Source of the DNA: Myxococcota bacterium
GTDB lineage: Bacteria > Myxococcota_A > UBA9160 > UBA6930
DNA length: 64,000 bases
Direction: 5' to 3'
NCBI GenBank assembly: GCA_965223705.1
Contig: OZ245015.1
Span: 1,792,001-1,856,000, forward strand
This document shows, one piece after another, positions 1 through 64,000 of this stretch. The notes under the pieces are model-generated. The model made no database searches and was not told the origin of the DNA. It worked only from the letters and a program-made list of their open reading frames with translations. Each line of letters opens with the position of its first letter. The stretch's first letter is position 1. A program made the translations under genes and the position numbers.

Positions 1-2
1 GC

Positions 3-1070
3 GGACTCCACATTCTGGGAACGGAGCGTCACGAGAGCCGGCGCATCGATAATCAGCTGCGCGGCCGCGCCGGCCGTCAGGGCGACCCGGGCTCGAGCCA
101 GTTCTTCCTTTCGCTCGAAGACGATCTCCTGCGCATCTTCGGCGGCGACCGGATCACGCCTTGGATGGAGCGCCTCGGGCTGGAAGACGGCGAGGCCATC
201 GAGCACAAGATGATCTCGAAGGCCATCGAGAACGCCCAGGTGAAGGTCGAAGGCCGGAACTTCGACATCCGCAAGCACCTCCTCGACTACGACGACGTCA
301 TGAACAAGCAGCGCCAGGCGTTCTACGGCCGCCGCCGGGAGACGCTCGAGCGCCCGGACATCCACGACGAAGTGCTCGAAATGGTCGAAGGCGTCGTCGT
401 GGCGATCCTCGACACGTACTGGCCGCCGAAAGGCGATCCGGACGACGAAGCCATCGGGCAGCTCGCCGCAGCCCTCGAGGCGCAGTTCGGTGTGGCCTTC
501 GCAGCCACCGAGCCGCCCTTCACCGAGGGCGGGAAGACCGCGACCGACCGAGATGGTCTGGGCCGCGTCGTGCTCGACAAGCTATCGGCTGTCTTGGAAG
601 ACAAGCGCAAGACCTGCGACCAGCTCGCGGAGGAGCACGCCGAAGTCGGCTACCCGCGCTTCGACGTCTTCGAACGAAGCATCCTGCTGCAGATCCTCGA
701 CCGGCTTTGGAAGGATCACCTCCACAGCATGGACGCCCTTCGCGAAGGCATCGGTCTGCGCGGCTACGCGCAACGCGACCCGAAGATCGAATACCAGCGC
801 GAGGGCTTCGCGCTCTTCGAAGACATGAGCGCGCGTGCCGACGCGCAGGTCGTGGAGACGCTGTTCAAGTTCGTGCTTCCCGACCCCGTGCCCGAGCCCG
901 CCCGCAAACCGGAGCCGCCGCTCGCCGGGCCCGGCCCGGATCCGCAACCCGGCCCGTCGCCCCAGCGCGCGAGCGTTCACGGTGCGGAAGCCAAGCAGGG
1001 CAAAGTCGGTCGCAACGATCCGTGCCCCTGCGGAAGCGGCAAGAAATACAAGAAGTGCCACGGCGCGTAG
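3..1070 (+). CDS. secA: Preprotein translocase subunit SecA (5'-truncated by window edge)
   Basis: Frame open from position 3: [30 protein letters not shown]; ends with SEC-C motif [21 protein letters not shown]. Confidence 0.98.
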
Positions 1071-1071
1071 C

Positions 1072-2250
1072 ATGGTCGCCGGCTTTCTAGCGAGCGGCGT
1101 CGCAGCGGGCGTCAAGCCGCGCGGTCTCGACTTAGGAATTCTCGCCTGCGATACGCGGGCGTCCGTCGCGGGCGTATTCACGAAATCCCGGGCGCCGGGT
1201 GCGCCGATCCTGTGGACGAAACCGCGGGTCGCGCGCGGGCGCGCGCGGGCTGTGGTTGTGAATGCCGGCAACGCCAATGTCTGCACGGGAAGTCGCGGCC
1301 TACGCGACGCCGAGGCGATGGCGCGAGCCGTCGCGGCCAAGCTCGGTTGCCCGCCGGGCGATGTGCTCGTCGCGTCGACCGGTGTCATCGGCGTCCCGCT
1401 TCCGATGCCCAAGTTGCGAAAAGGGCTTCCCCGCGCCGTCGACGATCTCCGCGCGGGCGGGTGGTCGCGGTTTGCGCGCGCCATCATGACGACCGACACC
1501 GTCCCGAAGCAGTCGACGGTGTCGCTGAAAATTGGCGGGAAGCCCGTCGAGATCACCGGCGTCGCGAAGGGCTCGGGAATGATCGAGCCCGACATGGCGA
1601 CCATGCTGTCCTTTATCGCGACCGACGCCGAGGCCAACCCCGCCTTTCTGCGCACCGCGCTGCGCCGAGCGGCCGACGCGACGTTCAACCGTGTGACCGT
1701 CGACGCGGAGATGTCGACCAGCGACATGGTTCTCCTGTTTGCGGGCGGGCGTGCCGGCAACCCGTCGCTGCGATCGGCGAGAAGCTCTGGCGCAGCCGAG
1801 TTCGAAGCGGGCCTTCGGCAGGTGTGCGACGACCTCGCCCGAGCCGTCGCCCGAGACGGGGAGGGGGCGACGAAACTCCTCATCGTGGAGGTGAGCGGGG
1901 CGCGAACGGAGGGCGAGGCGGTTCGCGCTGCCCGCCGTGTCGCGAACTCGATGCTCGTCAAGACGGCGATTTTCGGAAGCGATCCGAACTGGGGCCGTAT
2001 CCTCCAGACCCTCGGCGCCTCGGACGTACCGATCGACCCCGACCGCTTGCGGATCGCGGTGGGCGGGCGCGTCGTCTTCCAGGGGGGGCGGCCGCGCGGC
2101 ATCGCGGCAACCCGCGGAGCCGAGCGCGCCATGCGCGGCGACGAGGTCGTCCTCGCCATCGATCTCGGGCGGGGAAGCGCGAGCGGCCATATCTACAGCT
2201 GCGATCTCACCCACGGGTACATTTCGATCAACGCCGACTACACGACCTGA
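1072..2250 (+). CDS. argJ: Bifunctional ornithine acetyltransferase/N-acetylglutamate synthase
   Basis: NAGNAN, IMTTDT, AKGSGMIEPDMATML, DGEGATK, DPNWGRI, C-terminal INADYTT; ATG 1 nt after secA stop. Confidence 0.95.
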   Translation: MVAGFLASGVAAGVKPRGLDLGILACDTRASVAGVFTKSRAPGAPILWTKPRVARGRARAVVVNAGNANVCTGSRGLRDAEAMARAVAAKLGCPPGDVLVASTGVIGVPLPMPKLRKGLPRAVDDLRAGGWSRFARAIMTTDTVPKQSTVSLKIGGKPVEITGVAKGSGMIEPDMATMLSFIATDAEANPAFLRTALRRAADATFNRVTVDAEMSTSDMVLLFAGGRAGNPSLRSARSSGAAEFEAGLRQVCDDLARAVARDGEGATKLLIVEVSGARTEGEAVRAARRVANSMLVKTAIFGSDPNWGRILQTLGASDVPIDPDRLRIAVGGRVVFQGGRPRGIAATRGAERAMRGDEVVLAIDLGRGSASGHIYSCDLTHGYISINADYTT

Positions 2251-2289
2251 GGTCGGATGTGGAACGGCGAAAAATCTGCTAACTACCTG

Positions 2290-2415
2290 CGAACTCACAC
2301 GTTCCCGACTTTCCGGCGGTGTGGCGGCGGGTACTCGAAGGAGTCCGCGAGTCATCCGGGACGCGGGCCGATAGGGCCGCGCTGGGGACGGAAGACGAAC
2401 CGCGAAGGAGAATCT
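2290..2415 (+). promoter_or_regulatory. Possible rpsB leader (t44-like autoregulatory RNA)
   Basis: About 165-nt GC-rich non-coding gap before rpsB with hairpin potential (gcgggccgatagggccgcgc); call rests mostly on position. Confidence 0.3.
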
Positions 2416-5222
<2,807 letters not shown>

Positions 5223-5233
5223 CGGAGCACCAC

Positions 5234-5803
5234 ATGGCCGAAGAAGAAGTCGATCTCGTCATGACCGAAGCGACGGACGCCATGGAGAAGTCGATTCACA
5301 GTTTGAAGGTCGACATGCAGAAGATCCGGACCGGTCGCGCGAATCCGTCGGTCCTGGACGGCGTGCAGGTCGACTACTACGGAACGCCGACGCCGCTCAA
5401 CCAGCTGGCCAACCTGAGCGCGCCGGAGCCGAACTTGATCGTCATTTCGCCCTACGATCGCGCGGTGCTCGGCGACATCGAGCGCGCCATTCAAGCGGCC
5501 GATCTCGGACTTTCGCCGAACAACGACGGGAAGCTCGTGCGCATCCCGATTCCTCCGCTCACCGAGGAGCGGCGGAAAGAGCTCGTGAAGCAGGTGAAGA
5601 AGCTCGCCGAAGATCACAAGATCGGGATCCGCGAAGCACGCCGTCAGGCGATTGCCGCGCTCAAAGATTTCGAGAGCGACGGTTCACTCCCGGAGGATTC
5701 CCGACGCCGCGCCGACAAGTCCGTCCAAGATCTGACCGACAAGCACACCAAACAGGTGGACGAAATCACGAGTCAGAAAGAAGAAGAGATCCTCCAAGTC
5801 TAG
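5234..5803 (+). CDS. frr: Ribosome recycling factor
   Basis: IRTGRANP, VDYYGTPTPL, PPLTEERRKEL. Confidence 0.98.
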   Translation: MAEEEVDLVMTEATDAMEKSIHSLKVDMQKIRTGRANPSVLDGVQVDYYGTPTPLNQLANLSAPEPNLIVISPYDRAVLGDIERAIQAADLGLSPNNDGKLVRIPIPPLTEERRKELVKQVKKLAEDHKIGIREARRQAIAALKDFESDGSLPEDSRRRADKSVQDLTDKHTKQVDEITSQKEEEILQV

Positions 5804-6552
5804 TGACCGAGCTGCCCCTTCCGCAGGACCGCCGCCCGCGGCACATCGCCATCATCATGGACGGCAACGGTCGGTGGGCGGAATCCCGCGGGCAAACGAG
5901 AAGTGACGGTCACCGGGCCGGCGTCGAAGCGGTGAAGGCCGTCGTACGCGCGGCGCGTGAGTGGGAGATCCCGTGGCTCACGCTGTACGCGTTTTCCTCG
6001 GAAAATTGGAGCCGTCCGCGCATGGAAATTCGGGCGCTGATGAAGCTTCCGGATCTGTACTTCGAAACGGAGCTCGCGAACTGTATCGAGAACGGCATTC
6101 GCATCCGCTGCATCGGCCAGCTGGATCGGCTTCCGAAGCACGTGCGGAAAACGCTCTCGAGAGCGATCCTGGACACGCGCGATCAACGCGAGATGCAGCT
6201 CGTCTTCGCCTTGTCGTACGGAGCTCGGGGCGAGCTCGTCGACGCCGCGCGCCGCCTGGCACAAGCCGTCGAATCCGGGCGACTCAGCTCGGATGCCATC
6301 GATGAGAAAACCGTGACCGCGCACCTCGACGACCCCGAACTGCCGGATGTCGACCTGTTGATCCGAACCGGGGGCGAGGCGCGCGTGTCGAACTTTCTGT
6401 TGTGGCAGAGCGCTTACGCCGAGCTTTATTTCACCGACACGATGTGGCCGGATTTCGACCGCGCCTGTCTCGCCAAGGCCATCGACTGGTACGGAGAGCG
6501 CGAGCGACGCTTCGGTCGGACGAGCGCGCAGCTGCCAGAGAAGTGCCGATGA
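5803..6552 (+). CDS. uppS: Undecaprenyl diphosphate synthase
   Basis: HIAIIMDGNGRWA, AFSSENWSRP, RTGGEARVSNFLLWQ. Confidence 0.97.
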   Translation: MTELPLPQDRRPRHIAIIMDGNGRWAESRGQTRSDGHRAGVEAVKAVVRAAREWEIPWLTLYAFSSENWSRPRMEIRALMKLPDLYFETELANCIENGIRIRCIGQLDRLPKHVRKTLSRAILDTRDQREMQLVFALSYGARGELVDAARRLAQAVESGRLSSDAIDEKTVTAHLDDPELPDVDLLIRTGGEARVSNFLLWQSAYAELYFTDTMWPDFDRACLAKAIDWYGERERRFGRTSAQLPEKCR

Positions 6553-7733
6553 AGCGGATCGCGATCCTCGGCAGCACGGGCAGCATCGGCGAGCAGACGC
6601 TCGACGTGGCACTGCAGTTTCCCGAGCGCTACCGCGTGGTCGCGTTGGCTGCCGGACGCAACGTGGCGCGTCTGGCCGAACAGGTCGAGCGGTTTCGTCC
6701 CGAGATCGTCTCTGTGGCGGAGCCCGCCGGAGCGGAAGAGCTCAGGCAGCGTTTGGGAGGACGCGTCACACCCGAGATCGCCGTCGGCGCAAGCGGCCTC
6801 GACGCGGTTGCGACCGCGCCGGCCGAGCGCGTTATCGCCGGGCTCGTCGGCGCCGTGGGTATCGGTCCGACGCTCGCCGCGATTCGCGCGGGGACCGACG
6901 TTGCCCTGGCGAACAAGGAAGTGATGGTGACGGCCGGCGCTTTGGTGAACCGCGAAGCTTCGAAGCGCGGCGTGTCGATTCTCCCCGTCGACAGCGAGCA
7001 CAGCGCGATCTTTCAGGCGCTGGCCGGTCAACGCGCGCGCGACGTGTCGCGCCTGATTCTCACCGCGTCGGGCGGTCCGTTTCGCACGTGGGACGCGGCG
7101 CGCATCGCCGAAGCGACGCGCGAGGAAGCGCTCAACCACCCCAACTGGAAAATGGGGCCAAAGATCACGATCGATTCTGCGACGTTGATGAACAAGGGAC
7201 TCGAGGTGATCGAGGCGCGCTGGCTGTTCGACGCCGCACCGCGGCAGATCGACGTGGTCGTTCATCCGGAATCGATCGTCCACTCGCTCGTCGAGTTCGT
7301 CGACGGATCGGTGCTCGCGCAGCTCGGCCTGCCGGATATGCGCGTTCCCATCGCCGTCGCACTCGCGCATCCCGAGCGTCTACCCCTCGACTTGCCCCGT
7401 CTCGACCTCGCAGAACTGAAGGCGCTCCATTTCGAAGCGCCCGATGAAACCCGGTTTCCGGCTCTCGGCTTGGCGTTCCGGGCGCTCGAAGCCGGAGAGG
7501 CGGCGCCGGCCGTGCTCAACGCCGCGAACGAGGAAACCGTCGCCGCTTTCCTCGCGGGTCGGATTCGGGTCCCCGATATTGCAGCCCACAACGAGGGCGC
7601 CCTCGAGGCATTCGAGCAGGCGGGCGGCGGCGGCCTGCGCGATCTCTCCGACGTCGCCGAGGCGGATCGCTTTGGCCGAGCGTGGGTTCGCGAGCGACTC
7701 GGGATCGAGACACCACAGGAGGTCCGGGCGTGA
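6549..7733 (+). CDS. dxr: 1-deoxy-D-xylulose-5-phosphate reductoisomerase
   Basis: ILGSTGSIG, LANKE, PVDSEHSA, MGPKITIDSATLMNKGLE. Confidence 0.98.
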   Translation: MKRIAILGSTGSIGEQTLDVALQFPERYRVVALAAGRNVARLAEQVERFRPEIVSVAEPAGAEELRQRLGGRVTPEIAVGASGLDAVATAPAERVIAGLVGAVGIGPTLAAIRAGTDVALANKEVMVTAGALVNREASKRGVSILPVDSEHSAIFQALAGQRARDVSRLILTASGGPFRTWDAARIAEATREEALNHPNWKMGPKITIDSATLMNKGLEVIEARWLFDAAPRQIDVVVHPESIVHSLVEFVDGSVLAQLGLPDMRVPIAVALAHPERLPLDLPRLDLAELKALHFEAPDETRFPALGLAFRALEAGEAAPAVLNAANEETVAAFLAGRIRVPDIAAHNEGALEAFEQAGGGGLRDLSDVAEADRFGRAWVRERLGIETPQEVRA

Positions 7734-9400
7734 CAGGGTTGGGTACCGCCGTCGAGTTCATTTTCGCGCTGAGCCTGATGCTGGGCGTCGTGATCACCGT
7801 GCACGAGTTCGGGCATTTCATCGTCGCGAAGCTGTGCGGCGTGCGCATTCTGAAGTTCAGCGTCGGCTTTGGCTCGGCCGTCGGATTCGGGCGTTTCCGC
7901 CTGCGGGGTGTGCGGAACGGCACGGAGTACGCGTTGTCGTGGCTCCCGCTCGGGGGCTACGTCCGGATGCAGGGGGAGTACGGCGAGGAAACGGACGGCA
8001 TCCCGCCCGGTCCGGGGGAGCCGTTCTCCGAAAAAGCACTTTGGCAGAAGCTCCTCATTCTCGTAGCCGGCCCCGGCATGAATCTCCTCCTACCCGTGCT
8101 GCTCTTTGCCGCCGCGCTGTGGGTCGGTGTGGAGCGACCCGAAGCGGTCGTCGGCAGCGTCGAGCGCGGGTCGCCCGCGGCGGAAGCGGGGCTCCTTCCA
8201 GGCGATCGCATCGCAGCGATCGACGGGGAGCCGGTTCGCTGGTGGAGCGAAGTCGAAGAGGCGGTGCGCGGGAATCCCGGCGATCGGGTCGCGCTCGAGG
8301 TCGCCCGCGGCGACGAGCGGATTCCGATTCCCCTCGAGATCGGCAGTCGGCGCGGCGTCGACACGTTCCGCACGCCGGCCGAGGTCGGGTGGCTCGGCCT
8401 TCGTCATCACCGCCAGATGCCCGTGATCGGCGTGCCGTCTTCCGACTCCGCGGCGGCCGCGGCCGGGTTCCACTCCGGGGATCGCATCGTTTCTGTCGAC
8501 GGCCACATCGTCGAAGACTGGGGATCCTTCGCACAGCGCGTCCTCGCCGGCACCGGATCGGTCGACATCGTTCTCGAGCGCGGCGGTGAGGGCGAAGCGG
8601 AGCGGGTCGAGCTCGCGATGCCGCCGGCCGAGCATCTCGAAGCCTTCGGCCTGATCCCGGCGGTGGTCCTCGTCGCACAAGTGGCGCCCGATTCCGCGGC
8701 CAGCGAGGCCGGCGTCGAGGCCGGGGACCTCATCGTCGCTGTCGACGGCGAACCCGTGGGAAGCTTTTTTACCTTCCAAGAGACCGTGCTCGGCAGCGAA
8801 GGCCGCACCCTCGACGTATCGATCGCTCGCGACGGGGAATCTCTCACGGTTCCGATCGCCCCGCGACTGATGGAAACGGAAGTCGCCGGTACCCGTCAGG
8901 ACGCGTACCGGATCGGGATCCACGGCGAGAACGCCGTGCTCGCGGGCACACTCGCACTCGATCAGACGCGCAATCCCATCGTCGCCGTCGCTCGCGGCGC
9001 GCAGCAGACGGCCGAGATCACGGTGCTCTTTCTCCGCGGTCTCAAAAAGCTCGTCGCAGGCGATATCTCCAGGAAGAACATCGGCGGCCCCATCGAGATC
9101 GCGCGTCAGTCTCACAATGCCCTGCGGGACGGTTGGGACCGTTTCATGAACGTGCTGATTCTCATCAGCATCAACATCGGCATCTTGAACCTACTGCCGA
9201 TTCCCATGCTCGATGGCGGTCAGGCCATCGTGTACAGCGTCGAGAGCCTGAAGCGGGGCCCGCTCTCTCAGCGAACGCGATTGCTGGTGCAGCAAGTCGG
9301 CGTGGTGTTCTTGCTGTCCATCATGGGGTTCGCCTTCTGGAACGATATTTCGAGAAATTGGTCGAGCTTCTTTGAATGGTTCAAGAACCTCGTGGCTTGA
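7730..9400 (+). CDS. rseP: RIP metalloprotease RseP with several PDZ domains
   Basis: HEFGH, AGPGMN, NLLPIPMLDGG; three PDZ-like repeats (S.AA.AG...GD.I...DG). Confidence 0.95.
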   Translation: MTGLGTAVEFIFALSLMLGVVITVHEFGHFIVAKLCGVRILKFSVGFGSAVGFGRFRLRGVRNGTEYALSWLPLGGYVRMQGEYGEETDGIPPGPGEPFSEKALWQKLLILVAGPGMNLLLPVLLFAAALWVGVERPEAVVGSVERGSPAAEAGLLPGDRIAAIDGEPVRWWSEVEEAVRGNPGDRVALEVARGDERIPIPLEIGSRRGVDTFRTPAEVGWLGLRHHRQMPVIGVPSSDSAAAAAGFHSGDRIVSVDGHIVEDWGSFAQRVLAGTGSVDIVLERGGEGEAERVELAMPPAEHLEAFGLIPAVVLVAQVAPDSAASEAGVEAGDLIVAVDGEPVGSFFTFQETVLGSEGRTLDVSIARDGESLTVPIAPRLMETEVAGTRQDAYRIGIHGENAVLAGTLALDQTRNPIVAVARGAQQTAEITVLFLRGLKKLVAGDISRKNIGGPIEIARQSHNALRDGWDRFMNVLILISINIGILNLLPIPMLDGGQAIVYSVESLKRGPLSQRTRLLVQQVGVVFLLSIMGFAFWNDISRNWSSFFEWFKNLVA

Positions 9401-10092
9401 TCCTCGCTATCGACACCGCGACCCGTCGCTTGTCGGTCGCGCTGATGGACGGCGACGCCTGTGTGGGTCGTTACGACGACGATGAGAAACGGCTACACGC
9501 GGAGGGTCTCCTGCCCGCCATCGAGGGGCTGCTCCGCACGGCGGCGGTCTCGGTCGAGGAGCTCCTGGCGTTTGCCGTCTCGATCGGCCCCGGTTCTTTC
9601 ACGGGGCTGCGGATCGGTCTGGCCACGGTCAAGGGACTCACGTTCGGCGGAACCCAGCCGGTCGTTCCCGTGCCGACCCTGCTCGGGCTGGCGGTCGCGG
9701 CCGACGCGCCTGGTGTTCGCGGTGCCGTGCTCGACGCACGCCGGGGCGAGGCGTACGCCGCTTGGCTGCCTCGGGGCGCCGCCGCTCTCGCAGGTGAGGG
9801 CGTCTACACCCCGGAGAGCCTCGCTGCGGTCTTGCCGCCCGGCGCGACGATCGCTGTCGGTGAAGACGCTGACGCGTTCGCCAAGAGCTTGAGCGGGCGC
9901 GTCGAGGTCTCCCTTGTCCAGCCCGTGCCCACCTGCGCTGAGCGCATCGGCAAGCTCGCCCGCCCGTTGTTGGCCGGCGGGGTGGGAGGCCCGGGTGCCG
10001 ACCTCGTCCCGCACTACGTGCGCCGCGCCGAAGCCGAGGTCAGGCGGACCGGTGAGCGCTTTGAACCGGTGCCCGACACTGCTTCAGACTGA
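9397..10092 (+). CDS. tsaB: tRNA threonylcarbamoyladenosine biosynthesis protein TsaB
   Basis: ILAIDTAT, GPGSFTGLRIG, DARRGE; TTG start overlaps rseP stop. Confidence 0.93.
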   Translation: MILAIDTATRRLSVALMDGDACVGRYDDDEKRLHAEGLLPAIEGLLRTAAVSVEELLAFAVSIGPGSFTGLRIGLATVKGLTFGGTQPVVPVPTLLGLAVAADAPGVRGAVLDARRGEAYAAWLPRGAAALAGEGVYTPESLAAVLPPGATIAVGEDADAFAKSLSGRVEVSLVQPVPTCAERIGKLARPLLAGGVGGPGADLVPHYVRRAEAEVRRTGERFEPVPDTASD

Positions 10093-10094
10093 TT

Positions 10095-10123
10095 TTGACA
10101 GTGGCCGGAGGGTCGCGTAGGGT
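10095..10123 (+). promoter_or_regulatory. sigma70-type promoter for the ilvC operon
   Basis: TTGACA-N17-TAGGGT. Confidence 0.55.
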
Positions 10124-10240
10124 CGCGTATTCTCTCGTTCCCACGGGCATGTAGCCGATCTCGCGGCCGCCCGAACGGCCCGACCCGGGCGGATCACGGG
10201 CATTCCGAACCGGGCGGGACCCCCACGTTGGAGGTCGCCG

Positions 10241-11263
10241 GTGGCGCTTCAGATTTACTACGACAAGGATGCCGACCTCGCGCGGCTCGAAGGCAAGACC
10301 GTCGCGATCATCGGCTACGGCAGCCAGGGGCACGCGCACGCGCAGAACCTCCACAACTCGGGTGTGTCGGTGGTCGTGGGGCTACGCGAAGGTTCCGCGT
10401 CCTGGGACAAGGCGAAGTCCGCGGGTCTCCGTGTGGAGACGACGGCGGATGCCGCGAAGGCCGGCGACATCGTGATGCTCACGGTTCCCGACGAGTTGGC
10501 GGCGGGTCTCTACGAGGCCGACGTGCGTCCGAACCTCTCGCCCGGCAACTACTTGGCCGTTGCGCACGGCTTCAACATCCACTTCCGCGCCATCGAGCCC
10601 GACCCCGGCGTGAACGTGTTCATGGTGGCGCCGAAGGGGCCCGGTCACACGGTCCGTGCGCTCTACGAGCAGGGCCGAGGCGTTCCCTCGCTTGTCGCCG
10701 TCGATGCCGATCCCTCGGGCGATACGCTCCAAACGGCGCTGGCGTACGCGAAAGGCCTCGGCGCCGGTCGCGCCGGCATCATCGAGACCACGTTCCGAGA
10801 CGAGACCGAGACGGATCTCTTTGGCGAGCAAACGGTGCTTTGCGGCGGCCTCACGTCGCTGATGGCGGCCGGTTACGAAACTCTCGTCGAGGCGGGTTAC
10901 CCGCCGGAGATGGCGTACTTCGAGACGATTCACGAAGTGAAGCTCATCGTCGATCTCATCTACGAAAACGGTATGGCGAACATGCGGTACTCGGTGTCGA
11001 ACACCGCCGAATACGGCGATCTTACGCGCGGCCCCCGGGTCATCGATGCAAACGTGAAGGCGCGGATGAAGGAAATCCTCACCGAGATTCAGGAAGGTAC
11101 GTTCGCCAAGGAGTTCATTCTCGAGAACCGCTCCGGGGGCGTCTCCTTTGGCGCGTTGCGAAAGCGGGCGGCCGAACACCCGATGGAAGAGGTCGGCGCC
11201 AGGCTTCGCGGCCTGATGCCGTGGCTGAAGGAGAACCAGCTCGTCGACCGCTCGAAGAACTGA
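10241..11263 (+). CDS. ilvC: Ketol-acid reductoisomerase
   Basis: [41 protein letters not shown]. Confidence 0.98.
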
Positions 11264-11273
11264 ACGAGCCGCG

Positions 11274-11957
11274 ATGGCGGAAACCGTCGGCCGCGAGCCG
11301 GTCTTCGAAGAGCGACTGACCGGCTGGTTTGCAAGCGATGCCAAGGCGGTTGCGATACCGGCCTTCATGGCGGCAGTGGTTTGTTGGGCGCTCGGGCTCG
11401 GGTGGCTCGCGCTCTTCGCGGCACTCCTCGGCGCGGCGGTGGCTGCGTTCTTTCGCAATCCAGACCGCGAGATTCCCGCGGATCCCCGTGCCGTCATCGC
11501 GCCGGCCGACGGCCGGGTGATCGAAGTGGTGCCCGTCGAGATGGCGGACGGGAGCCGCGCCCTGCGGATCGGCATCTTCCTTTCCGTCTTCGACGTCCAC
11601 ATCAACCGCGCGCCCGTCGCGGGGCGCGTGCTCGAACTCGCTCGGTCAGGCGACGAGTACTTGGCCGCATTCAACCGCGAGGCACCGGAGCGCAACGTGC
11701 GCCTCGCGATGAAACTCGAAACCGAGTCGGGAGCCCCGGTCTGGGTCGTCCAGATCACCGGGTGGATCGCGCGGCGGATCGTTTGTCACGTCCGAGAAGG
11801 CGAGTGGCTGGGTCGCGGGATCCGCTACGGGTTGATTCGGTTCGGGTCCCGCACCGACGTCCTGTTGCCGGAGAACTGTCAGGCCCAGGTCACCGCGAAG
11901 CAGCGCGTTTGGGGCGGTCGTAGCATCATTGCGACTTTTCCAGGAGATGCGTCGTGA
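11274..11957 (+). CDS. psd: Phosphatidylserine decarboxylase
   Basis: FFRNPDR, APADG, IFLSVFDVHINRAP, autocleavage motif RFGSRTD. Confidence 0.93.
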   Translation: MAETVGREPVFEERLTGWFASDAKAVAIPAFMAAVVCWALGLGWLALFAALLGAAVAAFFRNPDREIPADPRAVIAPADGRVIEVVPVEMADGSRALRIGIFLSVFDVHINRAPVAGRVLELARSGDEYLAAFNREAPERNVRLAMKLETESGAPVWVVQITGWIARRIVCHVREGEWLGRGIRYGLIRFGSRTDVLLPENCQAQVTAKQRVWGGRSIIATFPGDAS

Positions 11958-12775
11958 CCGCCGAGCCCAAGCTGCCCGCCGAAGTCGCGCCGGCTCGCCG
12001 CCGCCGCGGTAGGCGATCGGGTCGCGGCTTCGCCACGCTGCTGCCGCATCTCCTCACCACCGGCAATCTCGGCGCGGGTTTCTACGCCATTGTGACGGCG
12101 CCGACCGATCTCGATCGTGCCGCCGCGGCTGTCTTTGTCGCGATGATCTTCGATTTCCTCGATGGACGGGCGGCTCGGATGGCGCGCGCCACGAGCCGCT
12201 TCGGGGTGGAGTACGACTCGATCTCCGACACCGTCTCCTTCGGCGTCGCACCGGCGGTGATGGCGTTCAGCGCCGGGACGATGCAGGAGCTCGGCTGGAC
12301 CGGCTGGGTGTTGGCGTTCATGTTTACGTCGTGCGCCGGGTTGAGACTCGCGCGCTTCAACGTCTCTCCTGCGCGTTTCCCGGGCTGTTTCGAGGGTTTG
12401 CCGAGCCCCGCTGCCGCCGGAATGGTCGCGAGTTCCGTGTTTCTCACCACCACGCTCAGGGAGAGCGGATGGGAGCTCGGCGTCCCGCCCGCCCTGGTCG
12501 GCTTCGGCCTGGCGAGTCTCGGGCTCCTCATGGTGAGTCCGGTCCCGTATCGCAGTTTCAAAGAGCTCGATCTTCGGGGCTCCTACAGCACGGTGGTGAT
12601 CGCTGTGGTCGGCGTGGGAATCATCGGCCTCAAGCCCTCGGTGACTTTCCCACTAATCGGTATCCTCTACGTCCTGTCCGGGCCGGTCGAGTGGCTCTAC
12701 CGGTGGCAGAAGGGCTGCCCTCGGGAGCCGGTTTCGGTTCCGGACTCCATCGCGGCGGAAGACGCCAAGGAATAA
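11954..12775 (+). CDS. pssA: CDP-diacylglycerol--serine O-phosphatidyltransferase
   Basis: DFLDGRAAR...SRFGVEYDSISDTVSFGVAPA, LRLARFN, FEGLPSP. Confidence 0.94.
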   Translation: MTAEPKLPAEVAPARRRRGRRSGRGFATLLPHLLTTGNLGAGFYAIVTAPTDLDRAAAAVFVAMIFDFLDGRAARMARATSRFGVEYDSISDTVSFGVAPAVMAFSAGTMQELGWTGWVLAFMFTSCAGLRLARFNVSPARFPGCFEGLPSPAAAGMVASSVFLTTTLRESGWELGVPPALVGFGLASLGLLMVSPVPYRSFKELDLRGSYSTVVIAVVGVGIIGLKPSVTFPLIGILYVLSGPVEWLYRWQKGCPREPVSVPDSIAAEDAKE

Positions 12776-12779
12776 CGCC

Positions 12780-14327
12780 ATGAGCGACGGACACATCCGC
12801 ATTTTCGACACGACCCTCCGAGACGGCGAGCAGTCCCCGGGCTGCAGCATGAACCTGCAGGAGAAGCTCGCTCTCGCTCGCCAGCTCGAGCGGCTCGGAG
12901 TGGATGTGATCGAAGCGGGGTTCCCGATCGCAAGCGAAGGCGATTTCGAGTCCGTGCGCGCGGTCGCGAACGAAATCAAGAAGGCGACGATCGCGGGTCT
13001 CGCGCGCACGGGTAAAGAAGATGTCGATCGCGCGGTCGAGGCAGTCGAGGGGGCGGCGAAGCCCCGGGTTCATATCTTCATCGCGACGAGCGACATCCAT
13101 CTCGAGCACAAGCTGCGGATGGGGCGCGAGCAAGTGCTCGAAGAAGTCGACCGCTCCGTGCGGCAGGCGCGACGCCATGTCGACGACGTCGAGTTCTCGG
13201 CGGAAGACGCGACGCGGTCCGATTGGGACTACTTGGTCGACGTGTTCAAGGTTGCGAAGGAAGCGGGCGCGTCCACGCTGAACGTGCCCGATACGGTGGG
13301 CTACACGACGCCGATCGAATACTACGAATTGATCTCCCACCTCCGGGAGCGCATCCCCGGCAGCGACGATGTCGTCTTCAGCCTCCACTGTCACAACGAC
13401 CTGGGGCTCGGTGTGGCGAACAGCCTCTCGGCGATCCGCGCCGGGGCGCGACAGGTCGAGTGCACGATCAACGGCATCGGGGAGCGCGCCGGGAACACGG
13501 CCCTCGAAGAGGTCGTGATGGCGCTCCGCACCCGGAAGGATTTCTACAAGAACCTCGATACGAAGATCAACACCGAGGAGATCTACCCCACGAGTCGCCT
13601 GCTCTCGTCGATCATCGGGGTAAACGTGCAGCCCAACAAAGCGATTGTGGGCGACAACGCGTTCGCCCACGAAGCCGGTATTCACCAGCACGGCGTGCTG
13701 CAGGCCGCGATTACGTACGAGATCATGACGCCACAGTCGATCGGCCGAGCTTCCAACGAGTTGGTGCTCGGCAAGCACTCCGGTCGCCACGCGTTCCGCG
13801 ACCGTCTCGCCGAGATGGGCTACGAAATCGAGGGCGACGACTTCCAGCGCGCGTTCAAGCAGTTCAAAGACTTGGCCGACCGCAAGAAGGTCATCTACCA
13901 AGAGGATCTCGAAGCGTTGGTGGCGGACTCCGTGACGTATCACGAAGGTCGCTACGAGCTCGGCGAAATGTCGATCGTGAGCGGCACCTTCGCGACGCCG
14001 ACCGCCACCGTAGAGATGCGGATCGACGGCAAGAGCGTGAAGACGAGTGCGATGGGTGATGGCCCCGTCGACGCTGTCTTCAAGGCGATCGCCGACCTCA
14101 CCGAAACCAAGAGCGAGCTCGAGCACTACCAGGTCAAGGCCATCACGGGCGGCATGGACGCGCAGGGCGAAGTCAGCGTGACATTGTCCGAAGACGATCG
14201 CCGGATGATTGGAAACGGTTCCCACACCGACATCATCGTGGCGAGCGCGAAGGCCTACGTGCAGGCGCTGAACAAGCTCGAATGGCACATCGCCCGGCGC
14301 GCGGCCGACGCGCCTCGCGGCATCTAG
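12780..14327 (+). CDS. leuA: 2-isopropylmalate synthase
   Basis: FDTTLRDGEQSPG, HCHNDLG, GERAGN, HEAGIHQ, C-terminal regulatory domain. Confidence 0.97.
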   Translation: MSDGHIRIFDTTLRDGEQSPGCSMNLQEKLALARQLERLGVDVIEAGFPIASEGDFESVRAVANEIKKATIAGLARTGKEDVDRAVEAVEGAAKPRVHIFIATSDIHLEHKLRMGREQVLEEVDRSVRQARRHVDDVEFSAEDATRSDWDYLVDVFKVAKEAGASTLNVPDTVGYTTPIEYYELISHLRERIPGSDDVVFSLHCHNDLGLGVANSLSAIRAGARQVECTINGIGERAGNTALEEVVMALRTRKDFYKNLDTKINTEEIYPTSRLLSSIIGVNVQPNKAIVGDNAFAHEAGIHQHGVLQAAITYEIMTPQSIGRASNELVLGKHSGRHAFRDRLAEMGYEIEGDDFQRAFKQFKDLADRKKVIYQEDLEALVADSVTYHEGRYELGEMSIVSGTFATPTATVEMRIDGKSVKTSAMGDGPVDAVFKAIADLTETKSELEHYQVKAITGGMDAQGEVSVTLSEDDRRMIGNGSHTDIIVASAKAYVQALNKLEWHIARRAADAPRGI

Positions 14328-14334
14328 GAGGCCC

Positions 14335-15414
14335 ATGCACAAGATCCTGTTACTTCCCGGGGACGGCATCGGCCCCGAGGTGGTCGATGTCGCGCGCCGC
14401 GTGCTCGAAGCCGCCGCTGCGGGGGCCGGTATCGCTCTCGAGCTCGAAGAAGCGCAGATCGGCGGAAACTCGATCGACGATTTCGGGACGCCGCTGCGCG
14501 ACGAAGTGGTCGAAACAGCGAAAGGCTGCCAGGCCATCCTGCTCGGTGCCGTCGGGGGCCCGCGCTGGGACGCGCTGCCGGTTCCCGAGCGCCCCGAGCG
14601 CGGTCTTCTCCGTATGCGAAAAGAGCTCGGATTGTTTGCCAACCTCCGGCCCGCCTCGGTGTTCCCGGCGTTGGTGTCCGCTTCCACGCTGCGGCCCGAG
14701 GTGGTTTCCGGCATCGACATGCTCGTCCTGCGCGAACTCACGGGCGGCATCTACTTCGGCGAACCGCGCGGCATCGACGAAAACGCGTCGCCGCCGCGCG
14801 CGTGCAACTCGATGGTCTACGATGAAGGGGAAGTCGAGCGGATCGTGCGCGTCGGCTTTGAATCCGCGCGCAAACGCCGCAAGCACCTCACCCACGTCCA
14901 CAAAGCCAACGTCCTCGAGGTGTCGCAGCTGTGGGTCCGTGTCGTCGATCGCATCGCGCCGGATTACCCCGACGTCGAGCTCGTCCATCAGCTGGTCGAT
15001 TCCTGCGCCATGCTCCTCGTCCGCGACCCGCGCCGTTTCGACGTGATGGTCACGGGCAACATGTTCGGCGACATCCTGTCGGACGAAGCGGCGATGATCA
15101 CCGGTTCGCTCGGCATGTTGCCGTCGGCGAGTCTCGGCGAGGGCGGTGTGGGTCTCTACGAGCCCGTGCACGGTTCCGCACCCGACATCGCCGGGCAAGA
15201 CAAGGCAAACCCGCTCGCGACCATCCTGTCGGTTGCCATGCTCTTCGAACATTCCCTCGACGCGCCGGGTGCTGCGAAAGCGGTGCGAGACGCCGTCACC
15301 GCGGCCCTCGACGCAGGTGCCCGCACTCCCGACTTAATCCTCGAGGGCGAGTCGCGTGACGCGATCGGCTGCAAGGAGATGGGAGAACTCGTCCTCAAGC
15401 GTCTCGGCGGATGA
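14335..15414 (+). CDS. leuB: 3-isopropylmalate dehydrogenase
   Basis: PGDGIGPEV, RELTGGIYFG, NMFGDILSDE, EPVHGSAPDIAG. Confidence 0.98.
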   Translation: MHKILLLPGDGIGPEVVDVARRVLEAAAAGAGIALELEEAQIGGNSIDDFGTPLRDEVVETAKGCQAILLGAVGGPRWDALPVPERPERGLLRMRKELGLFANLRPASVFPALVSASTLRPEVVSGIDMLVLRELTGGIYFGEPRGIDENASPPRACNSMVYDEGEVERIVRVGFESARKRRKHLTHVHKANVLEVSQLWVRVVDRIAPDYPDVELVHQLVDSCAMLLVRDPRRFDVMVTGNMFGDILSDEAAMITGSLGMLPSASLGEGGVGLYEPVHGSAPDIAGQDKANPLATILSVAMLFEHSLDAPGAAKAVRDAVTAALDAGARTPDLILEGESRDAIGCKEMGELVLKRLGG

Positions 15415-16400
15415 GCGCCCCGAGACGGATCGTCATTGCCGGCGCGACGGGCGCCATGGGGACGGAGCTCCTCGAAGTCCTGGCGGCGAGCCGCATCGAG
15501 GTCGCCGAGATCTTGCCCGTCGCCACCGAGCGATCGCTGGGAGACGATGTCGAGTACGCCGGCCGTCTGTTGCCCGTCGAGAGCGAAATGCCGGTGCTCC
15601 GCGGGGTCGACCTCGTCGTCTTGTGCACGCCCGCGGCGGCCGCGCTCGAGTGGGTACGCGCTTGTCTCCGCGCCGAGGTCCCGTGTATCGATCTGAGCGG
15701 TGCTCTCGCGACGAGCGAAGACGTGCCCCTGCTCGTCCACGACCTCGGGTTCGAACAGAGCGACCTCCACAAGCCGATCATTCACGCCGCGACCGGCCCC
15801 GAGTTGGCTCTTCTCCTGGCACTCTATCCGCTCGAGGAACGCTTCGGACTGAACCGCGCGGTCGTCACCGCTTTGGAGTCGGCGTCGAGTCGCGGGCGTG
15901 ACGGCATCGATGTCCTGCAAAACGAAGTCGTCGCGCTCTTCAACCAAGAGGAGCTTCCGGAGCCCGTCGCGTTCAGTCGAAACATCGCCTTCGATTGCCT
16001 TCCGGAATACGACGAAGAGGACCGCGAGCGGGGCACGACACCGGCGGAGCAACGGGTCGCCGATGCGCTCAGCCGCTGGCTGCCGGAGCTCGCCGCCGAG
16101 GTGATGAACGTGCAGGTGCCCACGTTTTCGGGAACGGGTCTGCACGTGAGCCTCGAACTCCGCCGCGCCGCCAGCGTCGAGGAGGCGGCCGCTTGTCTCG
16201 AGAAGTCCCCGGCTGTGGAGCGCTTCACGGCGCCGGCCGGGCCGACCACGCGCGATCCCTCGGGCCGGGACACGGTCCTCGTGGGGCGGCTGCGGGCGGA
16301 CGGGCAACGGCTCCGGTTGTGGCTGTCCGCGGATACCCTGCGGCTTTCCGCCGCCAACGCTGTCCGCCTCGCCGAAGCGCGCTTCGCCGCACTTTCCTGA
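15411..16400 (+). CDS. Aspartate-semialdehyde dehydrogenase-like protein (Usg-type, catalytic Cys motif absent)
   Basis: GATGAMG Rossmann motif, IAFDCLP, VQVPTFSG, VLVGRLR; the expected NPNC motif is replaced by AATGP. Confidence 0.8.
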   Translation: MSAPRRIVIAGATGAMGTELLEVLAASRIEVAEILPVATERSLGDDVEYAGRLLPVESEMPVLRGVDLVVLCTPAAAALEWVRACLRAEVPCIDLSGALATSEDVPLLVHDLGFEQSDLHKPIIHAATGPELALLLALYPLEERFGLNRAVVTALESASSRGRDGIDVLQNEVVALFNQEELPEPVAFSRNIAFDCLPEYDEEDRERGTTPAEQRVADALSRWLPELAAEVMNVQVPTFSGTGLHVSLELRRAASVEEAAACLEKSPAVERFTAPAGPTTRDPSGRDTVLVGRLRADGQRLRLWLSADTLRLSAANAVRLAEARFAALS

Positions 16401-16412
16401 CGACGCCAGGCG

Positions 16413-17159
16413 GTGCGGGTTCGACTGGATATCGCCTACGACGGCACGGACTTCGCCGGCTGGCAACGCCAGGCCGGCCCGGCGAGGACCATCCAGGGCT
16501 CCTTGGAGGACGCCCTGACGGAGCTCGCGGGGTGCGCGGTGGCGGTGCAAGGCGCCGGGCGGACCGATGCCGGCGTGCACGCGGAAGGTCAGGTCGCCGC
16601 AGCCGATCTCGAGACACCGCTCGCGCCCGAGACACTCCGCCGCGCCCTGAACGCACGCTTGCCCGGGGACGTGCGGGTGCATCATTGCTGCGAAGTCCCG
16701 CCCGGTTTTCATCCCCGCCGCGACGCCGTCGGCAAGCTGTACCGCTACCGCATCTGGAACGGGCCGGACCCGCACCCGTTGCTGCGGCGGACCACGTACC
16801 ACGTAGCTCGCCCGCTCCACCTCGACCGCATGCGGTGGGCGGCGGCCGCCTGGGTGGGTCGGAACGACTTCCAGAGCTTCGCCACCGCCGGTAGCGACCC
16901 CGGCACCACGGTCCGGCGGCTTTCAGCCCTCGAAATTTCCGGGCGGCCCGGCGCCGAGGTGAGGGTCGAGGCCTACGGCGACGGCTTTCTTCGGCACATG
17001 GTTCGGAACCTCGTCGGGACGCTCCTCGAGTTTGGCCTGGGGAAGCGCGAGCCCGCCGAAGCGCGCGGGATTCTCGAGGCCCGCGATCGGGGCGCGGCCG
17101 GGGCCACGGCTCCGGCCAAGGGTTTGCTGCTGGTCCGGATCGACTACGGAATCCCTTGA
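16413..17159 (+). CDS. truA: tRNA pseudouridine(38-40) synthase
   Basis: [29 protein letters not shown]. Confidence 0.97.
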
Positions 17160-17187
17160 GTTGTCAGGTGTTTACGACAGCATCGCC

Positions 17188-17216
17188 TTGACGTCGAGGG
17201 CGTCCTCAGGTATCCC
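17188..17216 (+). promoter_or_regulatory. Possible sigma70 promoter of rplM-rpsI
   Basis: TTGACG-N17-TATCCC. Confidence 0.4.
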
Positions 17217-17250
17217 ATGCGCTCCTTCAGAGGGGAGGCCCGCTGGGAAG

Positions 17251-17703
17251 ATGGGAGCCGTTTCCCACCGCGCAACACAGCCCGCTCGCCCGGGCGACAT
17301 CACGCCGGTCTGGTACGTGATCGACGCCGAGGATCAGATCCTCGGTCGTCTCGCGACACGTGTGGCGACCGTTCTGCGCGGGAAGCATCGCGCGCTCTAC
17401 ACGCCCCACGCCGACACGGGCGATTACGTCGTCGTTGTGAACGCCGACAAGATCAAGTTGACCGGGCGCAAGCGCGAACAGAAGAAGTACTACCGCCACT
17501 CGGGATGGGTCGGCGGCTTGCGGGAGACGACCGCGGGCAAGCTCCTCGACGGGCCGCATCCGGAGCGCGTGATCGAGCACGCGATCAAGGGGATGCTCCC
17601 CAAGAACAGTCTCGGTCGAAAGCTCTTCCGAAAACTCCATGTGTACGCGGGGCCCGAGCATCCCCACGCGGCGCAAAAACCCGAGGTTCTGCAAGTTGGC
17701 TAA
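17251..17703 (+). CDS. rplM: 50S ribosomal protein L13
   Basis: WYVIDA...[29 protein letters not shown]. Confidence 0.98.
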
Positions 17704-18097
17704 CGCGCAAGAAATTCTCGCGAACGCGACGGGCAAGCGGAAGACATCGATCGCCCGTGTTCGCGTCGCGCTCGGCACGGGCAACTTCAAGATCAACGGA
17801 CGCGGTCTCGAGGACTACTTCCCGAGAGAAGCGCTTCAGATGCAGATCCGGCAACCGCTCGAGGCGGTCAACGCCGTCGGCAACTACGACATCTTCGCGA
17901 ACCTCTCGGGCGGCGGCGTCGGCGGCCAAGCGGGTGCGCTCCGCCACGGCATCGCCCGGGCGCTCGAGAAGATCGATCCTTCGCTCCGGCCGGCGCTCAA
18001 GCGAGGCGGGTTCTTGACGCGCGACGCGCGCAAGAAGGAGCGCAAGAAGTACGGGCAACGCGGCGCGCGTGCGCGTTTCCAGTTCTCGAAGCGCTGA
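17696..18097 (+). CDS. rpsI: 30S ribosomal protein S9
   Basis: [43 protein letters not shown] start inferred. Confidence 0.97.
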
Positions 18098-18123
18098 GCG
18101 CAACCCGGTTTTCGAAGTTTGCG

Positions 18124-18156
18124 AAACGGGAGGCCGCTCGGCCTCCCGTTTTTTGT
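18124..18156 (+). terminator. Rho-independent terminator
   Basis: AAACGGGAGGCC-gctc-GGCCTCCCGTTT hairpin running into a T tract. Confidence 0.88.
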
Positions 18157-18178
18157 TGGTGTCCGAAGGAGGAGAAAG

Positions 18179-19216
18179 ATGCGAGTCGCGATCGTTGGAG
18201 CGAGTGGTTACACCGGTCTCGAGCTGCTCCGTCTTCTCTTCCGACACTCCGACGTCGAGATCACCGTCGCGACGTCGGAGCAACGAGCGGGCGAGGCGCT
18301 GGGCGAAGCGTATCCGGCTTTCGCCGAATGCAGCGCGTTGGTTCTCGAGTCGGCAAATGCCTCGCGAATCGCCGATCGCGCCGACGTCGCGTTTTGCGCG
18401 TTGCCTCACGGAACGTCCGCGCCGATGGTCGATGCGCTCCTGAACCGCGGCCTGCGGGTGGTCGACCTCTCCGCGGACTTTCGCCTGACCGACGCCGATG
18501 CCTACAAGCAGTGGTACGGAGAACACAAAGCGCCGGAGCGTTTTGGTACAGCGGTCTATGGGATTCCCGAACTGAATCGGGAAGCGCTCCGGAGCACCGA
18601 GCTCGTGGCGACGCCCGGCTGCTATCCGACTTCGGCGCTCCTTCCCCTGGTGCCGTTCCTGCGCGAAGGCCTGATCGAAACCGACGCGATCCACATCGAC
18701 AGCAAGTCCGGCGTGAGCGGCGCGGGGCGCAAGCTCGACGCGGGTTACTTGTTCGCGGAGCTTGCGGAGAATTGGCACGCGTACGGCGTGGCCGGGGCGC
18801 ACCGGCACGTTCCGGAAATCGAGCAGGAAGCTGCGCTCGTCGCCGGCGAGACGGTTCGGGTCGCCTTCACGCCGCACCTCCTGCCGGTGGTTCGGGGGAT
18901 GAGCACGTCGATCTACGCCCGTCCCAGGCGGTCGCTGTCGGCTGGGGAAGCGCGGGAAGTCCTGGTCGCCGCGTACGCTTCGGAGCGCTTTGTCCGCGTG
19001 ACACCGGAAGGAAGAACGCCGCGGGTTTCCTCCGTCCGCGCGTCGAATTACTGCGATGTGGCGGCGACCGTCGACGCGCGCACCGGCAGCCTGATCCTGC
19101 TCTCCGCGCTCGATAATTTGACGAAAGGCGCTTCGGGCCAGGCGGTTCAGTGCTTCAACCTCATGTGTGGCTTCAACGAGGAGGCGGGCCTCCAGGGCAC
19201 CTCCTGGGTTCCGTAA
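18179..19216 (+). CDS. argC: N-acetyl-gamma-glutamyl-phosphate reductase
   Basis: IVGASGYTG, DLSADFR, PGCYPT, SGVSGAG, DNLTKGASGQAVQ. Confidence 0.97.
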   Translation: MRVAIVGASGYTGLELLRLLFRHSDVEITVATSEQRAGEALGEAYPAFAECSALVLESANASRIADRADVAFCALPHGTSAPMVDALLNRGLRVVDLSADFRLTDADAYKQWYGEHKAPERFGTAVYGIPELNREALRSTELVATPGCYPTSALLPLVPFLREGLIETDAIHIDSKSGVSGAGRKLDAGYLFAELAENWHAYGVAGAHRHVPEIEQEAALVAGETVRVAFTPHLLPVVRGMSTSIYARPRRSLSAGEAREVLVAAYASERFVRVTPEGRTPRVSSVRASNYCDVAATVDARTGSLILLSALDNLTKGASGQAVQCFNLMCGFNEEAGLQGTSWVP

Positions 19217-19252
19217 ACCCTTGTTTCAAAAAGCGAATGCGCCGCGCTGAAA

Positions 19253-19282
19253 TTGACAGCCCGCGCGCACCCGCGGTATACC
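19253..19282 (+). promoter_or_regulatory. Possible sigma70 promoter for NUDIX-pyrG
   Basis: TTGACA-N18-TATACC. Confidence 0.45.
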
Positions 19283-19288
19283 CCATGA

Positions 19289-22131
<2,843 letters not shown>

Positions 22132-22234
22132 CCCCGGAAATTCGGACAGGAGCCTCCGACGCGCCACTACGATTTTCGTAGCAGTATCGTCGGTGGTCCT
22201 TCCCTAGCCTCCTAATCTCAAGGGAGGCAACACC

Positions 22235-23314
22235 GTGGAACACACCCTTTACGACACACGCAAACTCGCCCTGCAATGTTGGGATCACCGCGAGGAAACC
22301 GAGCGCGAGCGGTGCCTGGCGCGTCCCGTGGCGGACGCGCTCATCGCGTCGGGTTTGTGCCGCGCCGTCTTGCCGAAAGACTTGCACGGCCAGGGCCTCG
22401 ATCCCATGGATTGGATGACACGACTCGAGACACTCGCCGGGGCGGAGGCTTCGGCGAGTTGGATCGTTTGGAACAACGCGCTGTTCGCGTTTCTCACGCG
22501 AACCATGGAACCGTCGCTCCGCGCGTCTGTTTTTCAGGATCCACAGTGGATGTACGCGCAGTCCACCCGACCCGAAGGGCGCGCGGTTCCAGACGGCGAG
22601 GGGTATCGGGTGAGCGGCCATTGGACGCTCGTCTCGGGCTGTGAACTCGCCGAGTGGTTGCTCGTGCTGTGCGAGATCGAGGGAGGCGAGCAGGGCTTCG
22701 CCTTGCTGCGTCGGGGGCAATTCGAGATCCAGGACACGTGGCACGTCGGGGGCATGCGCGGGACGGGCAGCCACGACATCGATGTCCCCGAACTCGTCCT
22801 TCCCGCGGAGTACCTCGTGCTCCCCGGCGGCGAACCGACCGTGGAGGCGCCCTGGGCGGTGCTCCCCATCATTGCGCTCATGGGGGCCGGCTTTGCGGCA
22901 CAGACGCTCGGCATCGCTGGGGCTCTGGTGGAAGCCACGTTGTCCAGGCAAGACGAGCGCTTTGCCCTTCCGGTCGCGATGCATGAAACCGCGATCACGG
23001 CGTGCCGGTCCCATCTCCATCACTGCGTCGAGAAAGTTTGGCGGCGGGCGGAGGGCGGGAAGCCGGCGGACCCGAACGAAGTCGGCGCGATCTATGGAGC
23101 GGCGGCCTGGGCGAACCAGGCCGCTTCGCGCGCCACCGACGAGCTCTACGAGGCCGTCGGAACACGAGCGATCTACAGTTCGGCGCCCTACGAGCGCGCG
23201 TGCCGAGATCTACGCGTCATGCTTCAACACGTCGTGGCGTTCTCGTTCTGGGCGAAAGACGCGGGGCGCGTTCGATTGGGCCTCGCACCGGAACAGCCGC
23301 TCTACGCGCTCTAG
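22235..23314 (+). CDS. Acyl-CoA-dehydrogenase-fold flavin-dependent hydroxylase (HsaA/PigM-like)
   Basis: GYRVSGHWTLVSGC, DTWHVGGMRGTGSHD, ERACRDL. Confidence 0.82.
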   Translation: MEHTLYDTRKLALQCWDHREETERERCLARPVADALIASGLCRAVLPKDLHGQGLDPMDWMTRLETLAGAEASASWIVWNNALFAFLTRTMEPSLRASVFQDPQWMYAQSTRPEGRAVPDGEGYRVSGHWTLVSGCELAEWLLVLCEIEGGEQGFALLRRGQFEIQDTWHVGGMRGTGSHDIDVPELVLPAEYLVLPGGEPTVEAPWAVLPIIALMGAGFAAQTLGIAGALVEATLSRQDERFALPVAMHETAITACRSHLHHCVEKVWRRAEGGKPADPNEVGAIYGAAAWANQAASRATDELYEAVGTRAIYSSAPYERACRDLRVMLQHVVAFSFWAKDAGRVRLGLAPEQPLYAL

Positions 23315-23357
23315 CGACGCTGAGCCGAAAGGAGCCGGGCCTGTCATAATGGGCCCG

Positions 23358-24506
23358 ATGTGGAAACGACTCCCGATGGTCGGCTTCCTGCTCCTGTCCG
23401 CGTGTGGAGAGGTCGAGCCGTCCAACGAGGCAAGCGTCGATCGCGCCGTCGAGGTCGCGCGCGCGATCTTGGCCGAGGGAGACAGCATCGATTCCTTCGA
23501 CCGCATCTCCGCGGCCGGAGTGCTCCTCAGTGCCGGCGTCGAGGATACGCACGAAGCGATTTCCGAAGCGCTGACGAGCGGTGCCTCGCTGGCCCAGCAG
23601 GCCGCCGTCGGGGCACTACTCGGCGTTCCGGGAACCACCACGATGGAGCGCATCACCACCTTTGCGGATGAGTCGGATCGCAATTTCACCCAGGTGTTGC
23701 AGGCGCTGCGCTGGGCGCCGCGGGCAGACGGTCGCGCGCTGGTCCTGCGCGGGCTTGCGAATTCCCAACCGGGAAGCCAAGTCGCCGCCTTCGACATCGC
23801 CGCTGAGCTCGTCGGAGATCCCGAACTCGTAGCCGCGATCGAAGACGCGATTCGCCGCTCCGACGAAGATCATGTCCGAGGCTACGGTGTATACGCCGCT
23901 TCGGCACTGGGGTCGCCCCAGGCCTTTCGGTTGATCGTTCCCATGATGCGCGGGCAGGTCTTCGAGCGGGAGATGGCGGCCGCGTGTTTGGGACACGTGA
24001 AGACCGAGGCCTCGCGCGAAGCGCTTGAATCTTTGCTCGAGGACCGGCAGCCCGGTGTCCGCCTGGCGGCGTGGGCGAGCCTGTCGCACTTCGGGAATGA
24101 GCACGCGGTGGATGAGATCTACGCGGCTCTCGAACACCCCGAACTCGGCGCGACGGCGGCGGGTTCCGTTCGGCGCGCTTCTTCAGAAGCGATCGAAGCG
24201 ATTGTCTTGCGCGCGGGTGACTGGAGCGGGATCGAAGTCTTCGCCGCCGGCCGAGTGCTGGAAGCGATCGGATGGCGTCCGGACGCGGAAGCGTCGTACG
24301 GTTTGGAAAGCGCGTTGGCGACGGAGAGTGAACTACTCAAGCTGCAGAGCCTGTGGGCGGTGGGCTGGCGCGGAAAGAGCGAAGAACGTTCGCTCGCCGA
24401 GGCTCACCTCGGCGATCCGAGCTCGGCGGTGCGAACGATGGCGGCATGGGCCGTCGTCTCGAACCACAACGGGGGTCGCAAGTTGGGTCAGTCGAAGGCT
24501 CAGTAG
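23358..24506 (+). CDS. HEAT-repeat lipoprotein
   Basis: Lipobox LLSAC after a basic N-terminus; repeated LxD..pxVRxAAxxaL segments. Confidence 0.7.
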   Translation: MWKRLPMVGFLLLSACGEVEPSNEASVDRAVEVARAILAEGDSIDSFDRISAAGVLLSAGVEDTHEAISEALTSGASLAQQAAVGALLGVPGTTTMERITTFADESDRNFTQVLQALRWAPRADGRALVLRGLANSQPGSQVAAFDIAAELVGDPELVAAIEDAIRRSDEDHVRGYGVYAASALGSPQAFRLIVPMMRGQVFEREMAAACLGHVKTEASREALESLLEDRQPGVRLAAWASLSHFGNEHAVDEIYAALEHPELGATAAGSVRRASSEAIEAIVLRAGDWSGIEVFAAGRVLEAIGWRPDAEASYGLESALATESELLKLQSLWAVGWRGKSEERSLAEAHLGDPSSAVRTMAAWAVVSNHNGGRKLGQSKAQ

Positions 24507-24511
24507 CCCGC

Positions 24512-25123
24512 TTACTCGATCCCGTAGGCGTCGCGACGCGCCATGAACGCCTCGACTTCCGTCGACATGAACAGCATATCGTGGTTTTTGCCGGCGCGGT
24601 CTTTTACTTCGTCTTTCAAGAGGGCTTCGGGTCGGAAACCCAGCTCTTCGAAGACCGTCCGCGCGCCGGTCTGATCGAGGGTCATGCGGGCGACGACTTT
24701 CTCGATGCCCGTAGCCATCGCGATGCTGAACATCTCTCGCACGAGCAAGCGGCCGAGGCCTTTTCCCCGAGCCCTCGGCGAAATCATCAAGCGAAGCTCA
24801 CCGACGTGACGCGACCATTCGTAATCTGCCCGCTGCAAGGTGCCGTAGCCCAGCACGCGCGTTTCATCCTCGGCGATCAGGCTCTGAATCGCGCCACTGT
24901 TGATGTCACGGACCCATTTTTCGACACCTTCGGGTTTGGTGATATCCCGGCGCAAGAAGAGAAGATCGTGGTACGGGAGCTGCTGCGCGAAATCGAGCAT
25001 GAGCGGACCGTCGTCCGGCGTCATGAGCCGCAAGGTGATTTCTTGTTTGTCGACCTCGTAGGTCTTCGGATAGTCGGACAAAATTTCCTCCAGCGTTCCC
25101 ATTCGGATCTGAACTTCGTGCAT
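24512..25123 (-). CDS. GNAT family N-acetyltransferase
   Basis: Motif A RARGKGLGRLL, FEELGF; directly downstream of phaC; start uncertain. Confidence 0.85.
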   Translation of the reverse strand: MHEVQIRMGTLEEILSDYPKTYEVDKQEITLRLMTPDDGPLMLDFAQQLPYHDLLFLRRDITKPEGVEKWVRDINSGAIQSLIAEDETRVLGYGTLQRADYEWSRHVGELRLMISPRARGKGLGRLLVREMFSIAMATGIEKVVARMTLDQTGARTVFEELGFRPEALLKDEVKDRAGKNHDMLFMSTEVEAFMARRDAYGIE

Positions 25124-25140
25124 CACGTACTCCGCTTTCT

Positions 25141-26220
25141 CTACACAGATTTGGGTCCCAGCCAGCTGTCGAGCTTCGGCCACAACCGGTATACCGCGTT
25201 GCCGCCCGCGACGAGACTGACGTGTCCGCCCTTGATCACGATCTCGGTCTTGTCCTCACTGCCGATCAGCCCGATGAGGTCTTTCGACGCCGCCGCCGGA
25301 ACGATGTGATCGTGCTCCGCCGCGACATGTAGAAAGGGAACCCGGATTTTTCCGTGATCAACGACATGGGAGCCGATCTTCAGTTCGTTTCGGACGAGCT
25401 TGTTCTCGCGAACGAAATCGACGATGAATTGCCGCGCTGTTTCGCCGGGGAACGGAATCTGATCTGCAGCCCAGCGATCCAGTCGAACGAAGGCGTTCAC
25501 GAATTCGTCATTGTCGGCATTGTCGAGGAGCTTCATTTGCCCCGCCGCCTTCTGTAGGGGTCGCAGCGCCTGCATCGAAGTGGTCATGAGCTCGGGCGGG
25601 ATATTGCCGAGTTCGTCGATGACGCGGTCGACGTCGAAATGGTCGGGATGGGTCCAGGTCTTGTAGAGGGGCATCCCGTCGCTGTTTACGGGCGTCGTGA
25701 ACGTCACCAGATTCTTGAGCGGTCCGTCCGTATGCGTCGCCGCGTACATGCACGCGAGCATGCCGCCGAGGCAGTAGCCGATCATCGAGAACTCGTCTTC
25801 GCCCGTCTCTTCGAGAACGCGATCGATGCACTCGGGAATCAACCGGAGGATGTAATCCTCGAGGCCGAGTGTGCGGTGCTCGGGGCGCGGCGTCCCCCAG
25901 TCGGCGAGGAACACGTCGTAGCCTTGACCGACTAGATACTCGACGAAGCTCTGGCCCTTCGAGAGGTCCAGGATGTACGAGCGGCTCACCAGCGAGGGGA
26001 TCACGATGAGCGGAACGCGGTAGATCTCCTCGCACACCGGGTGGTAGTGGTACAACCGGAGCGTTCCGTTCGTGTGAATGATGTCTTTCGGAGTGACGCC
26101 GACTTCGAGCTCGAGATCGAGCAGCGGTTCGACACCCGTGCGACTGCGGGCAATCGCCTTGTCGACGGCTGCCTGAACGGTTTCCGCGACCGGCTTCGCC
26201 GCTTCTTGGGGTTTCGCCAT
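25141..26220 (-). CDS. phaC: Polyhydroxyalkanoate synthase, small (class III/IV-type) PhaC subunit
   Basis: VGVTPKD, SLVSRSYILDL, DWG, catalytic box GYCLGG, DHIVP, GGHV; about 360 aa. Confidence 0.9.
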   Translation of the reverse strand: MAKPQEAAKPVAETVQAAVDKAIARSRTGVEPLLDLELEVGVTPKDIIHTNGTLRLYHYHPVCEEIYRVPLIVIPSLVSRSYILDLSKGQSFVEYLVGQGYDVFLADWGTPRPEHRTLGLEDYILRLIPECIDRVLEETGEDEFSMIGYCLGGMLACMYAATHTDGPLKNLVTFTTPVNSDGMPLYKTWTHPDHFDVDRVIDELGNIPPELMTTSMQALRPLQKAAGQMKLLDNADNDEFVNAFVRLDRWAADQIPFPGETARQFIVDFVRENKLVRNELKIGSHVVDHGKIRVPFLHVAAEHDHIVPAAASKDLIGLIGSEDKTEIVIKGGHVSLVAGGNAVYRLWPKLDSWLGPKSV

Positions 26221-26222
26221 GG

Positions 26223-26597
26223 TCACGCCTCCGCTTCGGCGGGAGGCTGTTTCGTCCGCCGCGGGCTTGGCGTCGTGGACGGTCCGGCCGATTTCCGCAG
26301 GTTCTTCACTTCCGCTTGCAACGCCGCGATGGAGTCTTCCAACCGGCCGATCCGATCTCCGAGGTCGAGGATGTCGGACCGAGCGGGGAGGTTCATGTTC
26401 CCGAGGTATTGCGCCATCGAGTCCGTGAACATGCGATGCACGTGAAGCGCTTCCTGGAAGTACTGACCCATACCCTTCGCGAAGCGGTCATCTCCCATGA
26501 CTTCGGTCATCGACTCGCTCCAGCGCTGTTCGTTTTCTTGGAACCACTGGCGCCAGGCTCGGAAGGGATCGGGCATGCGGGTTTCCTGATTACTCAT
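26223..26597 (-). CDS. PHA synthase accessory subunit (PhaR/PhaE-like, short)
   Basis: DPFRAWRQW..., L..MNLP.RSDI..LG.RI..LE followed by coiled coil; lies immediately upstream of phaC. Confidence 0.72.
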   Translation of the reverse strand: MSNQETRMPDPFRAWRQWFQENEQRWSESMTEVMGDDRFAKGMGQYFQEALHVHRMFTDSMAQYLGNMNLPARSDILDLGDRIGRLEDSIAALQAEVKNLRKSAGPSTTPSPRRTKQPPAEAEA

Positions 26598-27042
26598 CGT
26601 CTGTTCCTTCGTCGTCCGAGTCGTCCTCGTCGAGGTCCTCTTCGGTCGTTTCCGTTCGCGCCGTAGACATCCCGGCCGCGGCTTTCCCGAAATCCATCCA
26701 CATTTCGAGGGCGCGCTGGTGGGTTTCGAGAAGACCCAGCCAGTTTTTGAGAAACAGCGATCCGCCCTGGGTCACGCTGTACAGCCGTTTTGCGGGTCCG
26801 TCTTCGGAGGTGTCCCACATCGACGAGACGAGTCCGGACTTCTCCATCTGTCGCAGGGCTCGGTAGATCGTCCCCGAGTTGTACTCGCCCAGACCGGCCT
26901 CGCTCAGCCGGTTGATGAGGTCATAGCCACAGGCGTGCCAGCCATTCAGCATCGCAAGCAAGTTGGCCGTGAGCATATCCCCCGCGGGGGCACTTGCTGC
27001 CTTCTTGTCTTTCTTCTGCGTCTTTTTCTCTTTCTTGGCCAT
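26590..27042 (-). CDS. PadR-family regulator resembling PhaQ (PHB-responsive repressor)
   Basis: GYDLI, GTIYRALRQMEK, SSMWDTSEDGPAKRLYSVT; first gene of the pha unit. Confidence 0.78.
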   Translation of the reverse strand: MAKKEKKTQKKDKKAASAPAGDMLTANLLAMLNGWHACGYDLINRLSEAGLGEYNSGTIYRALRQMEKSGLVSSMWDTSEDGPAKRLYSVTQGGSLFLKNWLGLLETHQRALEMWMDFGKAAAGMSTARTETTEEDLDEDDSDDEGTDDE

Positions 27043-27099
27043 GCCTGCGCCTCACACTAGCTCTTGTGTGCTTATGTGTCGGTTGTATCTGACCGATGG

Positions 27100-27134
27100 T
27101 TGACAGGTATATTCCTTTCGCATATACATGTCAA
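27100..27134. promoter_or_regulatory. Inverted repeat containing two overlapping, oppositely oriented TTGACA boxes (candidate operator/divergent promoters)
   Basis: TTGACAGGTATAT-N9-ATATACATGTCAA (12/13 arms) in an AT-rich intergenic region. Confidence 0.65.
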
Positions 27135-27187
27135 CACATAAACCTTCCATCGGCCAAAGAGCCGTTTCAACCACGAGGAACACCAGC

Positions 27188-27643
27188 ATGGCGACGAAGC
27201 GCACGAAGAAGACCGAGACTTCCCCGATCGAGCGATACCTCGATCTCGCGTTGGAGAACCAGGCCGCCTTTGAGAAGGAGATGGACGGTGTCCGCAAGCG
27301 AACCGCCAAGATGACGAACCTGCTCTCCGAGCAGTTGCGCGAGAGCCAGCGCGGGGCGCTCTCCTTGACGAAGGAAATCGCCGGGCACCCGACGGATTTC
27401 GCCGCGAACTCGAAGGCGATGATGGATGCCGCGATGGAGGCCCAGACGCGAGCACTCGACTTCGCGAAAGACCTCTACAAAGAGCAGATGGACGCCGCCA
27501 GGGCCGCTCGCAACTCGATGGAGAAGCTCGTCGAAAGCTCCCGAGAGGCCGCGGGCGTCGCTACGGAGTTCGGAGAATGGTTCACCGCGCAGAACCCGAT
27601 GGCCGACGCCTGGGAAAAAGGCATGGCCGCTTTTCGCAACTAG
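27188..27643 (+). CDS. Phasin-like granule-associated protein (putative)
   Basis: 151-aa Ala/Glu/Met-rich amphipathic helical protein divergent from the pha genes; GAGGA RBS. Confidence 0.55.
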   Translation: MATKRTKKTETSPIERYLDLALENQAAFEKEMDGVRKRTAKMTNLLSEQLRESQRGALSLTKEIAGHPTDFAANSKAMMDAAMEAQTRALDFAKDLYKEQMDAARAARNSMEKLVESSREAAGVATEFGEWFTAQNPMADAWEKGMAAFRN

Positions 27644-27682
27644 CGCTCAACCGGTCTAGCAAGTCGAGCTGACAGAGAGTGA

Positions 27683-28483
27683 GTGGTTGTGGCGAGCGCG
27701 ATTGATCCCGAGCAGCGGGCGGGGTTCGGCGACCCGTTTGAGTTCGACGCGGCGATCGAGCACGTCAACACGCCGATTTGGCGCGAGGCGCTGTGGCCCG
27801 TCGAATGGCTACAGCTCCGCTTGAGCCCCGTGTTCTACGGGCGCGACGTCCCGCACGGACGCGGCGAGCCGGTCCTCCTGATCCCCGGATTTCTGTCCAA
27901 CGACATCACGTTGTTCGACATGTACCGGTGGCTCTATCGGGTCGGCTACAAGCCGCATCTCTCGCGCATCAGCTTCAACGTTGACTGCCCCAACGAGACC
28001 GCGAAGCAGCTCGCGCTGCGCGTGCAGGCGATTCGCAAGAAGACAGGACAGCGCGTCCGCATTGTCGGCCACAGCTTGGGCGGCATGTTGGCGCGAAGCC
28101 TCGTCCAGAGAATTCCGGAAGACATCGATCGAATCGTCACCCTCGGCTCCCCATTCCGAGACCTGGTGAAAGCGCATCCGGCTGTCGTGGGCCTCTGGGA
28201 TCACCTGAAGGCGGCGAGGGGGGACTTGATCGGGCGCAACCTTCGCCCTTCTTGCGCGACGGGTCACTGTCTCTGCACGTTTGTCGCGAACATACTCGAT
28301 CCGGACCCGCGCGATGTGCCCCAGTACGCGATCTACTCGCCGCGCGACGGCGTCGCCCACTGGGAGAGTTGTATCAACGACGATCCGGCGATGAACTTCG
28401 CTGTGGACTGCACGCACATCGGCATGGCATTCCACGCCGGTGTCTACCGGGTTGTCGCGGAGCGCTTGCACGAAGCGAAATGA
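27683..28483 (+). CDS. Alpha/beta hydrolase (lipase/esterase)
   Basis: VLLIPGF, GHSLGG nucleophile elbow, TLGSP, YS..DG, H.GM. Confidence 0.88.
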   Translation: MVVASAIDPEQRAGFGDPFEFDAAIEHVNTPIWREALWPVEWLQLRLSPVFYGRDVPHGRGEPVLLIPGFLSNDITLFDMYRWLYRVGYKPHLSRISFNVDCPNETAKQLALRVQAIRKKTGQRVRIVGHSLGGMLARSLVQRIPEDIDRIVTLGSPFRDLVKAHPAVVGLWDHLKAARGDLIGRNLRPSCATGHCLCTFVANILDPDPRDVPQYAIYSPRDGVAHWESCINDDPAMNFAVDCTHIGMAFHAGVYRVVAERLHEAK

Positions 28484-28493
28484 GGCTGTCCCT

Positions 28494-29954
28494 ATGCAGC
28501 AACTCTCGGCGGTCGATACGAGTTTTCTGTCGATCGAAACGGCAACGACGTTCGGCCACGTCGCTTCCCTGACCCTTTATGACGGGGCGACGTTCTCTCC
28601 GGGAACCGCATACCCCTCGATCCGCAACCACATCGCGGATCGACTTCCTCTGCTCGAACCGTTTCGGCGACGCCTCGTCGAGGTGCCCTTCGGACTCGAC
28701 CTGCCGTACTGGATCCGCGACCCGGATTTCGATCTCGACTTTCACGTCCGGCACATCGCGGTTCCGCCGCCGGGCGATTCGGAACAGCTCGCGGAGCTGA
28801 CCGCACGGATTATCGCTCGCCCGCTCGATCGCGGGAAGCCGCTCTGGGAGCTCTACATCATCGAGGGCCTTGAGAGCGGCGACGTCGCCATGCTCTTCAA
28901 GATGCATCATGCGACGATCGACGGGAAATCGGGCATGGAGCTCTGGCAGACGCTGCTGACTACCGACCGCGATGCTCCTCCGATCGAAACGAAAGAAGAA
29001 GAACCCGCGGAAGCCGTTCCCGCGCCTTGGGAGCTTTTAGCGAAAAGCTACGCCTCGATGTGGATGCGGCCGGCGCAAGCGTGGCAGATTCAGCAACAGT
29101 CCTATCGGGCTCTCGGCGAGTTCTTGACCGGGCGTCGCGGAGATCTCCCGTCGCTGCTTTCCGCGGCCCAGAAAGCGCTCGGCCTGGGAGCCTCGACGAA
29201 TCCGCTCGACGGTTACGGGAATTCCCCCGCGCCGCCGACTCCGTTCAATCGAGCCATTACGCCTCATCGCCGTGTGGCCTGGTGCGATCTCTCGCTCGGG
29301 GAACTCAAGCGCGTGAAAAACGCGTTCGGTACGACGCTGAACGACGTCGTGATGGCGATCTGCGGCGGTGCCCTTCGGCGGTATCTCGAGCGTCACGACG
29401 CTCTACCCACACGCCCGCTCATCGCCATGGTGCCGGTCTCGATCCGCACCGGCGGTGAGGAGGACACGTACAGCAATCGTGTCAGCGGCATGTTGGCCGA
29501 GATCGCGACGGACGAGCCCGACGCCGCCACCCGGCTCGCGCGCTGCCGTGACGCGATGCGCGGGTCGAAGACGCTGAGCGAAGCCATTCCCGCCGATATC
29601 CTTCAGGACTTCGCGCGCTTCGCCCCGCCCGCGGTCACCGCGCAAGCGTCTCGCTTCGCCGCCGGCCTACGACTCGCAGATCGGGTCGACTCGCCGGTCA
29701 ACGTGGTGATTTCCAACGTCCCCGGGCCGCGGGAGCCCCTCTACGTGGCGGGCGCAGAGCTCAAAGCCATGATCCCGGTTTCAACCGTCGCCGACGGGTT
29801 GGGTCTCAACATCACGGTCATCAGCTACCGGGATCGCCTCGATTTCGGCTTCGTGTCGTGTCGCGAGCTGCTGCCCGATTTGTGGGACCTTGCCGACGAC
29901 GTCGTCGAAGCCTTCCGGGAGCTCGAGCGCGCCGTGAGCGTTCCGGACAGCTAA
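28494..29954 (+). CDS. Wax ester synthase/diacylglycerol acyltransferase
   Basis: LSAVDTSFL, PLDRGKPLWE, catalytic HHATIDG, TLNDVV, ISNVPGP. Confidence 0.95.
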   Translation: MQQLSAVDTSFLSIETATTFGHVASLTLYDGATFSPGTAYPSIRNHIADRLPLLEPFRRRLVEVPFGLDLPYWIRDPDFDLDFHVRHIAVPPPGDSEQLAELTARIIARPLDRGKPLWELYIIEGLESGDVAMLFKMHHATIDGKSGMELWQTLLTTDRDAPPIETKEEEPAEAVPAPWELLAKSYASMWMRPAQAWQIQQQSYRALGEFLTGRRGDLPSLLSAAQKALGLGASTNPLDGYGNSPAPPTPFNRAITPHRRVAWCDLSLGELKRVKNAFGTTLNDVVMAICGGALRRYLERHDALPTRPLIAMVPVSIRTGGEEDTYSNRVSGMLAEIATDEPDAATRLARCRDAMRGSKTLSEAIPADILQDFARFAPPAVTAQASRFAAGLRLADRVDSPVNVVISNVPGPREPLYVAGAELKAMIPVSTVADGLGLNITVISYRDRLDFGFVSCRELLPDLWDLADDVVEAFRELERAVSVPDS

Positions 29955-30025
29955 AACGTGAGCGAGCCAAAGAACGAACGAGTCCAGGCAGACTTGTTGG
30001 CTGGGGATCTTCTCGCGCCATCGGT

Positions 30026-31018
30026 GTGGAGCGACCGAAAATAGCAAGGCTGCAGTCCAGAGAGGCGAGACCGCTTCTGACACGTGATCTCCTCGGGGTC
30101 GGTCTTTTCGTCGGTGGCTACATGGTCGCCGCCGTGATCCGCGCCGCTTATGCCCGCAACGTCGAGTTCCTGTTCTACATCGCCGTGATGGTGATGTTGA
30201 TCGGGGCACTCCTTTGGGTTCATCACAGGATCGCGCTGTCGCGAGGGCTCCTGTGGGCGCTCGCCGTATGGGGCGCCCTGCACATGGCGGGTGGGCTGAT
30301 CCCCGTCCCCGAGCATTGGCCAATCGACGGAGACATCCGAGTGCTCTACAGCTGGTGGATCCTCCCGAAGCTCAAGTACGACCAGGTGACCCATGCGTAC
30401 GGTTTCGGGGCGACGACTTGGCTCTGTTGGCAGGGGCTCCGCGGAGCACTGGCCGACTACCGTTGCGGCAAAGAAGTGCGGCCCACACTCGGCCTGCTGG
30501 TGATTGTCGCTGCGGCGGGATGCGGGTTCGGCGCCTTGAACGAAGTGGTCGAGTTCTTCGCGACGCGCTTCACCGTCACGAACGTCGGCGGCTACGAGAA
30601 CACTCATCCACGCACTTGGCGCGGTGACCGGCGAACGTGTGCGCCGCCCGAGACGCAGCAACGAGCTAGAACTCACCGTCGAGGCTGGGATCTCGTGTAC
30701 AACGCACTTGGCGCGGTGACGGCGGCAGCACTCATCTACGTGTGCGCCGCCCGAGACAGCAAAAGCGAAGAGCAGCCGTCGACTCAGTCGGCGTGGCGAT
30801 CAGTCTTCGCGGTGATTTTGCCGTGTCGGCAAACTTTTCGATGTCCCGGGCGATCACGGCTCCCATCCGTGGTGAAGAAGCGCGACTTCAAATCATCCAA
30901 ACCGGCGAATCCGCACAACGAAAAACCGTCGATGTCGAGACCTCGGATACGGTGCATAACACTCAGCTGCACGTGGTGGGTCATGTGTCCGTGGTGCTCC
31001 AACGCGAGCGGAGCATGA
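30026..31018 (+). CDS. DUF2238/YjdF-like membrane protein carrying a 78-nt in-frame insertion; both ends uncertain
   Basis: NVEFLFY, LHMAGG, KYDQVTHAYGFG, GALNEVVEF, NVGGYENT-[26 aa insert]-GWDL. Confidence 0.7.
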   Translation: MERPKIARLQSREARPLLTRDLLGVGLFVGGYMVAAVIRAAYARNVEFLFYIAVMVMLIGALLWVHHRIALSRGLLWALAVWGALHMAGGLIPVPEHWPIDGDIRVLYSWWILPKLKYDQVTHAYGFGATTWLCWQGLRGALADYRCGKEVRPTLGLLVIVAAAGCGFGALNEVVEFFATRFTVTNVGGYENTHPRTWRGDRRTCAPPETQQRARTHRRGWDLVYNALGAVTAAALIYVCAARDSKSEEQPSTQSAWRSVFAVILPCRQTFRCPGRSRLPSVVKKRDFKSSKPANPHNEKPSMSRPRIRCITLSCTWWVMCPWCSNASGA

Positions 31019-31326
31019 ACGTCGCGCCAGTGCGCATCACACTCCTCGTGGGTTTTTTTCGGGTGATGCACTACCGAGAACAGCGCGTAGACTGCCGCGT
31101 CGCCGGCTTTGATGAGTCGGCGACAGACGACGTAGAGGCCGATATCCGCCGCCCGGTCGAAGCGACGGAGGTCGTCGCTGATACCGGTCACGAGGGCGGC
31201 GTAGGGCAATGCGGCGTCGGTTCGGCCATCTGCGTACAGCGTGCCGCCCAGTTCCCGTGCGAGGTCGGTTGCGGCGCCGACGTCGCTACAAGCGGCGGCG
31301 AATTCCAGAGTGTGGGGTTCCGTCAT
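30733..31326 (-). pseudogene. EthD-domain protein, apparent frameshift near 30865
   Basis: THEECDAHWRDVHAPLALEHH, IDGF; a plausible C-terminus (AVIARDIEKFADTAKSPRRLIAT) continues in another frame. Confidence 0.65.
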
Positions 31327-31713
31327 GGCAAGGAGCAGTGTAGCGAGACGTGCGGTTGAAATCGCTGCAACCTGTCGCGGCTGCGAGGCGGTTCAGACGC
31401 CGCCCGGATGACGCGTTTCGCTGGGCGAGGGGGAAGGGCGGTAGCAAGGTCGTTCACCCGTTGATATCAGGAGCACATCTGATGCGTCCGCGAAACCGAC
31501 GATACGCTCAAAAGCCGGTTCTGCATTCCGTGTGTCCGCACTCGCAACGCTCCACTTGAATCCGACCATCGACGTGCTCACGTTCACAATAGTCACTGCA
31601 GTAAGCACGTTGGCCGTCGCCTCCGCACGAACAAGCGGGGTTGAGACAATTGCCTTCGCTTGCGGGTTCCATTTTCTTTTCCCTGTTTCGTGAGGGCCGC
31701 CGGCGCGAATGAT

Positions 31714-32208
31714 CTAGCTTTTCTTGATTCCTTCTCCACCCGCGTTGTCGAGGATTTCTTTGACCGTGCTGACATTCTCATCGGTGACGTCGACGCCGAC
31801 GAGAATGTCGCCCTTCTCCAGACGTTCGGAGTTCACCTTCGCCTCATGTTCCGGCATCCCGGCGCCAATCAGGCCGCCGATCAACCCGCCCGCGGCGGCT
31901 CCTGCGCCTCCACCGGCCAACGCGGCGACGATCGGTCCGGCGGCTACGATCCCAGCGCCTCCCGTCGCAATGGTGCCTACGCCGACGAGGCCGGCGACAA
32001 TCGCGCCGAACGTTCCCCCGATTGCGCCACCAGCGGCTGCGCCTTCGGGCGCTTTCGTGTTCTGCGCCATTTGGAAATCTCGACCTCGGGTGCCGTCCGA
32101 CATCAAAAGGCTGATATCCGACCGATCGCACCCGTTTGCAATCAGCCGACCGACGGCGAGTTCCGCCTCGGCTCGGTTTGAGAACACAGACGTTACGAAG
32201 TTTGACAT
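31714..32208 (-). CDS. General stress membrane protein (Gly/Ala-zipper, 17M/DUF3341-like)
   Basis: VF...AEAE.AV..L, KAPEGAAAGG, AAGPIVAALAG, GMPEHEAK...G.ILV.V; GGAGGAG RBS. Confidence 0.75.
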   Translation of the reverse strand: MSNFVTSVFSNRAEAELAVGRLIANGCDRSDISLLMSDGTRGRDFQMAQNTKAPEGAAAGGAIGGTFGAIVAGLVGVGTIATGGAGIVAAGPIVAALAGGGAGAAAGGLIGGLIGAGMPEHEAKVNSERLEKGDILVGVDVTDENVSTVKEILDNAGGEGIKKS

Positions 32209-32242
32209 GTGGGCTCCTCCTACGGTTGGTATGAGGATCACT

Positions 32243-32257
32243 GCAAGGCATGTGCCA
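32243..32257 (-). promoter_or_regulatory. sigma54 -24/-12 promoter
   Basis: TGGCAC-ATGCC-TTGC, 35 nt upstream of the 32208 start. Confidence 0.75.
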
Positions 32258-32420
32258 CCGGGAACTACGTTGAACGACGTCGCTAGTCGGACGAGTCAGT
32301 CGATTGCCGGATCCGCCGCAGTAGCTCTTGCATCCATTTCGTAACGACTACAAGCAACGGAAGTCGCGAGGGCGCAGGCGGTGAACGGCCGCAACGTAGA
32401 CGTGCACAAGAACCGCGTCG

Positions 32421-32801
32421 TCACGACTCACCAGTTCCGAGTTCCATGAGTAAGCGAAAGAAATCCTCAGGGGCTGAATCAACTTGCACGCTGAAACCGC
32501 TCTCGATGACGATCTTGGCCGAACGGTGGCTCTTTCGAACTCGGGAGACGCGTCCGATCACGGCGGCATCCGCGAGGCCTTCGGATCGAACGGTCACTTC
32601 GATCCTCTGGTTCGCTTCCGGCACGATCGACGAGAGGATGTAAAGCCCTCGAGCGGAGACGTCGGCGACGAGCCCGGTGTGTCTGCGCCCGCCCTCGACC
32701 CGGAACTCACAGCTCGCCCGGAAACGCATTCTCTCGAACTGGCGACGATCGCGGTCCACTGGCTGGCTCCGATTGTCCGCTGCCAAAGTAGCAGGTAGCA
32801 A
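32421..32801 (-). CDS. PilZ domain protein
   Basis: DRRQFER (RxxxR) and DVSARG (DxSxxG); start uncertain. Confidence 0.75.
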   Translation of the reverse strand: MLPATLAADNRSQPVDRDRRQFERMRFRASCEFRVEGGRRHTGLVADVSARGLYILSSIVPEANQRIEVTVRSEGLADAAVIGRVSRVRKSHRSAKIVIESGFSVQVDSAPEDFFRLLMELGTGES

Positions 32802-32819
32802 CTCGGCGAAGGCCGCGGA

Positions 32820-33458
32820 TCAAGCCACCAGCGAGTAATAGACCAGCGCAGCCGCTCCCGCGGAAACGGCGAGCCCAGCGACGGCAAGTAAACCATCGCG
32901 TGCGGAGAGAGATAGTCCCAAGAGGAGCAGGCCGAGCGCCGGAAGATATGCGGCGAAGGGCAACAACTCGAGCGGCACCATCAATGCGGCGGCGACGAGC
33001 GCCAGTGCGCTAATCAGACGTTCCATCGCGCCCCGCGTGAACCACTCCCAGCGCGGTCGGATAACGCGATCGAAACGCCGGGCCCAGGGCCGCACGCGAT
33101 CGCGAGCGCTCTCCCATTTGTGTGTAGAGACGCCCCGCTCGCGCACGGCCTTCGGAACCCAGGGGTATCGGCAACCGAGCAAGTGCTGCACCGAGACCAG
33201 CACGACGAACAGCGCAAGAACCGACGGCACCGTTGGGATCGCGCCTACAGGCGTCAAGACCAAGAGGGCTGCAGCGGCGAGAAGGCCTCCAAATGCACGG
33301 CTGCCGAAGGCATCCAGAAGGTCTTGCACTTCGAGTTTGGCGTCGCCCCCGACCTCCGCATCAATTGAATCGAGTAGATCCTCTAGGTTTTGAGATCCCT
33401 GACGTTGCGGCACGCTAGCCGTCCATTGTCGACGTATGCGGGTCGTGAACCACGCCAC
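32820..33458 (-). CDS. ExoD-family exopolysaccharide synthesis protein
   Basis: FGSRAFG.LL, PVGAIP, PWVP, PLELLPF, RDGLL. Confidence 0.8.
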   Translation of the reverse strand: MAWFTTRIRRQWTASVPQRQGSQNLEDLLDSIDAEVGGDAKLEVQDLLDAFGSRAFGGLLAAAALLVLTPVGAIPTVPSVLALFVVLVSVQHLLGCRYPWVPKAVRERGVSTHKWESARDRVRPWARRFDRVIRPRWEWFTRGAMERLISALALVAAALMVPLELLPFAAYLPALGLLLLGLSLSARDGLLAVAGLAVSAGAAALVYYSLVA

Positions 33459-33472
33459 CCGTTCTCGTCGGA

Positions 33473-34090
33473 CTACCGGCGCCGGAGGGCCCTCGGAACG
33501 GTCTGGTGAATGGACAGGCCTTCATCGCGATGCTGGCCGCCAACGGTCGCGGCGAACCAAGCCGCGGCAGCGCCGACTGCGGCACCTGCGGCGGTCGCGA
33601 ACGCAAAAATGGTCGACACGTTCGCGGTGAGCCGCAGCACTTCATCGCTCACGTCGCGGTCGGCGGCAGAAGCGGCTACGTCCATACCGGCCGCTGATAG
33701 CGCCGCAATCAGGGCGGCGGCGATCCCGACCACGATGGTCGAGACACCCCAAACGACGAGACCGTGGACTCCGTCGCGGAATTCGGCTTCCGCTTCGACG
33801 GCGTCGCCCCATCGCGAGCGCATGCGGCCGGCGATGTAGCCACCCGCGGAGGCGCTCACCAGAGCGACGAGAGCAACCCAGAGGCCCGCGACGAGCACAC
33901 TCCACGAAGCACTTCCGTCATCCAGCGTGGGGGTCGCCGCCGCGACTCCCACACCAACCCCAAATTGGAGGAGAACAATCGACATCGCTCCGGCGACGGC
34001 CGTGCCGCCGAGCACGGCGCCCCATTCCAGGTATCCGGAACCGGGATCCGCAGGCCGGGCATCCGCCGTGATAGGTCGAGCACTCGCCAT
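33473..34090 (-). CDS. Conserved Ala/Gly-rich membrane protein
   Basis: WGAVLGG, GGYIAGRMR, EFRDGVHGLVVW, GGQHRD. Confidence 0.7.
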   Translation of the reverse strand: MASARPITADARPADPGSGYLEWGAVLGGTAVAGAMSIVLLQFGVGVGVAAATPTLDDGSASWSVLVAGLWVALVALVSASAGGYIAGRMRSRWGDAVEAEAEFRDGVHGLVVWGVSTIVVGIAAALIAALSAAGMDVAASAADRDVSDEVLRLTANVSTIFAFATAAGAAVGAAAAWFAATVGGQHRDEGLSIHQTVPRALRRR

Positions 34091-34099
34091 GATCGCCAG

Positions 34100-34174
34100 C
34101 TACCGCAAACCGAGGACAGAGAGGATGAACATCACGACAACAAGAAGTCCGACGAGGTAAATAATGCTGTGCAT
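34100..34174 (-). CDS. 24-aa single-TM small protein
   Basis: MHSIIYLVGLLVVVMFILSVLGLR*, AAAGGA RBS, sigma54 motif upstream; below the ORF-track cutoff. Confidence 0.65.
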   Translation of the reverse strand: MHSIIYLVGLLVVVMFILSVLGLR

Positions 34175-34220
34175 CGAAGGGTTCCTTTCGAGCGCCAACG
34201 CGGCGACGTTCGGGGCCGGT

Positions 34221-34235
34221 GCAAAGACGGTGCCG
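34221..34235 (-). promoter_or_regulatory. sigma54 -24/-12 promoter
   Basis: CGGCAC-CGTCT-TTGC. Confidence 0.65.
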
Positions 34236-34347
34236 GCCGCGAATCACGCAAAACGATCCCCGGACAAGGTCTATCGGCGAGTTTTTCCACGATCGCTGTA
34301 AGAGTTACAGGCCTCGTCGCTCCGCGGCCATGTTGTCGGGCCTCGCT

Positions 34348-34362
34348 TGGCACAAGCATTGC
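34348..34362 (+). promoter_or_regulatory. sigma54 -24/-12 promoter
   Basis: TGGCAC-AAGCA-TTGC upstream of the USP gene. Confidence 0.7.
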
Positions 34363-34376
34363 TCAGTGTGGCCGTC

Positions 34377-35024
34377 ATGAAAGATCGATACGGCAGTTGC
34401 GATGACCGAGCCAAACCACGCCCGACGTTTCAAATGGCGGAATTTCATGCGGTCGAAATCGGTGAGCTGATCGCCGGCTCTGGCGGCCGCGCGGGATCTG
34501 CCTCGATCATCGTCGCACACGACTTCTCCGAGAACGCTTGGGCTGCCCTCCGCGCTGCTGTCCGGCTCGGTAACTCCATAGGCGCAGAGATCACCCTGGT
34601 CTATGTGACGCAGCCGCTGTTGTCGAAACGCTCCGCCCGACGACGTCTGGAAGAGACGATTCGCGAGCTCGATCCGCCGCCCTCCCGAGCGCGAATCGAA
34701 GTCGCCGAGGGCACCGACCCGTCCCAATCCTTGTGCGATATCGCCACAAAGCTCGGAAGCGACCTGATCGTGATCGGTGCACGAGGCAGAGACAGACTCG
34801 AACTTCCGTCGGACGAGAGCGTGGCAGAACGCACGGCCCTCTCCGCGCCTTGTCCGATTCTGACGGTCCACGCTGCCAACGAAGGAGCCAACTGGCGAAC
34901 GACGTGGAGGCGGTACATCCGTCCGGCTTTGGGTACCCAAAGCTTCGACGGCACCCGTTTTGCTCTCACTTTCCCCAACCAAGATCTCAGGAGGTTTTAT
35001 GGAGACATCGAAGAATCAAGGTGA
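34377..35024 (+). CDS. Universal stress protein (UspA domain); ends uncertain
   Basis: IIVAHDFSE, ITLVYV, DLIVIGARGR, SVAER...APCPILTV. Confidence 0.75.
   Translation: MKDRYGSCDDRAKPRPTFQMAEFHAVEIGELIAGSGGRAGSASIIVAHDFSENAWAALRAAVRLGNSIGAEITLVYVTQPLLSKRSARRRLEETIRELDPPPSRARIEVAEGTDPSQSLCDIATKLGSDLIVIGARGRDRLELPSDESVAERTALSAPCPILTVHAANEGANWRTTWRRYIRPALGTQSFDGTRFALTFPNQDLRRFYGDIEESR
34949..34963 (+). promoter_or_regulatory. sigma54 -24/-12 promoter
   Basis: CGGCAC-CCGTT-TTGC, 36 nt upstream of the 34999 start. Confidence 0.62.
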
Positions 35025-35172
35025 AGGCAACAAAAAAGCCGATCGGCGCTACCGAGAGGCCGCCTCGGAACACGCAAAGACCGAGGCATCTGACAAGGCG
35101 GCGCGCCGCGCCGCTGAAGAATTGGACGCAAATCGAGACGACTCGGAAACGGAGACCGCCGATGATCGCTAG
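34999..35172 (+). CDS. Small hydrophilic (hydrophilin-like) protein
   Basis: METSKNQGEGNKKADRRY...; perfect AGGAGG RBS. Confidence 0.65.
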   Translation: METSKNQGEGNKKADRRYREAASEHAKTEASDKAARRAAEELDANRDDSETETADDR

Positions 35173-35326
35173 AAACACAACCAGGAACAGCATCCGACGC
35201 GGTCTGGCCACCTTCCTCGCGGCACTCGCTGTCAGCGTCGCACCGCTCGCCCTTGGAGGCTGCGACGACGACGATGCCGAGGAGGCCGTAGAAGAGATCG
35301 CGGATGAAATCGACGATGCGACCTAG
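35162..35326 (+). CDS. Small acidic lipoprotein
   Basis: Signal peptide, LGGC lipobox, DDDDAEEAVEEIADEIDDAT. Confidence 0.6.
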   Translation: MIARNTTRNSIRRGLATFLAALAVSVAPLALGGCDDDDAEEAVEEIADEIDDAT

Positions 35327-35471
35327 CGCGTAGGGACCGGTCCGGATCCGACGGCGTTTTTCTACTCCGGCCCCGGCGTTCAGCTGCTCGCGCCCGAGGT
35401 GATCGCCGTCGGCCCACCGTCCGCCGAACGGCTTCGGAAACCTAAAGCCGTGCAATCACAGGAAGTAAGTC

Positions 35472-36920
35472 ATGACAAATTCGCAGAAGCCCACGACCAC
35501 CGACTCCGGGATTCCCGTACCCAGTGACGAACACTCTCTGACGGTGGGTCCCGACGGCCCCATCCTGCTCCACGATCACTATCTGATCGAGCAGATGGCC
35601 AACTTCAATCGCGAGCGGATTCCCGAACGGCAACCCCACGCGAAGGGGAGTGGCGCGTTCGGTCACTTTCAAACGACCCATGATGTCAGCTCGTACTCCA
35701 AGGCCGCCGTCTTTCAGCCGGACACAGAGACCGAGGTCGTGATGCGCTTCTCGACCGTAGCCGGAGAGCGAGGCAGCCCGGATACTTGGCGAGACCCGCG
35801 CGGTTTCGCAGTCAAGTTCTACACCACGGAAGGCAACTTCGACCTCGTGGGCAACAACACCCCGGTCTTCTTCCTTCGCGATCCGCTGAAGTTCCAGCAC
35901 TTCATTCGTTCGCAGAAGCGGCGCGCTGACAACAATCTTCGGGACCACGACATGCAGTGGGATTTCTGGACGCTCTCTCCGGAGTCCGCCCATCAGGTCA
36001 CTTGGCTGATGGGGGATCGCGGTATTCCGGAGAGTTGGCGCCATATGAACGGCTATTCAAGTCACACCTACATGTGGGTGAATGCGGACGGCGAGAAGTT
36101 CTGGGTCAAGTATCACTTCAAGACGAATCAGGGCATCGAATGGTTGTCCCAGCAGAACGCCGATCGCTTGGCCGGTGAGGACGGGGACTACCACACCCGC
36201 GATCTCTTCCAGGCGATCGAGCGCGGTGATTTCCCGAGTTGGACGCTCCACGTGCAGATCATGCCGTTTGCAGAAGCGGAGACCTATCGCTTCAACCCCT
36301 TCGACCTGACGAAGGTATGGCCTCACGCAGACTATCCGCTACAGCAAGTCGGTAAGCTGGTCCTCGATCGCAACCCGACGGATCACCACACGCAAATCGA
36401 ACAAGCGGCTTTTGAACCGAACAACATCGTGCCAGGAACGGGCCTTAGCCCGGACAAGATGCTGTTGGCTCGAGTGTTCTCGTACGCGGACGCGCATCGT
36501 GCCCGGATCGGGGTGAACTACAAGCAGGTACCGGTCAATCGCCCGATGTGCGAAGTCAATAGCTACAGCAAGGACGGCGCCATGCGAGTCGAGGCGGTCC
36601 GTGACCCTGTGTACGCACCGAATTCCAAGGGCGGGCCCCGGGCGGCGGAAGATCGAGACGTGGACAACGCCGGGTGGGAGACAAGCGGAGAGTTTGTCCG
36701 CCAGGCGTATACCCTGCGAAGCGACGACGACGACTTCGGGCAGGCGCGGACTCTCATCCGCAAGGTTATGGACGATGACGCACGCGACCGACTCGTATCA
36801 AACATCGCCGGGCACCTGGGAGCGGGTGTCTCAGAGCCCGTACTGACGCGAGCCTTCGAGTACTGGCACGACATCGATCCCGAAATCGGTGAGCGGGTCA
36901 AGAAGGCGATGAACCGCTAG
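35472..36920 (+). CDS. Monofunctional heme catalase (small subunit type)
   Basis: [36 protein letters not shown], proximal motif [10 protein letters not shown]. Confidence 0.96.
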
Positions 36921-36943
36921 GCGAAGGCGGGAAGGGAGAACCG

Positions 36944-37102
36944 ATGGCTCAGCAATCCAGTGTCACTTGCCTCCACGCACCCTGTACGTGCCCGGCAGAA
37001 TCCGATCGTCCCTACTGCAGCGATCACTGCGAGAAGGAGCACCGAGACGGAAGGCTGCAGAAGGGTCCCTGCCACTGCGGGAACCCCGAGTGCGGGACCT
37101 GA
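36944..37102 (+). CDS. Bacterial metallothionein-like protein (52 aa)
   Basis: MAQQSSVTCLHAPCTCPAESDRPYCSDHCEKEHRDGRLQKGPCHCGNPECGT*; 8 Cys and 4 His; GGGAGA RBS; absent from the ORF track. Confidence 0.75.
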   Translation: MAQQSSVTCLHAPCTCPAESDRPYCSDHCEKEHRDGRLQKGPCHCGNPECGT

Positions 37103-37111
37103 GTCCGGTAG

Positions 37112-37255
37112 CTAGGCAGCCTCAGGTCGACTGAGGATCACCCACACCGCATGGACGATCCCCGGCACGTAGCCGAAGAGGGTCAGCAACAGGTTGAGCC
37201 AAAAGTGGCCCGTCAGTCCGACTTGGAGAAAAACGCCAACTGGCGGTAGAGCCAT
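37112..37255 (-). CDS. YqaE/Pmp3 family small membrane protein (47 aa)
   Basis: MALPPVGVFLQVGLTGHFWLNLLLTLFGYVPGIVHAVWVI; GGAG RBS; absent from the ORF track. Confidence 0.85.
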   Translation of the reverse strand: MALPPVGVFLQVGLTGHFWLNLLLTLFGYVPGIVHAVWVILSRPEAA

Positions 37256-37365
37256 GATTTCTCCGGTGTGCAAAGCGAGGCGCAAATCGACCCACGAGAC
37301 GTTGGCAGCCCATCTCGTGGGTCGATGCTTCAGCGCCAGGTCGCGCTGACTGTGGGCGGTCCGCT

Positions 37366-37956
37366 CTAACGGCGCCGCCGCAGGGTACGAAGCGTCCCCG
37401 CAACCGCGGCAGAGCCCAAGCCCGTGACGACAAGCAGCGGAAGGAAACTCGCCGTGTCCGGGAGGCGAGCGTAATCCCGCTCTCGTTCCTGCGGGTCTCG
37501 TTCGGTGGGCGCAGCGGCAACGGGCTGTCGGTTCATCTCATCGCGAGCTTCCGATTCTCGGATCCTTGTTTCAGAGACACGAATTCGCTCGGAGCGGTCG
37601 ATCGAGTCCTTCTTCTGGACGAAATCGCGGTAAGCCGGATCGCTCTTGTCGAGAATCTCCACGAACTCGACGCGAGAGTCGACTGCGTCGGGAGCTCCCA
37701 CGAAGATCACGCGGACGGCATCACCCACCTCCAGGAAGTCCCGGCCCGTCAGTCCTCGGTTCTCCTTGGCAAAACGGGTCACGACGGTGTAGTCAACCTC
37801 GATCTCGCCAGCTTCCGTCAGCATGTGCGCCTCACCGGTCCCGCGATCGATCTTCGTGATCTCTCCTACCAACGTTTTCGATTCCGGTATCGCCTGAGCC
37901 AGAGCACCTGCGCTCATCAAGACTGCCAGCGCGCTGGCAAAAACTACAACTCTCAT
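37366..37956 (-). CDS. Exported protein with C-terminal LPxTA sorting-like signal
   Basis: Signal peptide MRVVVFASALAVLMSAGALA; C-terminal LPDTAS, TM helix, RRRR; AAGGAG RBS. Confidence 0.72.
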   Translation of the reverse strand: MRVVVFASALAVLMSAGALAQAIPESKTLVGEITKIDRGTGEAHMLTEAGEIEVDYTVVTRFAKENRGLTGRDFLEVGDAVRVIFVGAPDAVDSRVEFVEILDKSDPAYRDFVQKKDSIDRSERIRVSETRIRESEARDEMNRQPVAAAPTERDPQERERDYARLPDTASFLPLLVVTGLGSAAVAGTLRTLRRRR

Positions 37957-38018
37957 CGTTTTGTTCTCCTTTGCGGGTTGCCGGGGGGCGATCCGCTCCG
38001 TTTCGAACGAGATGATCT

Positions 38019-38067
38019 GCAGGTTACGTGCCAAGGCTGCTCGCTGGTGCGACGGCACGGGAAGTGC
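38019..38067. promoter_or_regulatory. Back-to-back sigma54 -24/-12 motifs
   Basis: Minus TGGCAC-GTAAC-CTGC (38019-38033); plus CGGCAC-GGGAA-GTGC (38053-38067). Confidence 0.6.
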
Positions 38068-38108
38068 AAGGAGAGTGGCAGAACTACATGACGGAGTCGC
38101 TTGTCTTC

Positions 38109-39092
38109 ATGAAACACGTTCTCGCTCTTTCCATTCTTGTCTTCGCTTTCATGCTTCCCACCCGTTCTTTGTCGGACGACTTGGGTACGTTGTCGCTCAC
38201 GGTCGAAAACGACGCCATCGCGGGTGGCACCGATCGCAACTACACAAGCGGCGTACGACTCGGCTACCTCACCGGGCCCGATCGCGTCTGGGGCATTGTG
38301 CAAGGGCTCGCGGGCTTTCTCCTGGCTGCAGAAGAGGAGGATGTGGTGCGCTTCGGCATCGCCATCGGGCAGAGCATGTTCACGCCGCAGGATATAGAAG
38401 AGGAAGCGCCGCTCCCCGATCAGCACCCCTACGCGGGCTGGTTGTACGCAGACCTTTCGATCCTGGTCGAGCGGGAACACACGCTCGACACGTTGTCGCT
38501 GCAGGGCGGGGTGGTCGGGCCCGATGCGGGCGGCGAGTGGACCCAGACGAACATTCACGAGCTGCTTCACTCAGACGAACCGAAGGGCTGGGATAACCAG
38601 CTACGTCACGAAGCGGGCGTCGTCGTGACCTTCGACCGGAAGTGGCGCGCGCTAGCCGAGTGGGAGGCGGCACGCCTCGGCATCGACATTACACCCAATG
38701 CGGGGTTCTCGGTCGGCAACGTGCTCACCCAAGCGACTGCGGGCCTGACCTTGCGAATTGGAAACGACCTCGCCGACGACTACGGGCCACCGCGGATTCG
38801 TCCGAGCCTCGCCGGCGGAGGATTTTTCAATCCGAGTGATGGCTTCGGGTGGTACGTCTTCGCGGGCGCCGCCGGCCGAGCTGTGGCCTACAACATCTTT
38901 CTCGACGGCAACACGAGGCGCGACAGCCTCGAAGTCGATCGACGTCCCTTTGTCCTCGACGTACAGGCGGGCATCGTGATTCAGCTCTTGCGCGCTCAAC
39001 TCGCGCTAACTGTGGTCGCTCGAACCGAGGAATTCGAGACCCAGGAAGAAGAGCAGATTTTCGGCGCCGTGAGCCTCTCCTTCAAACTCTAA
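38109..39092 (+). CDS. Lipid A deacylase LpxR family (DUF2219) outer membrane protein
   Basis: ENDA...DRNYTSG, GQSMFTP, HPYAGWL, GWDNQL, NIFLDG. Confidence 0.88.
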   Translation: MKHVLALSILVFAFMLPTRSLSDDLGTLSLTVENDAIAGGTDRNYTSGVRLGYLTGPDRVWGIVQGLAGFLLAAEEEDVVRFGIAIGQSMFTPQDIEEEAPLPDQHPYAGWLYADLSILVEREHTLDTLSLQGGVVGPDAGGEWTQTNIHELLHSDEPKGWDNQLRHEAGVVVTFDRKWRALAEWEAARLGIDITPNAGFSVGNVLTQATAGLTLRIGNDLADDYGPPRIRPSLAGGGFFNPSDGFGWYVFAGAAGRAVAYNIFLDGNTRRDSLEVDRRPFVLDVQAGIVIQLLRAQLALTVVARTEEFETQEEEQIFGAVSLSFKL

Positions 39093-39133
39093 GAGGAATC
39101 CGATGACAGGAGTCAGGTCAGGGGAGCGCGTCA

Positions 39134-39409
39134 ATGGCTGAAGACAAGCAACAAGAGATCGCCAACTTGCTGGCGGCGTTTCGCGAGGCAACCCTCCAGA
39201 TCATCGTTGACGAGGACCTCGGACTCCACGTATTTCTCGTCCAGCCGGCAACTGCGGAACAGACTCTGCGGCTCGAAGTCGACGCCGATTGGTTGGATCG
39301 GCACGAAACCAAAACGATTCGTGACAAACTCAAACACTTTGACGTGATCGAGAAGCTTCGCACCTGTGGCGGTGTACCCGTCCGGATTGACGGAACGACC
39401 TGTCCTTAA
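39134..39409 (+). CDS. Hypothetical protein
   Basis: 91-aa ORF with GGGGAG RBS. Confidence 0.4.
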   Translation: MAEDKQQEIANLLAAFREATLQIIVDEDLGLHVFLVQPATAEQTLRLEVDADWLDRHETKTIRDKLKHFDVIEKLRTCGGVPVRIDGTTCP

Positions 39410-39527
39410 CCCAGTTCAGCACGCCCACACGATCCGCGAGTCATCGGTTGGTCGGCGCAGCCGTGCAATTCGTACAACCGGTGGAAGATTCTTCGCGCTC
39501 CTGCGTCGCTCTAAAGGCGTGCGGGCT

Positions 39528-39542
39528 TGGCACGATAGGTGC
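39528..39542 (+). promoter_or_regulatory. sigma54 -24/-12 promoter
   Basis: TGGCAC-GATAG-GTGC, about 140 nt upstream of csbD. Confidence 0.6.
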
Positions 39543-39682
39543 ACATGATTGTGGAGGTCCCCACGGTTGTGACCCGGACCGTTCGCGGAGGACCACCGGT
39601 CTCGCTGAAAGGTGCGGATGATCCATCTCTGCACTCAGCGTCAAGGGAACCCCAACGGGTCGAAAAAGGAGGTTCATCAGGG

Positions 39683-39880
39683 ATGAACTGGGATCAAGTC
39701 GAAGGCAACTGGAAGCAGATCAAAGGGAAGGTCAAACAGCAGTGGGGAAAGCTCACGGACGACGACCTCGACCGCATCGACGGAAAACGCGAAGAACTCG
39801 CTGGAAAGATTCAGGAGCGCCACGGTGTGGCGCGCGAGAAAGCAGAGGAGCAGATCGATCAGTTTTGCGAGCGGCTTTAG
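39683..39880 (+). CDS. CsbD family stress protein (YjbJ-like)
   Basis: MNWDQVEGNWKQIKGKVKQQWGKLTDDDL; AAGGAGG RBS. Confidence 0.95.
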   Translation: MNWDQVEGNWKQIKGKVKQQWGKLTDDDLDRIDGKREELAGKIQERHGVAREKAEEQIDQFCERL

Positions 39881-39913
39881 GAGGTGAGGGGAGCATCGAT
39901 TCGAACACGCTCT

Positions 39914-39928
39914 TGGCACGGCGTTTGC
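39914..39928 (+). promoter_or_regulatory. sigma54 -24/-12 promoter
   Basis: TGGCAC-GGCGT-TTGC. Confidence 0.75.
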
Positions 39929-39984
39929 TCCCATTGCAAGGCGAGCGCGCAAGCGATAGCGCGCCAGACAAGGGGAATACAAAG

Positions 39985-40335
39985 ATGATGCAACCGACTG
40001 TTCTGTCCGCGAGTTCTGTATGCGGAGATTCGGTGGTCAATAACGCCGGCGACGATCTCGGAAAAATCGAAGAGATCATGGTCGACGTCCACGACAACCG
40101 GATCGCCTATGCCGTGCTTTCCTTCGGAGGCTTCTTAGGAATCGGCGACAAGCTGTTTGCGGTGCCTTGGCAGGCGCTGGCGCTCGATGCAGAGAACAAG
40201 CGCTTCGTTCTCAACGAATCCAAGGAACGCCTCGAAAACGCGCCTGGCTTCGACAAGAACAACTGGCCGAATATGGCCGACCGCACGTTCGGCGGCCAGA
40301 TTTACGACTACTACAAGGCGGACAAGTACTGGTAG
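39985..40335 (+). CDS. PRC-barrel domain protein
   Basis: LGKIEEIMVD, IAYAVLSFGGFLGIGDKLFAVPW, NAPGFDKNNWP. Confidence 0.92.
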   Translation: MMQPTVLSASSVCGDSVVNNAGDDLGKIEEIMVDVHDNRIAYAVLSFGGFLGIGDKLFAVPWQALALDAENKRFVLNESKERLENAPGFDKNNWPNMADRTFGGQIYDYYKADKYW

Positions 40336-40388
40336 TCGACGCTTATCGAGGTGCCGCGCTCCGCCCTCCGCAGCCAGCGGCGCCTCAC

Positions 40389-40420
40389 GGGCTCGAGACG
40401 TATCTATGCGTCTCGGGCCC
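40389..40420. terminator. GC-rich hairpin between convergent genes
   Basis: GGGCTCGAGACGTA-tcta-TGCGTCTCGGGCCC. Confidence 0.5.
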
Positions 40421-40447
40421 CCTGACGGCCTCTCGCGGCATCGTTCG

Positions 40448-40984
40448 TTACTTCACCTCGAGCTCGTTGCGCACATCCGATACGCCGCCGGTCGCTCGGG
40501 CGAGGCGTTCCGCTTCTCTTTTCGCAGATATGTCTGATACCACGCCACGCAGTGTGACAACGCCGCGGTCGACATCAACATCGATGTTGATGGCCGATAC
40601 TTGAGGATCGGCGGCGAACTTGGCTTTCACGCGGGTGGTGATTCGCGCGTCGTCCACGACTTCGGACGCGGTGAGATCCCCGATCTGGAGTTTGTTGACG
40701 ACTCTCGTTACGCCGTTTGTGTCTCGAGCGAGATCTTCTGCTTCGCTGCGCTCGATCTCCGTCTCAACGAAACCACTCAGGGTGACCACGCCAGCTCGGG
40801 TGTCGACGTCGATTTCGAATGGATTCACTTCAGGATCGGCCGCGAATTTAGCGTTGATCATCGATGTGATGGACGCGTCGGATACTTGCTCGCCGATCGA
40901 GCGGGTTGTCGAGCAAGCGGCTACCGTGATAGCGATCACAACGAGCGCGAGCTCCTGCGCAAACGCGTAACACTTCCTTGTCAT
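40448..40984 (-). CDS. Dual BON-domain (OsmY-like) lipoprotein
   Basis: VAAC lipobox; two D..IT..v.AKFAADP...IDVD...GVVTL.G.V repeats. Confidence 0.92.
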   Translation of the reverse strand: MTRKCYAFAQELALVVIAITVAACSTTRSIGEQVSDASITSMINAKFAADPEVNPFEIDVDTRAGVVTLSGFVETEIERSEAEDLARDTNGVTRVVNKLQIGDLTASEVVDDARITTRVKAKFAADPQVSAINIDVDVDRGVVTLRGVVSDISAKREAERLARATGGVSDVRNELEVK

Positions 40985-41076
40985 TTTGCTTTCCTCATTG
41001 TTGATTCTTCAAACGTTGCTCAAAAAGCAAAGACATCTGAGCAACGGGGTCGTTGTTGCTTCCGAGCGACGGCTGT

Positions 41077-41091
41077 GCAAAGGACGTGCCC
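41077..41091 (-). promoter_or_regulatory. sigma54 -24/-12 promoter
   Basis: GGGCAC-GTCCT-TTGC upstream of the BON gene. Confidence 0.6.
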
Positions 41092-41144
41092 GACGTTGCA
41101 ACCGCTAAATGTGTCGGCAGCGAAGTTGCTGCGAGGAGCCGAGA

Positions 41145-41882
41145 ATGACCGCACATCCAATCGTCGAATCTCTTCTAATCGCGACCGTCCGTATCGACAC
41201 CTTTCAAGGCGAGACGGCGCTCACGAACGGCACAGGCTTCTTCTTCGAGCGCGACGGGCGATTGTTCCTCGTGACGAGCCGGCACGTCCTCATCGACGAA
41301 CCGAGTGATCATCGACCCGACGCTGTAAGAATCGAGATTCACAACAACGCGGAGAACGTCGTTGAAACGAAGAGTTTTTCGATCCCTTTGTACCGGGACG
41401 GCACGAGCCTGTGGCGCCAAACCGGAGATTCTTCCGGAATGATTGACGTCGTTGCCCTCGAGGTGGATCGCGGCGCGCTTCCAAAGCCGGTGGTCTACGA
41501 CGTATTCACGCCCGAGCATCTCTTGGCCGACCTCGAGCAGGTCGAAGTCGGCGCGTCAGTACTGGTCGTTGGATTCCCGCTCGGCTTTCGTGACACCCTT
41601 CACCGGATGCCCGTTGCACGCCACGCGATCGTCGCATCCTCATTCGGGCTGCGATTTCAGGGCAACGGCTACTTTCTCACAGATGGGCGTACCCATCGCG
41701 GTATCAGCGGAGCACCCGTGGTGATGCGCGCCGAGGCTGATCTGGGAACTCTTCCTTGGGTCCTTTTGGGCATTCACTCCGCGCGCATCGACCTCGGCAT
41801 CCGGGACGCGGAACTCGATGAGCCGCTCGGACTCAATTGCGCTTGGTACGCAGATGTACTGCTGACGCTCACCGATGGTTGA
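41145..41882 (+). CDS. Trypsin-like serine protease
   Basis: GTGFFF, LVTSRHV, VVGFPLG, GISGAPV. Confidence 0.85.
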   Translation: MTAHPIVESLLIATVRIDTFQGETALTNGTGFFFERDGRLFLVTSRHVLIDEPSDHRPDAVRIEIHNNAENVVETKSFSIPLYRDGTSLWRQTGDSSGMIDVVALEVDRGALPKPVVYDVFTPEHLLADLEQVEVGASVLVVGFPLGFRDTLHRMPVARHAIVASSFGLRFQGNGYFLTDGRTHRGISGAPVVMRAEADLGTLPWVLLGIHSARIDLGIRDAELDEPLGLNCAWYADVLLTLTDG

Positions 41883-41907
41883 AGCGCGGGTAGCCGCGGA
41901 CCCGTTT

Positions 41908-43641
41908 CTAGTTGCAAGATGGATGGTCTCGTAGATCGTGGAGGGTCGTCCCGAGCGTGAGTGGTAGCCGGATTTGTCGCTCTGCTCGGGCCGGAACAAA
42001 AGGAACCAGTTGCCCCTCGGCGTCGACCGTGATCGTCGCGCCCTCGTCGTCTGCCCAGGTAGGGCTTGTCACATCCCAGGTCCCGATGTCGGTGTTCGTG
42101 ACCACTAGGAAGTCTTTGCCGAGCGTGGTGTCCTCGAACGAACCGACGTAGACGTTGCGGTCGTTCCGCAGGTGTTCCGGATCAACGATGAAATCAGCGG
42201 CTCGATCGGTGAGCAACAGCTCCCAGATCAGGGACCTATAAGAATTGATGTTGTTCCAGGTCTGCGCGAGTTCAGATAGGTAACCCCTTCGCCAGGCTTT
42301 GACAGCTTCCCCGTCCCAGTAGAACAACGTCGGCCGGGCGCAGCTATTGCCGGTTCCGCCTCCGGTGCACTTGCCTGTCCTCCAAGCCGTAGCGAGCTCG
42401 GTTGGGCCGTGATTTAGGACCGGTCCAGGCGACCAGAACATCAGTCCCTTGAAGCCCGCGGTGATCGCCAGCCAACTCTGGGCTCTCCACGAGTTCGTGG
42501 GCGCTTGGTGCTTGCTCCATTCAGCGCACCATTCGTCACCGTCTCGGGTGTGCCATGTGTAGGTGGGCGCCTTGGGAAGTGCCCCTTTTCTCGCGGCAAG
42601 GCACGCATCCCAGCTCTTGTTCGGCTTGTCGGGATCTGTGGAGGGCTCCGGGAAATCCAGGATTCCGGCCGCTGCTTCGACGCGAACTGCGTGGAGTGGA
42701 CCCCCGTCGGCAAGAACCTTCGTTGCGGCACGGGCGTAGACCTGATAGCGGTCGTAGCTTGCGCACATCCCATAATAGGGGGTGAACAGCTTCATTTTCA
42801 GGTCGCCCCCGGTTTCTCCGTCGCGACAGCGGAGGTTGGTATGACCGGGGCGGGTCGCCCAAAGCTGGTCGTTGAAGCCCAGGAAGTCGGGGAGCGGCGG
42901 GAGCTTCCTCTCGAGATCCGGCTCCTGGAGCGCGACGCTGTCGATCTGGAAAAGCCGAGCCTCCGGATCGATGGGCTCGTTCGTTTCGTCTCCGAGCGTC
43001 CACGCTCGCTTGTACTTCGAGAACTCCGCCTCGAAGCGCGCTTGGAGCTCTTCGGTAAGCTGCCAATATTGCTCGCCTGCCACCGTGTTGATCGCTGGCG
43101 ACAGGGAGCGCGCAACTGTTATGAGACGGGGTGTGTAACTTGGGTCGGCGGTCTCGCGCTTTGCATTCCAATAGTGCCATGGGTTCCAAAAGAGTCGCTT
43201 GGGCTGAAGGATGACCCGGTACCTCGGATCGATCGCGAGCGCTCCGTCGATGAATCGCTGAGCCTCCGACACGCCGTCACGATCGGGCTCAACGGCGATG
43301 TCCTGCGCCATCACGGTGGTGGCTCCGAAGTCCCTGTAGGCTCGAAGCATGGCCTTAGCTGCCACCTCTCGATCGAAGTCGGGCCGGTCCTTGGGCCAAC
43401 CGGTAATAAACCCAAACCAGAGGCTGTCATTGGGAATTTTTGGACCCGCGGGTGCGCCCAGGTCTTTGTAGACCTCGCGAACCTCACAAAGGGAAGCGGG
43501 GCCGCCCACAACGAGAATCGTCCCTTCACCCGGTCCGAGCTCCAGGCATCCGTCGGAAATCTCGCAGTCTGAGGTGCAAGAAAGAGAGCGTGCCAGACAG
43601 AAAGCCAAGATCAAGAGCGAAAGCATTCGATAGGTGTTCAT
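41908..43641 (-). CDS. Secreted protein, possible glycoside-hydrolase-like TIM barrel
   Basis: Hydrophobic signal with Cys; AWTLGDE and RAQSWLAITAGFKGLMFW resemble GH-like motifs (weak). Confidence 0.5.
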   Translation of the reverse strand: MNTYRMLSLLILAFCLARSLSCTSDCEISDGCLELGPGEGTILVVGGPASLCEVREVYKDLGAPAGPKIPNDSLWFGFITGWPKDRPDFDREVAAKAMLRAYRDFGATTVMAQDIAVEPDRDGVSEAQRFIDGALAIDPRYRVILQPKRLFWNPWHYWNAKRETADPSYTPRLITVARSLSPAINTVAGEQYWQLTEELQARFEAEFSKYKRAWTLGDETNEPIDPEARLFQIDSVALQEPDLERKLPPLPDFLGFNDQLWATRPGHTNLRCRDGETGGDLKMKLFTPYYGMCASYDRYQVYARAATKVLADGGPLHAVRVEAAAGILDFPEPSTDPDKPNKSWDACLAARKGALPKAPTYTWHTRDGDEWCAEWSKHQAPTNSWRAQSWLAITAGFKGLMFWSPGPVLNHGPTELATAWRTGKCTGGGTGNSCARPTLFYWDGEAVKAWRRGYLSELAQTWNNINSYRSLIWELLLTDRAADFIVDPEHLRNDRNVYVGSFEDTTLGKDFLVVTNTDIGTWDVTSPTWADDEGATITVDAEGQLVPFVPARAERQIRLPLTLGTTLHDLRDHPSCN

Positions 43642-43946
43642 GGCTCACACCGATTTTGGCACCCAGCGCGTCGGCACAGTGGACGAATCTACTAGGGCGT
43701 CATTCCGTATCAAGCGCCGCGACGTTAGCTCCGTCCAAAAACCCGCGGCTTGATCGTCCGCACGCTGGCACCAACTTGGTGCGAACGGGGCACCGATGGC
43801 GAATCACCGACGTGCCGGAAGCGTCGGGTCGGCCGGTCCGGGCAAGCGGCGCGTGCGCTGGGCCCGAGGAGCGGGCGGCAGCAGGGTCGCCCGCGGCACG
43901 CGACAGGATGCTGCGTCCTTCCCGCGGACCCGAATCCTTCGGCCGC

Positions 43947-44447
43947 TTACCTCAACTCTCCAAGGTCGCGAACCCGCAGTCCGGCGCGACGATAGCGCCG
44001 CCATGGATCGCATAGTTCATGATGGTCTCCGAGACTCGCATGTTCGGCGTGAGTCACAACGCACGCGATGGCCAAACGATCTAGCAGCGCCCGTACATCA
44101 CGAGGCGAACTTGACTCGAGTGAAAGCAGTTGATCAAGAATCGCCCGTCGTGGGACCACGTGTTCATGGGCGAGACCATCGGGATCATCTTTCGCGGTGA
44201 CAATTCGTCCGCGTCGTTCGTAGGCCTTGAGGGCACCTTCGCTCCAGAAGCGTGCGCCACGATACTTGCCGGCAGCCTCGGTGAACTTCCACACGAGCTC
44301 GTCCAGGGCCGCGCGAATCACAAACTCGGCCTCCGGAGTCTCACAGGGGAGCAGAATGAGCGCCGAGATCACCTCGCAGACCGCTACCCGAACTGACTCA
44401 GTGTCCCGTCTTGCCAACGGTCCCCCAAAGAGCTCAGACCAACTCAC
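43947..44447 (-). CDS. Hypothetical protein with HEHVVP motif (possible HNH-like)
   Basis: LAHEHVVPR, CVVT..EH..L, DPWRRY. Confidence 0.5.
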   Translation of the reverse strand: MSWSELFGGPLARRDTESVRVAVCEVISALILLPCETPEAEFVIRAALDELVWKFTEAAGKYRGARFWSEGALKAYERRGRIVTAKDDPDGLAHEHVVPRRAILDQLLSLESSSPRDVRALLDRLAIACVVTHAEHASLGDHHELCDPWRRYRRAGLRVRDLGELR

Positions 44448-44747
44448 ACCCCTAGGCGACGGTGCGCAACGTTGGCACCCCGATCATTACCCCCATTTTC
44501 CACACACCACTCGCACAACTAGCCGGAGACATTGCGATCCGCCGGGGCACCTTCCAAGCTCGGTCCTGAATCCCACTGTGATCATCCCGAAGCTCGCGTA
44601 GGTCGCCGCAATCTCGGCCAGGGTAGGGCTGAACGCGTCGTTCCGGTTGGCCAGTCGATGATCTCAGAGAAGTCGATCACGGTCCTAGGTCGCCACCGAC
44701 TAGCGAGACATCGCGGCTCCGCTTGCCTCCGCAACAAAAGTTGCGGG

Positions 44748-45263
44748 TCACGCGCGAGGGTGAAATCCGACCTCAGGGGACCAGTCATACGCAACGAACC
44801 GCCCTGGATCCGTTCGCTCAATCCTCTCAACGAGATCTTCGGGCAGTTGGCTTCGTCCGCCGGCGTCCCACCATTCCCGAACCCCTGGCCAGAAGTGAAT
44901 GAAACCCGCGACGTTCTCGATCTCAGACCGGAAGACCTCGTCAGAGATCGTCCCACGTTGGTGAAGATCTTGGACCACTTTCGCAGCTTGAATCGCTGTA
45001 TGGCACCAGAGCCCGAACTGCACCCAGTTCTCTTGGGTGAGCGCCCTCGAATCCTTGAGCCCGGCGCCAATGGCAGCCGACAAGTCCTTGCTTTGGGCGG
45101 GGAGACTTTGAACAGCGGAACGTGCCGCTTGCCAAGACTGCACGGCCGTTGCTTCCTGTGCGGCTGTGCCTTGTCTCACCTGCAGCGCCAGGTAAACCAG
45201 TGTTACGAGGACGGCCAGGGCGCCGACTACCTCCCCGATTGCTCCGACGGCTTCCCAGTTCAT
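44748..45263 (-). CDS. Membrane-anchored protein of the 'MNWEAxGAIGE' family
   Basis: MNWEAVGAIGEVVGALAVLVTLVYLALQVRQ...PGVREWW. Confidence 0.75.
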   Translation of the reverse strand: MNWEAVGAIGEVVGALAVLVTLVYLALQVRQGTAAQEATAVQSWQAARSAVQSLPAQSKDLSAAIGAGLKDSRALTQENWVQFGLWCHTAIQAAKVVQDLHQRGTISDEVFRSEIENVAGFIHFWPGVREWWDAGGRSQLPEDLVERIERTDPGRFVAYDWSPEVGFHPRA

Positions 45264-45267
45264 CCTG

Positions 45268-45891
45268 TCACCCTTCCGACAATCCAGCGGCTCTTCGCCA
45301 CTCGCGATACCACACGACATGGCCGACGATCGTCGCCAGGCCACCGGTTACGATCACGAGAGCAGCGGTGCCCAACCCGATTCGACCTGCGTGCAACAGC
45401 CCGGCAAAGGGCAGCATGGCCGCGCCAGCAACTAGATGAATGAGACCGCTAGCTCTATGCGAGTCGACACCTCCCGGGATCTCGTCGTCCTCTGCGTAAA
45501 GCCGCCCGAAATCACGGAACGCTACCCAGGCGGTCATGATGAGGATCGGGGAGACGTACATCCACGCCACTGCGTGACCGGCACCTATCGTCGACACGAA
45601 GAAATTGAGCGCGACTGCCGCAATGATGGGGACCAAAGCGTGTCTAGGTGTGAACACCGGACGGACACAGGCAGCGTGCACAGACTGCGTGAACCAAAAC
45701 TCCAGTGGAGCAAACGTCAGCACGAAGAACTGTGCCCAAACGAAGATGTTCTCGGGAGTTGGCGATCCGAGGTCCCGGAAATCACCGAAGGCGCTCACTA
45801 GATTTTCGTACACCAGAGCGACGATCAAGCTGACCATCGTCATGAAGATCGCGGGGTAGTTCTCGCCGAGCCGGGCTTCGATGACGCTCAT
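45268..45891 (-). CDS. Multi-pass membrane protein
   Basis: 207 aa with about 6 hydrophobic segments; stops 4 nt before the next start. Confidence 0.6.
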   Translation of the reverse strand: MSVIEARLGENYPAIFMTMVSLIVALVYENLVSAFGDFRDLGSPTPENIFVWAQFFVLTFAPLEFWFTQSVHAACVRPVFTPRHALVPIIAAVALNFFVSTIGAGHAVAWMYVSPILIMTAWVAFRDFGRLYAEDDEIPGGVDSHRASGLIHLVAGAAMLPFAGLLHAGRIGLGTAALVIVTGGLATIVGHVVWYREWRRAAGLSEG

Positions 45892-45907
45892 GACGGCCGC
45901 CTCATGG

Positions 45908-46042
45908 CTATGCCACCTCCGCGGGGGCCTTCAGCCCGGCCTCAGTGAAAATGAACCGCACCTGCGCCGCCAAATACACCGAGGTCACGAGCGCCGCTCC
46001 GCCTATGAATTCTCCGAGGTGCGCGAGTTGTGTGAGGTTCAT
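45908..46042 (-). pseudogene. 44-aa N-terminal stub of the same membrane-anchored family
   Basis: MNLTQLAHLGEFIGGAALVTSVYLAAQVR...*. Confidence 0.6.
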
Positions 46043-46044
46043 GG

Positions 46045-46554
46045 CTAGGCCTCCCCAACGTTCGGGCGGTAGTAGGGAAGGAGATCCGTGACCTTTGGGT
46101 ACTTGGATTTTTCGGACTCAATAAATGAGACAAAAGCAGGATCCAGACCGACTTTGATCGAATCCCACCAGGGGTGAACTCCTTCAACGTTAATCACGAT
46201 CGCATTGAACCCAATTGCAACGTTGAGGATGTCTGGGTCGCTCAAACCACGCTGCTTTAGCATGAATGCGGTCTGGGCAAGCATCATGTGAGTGATGAAC
46301 TGATGGCTGGCTGCCGTTTTATCGTCGTTGTTCAGAGCTTCAAAATCCACCATTGCCCGCCGAATGATCTTGCTGATACCCGGCCTCGCGCCCTCCCTCA
46401 TGACCGCGTTGTACTCGTGGAGGAATGATCGAACCGTTTCGGCACTCGCGAGCTTGTTACTGTGGCGCACTTGGAGCCCAACGAAGAGCAGCGATGCAAC
46501 CACCGCCACGCCCCCGACCAGTTCTCCGATCGCCCCGAGTTCCATGATGTCCAT
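46045..46554 (-). CDS. Membrane-anchored protein, same family
   Basis: MDIMELGAIGELVGGVAVVASLLFVGLQVRH...GVHPWW...DPAFV; GGAGG RBS. Confidence 0.75.
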   Translation of the reverse strand: MDIMELGAIGELVGGVAVVASLLFVGLQVRHSNKLASAETVRSFLHEYNAVMREGARPGISKIIRRAMVDFEALNNDDKTAASHQFITHMMLAQTAFMLKQRGLSDPDILNVAIGFNAIVINVEGVHPWWDSIKVGLDPAFVSFIESEKSKYPKVTDLLPYYRPNVGEA

Positions 46555-46709
46555 GTCGGCCTCCTCCCTTCGGATGAATGGAATTCTCGCATGGCGCGGT
46601 CGCTGGGCTGCAACTTCTCGATCGATGGCATGTCGCGCTGAAGCCCTAGGGGCGCAACGCCAGTTCCTCCCAGGAGCTCCCCCTATCTCGAGAAGTTTCG
46701 AGCTCCCGA

Positions 46710-46950
46710 CTGATGGCTTACCGAGCGGGGTAGGCGATCGAGTGTTGGTGAGTCGACGTCGCGCCGCTTGGCGAGGCGCATGAGCTCGTCGAGTGCGGGA
46801 CGCATGTCCTTAACGCCGGAAGTGCTGTGGTCGGTAAACCCGTGAGTGACTGTGAAAGCCGCGAGCGGCCGAGTGCTGGCGGAGAGGTTCAATCTAGACT
46901 TCTGGGACCGATCGGTGGCGGAGACCCTGGCGTAGCGAGAGGCGCGTAAC
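46710..46950 (-). pseudogene. Decayed serine recombinase (resolvase/invertase)
   Basis: YARVS, D...SG...RPALDELMRLA.RR.VD, LDRL.RS; internal deletions and no C-terminus. Confidence 0.75.
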
Positions 46951-47021
46951 GCGAAGTCGTGTAGGTGCCAAGTGGTTCGTGGCACACTTCCCCGAGTTCG
47001 ATGCGAAGGAGGATTGCGAAC

Positions 47022-47480
47022 ATGGATCTTAACCAACTAGCAAATGTGGGGGAGTTCATTGGCGGAGTCGCCGTCATCGTGTCGCTGCTGTTCGTCGGAT
47101 TCGAAATTCGTCAGACCAACGCGACTCTGAAGTCCACCACTAGCTATGAAGCGTTGAAGAACTTCAACGGACTGAACGAGGTGTTTATCGCAGATGCGTC
47201 TCTGTCCTCGCTCGTGTATCGACTCGAATGCGGGGAAGAGAATCTCGATGCCGACGAAAAGGCGCGCCTCCACTACTGCCTTCGCACTGCTTTTCAGCAC
47301 ATGGCGGCGCAGCAGTTCCTTCATCGTCGCGGACTCTTAGAAGACTCACTCTGGGAGCGATACATAACATTCGCTAGAGCGATTACGAGCACAGGGTATG
47401 GGGCTGAGTGGTGGGCCGCCGATTCGGTTCGTGCGCCCTATCCGCCGGAGTTCGTTCGCACATTGAACAAGAGAGCATAG
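47022..47480 (+). CDS. Membrane-anchored protein, same family
   Basis: MDLNQLANVGEFIGGVAVIVSLLFVGFEIRQ...GAEWW...YPPEFV; AAGGAGG RBS. Confidence 0.78.
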   Translation: MDLNQLANVGEFIGGVAVIVSLLFVGFEIRQTNATLKSTTSYEALKNFNGLNEVFIADASLSSLVYRLECGEENLDADEKARLHYCLRTAFQHMAAQQFLHRRGLLEDSLWERYITFARAITSTGYGAEWWAADSVRAPYPPEFVRTLNKRA

Positions 47481-47482
47481 TT

Positions 47483-47620
47483 GTGGCCGCGTTAGAGCTC
47501 ATAAGCCTCCGGGAGTTTGTCGGTGGTGTCGCAATGCTGGTCACGTCGGTCTACCTCGCGGTCCAGCTGGCGGGTAGGCATCATGTCGGGCCTAGCCGGA
47601 GGTTCGATGGACGAACTTGA
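47483..47620 (+). pseudogene. 45-aa N-terminal stub of the same family
   Basis: ...REFVGGVAMLVTSVYLAVQL...*. Confidence 0.5.
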
Positions 47621-48548
47621 GGCAGGCCGACTCTACCCATGGGAAGAGCTTGGAGAGCTGTTTGGCTTCGCGCCCAACTACCTCGGGGCGGCCGGCGGCA
47701 TGGTCAGCCGTCCCAACCACAATGCGCTGCTTCTGATTTCTCATCCAGGCGGAGCAAAGTCGTTCGACTACGACGACTACTGGGACGGAGACGATCTCGT
47801 CTACACGGGTCGAGGGAAGACAGGAGACCAGAGACTAGAAGGCCAGAATCGAGATGTGGCTGAAAATGCCAAGCAACTCTTGGTTTTCGAGCCCGCGGGA
47901 AGCAGAAAGCTCTTATACCTAGGGATCTGTGTTTGCCTTGACCACTGGGAGGCAACCGGCACCGATGACAATGGGAACGAGCGAAAAATCCTTCGGTTCC
48001 ATCTTTCGTTCGAAGAGCCCATACCAAAGTCAAGTGAGGCGCTGAATTCCTCAGCTAGGCGACGGGATCCCCCGAGGCGCCGGCCCCGGAAGCTTCGAAG
48101 CTCGCTACCGGCACCCCCGAAGGCCAACACGAAGCATCAGAGTCGCGAGGAGACCCTGGCTCTGCAGGAGAAGGCCAACGAAAAGCACCACATGATGCTC
48201 TTGGCATTGGAGCAATGGCTCCAGGCTAGTGGTTGGACCGAGATCGAAGAAATTCCATCGGCTATCGACCTCTGGGCACGCCATCCAACGAAAGATGGAC
48301 GAGTCATCTTCGAAGCCAAAACGATCCACCTGGACAATGAGGTGAGTCAATCGCGATCTGGGCTCTCTCAGTTGCTTGAGTATCGGTTCTTCTTCGGATC
48401 TCCGGAAGACGAGCTCTGCTTGGTCTGCGATTCGACGCTTTCTGATAGCCGAATTCGGTTCCTGGAGGATTCGGGCGTCGCGGTTCTCAGCTGGAATGGT
48501 CAGTCGATGACGCCGGTCGGCGTCAGGTATCGGTCCATGCTCGCGTAA
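47607..48548 (+). CDS. SRA-like domain + PD-(D/E)XK nuclease (putative modification-dependent restriction enzyme)
   Basis: GGM, YDDYWDGDDLVYTGRGKTGDQRL...N (SRA-type); IDLW...IFEAKT...GLSQLLEY (PD-(D/E)XK). Confidence 0.72.
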   Translation: MDELEAGRLYPWEELGELFGFAPNYLGAAGGMVSRPNHNALLLISHPGGAKSFDYDDYWDGDDLVYTGRGKTGDQRLEGQNRDVAENAKQLLVFEPAGSRKLLYLGICVCLDHWEATGTDDNGNERKILRFHLSFEEPIPKSSEALNSSARRRDPPRRRPRKLRSSLPAPPKANTKHQSREETLALQEKANEKHHMMLLALEQWLQASGWTEIEEIPSAIDLWARHPTKDGRVIFEAKTIHLDNEVSQSRSGLSQLLEYRFFFGSPEDELCLVCDSTLSDSRIRFLEDSGVAVLSWNGQSMTPVGVRYRSMLA

Positions 48549-48900
48549 GCCCCGTGACCGGACGCGGTCGAAGGCGGGGGAGGGCTAGACGCAAATTGTT
48601 CATGGGCGGCTATCTCCTAGTTGTACACGTCGTTGTCTGATCGAGACGCCCTGCGCACCCGAGGCTCGACGGGAAGGCCGAGAGGGCTGACGAACGAACG
48701 CACGACGTCGGAGGCTGGTGTGCTGCTGGTATCTTCGGCTGACGAAACTTGTGGCGCGAATCTGGCGCGAACTCATGCAAATAGTGCCAAAACGGGCCCG
48801 TAAGGTCCTGAGTTGACGTCGACGCTAAATCGCTGCAACGTATCGGTATTGCAAAGAAAAGGGGCTAGCTGCGCGAACCGCAAAGGGTTCAATAAAGACT

Positions 48901-48977
48901 GGGACGTTAGCTCAGTTGGCTAGAGCGCTGTGTTCACACCGCAGAGGTCACTGGTTCGAATCCAGTACGTCCCACCA
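48901..48977 (+). tRNA. tRNA-Val(CAC)
   Basis: Acceptor GGGACGT/ACGTCCC, D arm AGCTCAGTTGGCTAGAGC, anticodon arm CTGTG-TTCACAC-CGCAG, GGTTCGAATCC, encoded CCA. Confidence 0.96.
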
Positions 48978-49059
48978 CCACGGTCTGCGCGACACCTAGC
49001 TCTCGACCGACAGATTGATCGCATCGGCTCGGGCAGGCCGTGCTTATAATACGGCCCGT

Positions 49060-49617
49060 ATGCCCCCCGAAATCTCCCGACGCGACTTCCTCACAGTGAC
49101 CGCCGGCGCTGTGCTTGGACGCCTTGCCTTCAGCGCTGGGCCCGTTGCACTACTCGCGCCGACGACGACCTGGGCGCTTTCGCCGAAGGTGCTCACCGCG
49201 GAGGAAGCTGCGCAGTTGCTCTCGGTCGTGCGGCGTATCTATCCGCACGAAACCCTCGAAGACGCCGTCTACGCACTCGTTGTCAAAGACCTCGACGCCG
49301 AGGCGGGCGGCAACCCCGAAGTCGCGGCGTTGCTCAAGGAGGGGCTGGCGGAGCTCGACGCCGCCAATGAAGGGGGCTGGCGAGGTGCCGCCCCCGGGCG
49401 CCAACTGGCGCTTCTCAAGGAGCGCGAGACGACGCCCTTCTTTCAAAAGGTGCGGAGTACCGCTGTGGTTTCTCTCTACAACAACGAGCTGGCGTTCGCG
49501 CACTTCGGCTACGAGGGCGCCGCGTTCGAACAGGGCGGCTATCTCATTCGCGGTTTCGACGATCTCGATTGGCTGCCAGCGCCCGACGCCGCCGCAAGCC
49601 CGCCGAGGCCGGCATGA
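49060..49617 (+). CDS. Tat-exported partner subunit of the GMC dehydrogenase (gluconate 2-DH subunit 3-like)
   Basis: SRRDFL twin-arginine motif; IYPH, FGYEG...GGY..RGFDDLDWL. Confidence 0.82.
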   Translation: MPPEISRRDFLTVTAGAVLGRLAFSAGPVALLAPTTTWALSPKVLTAEEAAQLLSVVRRIYPHETLEDAVYALVVKDLDAEAGGNPEVAALLKEGLAELDAANEGGWRGAAPGRQLALLKERETTPFFQKVRSTAVVSLYNNELAFAHFGYEGAAFEQGGYLIRGFDDLDWLPAPDAAASPPRPA

Positions 49618-51182
49618 CGCGCTTCGACCACGACGACAACTCGGTGGTGGTGGTGATCGGGTCGGGTGCGGGCGGCGGCACCCTGGCGAACGAGCTCTGT
49701 CAAAAAGGGATCTCCGTCGTTCTCCTCGAGGCGGGCAAGCGCGAGTCGCAGGCTTCCTTCGTGAACGACGAGTGGCCTTCCTTCAATCAGCTGGCGTGGC
49801 TCGACAAGCGCACGACCTCGGGCAGCTGGCGCGTCGCCAAGGACTTTCCCAATTTGCCCGCCTGGATCTGCAAGACCGTCGGTGGGACCACCACGCATTG
49901 GGCCGGGGCGAGCCTTCGCATCCGCGAGCACGAGTTCCGCGCGCGCAGTCACTACGGCGCGGTCGACGGCGCGAACCTCCTCGATTGGCCTCTCACGCTT
50001 GCGGAGCTCGAGCCCTACTACGCGAAGGCCGAGGCCAAGCTCGGGGTGACGCGCACCAACGATGTGGCGGGCCTACCGGGCAACAACAACTTCCGGGTGA
50101 TGTACGCCGGCGCGCAGAAGCTCGGGTACAAGAACTGTCACACCGGTCGCATGGCCATCAACAGTCGCCCGCGCGCCGGCCGCGCGTCGTGCCTCCAGCT
50201 GGGCTTCTGCTTCCAGGGCTGCAAATCCGGCGCGAAGTGGTCGACGCTCTACACCGAAATCCCCGCTGCTGAGGCGACGGGGAAGCTCGACCTGCGTCCC
50301 GAGAGCCACGCCTTGCAGATCACCCACGACGCGACCGGCAAGGTCACGGGCGTGGTCTATGCCGACGCGGACGGAAACCAGCACGCGCAACAAGCGCGCG
50401 CGGTGTGTGTCGCCGGGAACTCCATCGAAACGCCGCGCCTGCTCCTCCATTCGGCGAGCTCCATGTTTCCCGACGGCCTTGCGAACTCGTCAGGGCAGGT
50501 CGGTCGCAACTACATGCGGCACACGACGGGTTCGGTCTACGCGACCTTCGAGAACCCTGTTCACATGTACCGCGGTACGACGATGGCCGGCATCATCACC
50601 GACGAGAGCCGGCACGACCCGAGCCGCGGTTTCGTCGGTGGCTACGAGATGGAGACCATCGCGCTCGGTCTTCCGTTCATGGCGGCGTTCCTCGACCCCG
50701 GCGCGTGGGGAGCCGAGTTCACGCACGTGCTCGATCAATACACCCACACGGCAGGGATGTGGATCGTCGGCGAAGACATGCCGCGAGAGAGCAATCGCAT
50801 CACGCTCCATGCGACGGAGAAGGACGCGAACGGCGTGCCGATCCCGAACGTTCACTTCGACGACCACCCGAACGACGAGGCGATGCGCGAGCACGGTTTC
50901 CGCCAGGGAAGCGCCGTCTACGAAGCCGCGGGCGCGCGTCAGGTGGTGCGCACGCCGCCTTATCCGTCGACGCACAACCTGGGCACGTGTCGGATGAGCG
51001 CCGAGCCCAAGGACGGCGTGTGCAACCGCTTCGGCCAGACCCACGATGTGCCGAACCTCTTCATTTCCGACGGAAGCCAGTTCACCACCGGCGCCGCCGA
51101 GAACCCGACGCTGACCATCGTCACCCTGGCGATCCGCCAAGCGGATCACATCGCCACGCAGCTGAAACAGCAAGCGCTCTAG
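49614..51182 (+). CDS. GMC family oxidoreductase (FAD)
   Basis: VIGSGAGGG, VGGTTTHWAG, C...GFC...C, GRNYMRH, HNLGTCRM, ENPTLTI. Confidence 0.93.
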   Translation: MTRFDHDDNSVVVVIGSGAGGGTLANELCQKGISVVLLEAGKRESQASFVNDEWPSFNQLAWLDKRTTSGSWRVAKDFPNLPAWICKTVGGTTTHWAGASLRIREHEFRARSHYGAVDGANLLDWPLTLAELEPYYAKAEAKLGVTRTNDVAGLPGNNNFRVMYAGAQKLGYKNCHTGRMAINSRPRAGRASCLQLGFCFQGCKSGAKWSTLYTEIPAAEATGKLDLRPESHALQITHDATGKVTGVVYADADGNQHAQQARAVCVAGNSIETPRLLLHSASSMFPDGLANSSGQVGRNYMRHTTGSVYATFENPVHMYRGTTMAGIITDESRHDPSRGFVGGYEMETIALGLPFMAAFLDPGAWGAEFTHVLDQYTHTAGMWIVGEDMPRESNRITLHATEKDANGVPIPNVHFDDHPNDEAMREHGFRQGSAVYEAAGARQVVRTPPYPSTHNLGTCRMSAEPKDGVCNRFGQTHDVPNLFISDGSQFTTGAAENPTLTIVTLAIRQADHIATQLKQQAL

Positions 51183-51187
51183 GCGAC

Positions 51188-51937
51188 ATGAAGGACGCGG
51201 AACGCTCCCTCGTTCAGCAGGCGACGAGCCTCGAGGAGGGACAGCTCGACGCCGAAGAACTCGAGGCGCACCGCTCCGCACACGAGCGCTGGGTGGCCAG
51301 CGAGGGACGGGAGGGGAGGCCTCTCACGCTGCCGGGGGCGAACCTTCGCTACGCCATGCTGTTCGAAGCCTGCGTGCGCGGCGCCAAGCTGGCCGGTGCC
51401 GACCTCTTTCACGCGAATCTCCGCGACTGTGATCTGGAAGCGTCGGAGCTCCGCGGCGCCCAGCTCGAGGGCGCGAGCATGGTGAACACGAATCTCACGG
51501 GCGCCGATCTTCGCGACGCGAACCTCGATAAATGCGTCGCTCCCGGTTCGATCTTCCGCGCGGCGAACGCGGTGTCGGCGAGCCTTTGCGAGGCGAACCT
51601 GCTGGGCGCCGACTTGTCGGGCGCAGACCTCCGAGGCGCCGATCTGCGAGACGCGAATCTCGCCGGGAGCAACCTCGCCGGTGTCGACCTCCGCGAGGCC
51701 TGTCTCGAGGGCGCAAAGCTGATGATGGTCGATCTCAGTGGCGCGACCCTCAGGGGTGCGTCGCTCGACCGAGCCGTGATGTTCGGAACAACGCTCGCCG
51801 CGACCGATCTCCGAGGAACGGATCTCACGGGCGCGGAAGGCCTCACCCCGCCTCAGGTCGAGACGGCGCAGGGCGACGCGGAAACCCGCTTGCCCGAATC
51901 GCTAGGCGATGTTCGCTTACAGGGCGGAACCGAGTAA
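51188..51937 (+). CDS. Pentapeptide repeat protein
   Basis: Many tandem A(D/N)LxG/R pentapeptides; N-terminal H..WV...GREG. Confidence 0.9.
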   Translation: MKDAERSLVQQATSLEEGQLDAEELEAHRSAHERWVASEGREGRPLTLPGANLRYAMLFEACVRGAKLAGADLFHANLRDCDLEASELRGAQLEGASMVNTNLTGADLRDANLDKCVAPGSIFRAANAVSASLCEANLLGADLSGADLRGADLRDANLAGSNLAGVDLREACLEGAKLMMVDLSGATLRGASLDRAVMFGTTLAATDLRGTDLTGAEGLTPPQVETAQGDAETRLPESLGDVRLQGGTE

Positions 51938-52023
51938 ACCGCGGCGCTCATTGTACTTGGCCCCCTCGGTTGCAGGGGATATGATCGATCAGAAGCCCCT
52001 TTCTTGGGGCGTCGGAGGGCCGG

Positions 52024-53688
52024 ATGTCTGCATCACTCACACTCTCGAAGATCATCAAGCAGAAGGGGATCAGCCTCTCCGAGGCGACCCAGCGAATCGC
52101 CGATCTGGGTTGGGCTCCGTCGTACTTCGACGAGGTCTTGAAGTACCCGACCGACTACAAGATCGAGAAAGCCCCCAAGGACCCGATGAAGCAGGTCCTG
52201 CGCTCCTACTTCCCCATGCAGGAAGAGAAGGACAACCGCGTCTACGGCGCGCTCGACGCGGCGCTGCGCGGCGACATGTTCCGCAATGTCGAACCCCGCT
52301 GGATCGAGTGGCAAAAGCTCTTCCTCGGGATCATCCCCTTCCCGGAGATCTCAGCGGCGCGGTCGATGGCGATCGAGTCCCAGATTGCACCCGGTGAGAA
52401 CCTCCGCACCGGCTTTACGATGCAGATGATCGATGAGCTCCGGCACTCGACGATTCAGATGAATCTCAAGAAGTGGTACATGGAGAACTACATCGATCCC
52501 GCGGGCTTCGACATCACCGAGGAAGCCTTCGGCAAGTGCTACGCCACCACGATCGGCCGCCAGTTCGGCGAGGGTTTCATCACCGGCGACGCGGTAACCG
52601 CGACGAACATCTACCTCCAGGTAGTCGCCGAGACGGCCTTCACCAACACGCTCTTCGTCGCCATGCCCTCCGAAGCGGCTCGCAACGGCGATTACGCCCT
52701 GCCGACGGTGTTCCTCTCGGTGCAGTCCGACGAATCGCGGCACATCGGCAACGGCCACTCGTTCCTGATGTCGATCATCAAGGAGCCGGAGAACCTCGAG
52801 CTGATCGAGCGCGATCTCCGCTACTCGTTCTGGCAGAACCACGCCATCGTCGATGCCGCCATCGGCACCATCATCGAGTACGGCACGAAGGACCGCGACA
52901 AGAACAAGGAGTCCTACGCCGAGCTCTGGCACCGCTGGATCTTCGACGACTACTACCGGACCTACATGCTGCCCCTCGAGAAGTATGGGGTGAAGATCCA
53001 TCACGACGACGTCGAAGAGGCGTGGAACCGCATCGTGAAGGGCGACTACGTTCACAAGGTCGCCCAGTTCTTCTCGATCGGTTGGCCGGTTGCCTTCTGG
53101 CGCATCGACGGAATGACTGAACGCGATTTCGAGTGGTTCGAGGCCAAGTATCCGGGTTGGTACAACAAATTCGGCACCTACTGGGAGAACTACCGCAAGG
53201 CCAGCCTGCCCGAACAAGCGCCGCTCCTCTACCTCGACTCGGGGTACGTCTATCCGCACCGCTGCTGGAGCTGCAACGTTCCGTGTCTCATCCGCGAAGA
53301 TTTCTGCGTGGATGAGGTCGAGGGCGAGCTCTACACCTACTGCTCCGAAGTCTGCCGCTGGACCCACAAGGTGGCCTTCGCCGGCGAGTACAACGGGCGA
53401 CCGACCCCTGCGATGGGACGCTTCAGCGGCCGGCGGCAGTGGGAAGAGGTCTATCACGGTTGGGATCTCGCCGACGCGATCAAAGATCTGGGCTTCGTGC
53501 GATCCGACGGCGAGACGCTCATCCAACAGCCGCACCTCCACTTCGACGATTCGAAGATGTGGAAGCTCGAGCACGTCCGGGGGTTGGAGCTCCGCAGTCC
53601 GCTGCTCGATCTCCGGGCCATGTCGCCGGAGGAGCGCGAGCGACACATCGCGGAGTACCGGGCCGGCTTTACCGAAAAGCCGATCTAG
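52024..53688 (+). CDS. prmA: Soluble di-iron monooxygenase hydroxylase alpha subunit (propane/acetone monooxygenase type)
   Basis: Di-iron ligands FPEISA, DELRH, AETAF, DESRH; KDPMKQVLRSYFPMQEEKDNRVYGA, PSEAARNGD, GRPTPAMG. Confidence 0.93.
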   Translation: MSASLTLSKIIKQKGISLSEATQRIADLGWAPSYFDEVLKYPTDYKIEKAPKDPMKQVLRSYFPMQEEKDNRVYGALDAALRGDMFRNVEPRWIEWQKLFLGIIPFPEISAARSMAIESQIAPGENLRTGFTMQMIDELRHSTIQMNLKKWYMENYIDPAGFDITEEAFGKCYATTIGRQFGEGFITGDAVTATNIYLQVVAETAFTNTLFVAMPSEAARNGDYALPTVFLSVQSDESRHIGNGHSFLMSIIKEPENLELIERDLRYSFWQNHAIVDAAIGTIIEYGTKDRDKNKESYAELWHRWIFDDYYRTYMLPLEKYGVKIHHDDVEEAWNRIVKGDYVHKVAQFFSIGWPVAFWRIDGMTERDFEWFEAKYPGWYNKFGTYWENYRKASLPEQAPLLYLDSGYVYPHRCWSCNVPCLIREDFCVDEVEGELYTYCSEVCRWTHKVAFAGEYNGRPTPAMGRFSGRRQWEEVYHGWDLADAIKDLGFVRSDGETLIQQPHLHFDDSKMWKLEHVRGLELRSPLLDLRAMSPEERERHIAEYRAGFTEKPI

Positions 53689-53703
53689 GGCACTAGCGAC
53701 ACG

Positions 53704-54747
53704 ATGGCGCACTCCGTTCGTCTGCAGCCCGTCGACATCGAGATGACTGTCGAGGAGGACGAGACCGTCCTCCAGGCGGCATTTCGGCAAGGCATCACCT
53801 TGATGCACGGGTGCAAGGAAGGACAGTGCGCGTCGTGCAAGTCGATCCTCCTGGAGGGCGACGCCGAGCATCTCGACTTCTCGACCTTTGCGCTCTCGGA
53901 GCCGGAGCAAGAGGAGGGCCACGTCCTCCTCTGCCGGTTGCAGGCCTACAGCGATCTCGAGATTGAGCTGCTGAACTACGACGAGGACGTGCTCACCACC
54001 TGGATCCCCGCCAAGCAGCTCACCGGAAAGGTCGCGTCGGTCGAGGCGCTGACCCACGATATCCGGAGGCTCGCCATCGATCTCGACGAGCCGCTGGTGT
54101 TTCGCGCGGGTCAGTTCGTCGACTTGACGCTCTCGGAGCCGAGCGTCACGCGCTCCTATTCCATGGCCAACCCGCCGAGCGATCCCGACCGCCTCGAGTT
54201 CATCATCAAGGTCTATCCCGACGGCGCGTTTTCGAGCCGGCTCGAGGCGGACGCGCTTGCGCCGGGTGCACCGATCGGGGTCGAGGGGCCGTTCGGAATG
54301 AGCTTCCGAGACGAGGCACACGACGGACCCGTTCTGCTGGTGGGTGGGGGCTCGGGGATGTCGCCGCTCTGGTCCATCTTGAACGACCTCGCCGAGAAGG
54401 CGCCGCAGAAACCGCTCCACTTCTACTACGGCGTCCGGGCGAAGCGCGACCTCTTCTACGCCGAAGAGCTCGCGTCCCTCGGCGAGAAGTTCGACGCGTT
54501 CCATTTCGTGCCCGCCTTGTCGGAGCCCGATCCCGGAGACGATTGGCAGGGGGAGACGGGCTTCATCCACGAGGTGGTGGCGCGCGATTTCCCGGGGGCG
54601 GGGGCGTATGCGCCGATGGAAGCCTACGCGTGTGGCCCTCCTCCGATGGTGGAAGCGGTCCTACCGGTCTTTCAACGCATGGGCATCCAGGCGGACCACA
54701 CCCACCTCGACAAGTTCACCCCCGCGGCGGATCCCAAGCGGCCCTAA
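53704..54747 (+). CDS. prmB: SDIMO reductase ([2Fe-2S]/FAD/NADH)
   Basis: GCKEGQCASCK...LLC, RSYSMAN, GGGSGMSP, YACGPPPMV. Confidence 0.92.
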   Translation: MAHSVRLQPVDIEMTVEEDETVLQAAFRQGITLMHGCKEGQCASCKSILLEGDAEHLDFSTFALSEPEQEEGHVLLCRLQAYSDLEIELLNYDEDVLTTWIPAKQLTGKVASVEALTHDIRRLAIDLDEPLVFRAGQFVDLTLSEPSVTRSYSMANPPSDPDRLEFIIKVYPDGAFSSRLEADALAPGAPIGVEGPFGMSFRDEAHDGPVLLVGGGSGMSPLWSILNDLAEKAPQKPLHFYYGVRAKRDLFYAEELASLGEKFDAFHFVPALSEPDPGDDWQGETGFIHEVVARDFPGAGAYAPMEAYACGPPPMVEAVLPVFQRMGIQADHTHLDKFTPAADPKRP

Positions 54748-54770
54748 GCGCGGAACCATAGGAGTCGGAG

Positions 54771-55838
54771 ATGGCGGAAAACACGGAACAATCGGGCGCA
54801 GCTGGGGCGAAGACCTTCGCCGGCTCCGACAGTCGCAAGTTCAACTACTTCGAGCCGGAAGGGCGCCGGGCAACCCTCTACGAAGATGTGACGGTCGACG
54901 TCCAGCCGGACCCGAGTCGCCACCTGCTGCAGGGCTGGATCATGTCCTTTGCGGACGGCAAGCCGAGCTATCACGAAGGCACGACATCCCTTCGCTCGAC
55001 CGACTGGCATCGATACCGCGCGCCCGATCAGGAATGGGAGCGCACCCACTACCAGCGCCAGAGTGAGATCGAGCGAACCATCAAGACTCTCGTCGAAAGT
55101 GCACGGGGCGCGGGAGCGCCGCAGCGCTTCGACAAAGACTGGGTGCGAACCCTCCAAGACCACGTGGGAGCCGTCAAGCACGCCGAGTTCGGCCTGGGCG
55201 TGGCCCTCTCTACCGCCCAGCGGGACGGCGTCACCCAGATGGTCAACAACTCCATTCTGACGAACGCCTCGTACAAGCTCCGACTGGCGCAAGACATCAC
55301 GCTCTACCTGGGCGACATCGGGCTCGACATCGATATCGACGGCGCCGCCGGAAAGGAGCACTGGCTCGAGGATCCAGCGTGGCAGGGGGTGCGCAAGGCG
55401 ATCGAGGGAATCATCGCGACGACCGACCACATGGAGGTGTATCTCGCGACGAACCTCGTCTACGAGCCGTTGGTGGGTGAGCTGCTCCGCACCGGGTTCT
55501 TCACCCGTGCCGCGCCGCTCCACAACGATTTCGTCACTCCGGGGCTGCTCGCCCCGGCGGCGATCGACTGCCAGCGGAACCTCGCGAACACCATGGCCCT
55601 GACGGAGATGTTGGTTCGCGACGCCACGCACGGCGAGGCGAACAAGAAGGTCGTCGCGGGCTGGCTCGAGACCCACGTGCCGCGCTGTGTCGACGCCGCC
55701 AAGACGGCGAAGTCGCTGTGGGATGCGGCCGCGTCCGACAGTGTCGACTTCGCCGCGGCTTACGGGGAGGCGACGCAACGTCTCGAGGACATCCTCTCCG
55801 AACTCGACATAGCCTTGCCCGACGGAGTTTCCCTATGA
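54771..55838 (+). CDS. prmC: SDIMO hydroxylase beta subunit
   Basis: RRATLYEDVTVDVQPDP.RHL.QGW, WH.YRAPDQEWE, YEPLVGEL.R. Confidence 0.9.
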   Translation: MAENTEQSGAAGAKTFAGSDSRKFNYFEPEGRRATLYEDVTVDVQPDPSRHLLQGWIMSFADGKPSYHEGTTSLRSTDWHRYRAPDQEWERTHYQRQSEIERTIKTLVESARGAGAPQRFDKDWVRTLQDHVGAVKHAEFGLGVALSTAQRDGVTQMVNNSILTNASYKLRLAQDITLYLGDIGLDIDIDGAAGKEHWLEDPAWQGVRKAIEGIIATTDHMEVYLATNLVYEPLVGELLRTGFFTRAAPLHNDFVTPGLLAPAAIDCQRNLANTMALTEMLVRDATHGEANKKVVAGWLETHVPRCVDAAKTAKSLWDAAASDSVDFAAAYGEATQRLEDILSELDIALPDGVSL

Positions 55839-56173
55839 CCACCCAGACCTTTCACGATCTGAAACGCGAAGGCACCGTTTCGCACATGTGCGGCGTCACG
55901 ATGAACGACAGCGTGGACAGCCGCGTCATCGCCGAAGTGATGGGCGCGAAACCCGGCGTCACCATCACGAACTACCCCGCGATGATCCGCATCGACGGCG
56001 AGGACAAGCTCGTCTTCGATATGGAGGAGCTCGGCGACGCGCTGGGCAAGCCCTTCTCGCCGTACGATTTCGAGGTCGTCATGTCGACCCACTACGGTCG
56101 GATGGTCATGGAGGACGAGACCACCGTCATTTTGTTCGGAAACATGGAAGATGCCGCCGCCTACGAGGAGTAG
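55835..56173 (+). CDS. prmD: SDIMO coupling/effector protein (MmoB/DmpM family)
   Basis: SHMCGVTMND, PAMIRIDG, MSTHYGRMV; ATGA overlap with the beta subunit. Confidence 0.9.
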   Translation: MTTQTFHDLKREGTVSHMCGVTMNDSVDSRVIAEVMGAKPGVTITNYPAMIRIDGEDKLVFDMEELGDALGKPFSPYDFEVVMSTHYGRMVMEDETTVILFGNMEDAAAYEE

Positions 56174-56204
56174 CTTTTTCCCTTAGCTGCCACGGACCCC
56201 CACC

Positions 56205-57839
56205 ATGCCGAAAATGATGCTCTTTCAGGAAGAGGCCCGCGCTGCCCTCGGGCGCGGTGTCGCCACACTCACCCGCGCTGTCGGCTCGACGCTCGGGCCC
56301 AAGGGCGGCAACGCGATCATCGACGTTCCCATCGGGACCCCCATCGTGTCGCGCGACGGCGTCAGCATCGCCGCCGAGATCGAGTTACAGGATCCCTTCG
56401 AGAACATGGGCGCACAGGTCGTGCGCGAGGTCTCGAAACGCACGAACGACGTCGCCGGTGACGGAACGACCACCGCCACGGTGCTCGCCAACGCGATCAT
56501 CCAAGAGGGCTTCGAGGCACTCGACGGCTCGGTCGCGGCGATCGAGCTCAGCGAGGGCATCGACGTCGCGGTGGATGCCGTGGTCGCCACACTGCGGGAA
56601 CGCGCACAGGCCGTCGCGGACGACGACGACGCGGTGCGAGCCGTCGCGGTGATCGCGGCGAACGACCAAGAGACGGGCCACCTCGTCGCGGAAGCGCTGC
56701 GCCGAGTAGGGCCGAGTGGCCTCGTCAGCGTCGACTTGAGCCTCACGGTCGATACCACCCTCGAAGTGATCGAGGGGGCCTCGTACGAGCGCGGTTACGT
56801 GTCCCATCACATGGTGACCGACGTCGACACGATGCAGGTGCTCTTCGACGACGTGGTGTTGCTCCTCACCGACCAGGGCCTCGCGACTCAGAGCGACGTC
56901 GACGGGCTCCGCGCACTCGCCTGCGAGGCGAAGAAGCCGATGCTCGTGATCGCCGAGGACTACACCCCGGAAGCCGTGGCGGCACTGCTGCAGCCGGCGG
57001 ACGGGCCGGCGATCGTCTGCGTGCATCCCCCGGAATACGGCAAGTGGCGACGCGCGATGATGGAAGACCTGGCCATCATGACCGGCGGCCGCGTTTTCGT
57101 GAAAGACCTCGGCCACCGCTATCAGGACGCCTCCTTGGCAGATCTCGGCACGGCGCGAGGCATCTGCGTTTCGGCCGATGCGACCGTGATTTCGGGAGGC
57201 GGCGGCGACCCTGAGGCGATTCGCGGGCGAATCGCTCAGGTGAGGCGCCAAGCCGACTTGAACGACATTCCCATCGAAGAGGACAAATTCAACGAGCGAC
57301 TCGCGAAGCTTTCGGGCGGCATCGCCGTCGTCTATGCGGGTGGTGCGACTCCCGTGGAGCAGAAGAGGCGTGAGCAGCTCATCGAGGACGCGCTCAACGC
57401 GACGCGGGCCGCTATCGAAGAAGGGGTCGTTCCGGGCGGTGGTACCGCCTTGCTGCAGGCCCAGGGCGCGGTGGATGCCGTGTGCGCAGGGCTTTCGCCC
57501 GGCCGGCGTCGCGGCGCCGAAGTCGTCCGCGTCGCGCTCTCGAAGCCGCTCACCTGGATCGCCGAGAACAGCGGCGTGGATACCAAACGCGTCGTCGATC
57601 AGGTGGTCGCCGCGCCGAAAGGCACGGGCTACGACGCGCGAAGCGGCGAGCTGGTCGACATGATCGCGGCGGGGATCGCCGATCCGTTTCGCGTAACCTC
57701 GCAGGCGCTTATCAACGCCGCTTCCGTCGCGAAGCTCGTGCTCACCACCCAGACATTGATCACCGACGCCCCCGAAGAGGACGACCCCACCGCGGAACCC
57801 GCCCGAGGTGGCGGCGCCGAACGGCTCGGGATGGAGTAG
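56205..57839 (+). CDS. Monooxygenase-associated GroEL-like chaperonin
   Basis: TLGPKG, DVAGDGTTTATVLA, EEGVVPGGG; divergent apical domain, no GGM tail, no adjacent groES. Confidence 0.88.
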   Translation: MPKMMLFQEEARAALGRGVATLTRAVGSTLGPKGGNAIIDVPIGTPIVSRDGVSIAAEIELQDPFENMGAQVVREVSKRTNDVAGDGTTTATVLANAIIQEGFEALDGSVAAIELSEGIDVAVDAVVATLRERAQAVADDDDAVRAVAVIAANDQETGHLVAEALRRVGPSGLVSVDLSLTVDTTLEVIEGASYERGYVSHHMVTDVDTMQVLFDDVVLLLTDQGLATQSDVDGLRALACEAKKPMLVIAEDYTPEAVAALLQPADGPAIVCVHPPEYGKWRRAMMEDLAIMTGGRVFVKDLGHRYQDASLADLGTARGICVSADATVISGGGGDPEAIRGRIAQVRRQADLNDIPIEEDKFNERLAKLSGGIAVVYAGGATPVEQKRREQLIEDALNATRAAIEEGVVPGGGTALLQAQGAVDAVCAGLSPGRRRGAEVVRVALSKPLTWIAENSGVDTKRVVDQVVAAPKGTGYDARSGELVDMIAAGIADPFRVTSQALINAASVAKLVLTTQTLITDAPEEDDPTAEPARGGGAERLGME

Positions 57840-57863
57840 GCGGGCTCGAAGGGCGGCCTGGCG

Positions 57864-59825
57864 ATGAAACTCAGACGGCTGCGCGTTCACGCACTCAAAT
57901 CGATCCGCGCGCTCGACCATGTGTTCGGCGACAGTGGACTGACCCTCCTCGGCCGCAATGGCAGCGGCAAGACAACCGTCCTCGAGGCGATTTCGCTGCT
58001 GGGCCACGTCGGCGTGATGGCGCTGGCTCCGCTCCGGAAGGCTCCGGATGCGGGCGCGTTTGCGGCGACGCCGGGCGCGAGCCTTCTCAATGCTCTCCTC
58101 GAAGGCGACGATGCCGATGCGATTACCGGCGCGAGCCCCTCGCTCCGCGCGGCTTGCGACACCTTGGCGCGTCACTTCGGCGGCCGCGGCGATGCACTGG
58201 GTAAGCCCGAATCGAGCCGCGTGGCCGAGAGCTTTGCTGCGAGTCCCGGTGAGAATCCGGTCGAGCGTGCGTTCGAATCCCTCCGTCGCAGCGAGGGCGC
58301 CGCGATATCGCCCGCGTTGATCCTCCTCGATGTCGTCACGGAAGCGGGTGCACCGGTGTCGCTCCTCGTGCGACTCGCCCCGGGTGCCGATCTCACCGTG
58401 GTCCTCTCGCACGAATTCTCGGACCGGGAAACCGAAGCTGCGTTGACGCTCTACTTCGATGCCGAGTCGGAGCCCGCGCGCGATCTCATTTTGCGATCGC
58501 TCGCCTCACGCCCTGTGTCTCTCGGACGCAAAGGCACCAGTCGTGCGATTCCGCCTTGCCGCGCGCTGGCCGACGGGGCAGGGGTGGTGTCCTACGTCAA
58601 CACGGACCTGAACGACTTCGGTCGCGGCAACGATCTGCGCGAGTCGCCCAAGAACATCACCGACGATTTTGCGGCGGTGGTCACGCGCCTCTGCATCGAT
58701 ACGGAACGCATCCGCGCTCCCCTGAACGAAATCCTCTCGCGCATCCTGTCGCCCGACGATCGCCGCGGTTGGTCGATCGAGGAGCTCGCGGTCGAAGAGG
58801 GCCGGACCCGCCTGGTGATCACGGATCACTTCGGGAAACCCCAGCTGAGGAACCACTTGAGCGCCGGCGAGAACGAGATCTTCTTCGCGTTTCTGGTGCT
58901 TCTCGGCCTGCCGACGCGCGAGGGGATCGTGATCCTCGACGAGCCAGCGTTCCACGCGAGCCCGGAGACCGCTCCCGCCTTCTTCGATGAGCTATATGCC
59001 CTGTGCGAACGCAACGGCACACAGCTTTTCGTGGGCTCCCACAATGCGTGGTGCCTTCCCGAGACGGCGGACCAACCGACGGCAACCCTCGAAATCCCGC
59101 GGACGCCCGAAGCGGCCCACCGGCTCCTCGATCCCCTCGATTCACGCCAGCGCTTTCAAGCGCTACATCGCGACGCATTCGACCGGATCGAACGCTCCGT
59201 GAAGGGCGTTGAGCGGGCGACGCGAGACCGCGCGCGCTTGCTGGCGCATGCCGTGCGCGAAGACCTGGCCCCGCTGACGCGCCGTCTGTTCTTGGATCGG
59301 ATCGGCCTCTACGGCGGCCTAGCCGCCGCCGGCATCGTTTCGCTGCACGTGGCTACGACCGCGACGCTCCCCGTGATGTTGCTCGGTACCGGCGCTGCTG
59401 CCGCCGCGGCGGGTGTGCTCGTCTGGCTCGTCTTCAGCAACTTTGCGCGGCTTCACCGCGAACGGCAGCGCCTCGTCCAACAACAATTCGAGTCGCACTA
59501 CGCCGCGGCGGATGTACGGTCGAAGGAGCGCACACTGTTTCTCCGCGAGCTCGAAGACTCGAGCCGCTGGCAGCTTCGCGCATACCTCGGTGAAGAGCGC
59601 CTCCCGCTCCTCGAGTTTCTGCCGAACCGCGACGGCGGCGTTTGGCCCGCATTGAGCTTCACGATCGGTCACTTCTTGATCGCTGCCACGATCGTCTGGT
59701 GGTACACGGGCTCCTGGGCCCTCGGCGGCCAGGTGGCGCTGGTCGAGCCCGTCGTGAATGGCTTCTGGCACTACGCCAACGCCCACATCTGGCGGCGACG
59801 GCGGGCTGAGCGGCACCCGACCTAG
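57864..59825 (+). CDS. ABC/SMC-like (AAA_21-type) ATPase fused to TM helices and a DUF2061-like C-terminal domain
   Basis: GRNGSGKTT, LSAGE, IVILDEP, GSHN; C-terminal LSFTIGHFLIA...TGS..LGGQVALVEPVVN.FWHY....IW. Confidence 0.7.
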   Translation: MKLRRLRVHALKSIRALDHVFGDSGLTLLGRNGSGKTTVLEAISLLGHVGVMALAPLRKAPDAGAFAATPGASLLNALLEGDDADAITGASPSLRAACDTLARHFGGRGDALGKPESSRVAESFAASPGENPVERAFESLRRSEGAAISPALILLDVVTEAGAPVSLLVRLAPGADLTVVLSHEFSDRETEAALTLYFDAESEPARDLILRSLASRPVSLGRKGTSRAIPPCRALADGAGVVSYVNTDLNDFGRGNDLRESPKNITDDFAAVVTRLCIDTERIRAPLNEILSRILSPDDRRGWSIEELAVEEGRTRLVITDHFGKPQLRNHLSAGENEIFFAFLVLLGLPTREGIVILDEPAFHASPETAPAFFDELYALCERNGTQLFVGSHNAWCLPETADQPTATLEIPRTPEAAHRLLDPLDSRQRFQALHRDAFDRIERSVKGVERATRDRARLLAHAVREDLAPLTRRLFLDRIGLYGGLAAAGIVSLHVATTATLPVMLLGTGAAAAAAGVLVWLVFSNFARLHRERQRLVQQQFESHYAAADVRSKERTLFLRELEDSSRWQLRAYLGEERLPLLEFLPNRDGGVWPALSFTIGHFLIAATIVWWYTGSWALGGQVALVEPVVNGFWHYANAHIWRRRRAERHPT

Positions 59826-59840
59826 CGCGGCCGGTCCAGG

Positions 59841-60983
59841 TCAGACGATGGCGCCGGCCTCGCGCAACGCGTCGAGTTCGTCTCGGCGAAAGCCCCAATT
59901 CAACAGCGCTTCGTCGGTGTGCTCTCCCGGGGCGGGGGCTCCGCGCTGAATGCTCGAGGGGGTTCGGCTGAAGCGCGGCGCTGGGGCCGGCTGCATGAAC
60001 CCGTCGCGTTCGATGAACGTCTCGCGGGCCTTGTTGTGAGGATGCTCGGGCGCTTCAGCCAGTGACAGCACCGGTGCAAAGCAGACCTCCTCGCCTTCCA
60101 TGATCGCGCACCACGCATCGCGCGTACGCGTGCGGAACACCGCCGCGAAGCGCTCGCGCATCTCCGGCCAATGGTCTCGGTCCTCCTGGGCCGGGAGATC
60201 CTCGTGGGCCAGCCCGAGGATCTCGAGGGTCCGCCGGTAGAACTTGGGCTCGTTCGAACCCAGGGAGACGTATTTTCCGTCGGCGGTTTCGTAGACACCG
60301 TAGTAAGGGGAGCCTGAATCGAGGCGGTTCGAACCCCGCTCGTCGCGCCACAGACCGGCGGCATACATGCCGTACGTGAGGTTCATGAGTGAAGCGCTGC
60401 CGTCGACCATCGCGGCGTCGACCACCTGACCCTCACCGCTGCTGCGGCACTCGAGAAGGGCGGCCAACATGCCGAGGGCCAAGTACAGCGCGCCGCCCCC
60501 GAAGTCGCCGGCCAGGTTGAGGGGAGGGACGGGCGGTCCGCCGGGCGAGCCGACCGCGTGCAGCACGCCGGTCAGCGCGATGTAGTTGATGTCGTGGCCC
60601 GGCGCATCGACCAACGGGCCCTGCTGGCCCCAACCGGTCATCCGTCCGTACACGAGTCGAGGGTTCGTCGCTAAGCAGGCGTCGGGACCGACACCGAGCC
60701 GCTCCGCCACGCCGGGCCGAAAGCCTTCGATGAGCCCGTCTGCCTCACGGATGAGCTTCTCGACCGCCGCGATCGCCTCCGGACGTTTGAGATCCATCGC
60801 TACCGAGCGCATGCCCCGATGGAGGAGCATGAACTTCGGATCCATCGGAAGCTCGCTGCCCAACCGCGCAACGCGGTCGATGCGGACAACGTCGGCGCCG
60901 AGATCCGCGAGCAGCGCCCCCGCAAAGGGCCCCGGCCCGATACCGCCCAATTCGAGAATCCTGATTCCGGCGAGGGGCCCCAT
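59841..60983 (-). CDS. CaiB/BaiF CoA-transferase family (alpha-methylacyl-CoA racemase-like)
   Basis: GPLAGIRILELGGIGPGPF, EGFRPGVAERLG, GHDINYIA, NLAGDFGGG, PAPAPRFSRT. Confidence 0.93.
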   Translation of the reverse strand: MGPLAGIRILELGGIGPGPFAGALLADLGADVVRIDRVARLGSELPMDPKFMLLHRGMRSVAMDLKRPEAIAAVEKLIREADGLIEGFRPGVAERLGVGPDACLATNPRLVYGRMTGWGQQGPLVDAPGHDINYIALTGVLHAVGSPGGPPVPPLNLAGDFGGGALYLALGMLAALLECRSSGEGQVVDAAMVDGSASLMNLTYGMYAAGLWRDERGSNRLDSGSPYYGVYETADGKYVSLGSNEPKFYRRTLEILGLAHEDLPAQEDRDHWPEMRERFAAVFRTRTRDAWCAIMEGEEVCFAPVLSLAEAPEHPHNKARETFIERDGFMQPAPAPRFSRTPSSIQRGAPAPGEHTDEALLNWGFRRDELDALREAGAIV

Positions 60984-61059
60984 CCCGACGATCTCCTCGG
61001 CGCCCGCCTGCCGCGTCGCACGACGCCGGGGTGCCGACGCCAATCTAACCCGCACAGCG

Positions 61060-62490
61060 CTAAAAGTTGTAATCGAACTCGAGACCGAGGAACTGGGACC
61101 AGCGTCCCGAACGGTGACCAAAGGCCGTGCCTGCTCGGAACAAGCTACCCACGATCTCGATCTCCCAATGGGTCCATTCCTCGAGGCCGATCACGAGGTC
61201 CCACCCTTGACCGATGGTTTTCCCGCGGCCATTGGGGGAGATGCGGAGCTCGCTGTCGCGCAGGAAGTCCGCGGCATGATCTTGTCGGTAGTAGTGGTAG
61301 AGGAGCTCGACCGAACTGTCCCGAAAAAGCGGATAGCCCACGCCGACGGTTCCCACGTGAAGGTTGGAAAGTTCGGGTCGAAGTAGCTCCCCGTAAAGTC
61401 GGAACCGATCCACGCCGCGGAAGCGACCATTGTTGTCCTGGAGGCCGGTCTGTCGAAAGGATCGGTCTGTTCCCTCGCCGTCATCGCCGCTTCCGTAAGC
61501 CCAACCGAGCGTCCAGGTCACGCCCCCTTTGCTACCGGGATCGAGGGTGACGCCTCCGTCAACCGCGAAGCCCCGCACGTCGATTTCGTCCACTTCGTCG
61601 AGAATCCGCACACCGGGCGAGCCGGCGATCCGGTCGTAGTCGAACCGCTTCTCGTCGCCCCACACACCGGCGAGGTCGAGCCAGTAGTAGAAGCGCCCGA
61701 ACGGATCGCGTTTGAGCCGCCCACGATTGCGGAGACCGAGCCAGGTGAGCTTGGCATCGATCTCGTCCTCGCGGCTGGTCGAGACCAAGCTCCCCAGCGC
61801 CCCTTCGCTCGATCGGTCGTCATGGCGGAGGAAGAACAGCTCGGTGGTCTTGCGCTCCGCCCAGTCCCAGCGCGCGTAGCCGAGGATCCGTCGCACCTTG
61901 TCTTCCGCGGGGTCGATGCGGTCATCGTGCCCGCGAACCCGCGCGAGCTCCTGGGCCACCGCGAGCTCGATCCGGAAGGGCTCGCTGTTCCAATGAAGCC
62001 GGACCGCGTCGAGATCGGCGTCCCACCAGAACTCCCGCTTGTCCTTGAAGTTCTGGCGCCCCACTTGAAGGGCGAGCGGGGTGTCGAGGATGTCGGCCCA
62101 ATAGAGCCAGGTTTCGCCGCGCTCGACGAACAACCGGTGGTGATCGCTCCCCCCGTCTGGGGCGCGAAAGAGCCAATCCCATCCGACCTTGACCTCGCCG
62201 AAGAGGATGAGATTCGGGTTGACCGGGTAGACGGCCTCGATCTCGAGCTTGTGGCTCGCATCGTATTCTTCGTCTTCCTCGCCGTGCTCGAGCTCGCGAT
62301 CGGCGCGGAAGTCCCAGCTCGATTCGATCTCTCCGCCGATGGTGATTTCCTCGCCGTAGATGCGCACCGTCTGCTGTTTGTCGGGGCGGTTTTCGTCATC
62401 GCGCCGCACGATGTCACGCGGGTTTGCGGCCAGAATGGGTGCCGCTGCAAGTTGAAGGGAGGTCAGGACCAAAGCGAGCAGCGTCTTCAT
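61060..62490 (-). CDS. Alginate export (AlgE-like) outer membrane beta-barrel
   Basis: Signal peptide; VGRQ, WWD.DLD, FRQTGLQDN, GELLRPELSNL; C-terminal Phe. Confidence 0.85.
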   Translation of the reverse strand: MKTLLALVLTSLQLAAAPILAANPRDIVRRDDENRPDKQQTVRIYGEEITIGGEIESSWDFRADRELEHGEEDEEYDASHKLEIEAVYPVNPNLILFGEVKVGWDWLFRAPDGGSDHHRLFVERGETWLYWADILDTPLALQVGRQNFKDKREFWWDADLDAVRLHWNSEPFRIELAVAQELARVRGHDDRIDPAEDKVRRILGYARWDWAERKTTELFFLRHDDRSSEGALGSLVSTSREDEIDAKLTWLGLRNRGRLKRDPFGRFYYWLDLAGVWGDEKRFDYDRIAGSPGVRILDEVDEIDVRGFAVDGGVTLDPGSKGGVTWTLGWAYGSGDDGEGTDRSFRQTGLQDNNGRFRGVDRFRLYGELLRPELSNLHVGTVGVGYPLFRDSSVELLYHYYRQDHAADFLRDSELRISPNGRGKTIGQGWDLVIGLEEWTHWEIEIVGSLFRAGTAFGHRSGRWSQFLGLEFDYNF

Positions 62491-63998
62491 GCGTTCTCCC
62501 GGAGCGAGGCGAGCTTTTCATCGCAGAGCTTCAGCAGCTGTGGCGCTACCGACTCCCGCCCCGGAATCCGCTGGGAGATTCCGACGTGGCGCAGCAGCGT
62601 GAGACATTCGTGGAAACGCGCGCGCGACTTCGTTTTCGGGTCGACGCCGTAACCCCTCTCGAATCCTGAGCACACGGAAGCGAAGAGTCCGGGGCTACCG
62701 AATCGCCGCAGCCCCCACTCGATCAGATGGGCGGTGAAGTTTCCGAGATCGATCGCAGGGTCGCCGGCGCGGAATTGGTCGAGATCGAGGAGGATGACGC
62801 GCTCTCCGTCGAGCAGGATCTGGCCGGGATGGAAGTCGCGATGAAGCGTCGCGTGCGGGAGGGAGCCGTAACTCGGAGCCAACACCCACAGCGCATCAAC
62901 CAGCTCGCGCACGCGCTCCGGCGGCAGCTCGCGTCGCCCGTCGGCCAGCGAGAGCTGCGCACGCAACTCATCGAACGTGCTGTCGAGCGTTTGGCAGCGG
63001 TCGCCGCACGTGGCCTCCGCGTGAAAGCGCCGCAGCGCCGCACCGATCCGGCCAGCAGCGCTTTGCGCGCGGCTCGGTTGTCGGCGGTCGAAGAGAATCG
63101 TCTCCGCAGGAAGCCCGGGGACCGCCCGCTGCAGCGTCATGCCGCGCTCCGCCACGACACCGAGAGGCTCCGCGACCCCGATCGTGGGATCCCCGGACCA
63201 GCGCTCCCACAGCTGCCGCTGGAGCGTGTCGGTGCGAAGGTCTGGACCCCGTCGGTGCAACTTGCCGAACACGGCATCGGGTCGACCGTCAGCGTCCTGG
63301 GTGTCGTAGCGGACCACGGCGCGACGACCCATGCGATGTCGGACAACCCGCGCCTTCACGACGCGCGGTTCTTTGTGTCGCGTTGCGAGCGCGCGCTCGA
63401 CGGCTTGCGCTCCGAGATCGTTTCCCGCCGAGAGTGCGGCGTCATGGCTGACACCCCACGGATCGAGTGTTCGACACGGGGCGCACGCGGACCCGCTCTC
63501 GGAGAGTGTGAGAGCGCGCGAAACGCAGGCCGCCACATGGCCCGGCCAATCGGAGTGTCCCCGGCGAAACGCGCGAGTCGCCGTGAGCAGGAGTCCCAAC
63601 GCCGTCCACGCGCGGATTTCCGATGCGCGCGGCACGGACGCCCGGCCGGCGTAACCGGCGAGCAGGTGGGGCAGGACCTCAACCGCGGCCGGAGCCCGAT
63701 TCCCGTTGAGGAGCTGTCCCATCTCGAGATGCGCGGCGAACAGGCCGATGTCTTCCGCTGGGCGCCCGAGGCGCACCTGGTCGAAATCGATGAATCCAAT
63801 TCCTCGAGACGATAGGATCACCTGGCGGTCGTAGAAGTCGCCGTGGATCGGACCCGTTGGGCGACTCGACGCGAGTTGTCCGGCGATCCTCTCCGCGAGT
63901 TCACCCGCCCGCCTCGCCTCGCTCGGCAGAAGCCACGACACGGCGTGCACAGCTGTCGCGAGGCGCTCCTTCAGATCGAGCCCCGGGAGTCGAGTTAC
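62487..63998 (-). CDS. Tandem aminoglycoside-phosphotransferase-like kinase (5'-truncated by window edge)
   Basis: Two Brenner motifs, HGDFYDRQ...IDFD and HRDFHPGQ...LDLD; frame open to the edge. Confidence 0.82.
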   Translation of the reverse strand, partial: VTRLPGLDLKERLATAVHAVSWLLPSEARRAGELAERIAGQLASSRPTGPIHGDFYDRQVILSSRGIGFIDFDQVRLGRPAEDIGLFAAHLEMGQLLNGNRAPAAVEVLPHLLAGYAGRASVPRASEIRAWTALGLLLTATRAFRRGHSDWPGHVAACVSRALTLSESGSACAPCRTLDPWGVSHDAALSAGNDLGAQAVERALATRHKEPRVVKARVVRHRMGRRAVVRYDTQDADGRPDAVFGKLHRRGPDLRTDTLQRQLWERWSGDPTIGVAEPLGVVAERGMTLQRAVPGLPAETILFDRRQPSRAQSAAGRIGAALRRFHAEATCGDRCQTLDSTFDELRAQLSLADGRRELPPERVRELVDALWVLAPSYGSLPHATLHRDFHPGQILLDGERVILLDLDQFRAGDPAIDLGNFTAHLIEWGLRRFGSPGLFASVCSGFERGYGVDPKTKSRARFHECLTLLRHVGISQRIPGRESVAPQLLKLCDEKLASLRENA

Positions 63999-64000
63999 GG

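Follow-up and report, generated by a model that had tools for sequence, protein, structure and literature searches.

Background

In soluble di-iron monooxygenases (SDIMOs) of the kind described here, a reductase hands electrons from NADH to a di-iron alpha/beta hydroxylase, a coupling protein gates the enzyme, and a GroEL encoded in the cluster assists folding of the hydroxylase. Group 5 of the family is defined in section 3.5 of PMC11825192 by the gene order alpha, reductase, beta, coupling protein, without a gamma subunit. Subgroup 5C is widespread and has no characterised enzyme according to a 2025 review, with Methylocella represented by knockouts only. The MimABCD enzyme hydroxylates acetone, in work cited in PMC7176365. 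A delta-1641 mutant of Methylocella silvestris accumulates acetol and does not grow on 2-propanol or acetone, according to text of PMC7364539, and with purified Methylacidiphilum GmcAB acetol was oxidised but four other alcohols were not (bioRxiv 10.64898/2026.06.11.731722).

The window analysed here is a stretch of 64,000 nt from contig OZ245015.1 of a Myxococcota bacterium (assembly GCA_965223705.1). We consider it somewhat better than an even chance that the window holds a C3 oxidation module of eight genes centred on a group 5C monooxygenase, with acetone as the main substrate and propane as an extra one. The enzyme is known; the accessory gene and the promoter arrangement are new.

The monooxygenase operon

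The features of the module are listed in Table 1. All five open reading frames of the alpha-reductase-beta-coupling-GroEL operon described in the initial annotation are present on the + strand. That annotation was silent on the upstream half of the module, i.e., the GMC pair, the pentapeptide gene and the switch in promoter type, and on the three other SDIMO clusters of this genome.

Table 1. Features of the putative C3 oxidation module (window coordinates)
Feature	Position	Strand	Remarks
GMC dehydrogenase small subunit (GmcB / gluconate-2-dehydrogenase subunit 3-like)	49060..49617	+	Tat motif SRRDFL
GMC flavoprotein, putative acetol dehydrogenase (Msil_1641 / GmcA type)	49614..51182	+	Pfam GMC_oxred N and C
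Pentapeptide-repeat protein, subclade-specific prmA companion	51188..51937	+	Pfam Pentapeptide; 249 aa, acidic, beta-helix
Sigma-70-type promoter candidate TTGGCC-N17-TATGAT	51957..51985	+	38 nt before prmA
Hydroxylase alpha subunit, PrmA/MimA-type (SDIMO group 5 subgroup C)	52024..53688	+	554 aa; Pfam Phenol_Hydrox
NADH reductase (2Fe-2S, FAD), PrmB	53704..54747	+	Pfam Fer2+FAD+NAD; CKEGQCASC and LCR motifs
Hydroxylase beta subunit, PrmC	54771..55838	+	Phenol_Hydrox PF02332, 218 bits; 53% to M. tundrae beta
Coupling protein, PrmD/MimD	55835..56173	+	PF02406 (MmoB_DmpM); ATGA overlap with beta
Dedicated GroEL-like chaperonin (PrmG/MimG type)	56205..57839	+	Pfam Cpn60

The alpha subunit has DELRH at 137 and DESRH at 236, and all six di-iron ligands (four Glu and two His: E108, E138, H141, E203, E237, H240) are in place; both DExRH motifs are intact, as proposed. 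No gamma-subunit ORF lies between the operon genes, again as first noted, and the gene order is that of group 5. Among NCBIfam models, MimD scores best with the coupling protein, at 128.6 bits, below the cut-off of 150. The GroEL-like protein is 42% identical to the single housekeeping GroEL of the genome; it keeps GDGTTT, has no GGM tail and has an apical motif altered to GYVSHHM. The one groES copy in the genome adjoins the housekeeping groEL. A dedicated chaperonin, distinct from the housekeeping groESL, is therefore what the operon encodes. The ORF at 57864-59825 was considered as a member of the module and rejected, homologues being present in 0/83 prm loci.

The alpha phylogeny called for by the initial annotation places the subunit inside the group 5 clade with support of 100, as predicted there. 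In a tree with a single reference each for subgroup B and Thm, it falls in subgroup C, grouping with enzymes of Pseudomonadota and outside actinobacterial Prm and Thm (SH-aLRT 99-100). Identity is 76.5% to M. tundrae PrmA, 63% to Rhodococcus PrmA, and at most 39% to ThmA and groups 3, 4 and 6; the identity of at least 40% to members used for group 5 is reached against Rhodococcus and Methylocella PrmA rather than against the review's own reference. At 16 pocket positions, hand-picked from an MMOX alignment, the subunit is identical to both Methylocella and Rhodococcus PrmA (16/16) and differs from ThmA at 7. As judged from its sequence, the enzyme is a member of a known family, SDIMO group 5 subgroup C.

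The upstream GMC pair and the choice of substrate

It had been stated that no alcohol or ketone catabolic genes of the usual kind adjoin the operon. This does not hold, as a GMC pair of the acetol-dehydrogenase type lies directly upstream (49060-51182). The stop of the small-subunit gene overlaps the start of the flavoprotein gene. The small subunit is 37% identical over 181 aa to an M. tundrae prm-cluster gene product labelled “gluconate 2-dehydrogenase subunit 3 family”, and the flavoprotein is 70% identical over 522 aa, without gaps, to the M. tundrae GMC protein encoded by the 11th gene of the prm cluster. Orthology to Msil_1641 was assigned from the place of the gene and the number of genes in the M. 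tundrae cluster. The flavoprotein displays H95, H303, H454, GAAEN (493-497) and the three-Cys motif CLQLGFCFQGC, and its His/Asn motifs match those of Methylacidiphilum GmcAB. The marks of an acetol-dehydrogenase type are thus all found, i.e., a GMC large subunit with a Tat small subunit, active-site His/Asn and FeS cysteines. These features point to a Tat-exported pair and to a route from acetone through acetol to methylglyoxal.

The tie between the GMC pair and the monooxygenase is variable. In favour of a tie, GMC is rare in the order, at 5/193 genomes (E<=1e-100), and both group 5 carriers are among them. Against it, the genomes G001, G002 and G067 have GMC without a detected group 5 alpha, the family matches 69 plasmid records whereas a near-complete group 5 alpha is on about 15, and GMC adjoins prm (within 10 kb) in only 14/79 loci. 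Among loci of the prm subclade to which the operon belongs, the pair switches side and orientation or is absent. This mobility, together with the diverse substrate range reported in the literature for group 5, is what would be expected if the enzyme acted on some other small substrate (phenol, butanone, an ether or NDMA) and the GMC pair were a loosely attached passenger. However, GMC adjoins prm in hosts as distant as Methylocella, Azospirillum and Sphingomonas, the pocket is unlike that of THF-type ThmA, and a group 2 phenol hydroxylase is encoded separately in the genome, together with a ring-cleavage dioxygenase. Such a substrate is considered quite unlikely.

Activation of propane (or short-chain alkanes) as the main job, with acetone handling as mere clean-up of 2-propanol, was implied by the initial annotation and is possible, if doubtful. 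The pocket is identical to that of actinobacterial PrmA, and in the literature Methylocella requires prmA at 20% propane. The genome also has a group 6 cluster of the propane-1-monooxygenase type, a methylmalonyl-CoA mutase and 12 PQQ alcohol dehydrogenases above cut-off. But subgroup C comes mostly from organisms without known alkane growth in the literature, and ketones were proposed as usual substrates by Yang et al., for subgroup B. The linked gene product, moreover, is predicted to act on acetol, and a secondary alcohol dehydrogenase is absent from the module. The earlier label “propane-type” is plausible, but the gene context favours acetone.

In the acetone route that we prefer, electrons would pass from NADH through the reductase to the di-iron alpha/beta hydroxylase, with the coupling protein gating and the cluster GroEL folding the enzyme. 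The main physiological reaction would turn acetone into acetol, and propane would be accepted as well. The exported GMC pair would then convert acetol to methylglyoxal, as suggested by its positional orthology, at 70% identity, to a gene tested by knockout. Methylglyoxal would be detoxified toward lactate and pyruvate, glyoxalase I acting first. The glyoxalase I gene is present outside the module, above its cut-off; the glyoxalase II match is under its own (176 vs 200.8 bits), and the best glcD match is split in two pieces, also under cut-off. A CoxI gene is present, and a search for isocitrate lyase gave one partial match of 87 positions. An acetone-carboxylase-like trio is encoded as well, and acetone may thus have a second route. 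A genome search for pmoA or a copper monooxygenase, run without a positive control, gave no match.

Candidate promoter and pentapeptide-repeat gene

The sigma-70-type motif before prmA is the single match in the scanned region, where 1.0 is expected by chance. It recurs in 10/10 subclade loci (0.53 expected) vs 2/70 others, while a sigma-54 motif is found in 0/10 subclade loci vs 29/70 others; it should be noted that the pattern was picked after inspection of subclade sequences and that the genomes compared are kin. In held-out subclade loci the motif is present in 8/11 (1.0 expected) and absent from three, and there is one sigma-54-like match. Of the host genes preceded by a gap of at least 60 nt, only 107/1820 carry it. 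A sigma-54 activator is found in 0/11 subclade loci vs 58/69 others, and no regulator adjoins the operon, in agreement with the initial annotation. The monooxygenase genes would thus be read from a sigma-70-type promoter with no sigma-54 activator, unlike those of most proteobacterial relatives. The missing activator and the conserved promoter together suggest that expression is probably constitutive, although a distant trans-acting regulator may exist. Since the monooxygenase has a promoter candidate of its own, co-transcription with the GMC pair is only presumptive.

The pentapeptide gene precedes prmA throughout one subclade, consisting of the source genome, one order-mate and one gammaproteobacterial order, and is found in 0/69 other loci. 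It is a fixed accessory of the prm subclade. A structure model of the protein (pLDDT 85) gives HetL and synthetic solenoids as best fold matches. A full-text literature search found no link between a pentapeptide-repeat protein and an SDIMO, and the gene is a candidate new SDIMO accessory. Our best guess, drawn from linkage, is that this acidic beta-helix stands in for the lost activator, in regulation or assembly.

Host and genome context

PyrG relatives with a taxon name are all “Myxococcota” or “Deltaproteobacteria bacterium”, and rows so labelled fall within the host's family in the PyrG tree (one marker, NCBI labels), which fits the Myxococcota/Deltaproteobacteria-like host first proposed. 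The order is provisionally taken as UBA9160. The surprise expressed at such a host was overstated, as Yang et al. 2025 list in their supplement a group 5 alpha from “Myxococcales sp.” (NNL84659.1) and prmABC has been published in Binatota. Literature on UBA9160, Ga0077536 or Myxococcota monooxygenases yielded no description of this operon.

The operon is found in 0/32 genomes of the same family, and its closest large homologue set (85-90%) is in one gammaproteobacterial order, as might be seen if it were a chimeric or contaminant piece from a gammaproteobacterium. This is extremely improbable. The assembly has two contigs and 0.58% contamination, one record among the source-study contigs spans 48937-56372, and read depth is nearly even over the operon and upstream flank in 3/4 runs (from the source study, not independent). 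Operon GC3 is 0.76-0.88, against a genome median of 0.79. In addition, a genome of another family of the same order (G068) carries a sister copy, 92.6% identical, in which the genes follow one another as they do here, over two contigs, and the upstream gene order matches too. The chimera proposed as a possible refutation is thus largely discounted. The two host-order alphas nest among gammaproteobacterial alphas (support 92/76), but an AU test did not reject gammaproteobacterial monophyly (p=0.23), and transfer may have gone either way. A recent horizontal island was considered and rejected, the tRNA-Val ends having no duplicate and GC3 being taken as at or above the host median. Separately, a low-GC stretch was seen upstream of the tRNA, not across the module.

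The three further SDIMOs belong to groups 2, 6 and 7 and lie, with group 5, on the main 4.54 Mb contig. The group 6 and group 7 clusters are outside the window. The group 6 cluster has the order alpha-beta-coupling-reductase and an alpha 56.6% identical to those of PH-06 and NBB4, and it falls inside the group 6 clade (97). The group 7 cluster has the order beta-coupling-alpha-reductase; its alpha is 63.2% identical to WP_051362144.1, above the 60% identity to ZmoC used for the group. Group 4 was rejected for this cluster in favour of group 7, with 39% identity to EtnC-type alphas against a 50% cut-off. Any SDIMO is present in only 5/193 order genomes, counted at E<1e-30; the raw PF02332 tally of 118/193 is mostly weak ferritin-like matches of 23-45 bits. 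The gammaproteobacterial order with loci in the prm subclade also has the most similar SDIMO repertoires.

A broader reading takes the module of the subclade as an always-on scavenger of trace acetone or propane that has lost sigma-54 induction and acquired the pentapeptide protein as a required accessory, either an assembly factor or a regulator. The subclade would then mark an uncultured guild of Myxococcota and Gammaproteobacteria with as many as four SDIMO groups or more, group 7 among them, and this guild would be a sink of volatile C3 compounds that has escaped notice. We regard this reading as speculative and unlikely. An SDIMO that has no regulator and may be constitutive would be of use to oligotrophs that subsist on volatiles in trace amounts, and it could serve as an inducer-free biocatalyst. 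The linked acetol-dehydrogenase-type genes make the question of acetone vs propane directly testable. Also, a near-complete genome with groups 2, 5, 6 and 7 provides a pathway context in which to look for the natural substrate of group 7.

Comparison with known systems

The closest described system is the prm cluster of Methylocella silvestris and M. tundrae (Msil_1651-1641, group 5C), which has the same alpha-reductase-beta-coupling-GroEL order and identical ligands and pocket. It also has a linked GMC pair, 70% and 37% identical to the pair here, and the three-Cys motif is common to both. Here, however, the pair is upstream, a pentapeptide gene is present, and the cluster has neither a sigma-54 activator nor genes for cytochrome c or glyoxalase. 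The promoter candidate resembles the sigma-70 type; M. tundrae, by contrast, has a sigma-54 motif. Thus the Methylocella-type pairing of an adjacent sigma-54 activator with a sigma-54 promoter is not found.

Mycobacterial MimABCD with MimG and the PrmABCD of Rhodococcus and Gordonia (subgroup B) share the four-gene order, the dedicated GroEL and the pocket, with an alpha 63% identical, and formation of acetol from acetone has been reported for Mim. The Mim cluster has a Zn alcohol dehydrogenase and an amidohydrolase where the operon here has the GMC pair.

GmcAB (AceDH) of Methylacidiphilum fumariolicum SolV shares the GMC alpha and the Tat small subunit, as well as the FAD-linked His, the catalytic His pair and G-A-x-E-N, as found by pattern matching. 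In place of the SolV [Cu-4Fe-4S] motif (CDQxCGFCFQGC-type), the protein here has CLQLGFCFQGC, the copper ligands Asp188 and Cys190 being replaced by Leu and Leu; a [Cu-4Fe-4S] cluster is thus not expected. Methylocella likewise does not have these ligands. In SolV, GmcAB is paired with a copper monooxygenase; here the pmoA search, run without a positive control, gave no match.

Multiple SDIMO groups per cell are likewise found in hydrocarbon generalists such as Mycolicibacterium chubuense NBB4, where one plasmid has four alpha-subunit places, whereas groups 2, 5, 6 and 7 are here on the main contig of a Myxococcota-labelled host.

Organization and integrity of the prm operon

Pfam matches and ORF calls recovered all five genes of the operon where the initial annotation had placed them (see table). 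Both DExRH motifs of the alpha subunit are intact and all six iron ligands are present, and, as had been noted, no gamma gene is found in the operon. The GroEL-like protein displays 42% identity to the single housekeeping GroEL of the genome and has no GGM tail, and no dedicated groES was found for it in the genome. In these respects it resembles mycobacterial MimG (PMC7176365).

The host genome consists of two contigs (4.56 Mb, completeness 95%, contamination 0.58%). Contigs of the source study cover 29-30 of 30 bins over 42001-62000, and one contig record runs across 48937-56372. The joints listed are supported by only about 20 letters. The contigs represent four runs of one study, the assembly's own source, and their continuous cover tests consistency, with no independent support. 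An assembly artefact, the chimera considered initially, is a most improbable explanation of the operon.

Coordinates of features in the window and, where prefixed C1, on the main host contig
Feature	Position	Strand	Remarks
Small subunit, Tat-bearing	49060-49617	+	first gene after tRNA-Val
GMC flavoprotein	49614-51182	+	second gene after tRNA-Val
Pentapeptide-repeat gene	51188-51937	+	third gene after tRNA-Val, directly before prmA
Alpha subunit	52024-53688	+	
Reductase	53704-54747	+	
Beta subunit	54771-55838	+	
Coupling protein	55835-56173	+	
GroEL-like gene	56205-57839	+	
AAA_21/AbiEii-type ATPase	57864-59825	+	653 aa; membrane helices, C-terminal DUF2061
Group 6 cluster	C1:3283795-3287716		alpha-beta-coupling-reductase
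Group 7 cluster	about C1:3299038-3302903		beta-coupling-alpha-reductase; 63.2% to ZmoC
Group 2 phenol hydroxylase + intradiol dioxygenase	C1:2768064-2773442		
Acetone-carboxylase-like operon	C1:3316932-3321924		three genes; 366 bits to solved acetone carboxylase alpha
Second hydantoinase-type pair	C1:2957644-2962043		fused gamma-like domain

Placement of the alpha subunit and the host

The alpha subunit shares 76.5% identity with Methylocella tundrae PrmA, 63% with one Rhodococcus PrmA and at most 39% with ThmA and with groups 3, 4 and 6. The proposed group 5 membership is borne out by a 74-row tree, which places it on the proteobacterial side of that group, "subgroup C" of Yang et al. 2025 (PMC11825192, in excerpt). 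Sixteen pocket positions, our own choice from an MMOX alignment, are identical to those of Methylocella and Rhodococcus PrmA. Within subgroup C the sequence belongs to a distinct subclade (support 100/99). It shares this subclade with G068 (92.6% identity), which comes from a different family of the host's order, and with 21 of the 81 genomes (85-90%) of one order, the named members of which carry the label Gammaproteobacteria or Pseudomonadota.

PyrG relatives with a taxon name are all labelled Myxococcota or Deltaproteobacteria bacterium, and the PyrG tree places rows so labelled inside the host's family. This single marker and its NCBI labels agree with the Myxococcota/Deltaproteobacteria-like host first proposed; the order may be UBA9160. 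No SDIMO was found among the host's 60 nearest relatives (0/60). Strong PF02332 matches (E<1e-30) occur in 5 of 193 genomes of the order, with a group 5 alpha only in the host and G068. Two of the five (G106:C189, locus L137; G108:C1, locus L138) have divergent group 1-like enzymes (38-40% to XamoA) that form a long branch, and in G108 the beta gene is split in two. No group 5 alpha came from a 400-genome sample of the phylum, in which two more distant alphas (24%, 29%) were detected. Many of all these genomes are incomplete, and absence means "not found".

In the supplement of Yang et al. 2025, "Myxococcales sp." has one entry in group 5 (NNL84659.1) and one in group 7 (NNL85854.1); the main text, in the excerpt available, names only the group 7 case (PMC11825192). 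prmABC has already been described in Binatota. Thus a former deltaproteobacterium with a group 5 SDIMO has already been published, with hardly any discussion. The view of the host as unusual for such an enzyme stands as to rarity among its kin, but not as to the published record.

A GMC pair upstream of prmA

Contrary to the initial annotation, which saw no alcohol or ketone catabolic genes adjacent to the operon, a GMC pair (49060-51182) stands upstream of prmA. It forms the first two of three genes that lie between tRNA-Val and prmA in the direction of prmA. The flavoprotein is 70% identical, gap-free, to the M. tundrae GMC, the 11th gene of its prm cluster; this is the position of Msil_1641, the M. 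silvestris acetol dehydrogenase gene, when counting from Msil_1651 (orthology by position). A purified Methylacidiphilum homologue converts acetol to methylglyoxal (bioRxiv 10.64898/2026.06.11.731722, in excerpt). Its His and Asn motifs are matched by the window GMC, but its copper ligands are missing, as they are from that of Methylocella. The ATG of the small subunit is preceded at about 10 nt by a perfect TATAAT (within 49040-49060) with no matching -35 box, and the transcript is possibly leaderless.

Directly shown are the identities of the genes, the iron ligands, the SDIMO group, the linkage and the statistics of the promoter motifs. Electron flow, coupling-protein action and the chaperonin role follow general knowledge of the SDIMO family. 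From these genes, the prm monooxygenase would oxidize acetone to acetol, the GMC pair would convert acetol to methylglyoxal, and methylglyoxal would yield lactate/pyruvate, a pathway that we consider somewhat probable. Glyoxalase I, methylmalonyl-CoA mutase and CoxI are present in the genome; glyoxalase II and lactate dehydrogenase were not secured in the genome search. The best glcD-like gene (C1:388458-389695) falls into two overlapping frames, which may be genuine or stem from an assembly indel. Against a strict GMC-prm link, the GMC adjoins prm at just 14 of 79 loci and is frequent on plasmids that lack prm. Within the host order, 5 of 193 genomes have it: the host, G067, G068 and two small same-genus genomes, in which no SDIMO was found. 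Propane as main substrate is a rather unlikely alternative to acetone, and a substrate other than these two is less likely again.

The pentapeptide-repeat gene and a candidate promoter

The pentapeptide-repeat gene is found 5′ of prmA in 8/8 named subclade loci with upstream sequence (two further ones, having none, were left out), in G068, and in 11/11 new subclade loci of a held-out set, and in 0/69 other loci. A search for the gene alone detected it in 24 of the 81 genomes from the gammaproteobacterial order. Twenty of them belong to the 21 in which prmA is full-length; in three, prmA is cut by the contig end right after the gene, and in the fourth the contig stops 150 nt past it. Among 193 host-order genomes it was found in two, precisely those with the group 5 alpha. 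The protein, a predicted acidic beta-helix, is kept at 42-55% identity across two phyla. Because the genomes that carry the gene are kin, the linkage may reflect one ancestral event. A full-text literature search found no paper combining pentapeptide repeat and SDIMO.

Of the 69 other loci, 58 have a sigma-54 activator no more than 10 kb away (44 of the 49 that are full-length), as against 0/11 subclade loci, only five of which are at least 17 kb; this accords with the earlier remark that no regulator stands beside the operon. The pattern TTG...N16-18...TAnnnT is present upstream of prmA in 10/10 subclade loci (0.53 expected from shuffles) and 2/70 others (3.8 expected), versus 0/10 and 29/70 for the sigma-54 motif. 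The pattern was picked after inspecting the subclade sequences and was therefore tried on held-out loci, where 8 of 11 have it (1.0 expected); the three without are close kin, and one held-out locus also has a sigma-54-like match. The window's own prmA site is, by itself, no better than chance. Such a site precedes only 107 of the 1820 host genes that have an upstream gap, and none was found at the other three SDIMO clusters in the stretches scanned. These results suggest that prm expression is probably constitutive and sigma-70-type. We would guess that the pentapeptide protein stands in for the activator, which it replaces in distribution.

Surroundings of the module

The GC3 of the module (GMC pair, pentapeptide-repeat gene and prm operon) equals that of the host or is higher, and no att-type repeat was found at it; thus the gain is old, and the transfer may have run in either direction. 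A lower-GC stretch (about 36000-48900; 57-62%, GC3 0.64-0.79), likewise with no att repeat found, precedes tRNA-Val (48901-48977). It holds catalase, LpxR, a CsbD-like gene and three paralogous small membrane proteins beginning M(D/N)xxxxGAIGEx. For the ATPase downstream of the GroEL-like gene, the protein-atlas neighbours are 320-440 aa ATPases without its tail, and the gene was not found near any other prm locus. Directly after pyrG lies a storage-lipid cluster (25141-29954) with a PhaC-like synthase, small Pha-type genes and a WS/DGAT wax-ester synthase. An Nramp gene is near prm in 16 of 83 loci (L001, L004, L005, L006, L029 and 11 more), and in several others (L002, L034, L131) a multicopper oxidase and a ZIP gene come as a pair after the GroEL gene; queries from those loci gave no Nramp or ZIP match in the host genome.

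Other SDIMO clusters and comparison with known systems

The host genome has three additional complete SDIMO clusters, of groups 6, 7 and 2, each sister in trees to a copy in G067 or G068. In the group 2 cluster the reductase has moved to the front of dmpK and the intradiol dioxygenase is at the rear. The group 6 and 7 clusters lie 11 kb apart amid many luciferase-like monooxygenases, and the acetone-carboxylase-like operon is 14 kb from the latter. Five genomes of the gammaproteobacterial order have 2 to 6 SDIMO clusters each. Twelve PQQ alcohol dehydrogenases exceed the TIGR03075 cut-off, four with WDYD, a lanthanide-binding motif. The small contig (17 kb) displays stress-type genes, judged from N-terminal sequence only: superoxide dismutase-like, encapsulin-like with ferritin-like cargo, and universal stress protein.

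In the literature searched, including excerpts of PMC7364539, PMC12235487, PMC7660913, PMC8262859, PMC13390413, PMC8371827 and PMC12542641, no description was found of the subclade architecture (acetol-dehydrogenase pair, fixed pentapeptide gene, activator-free sigma-70-type promoter) or of the four-group repertoire. Both offer concrete tests. The enzyme itself belongs to a known group, and a published accession list already includes the phylum of its host.
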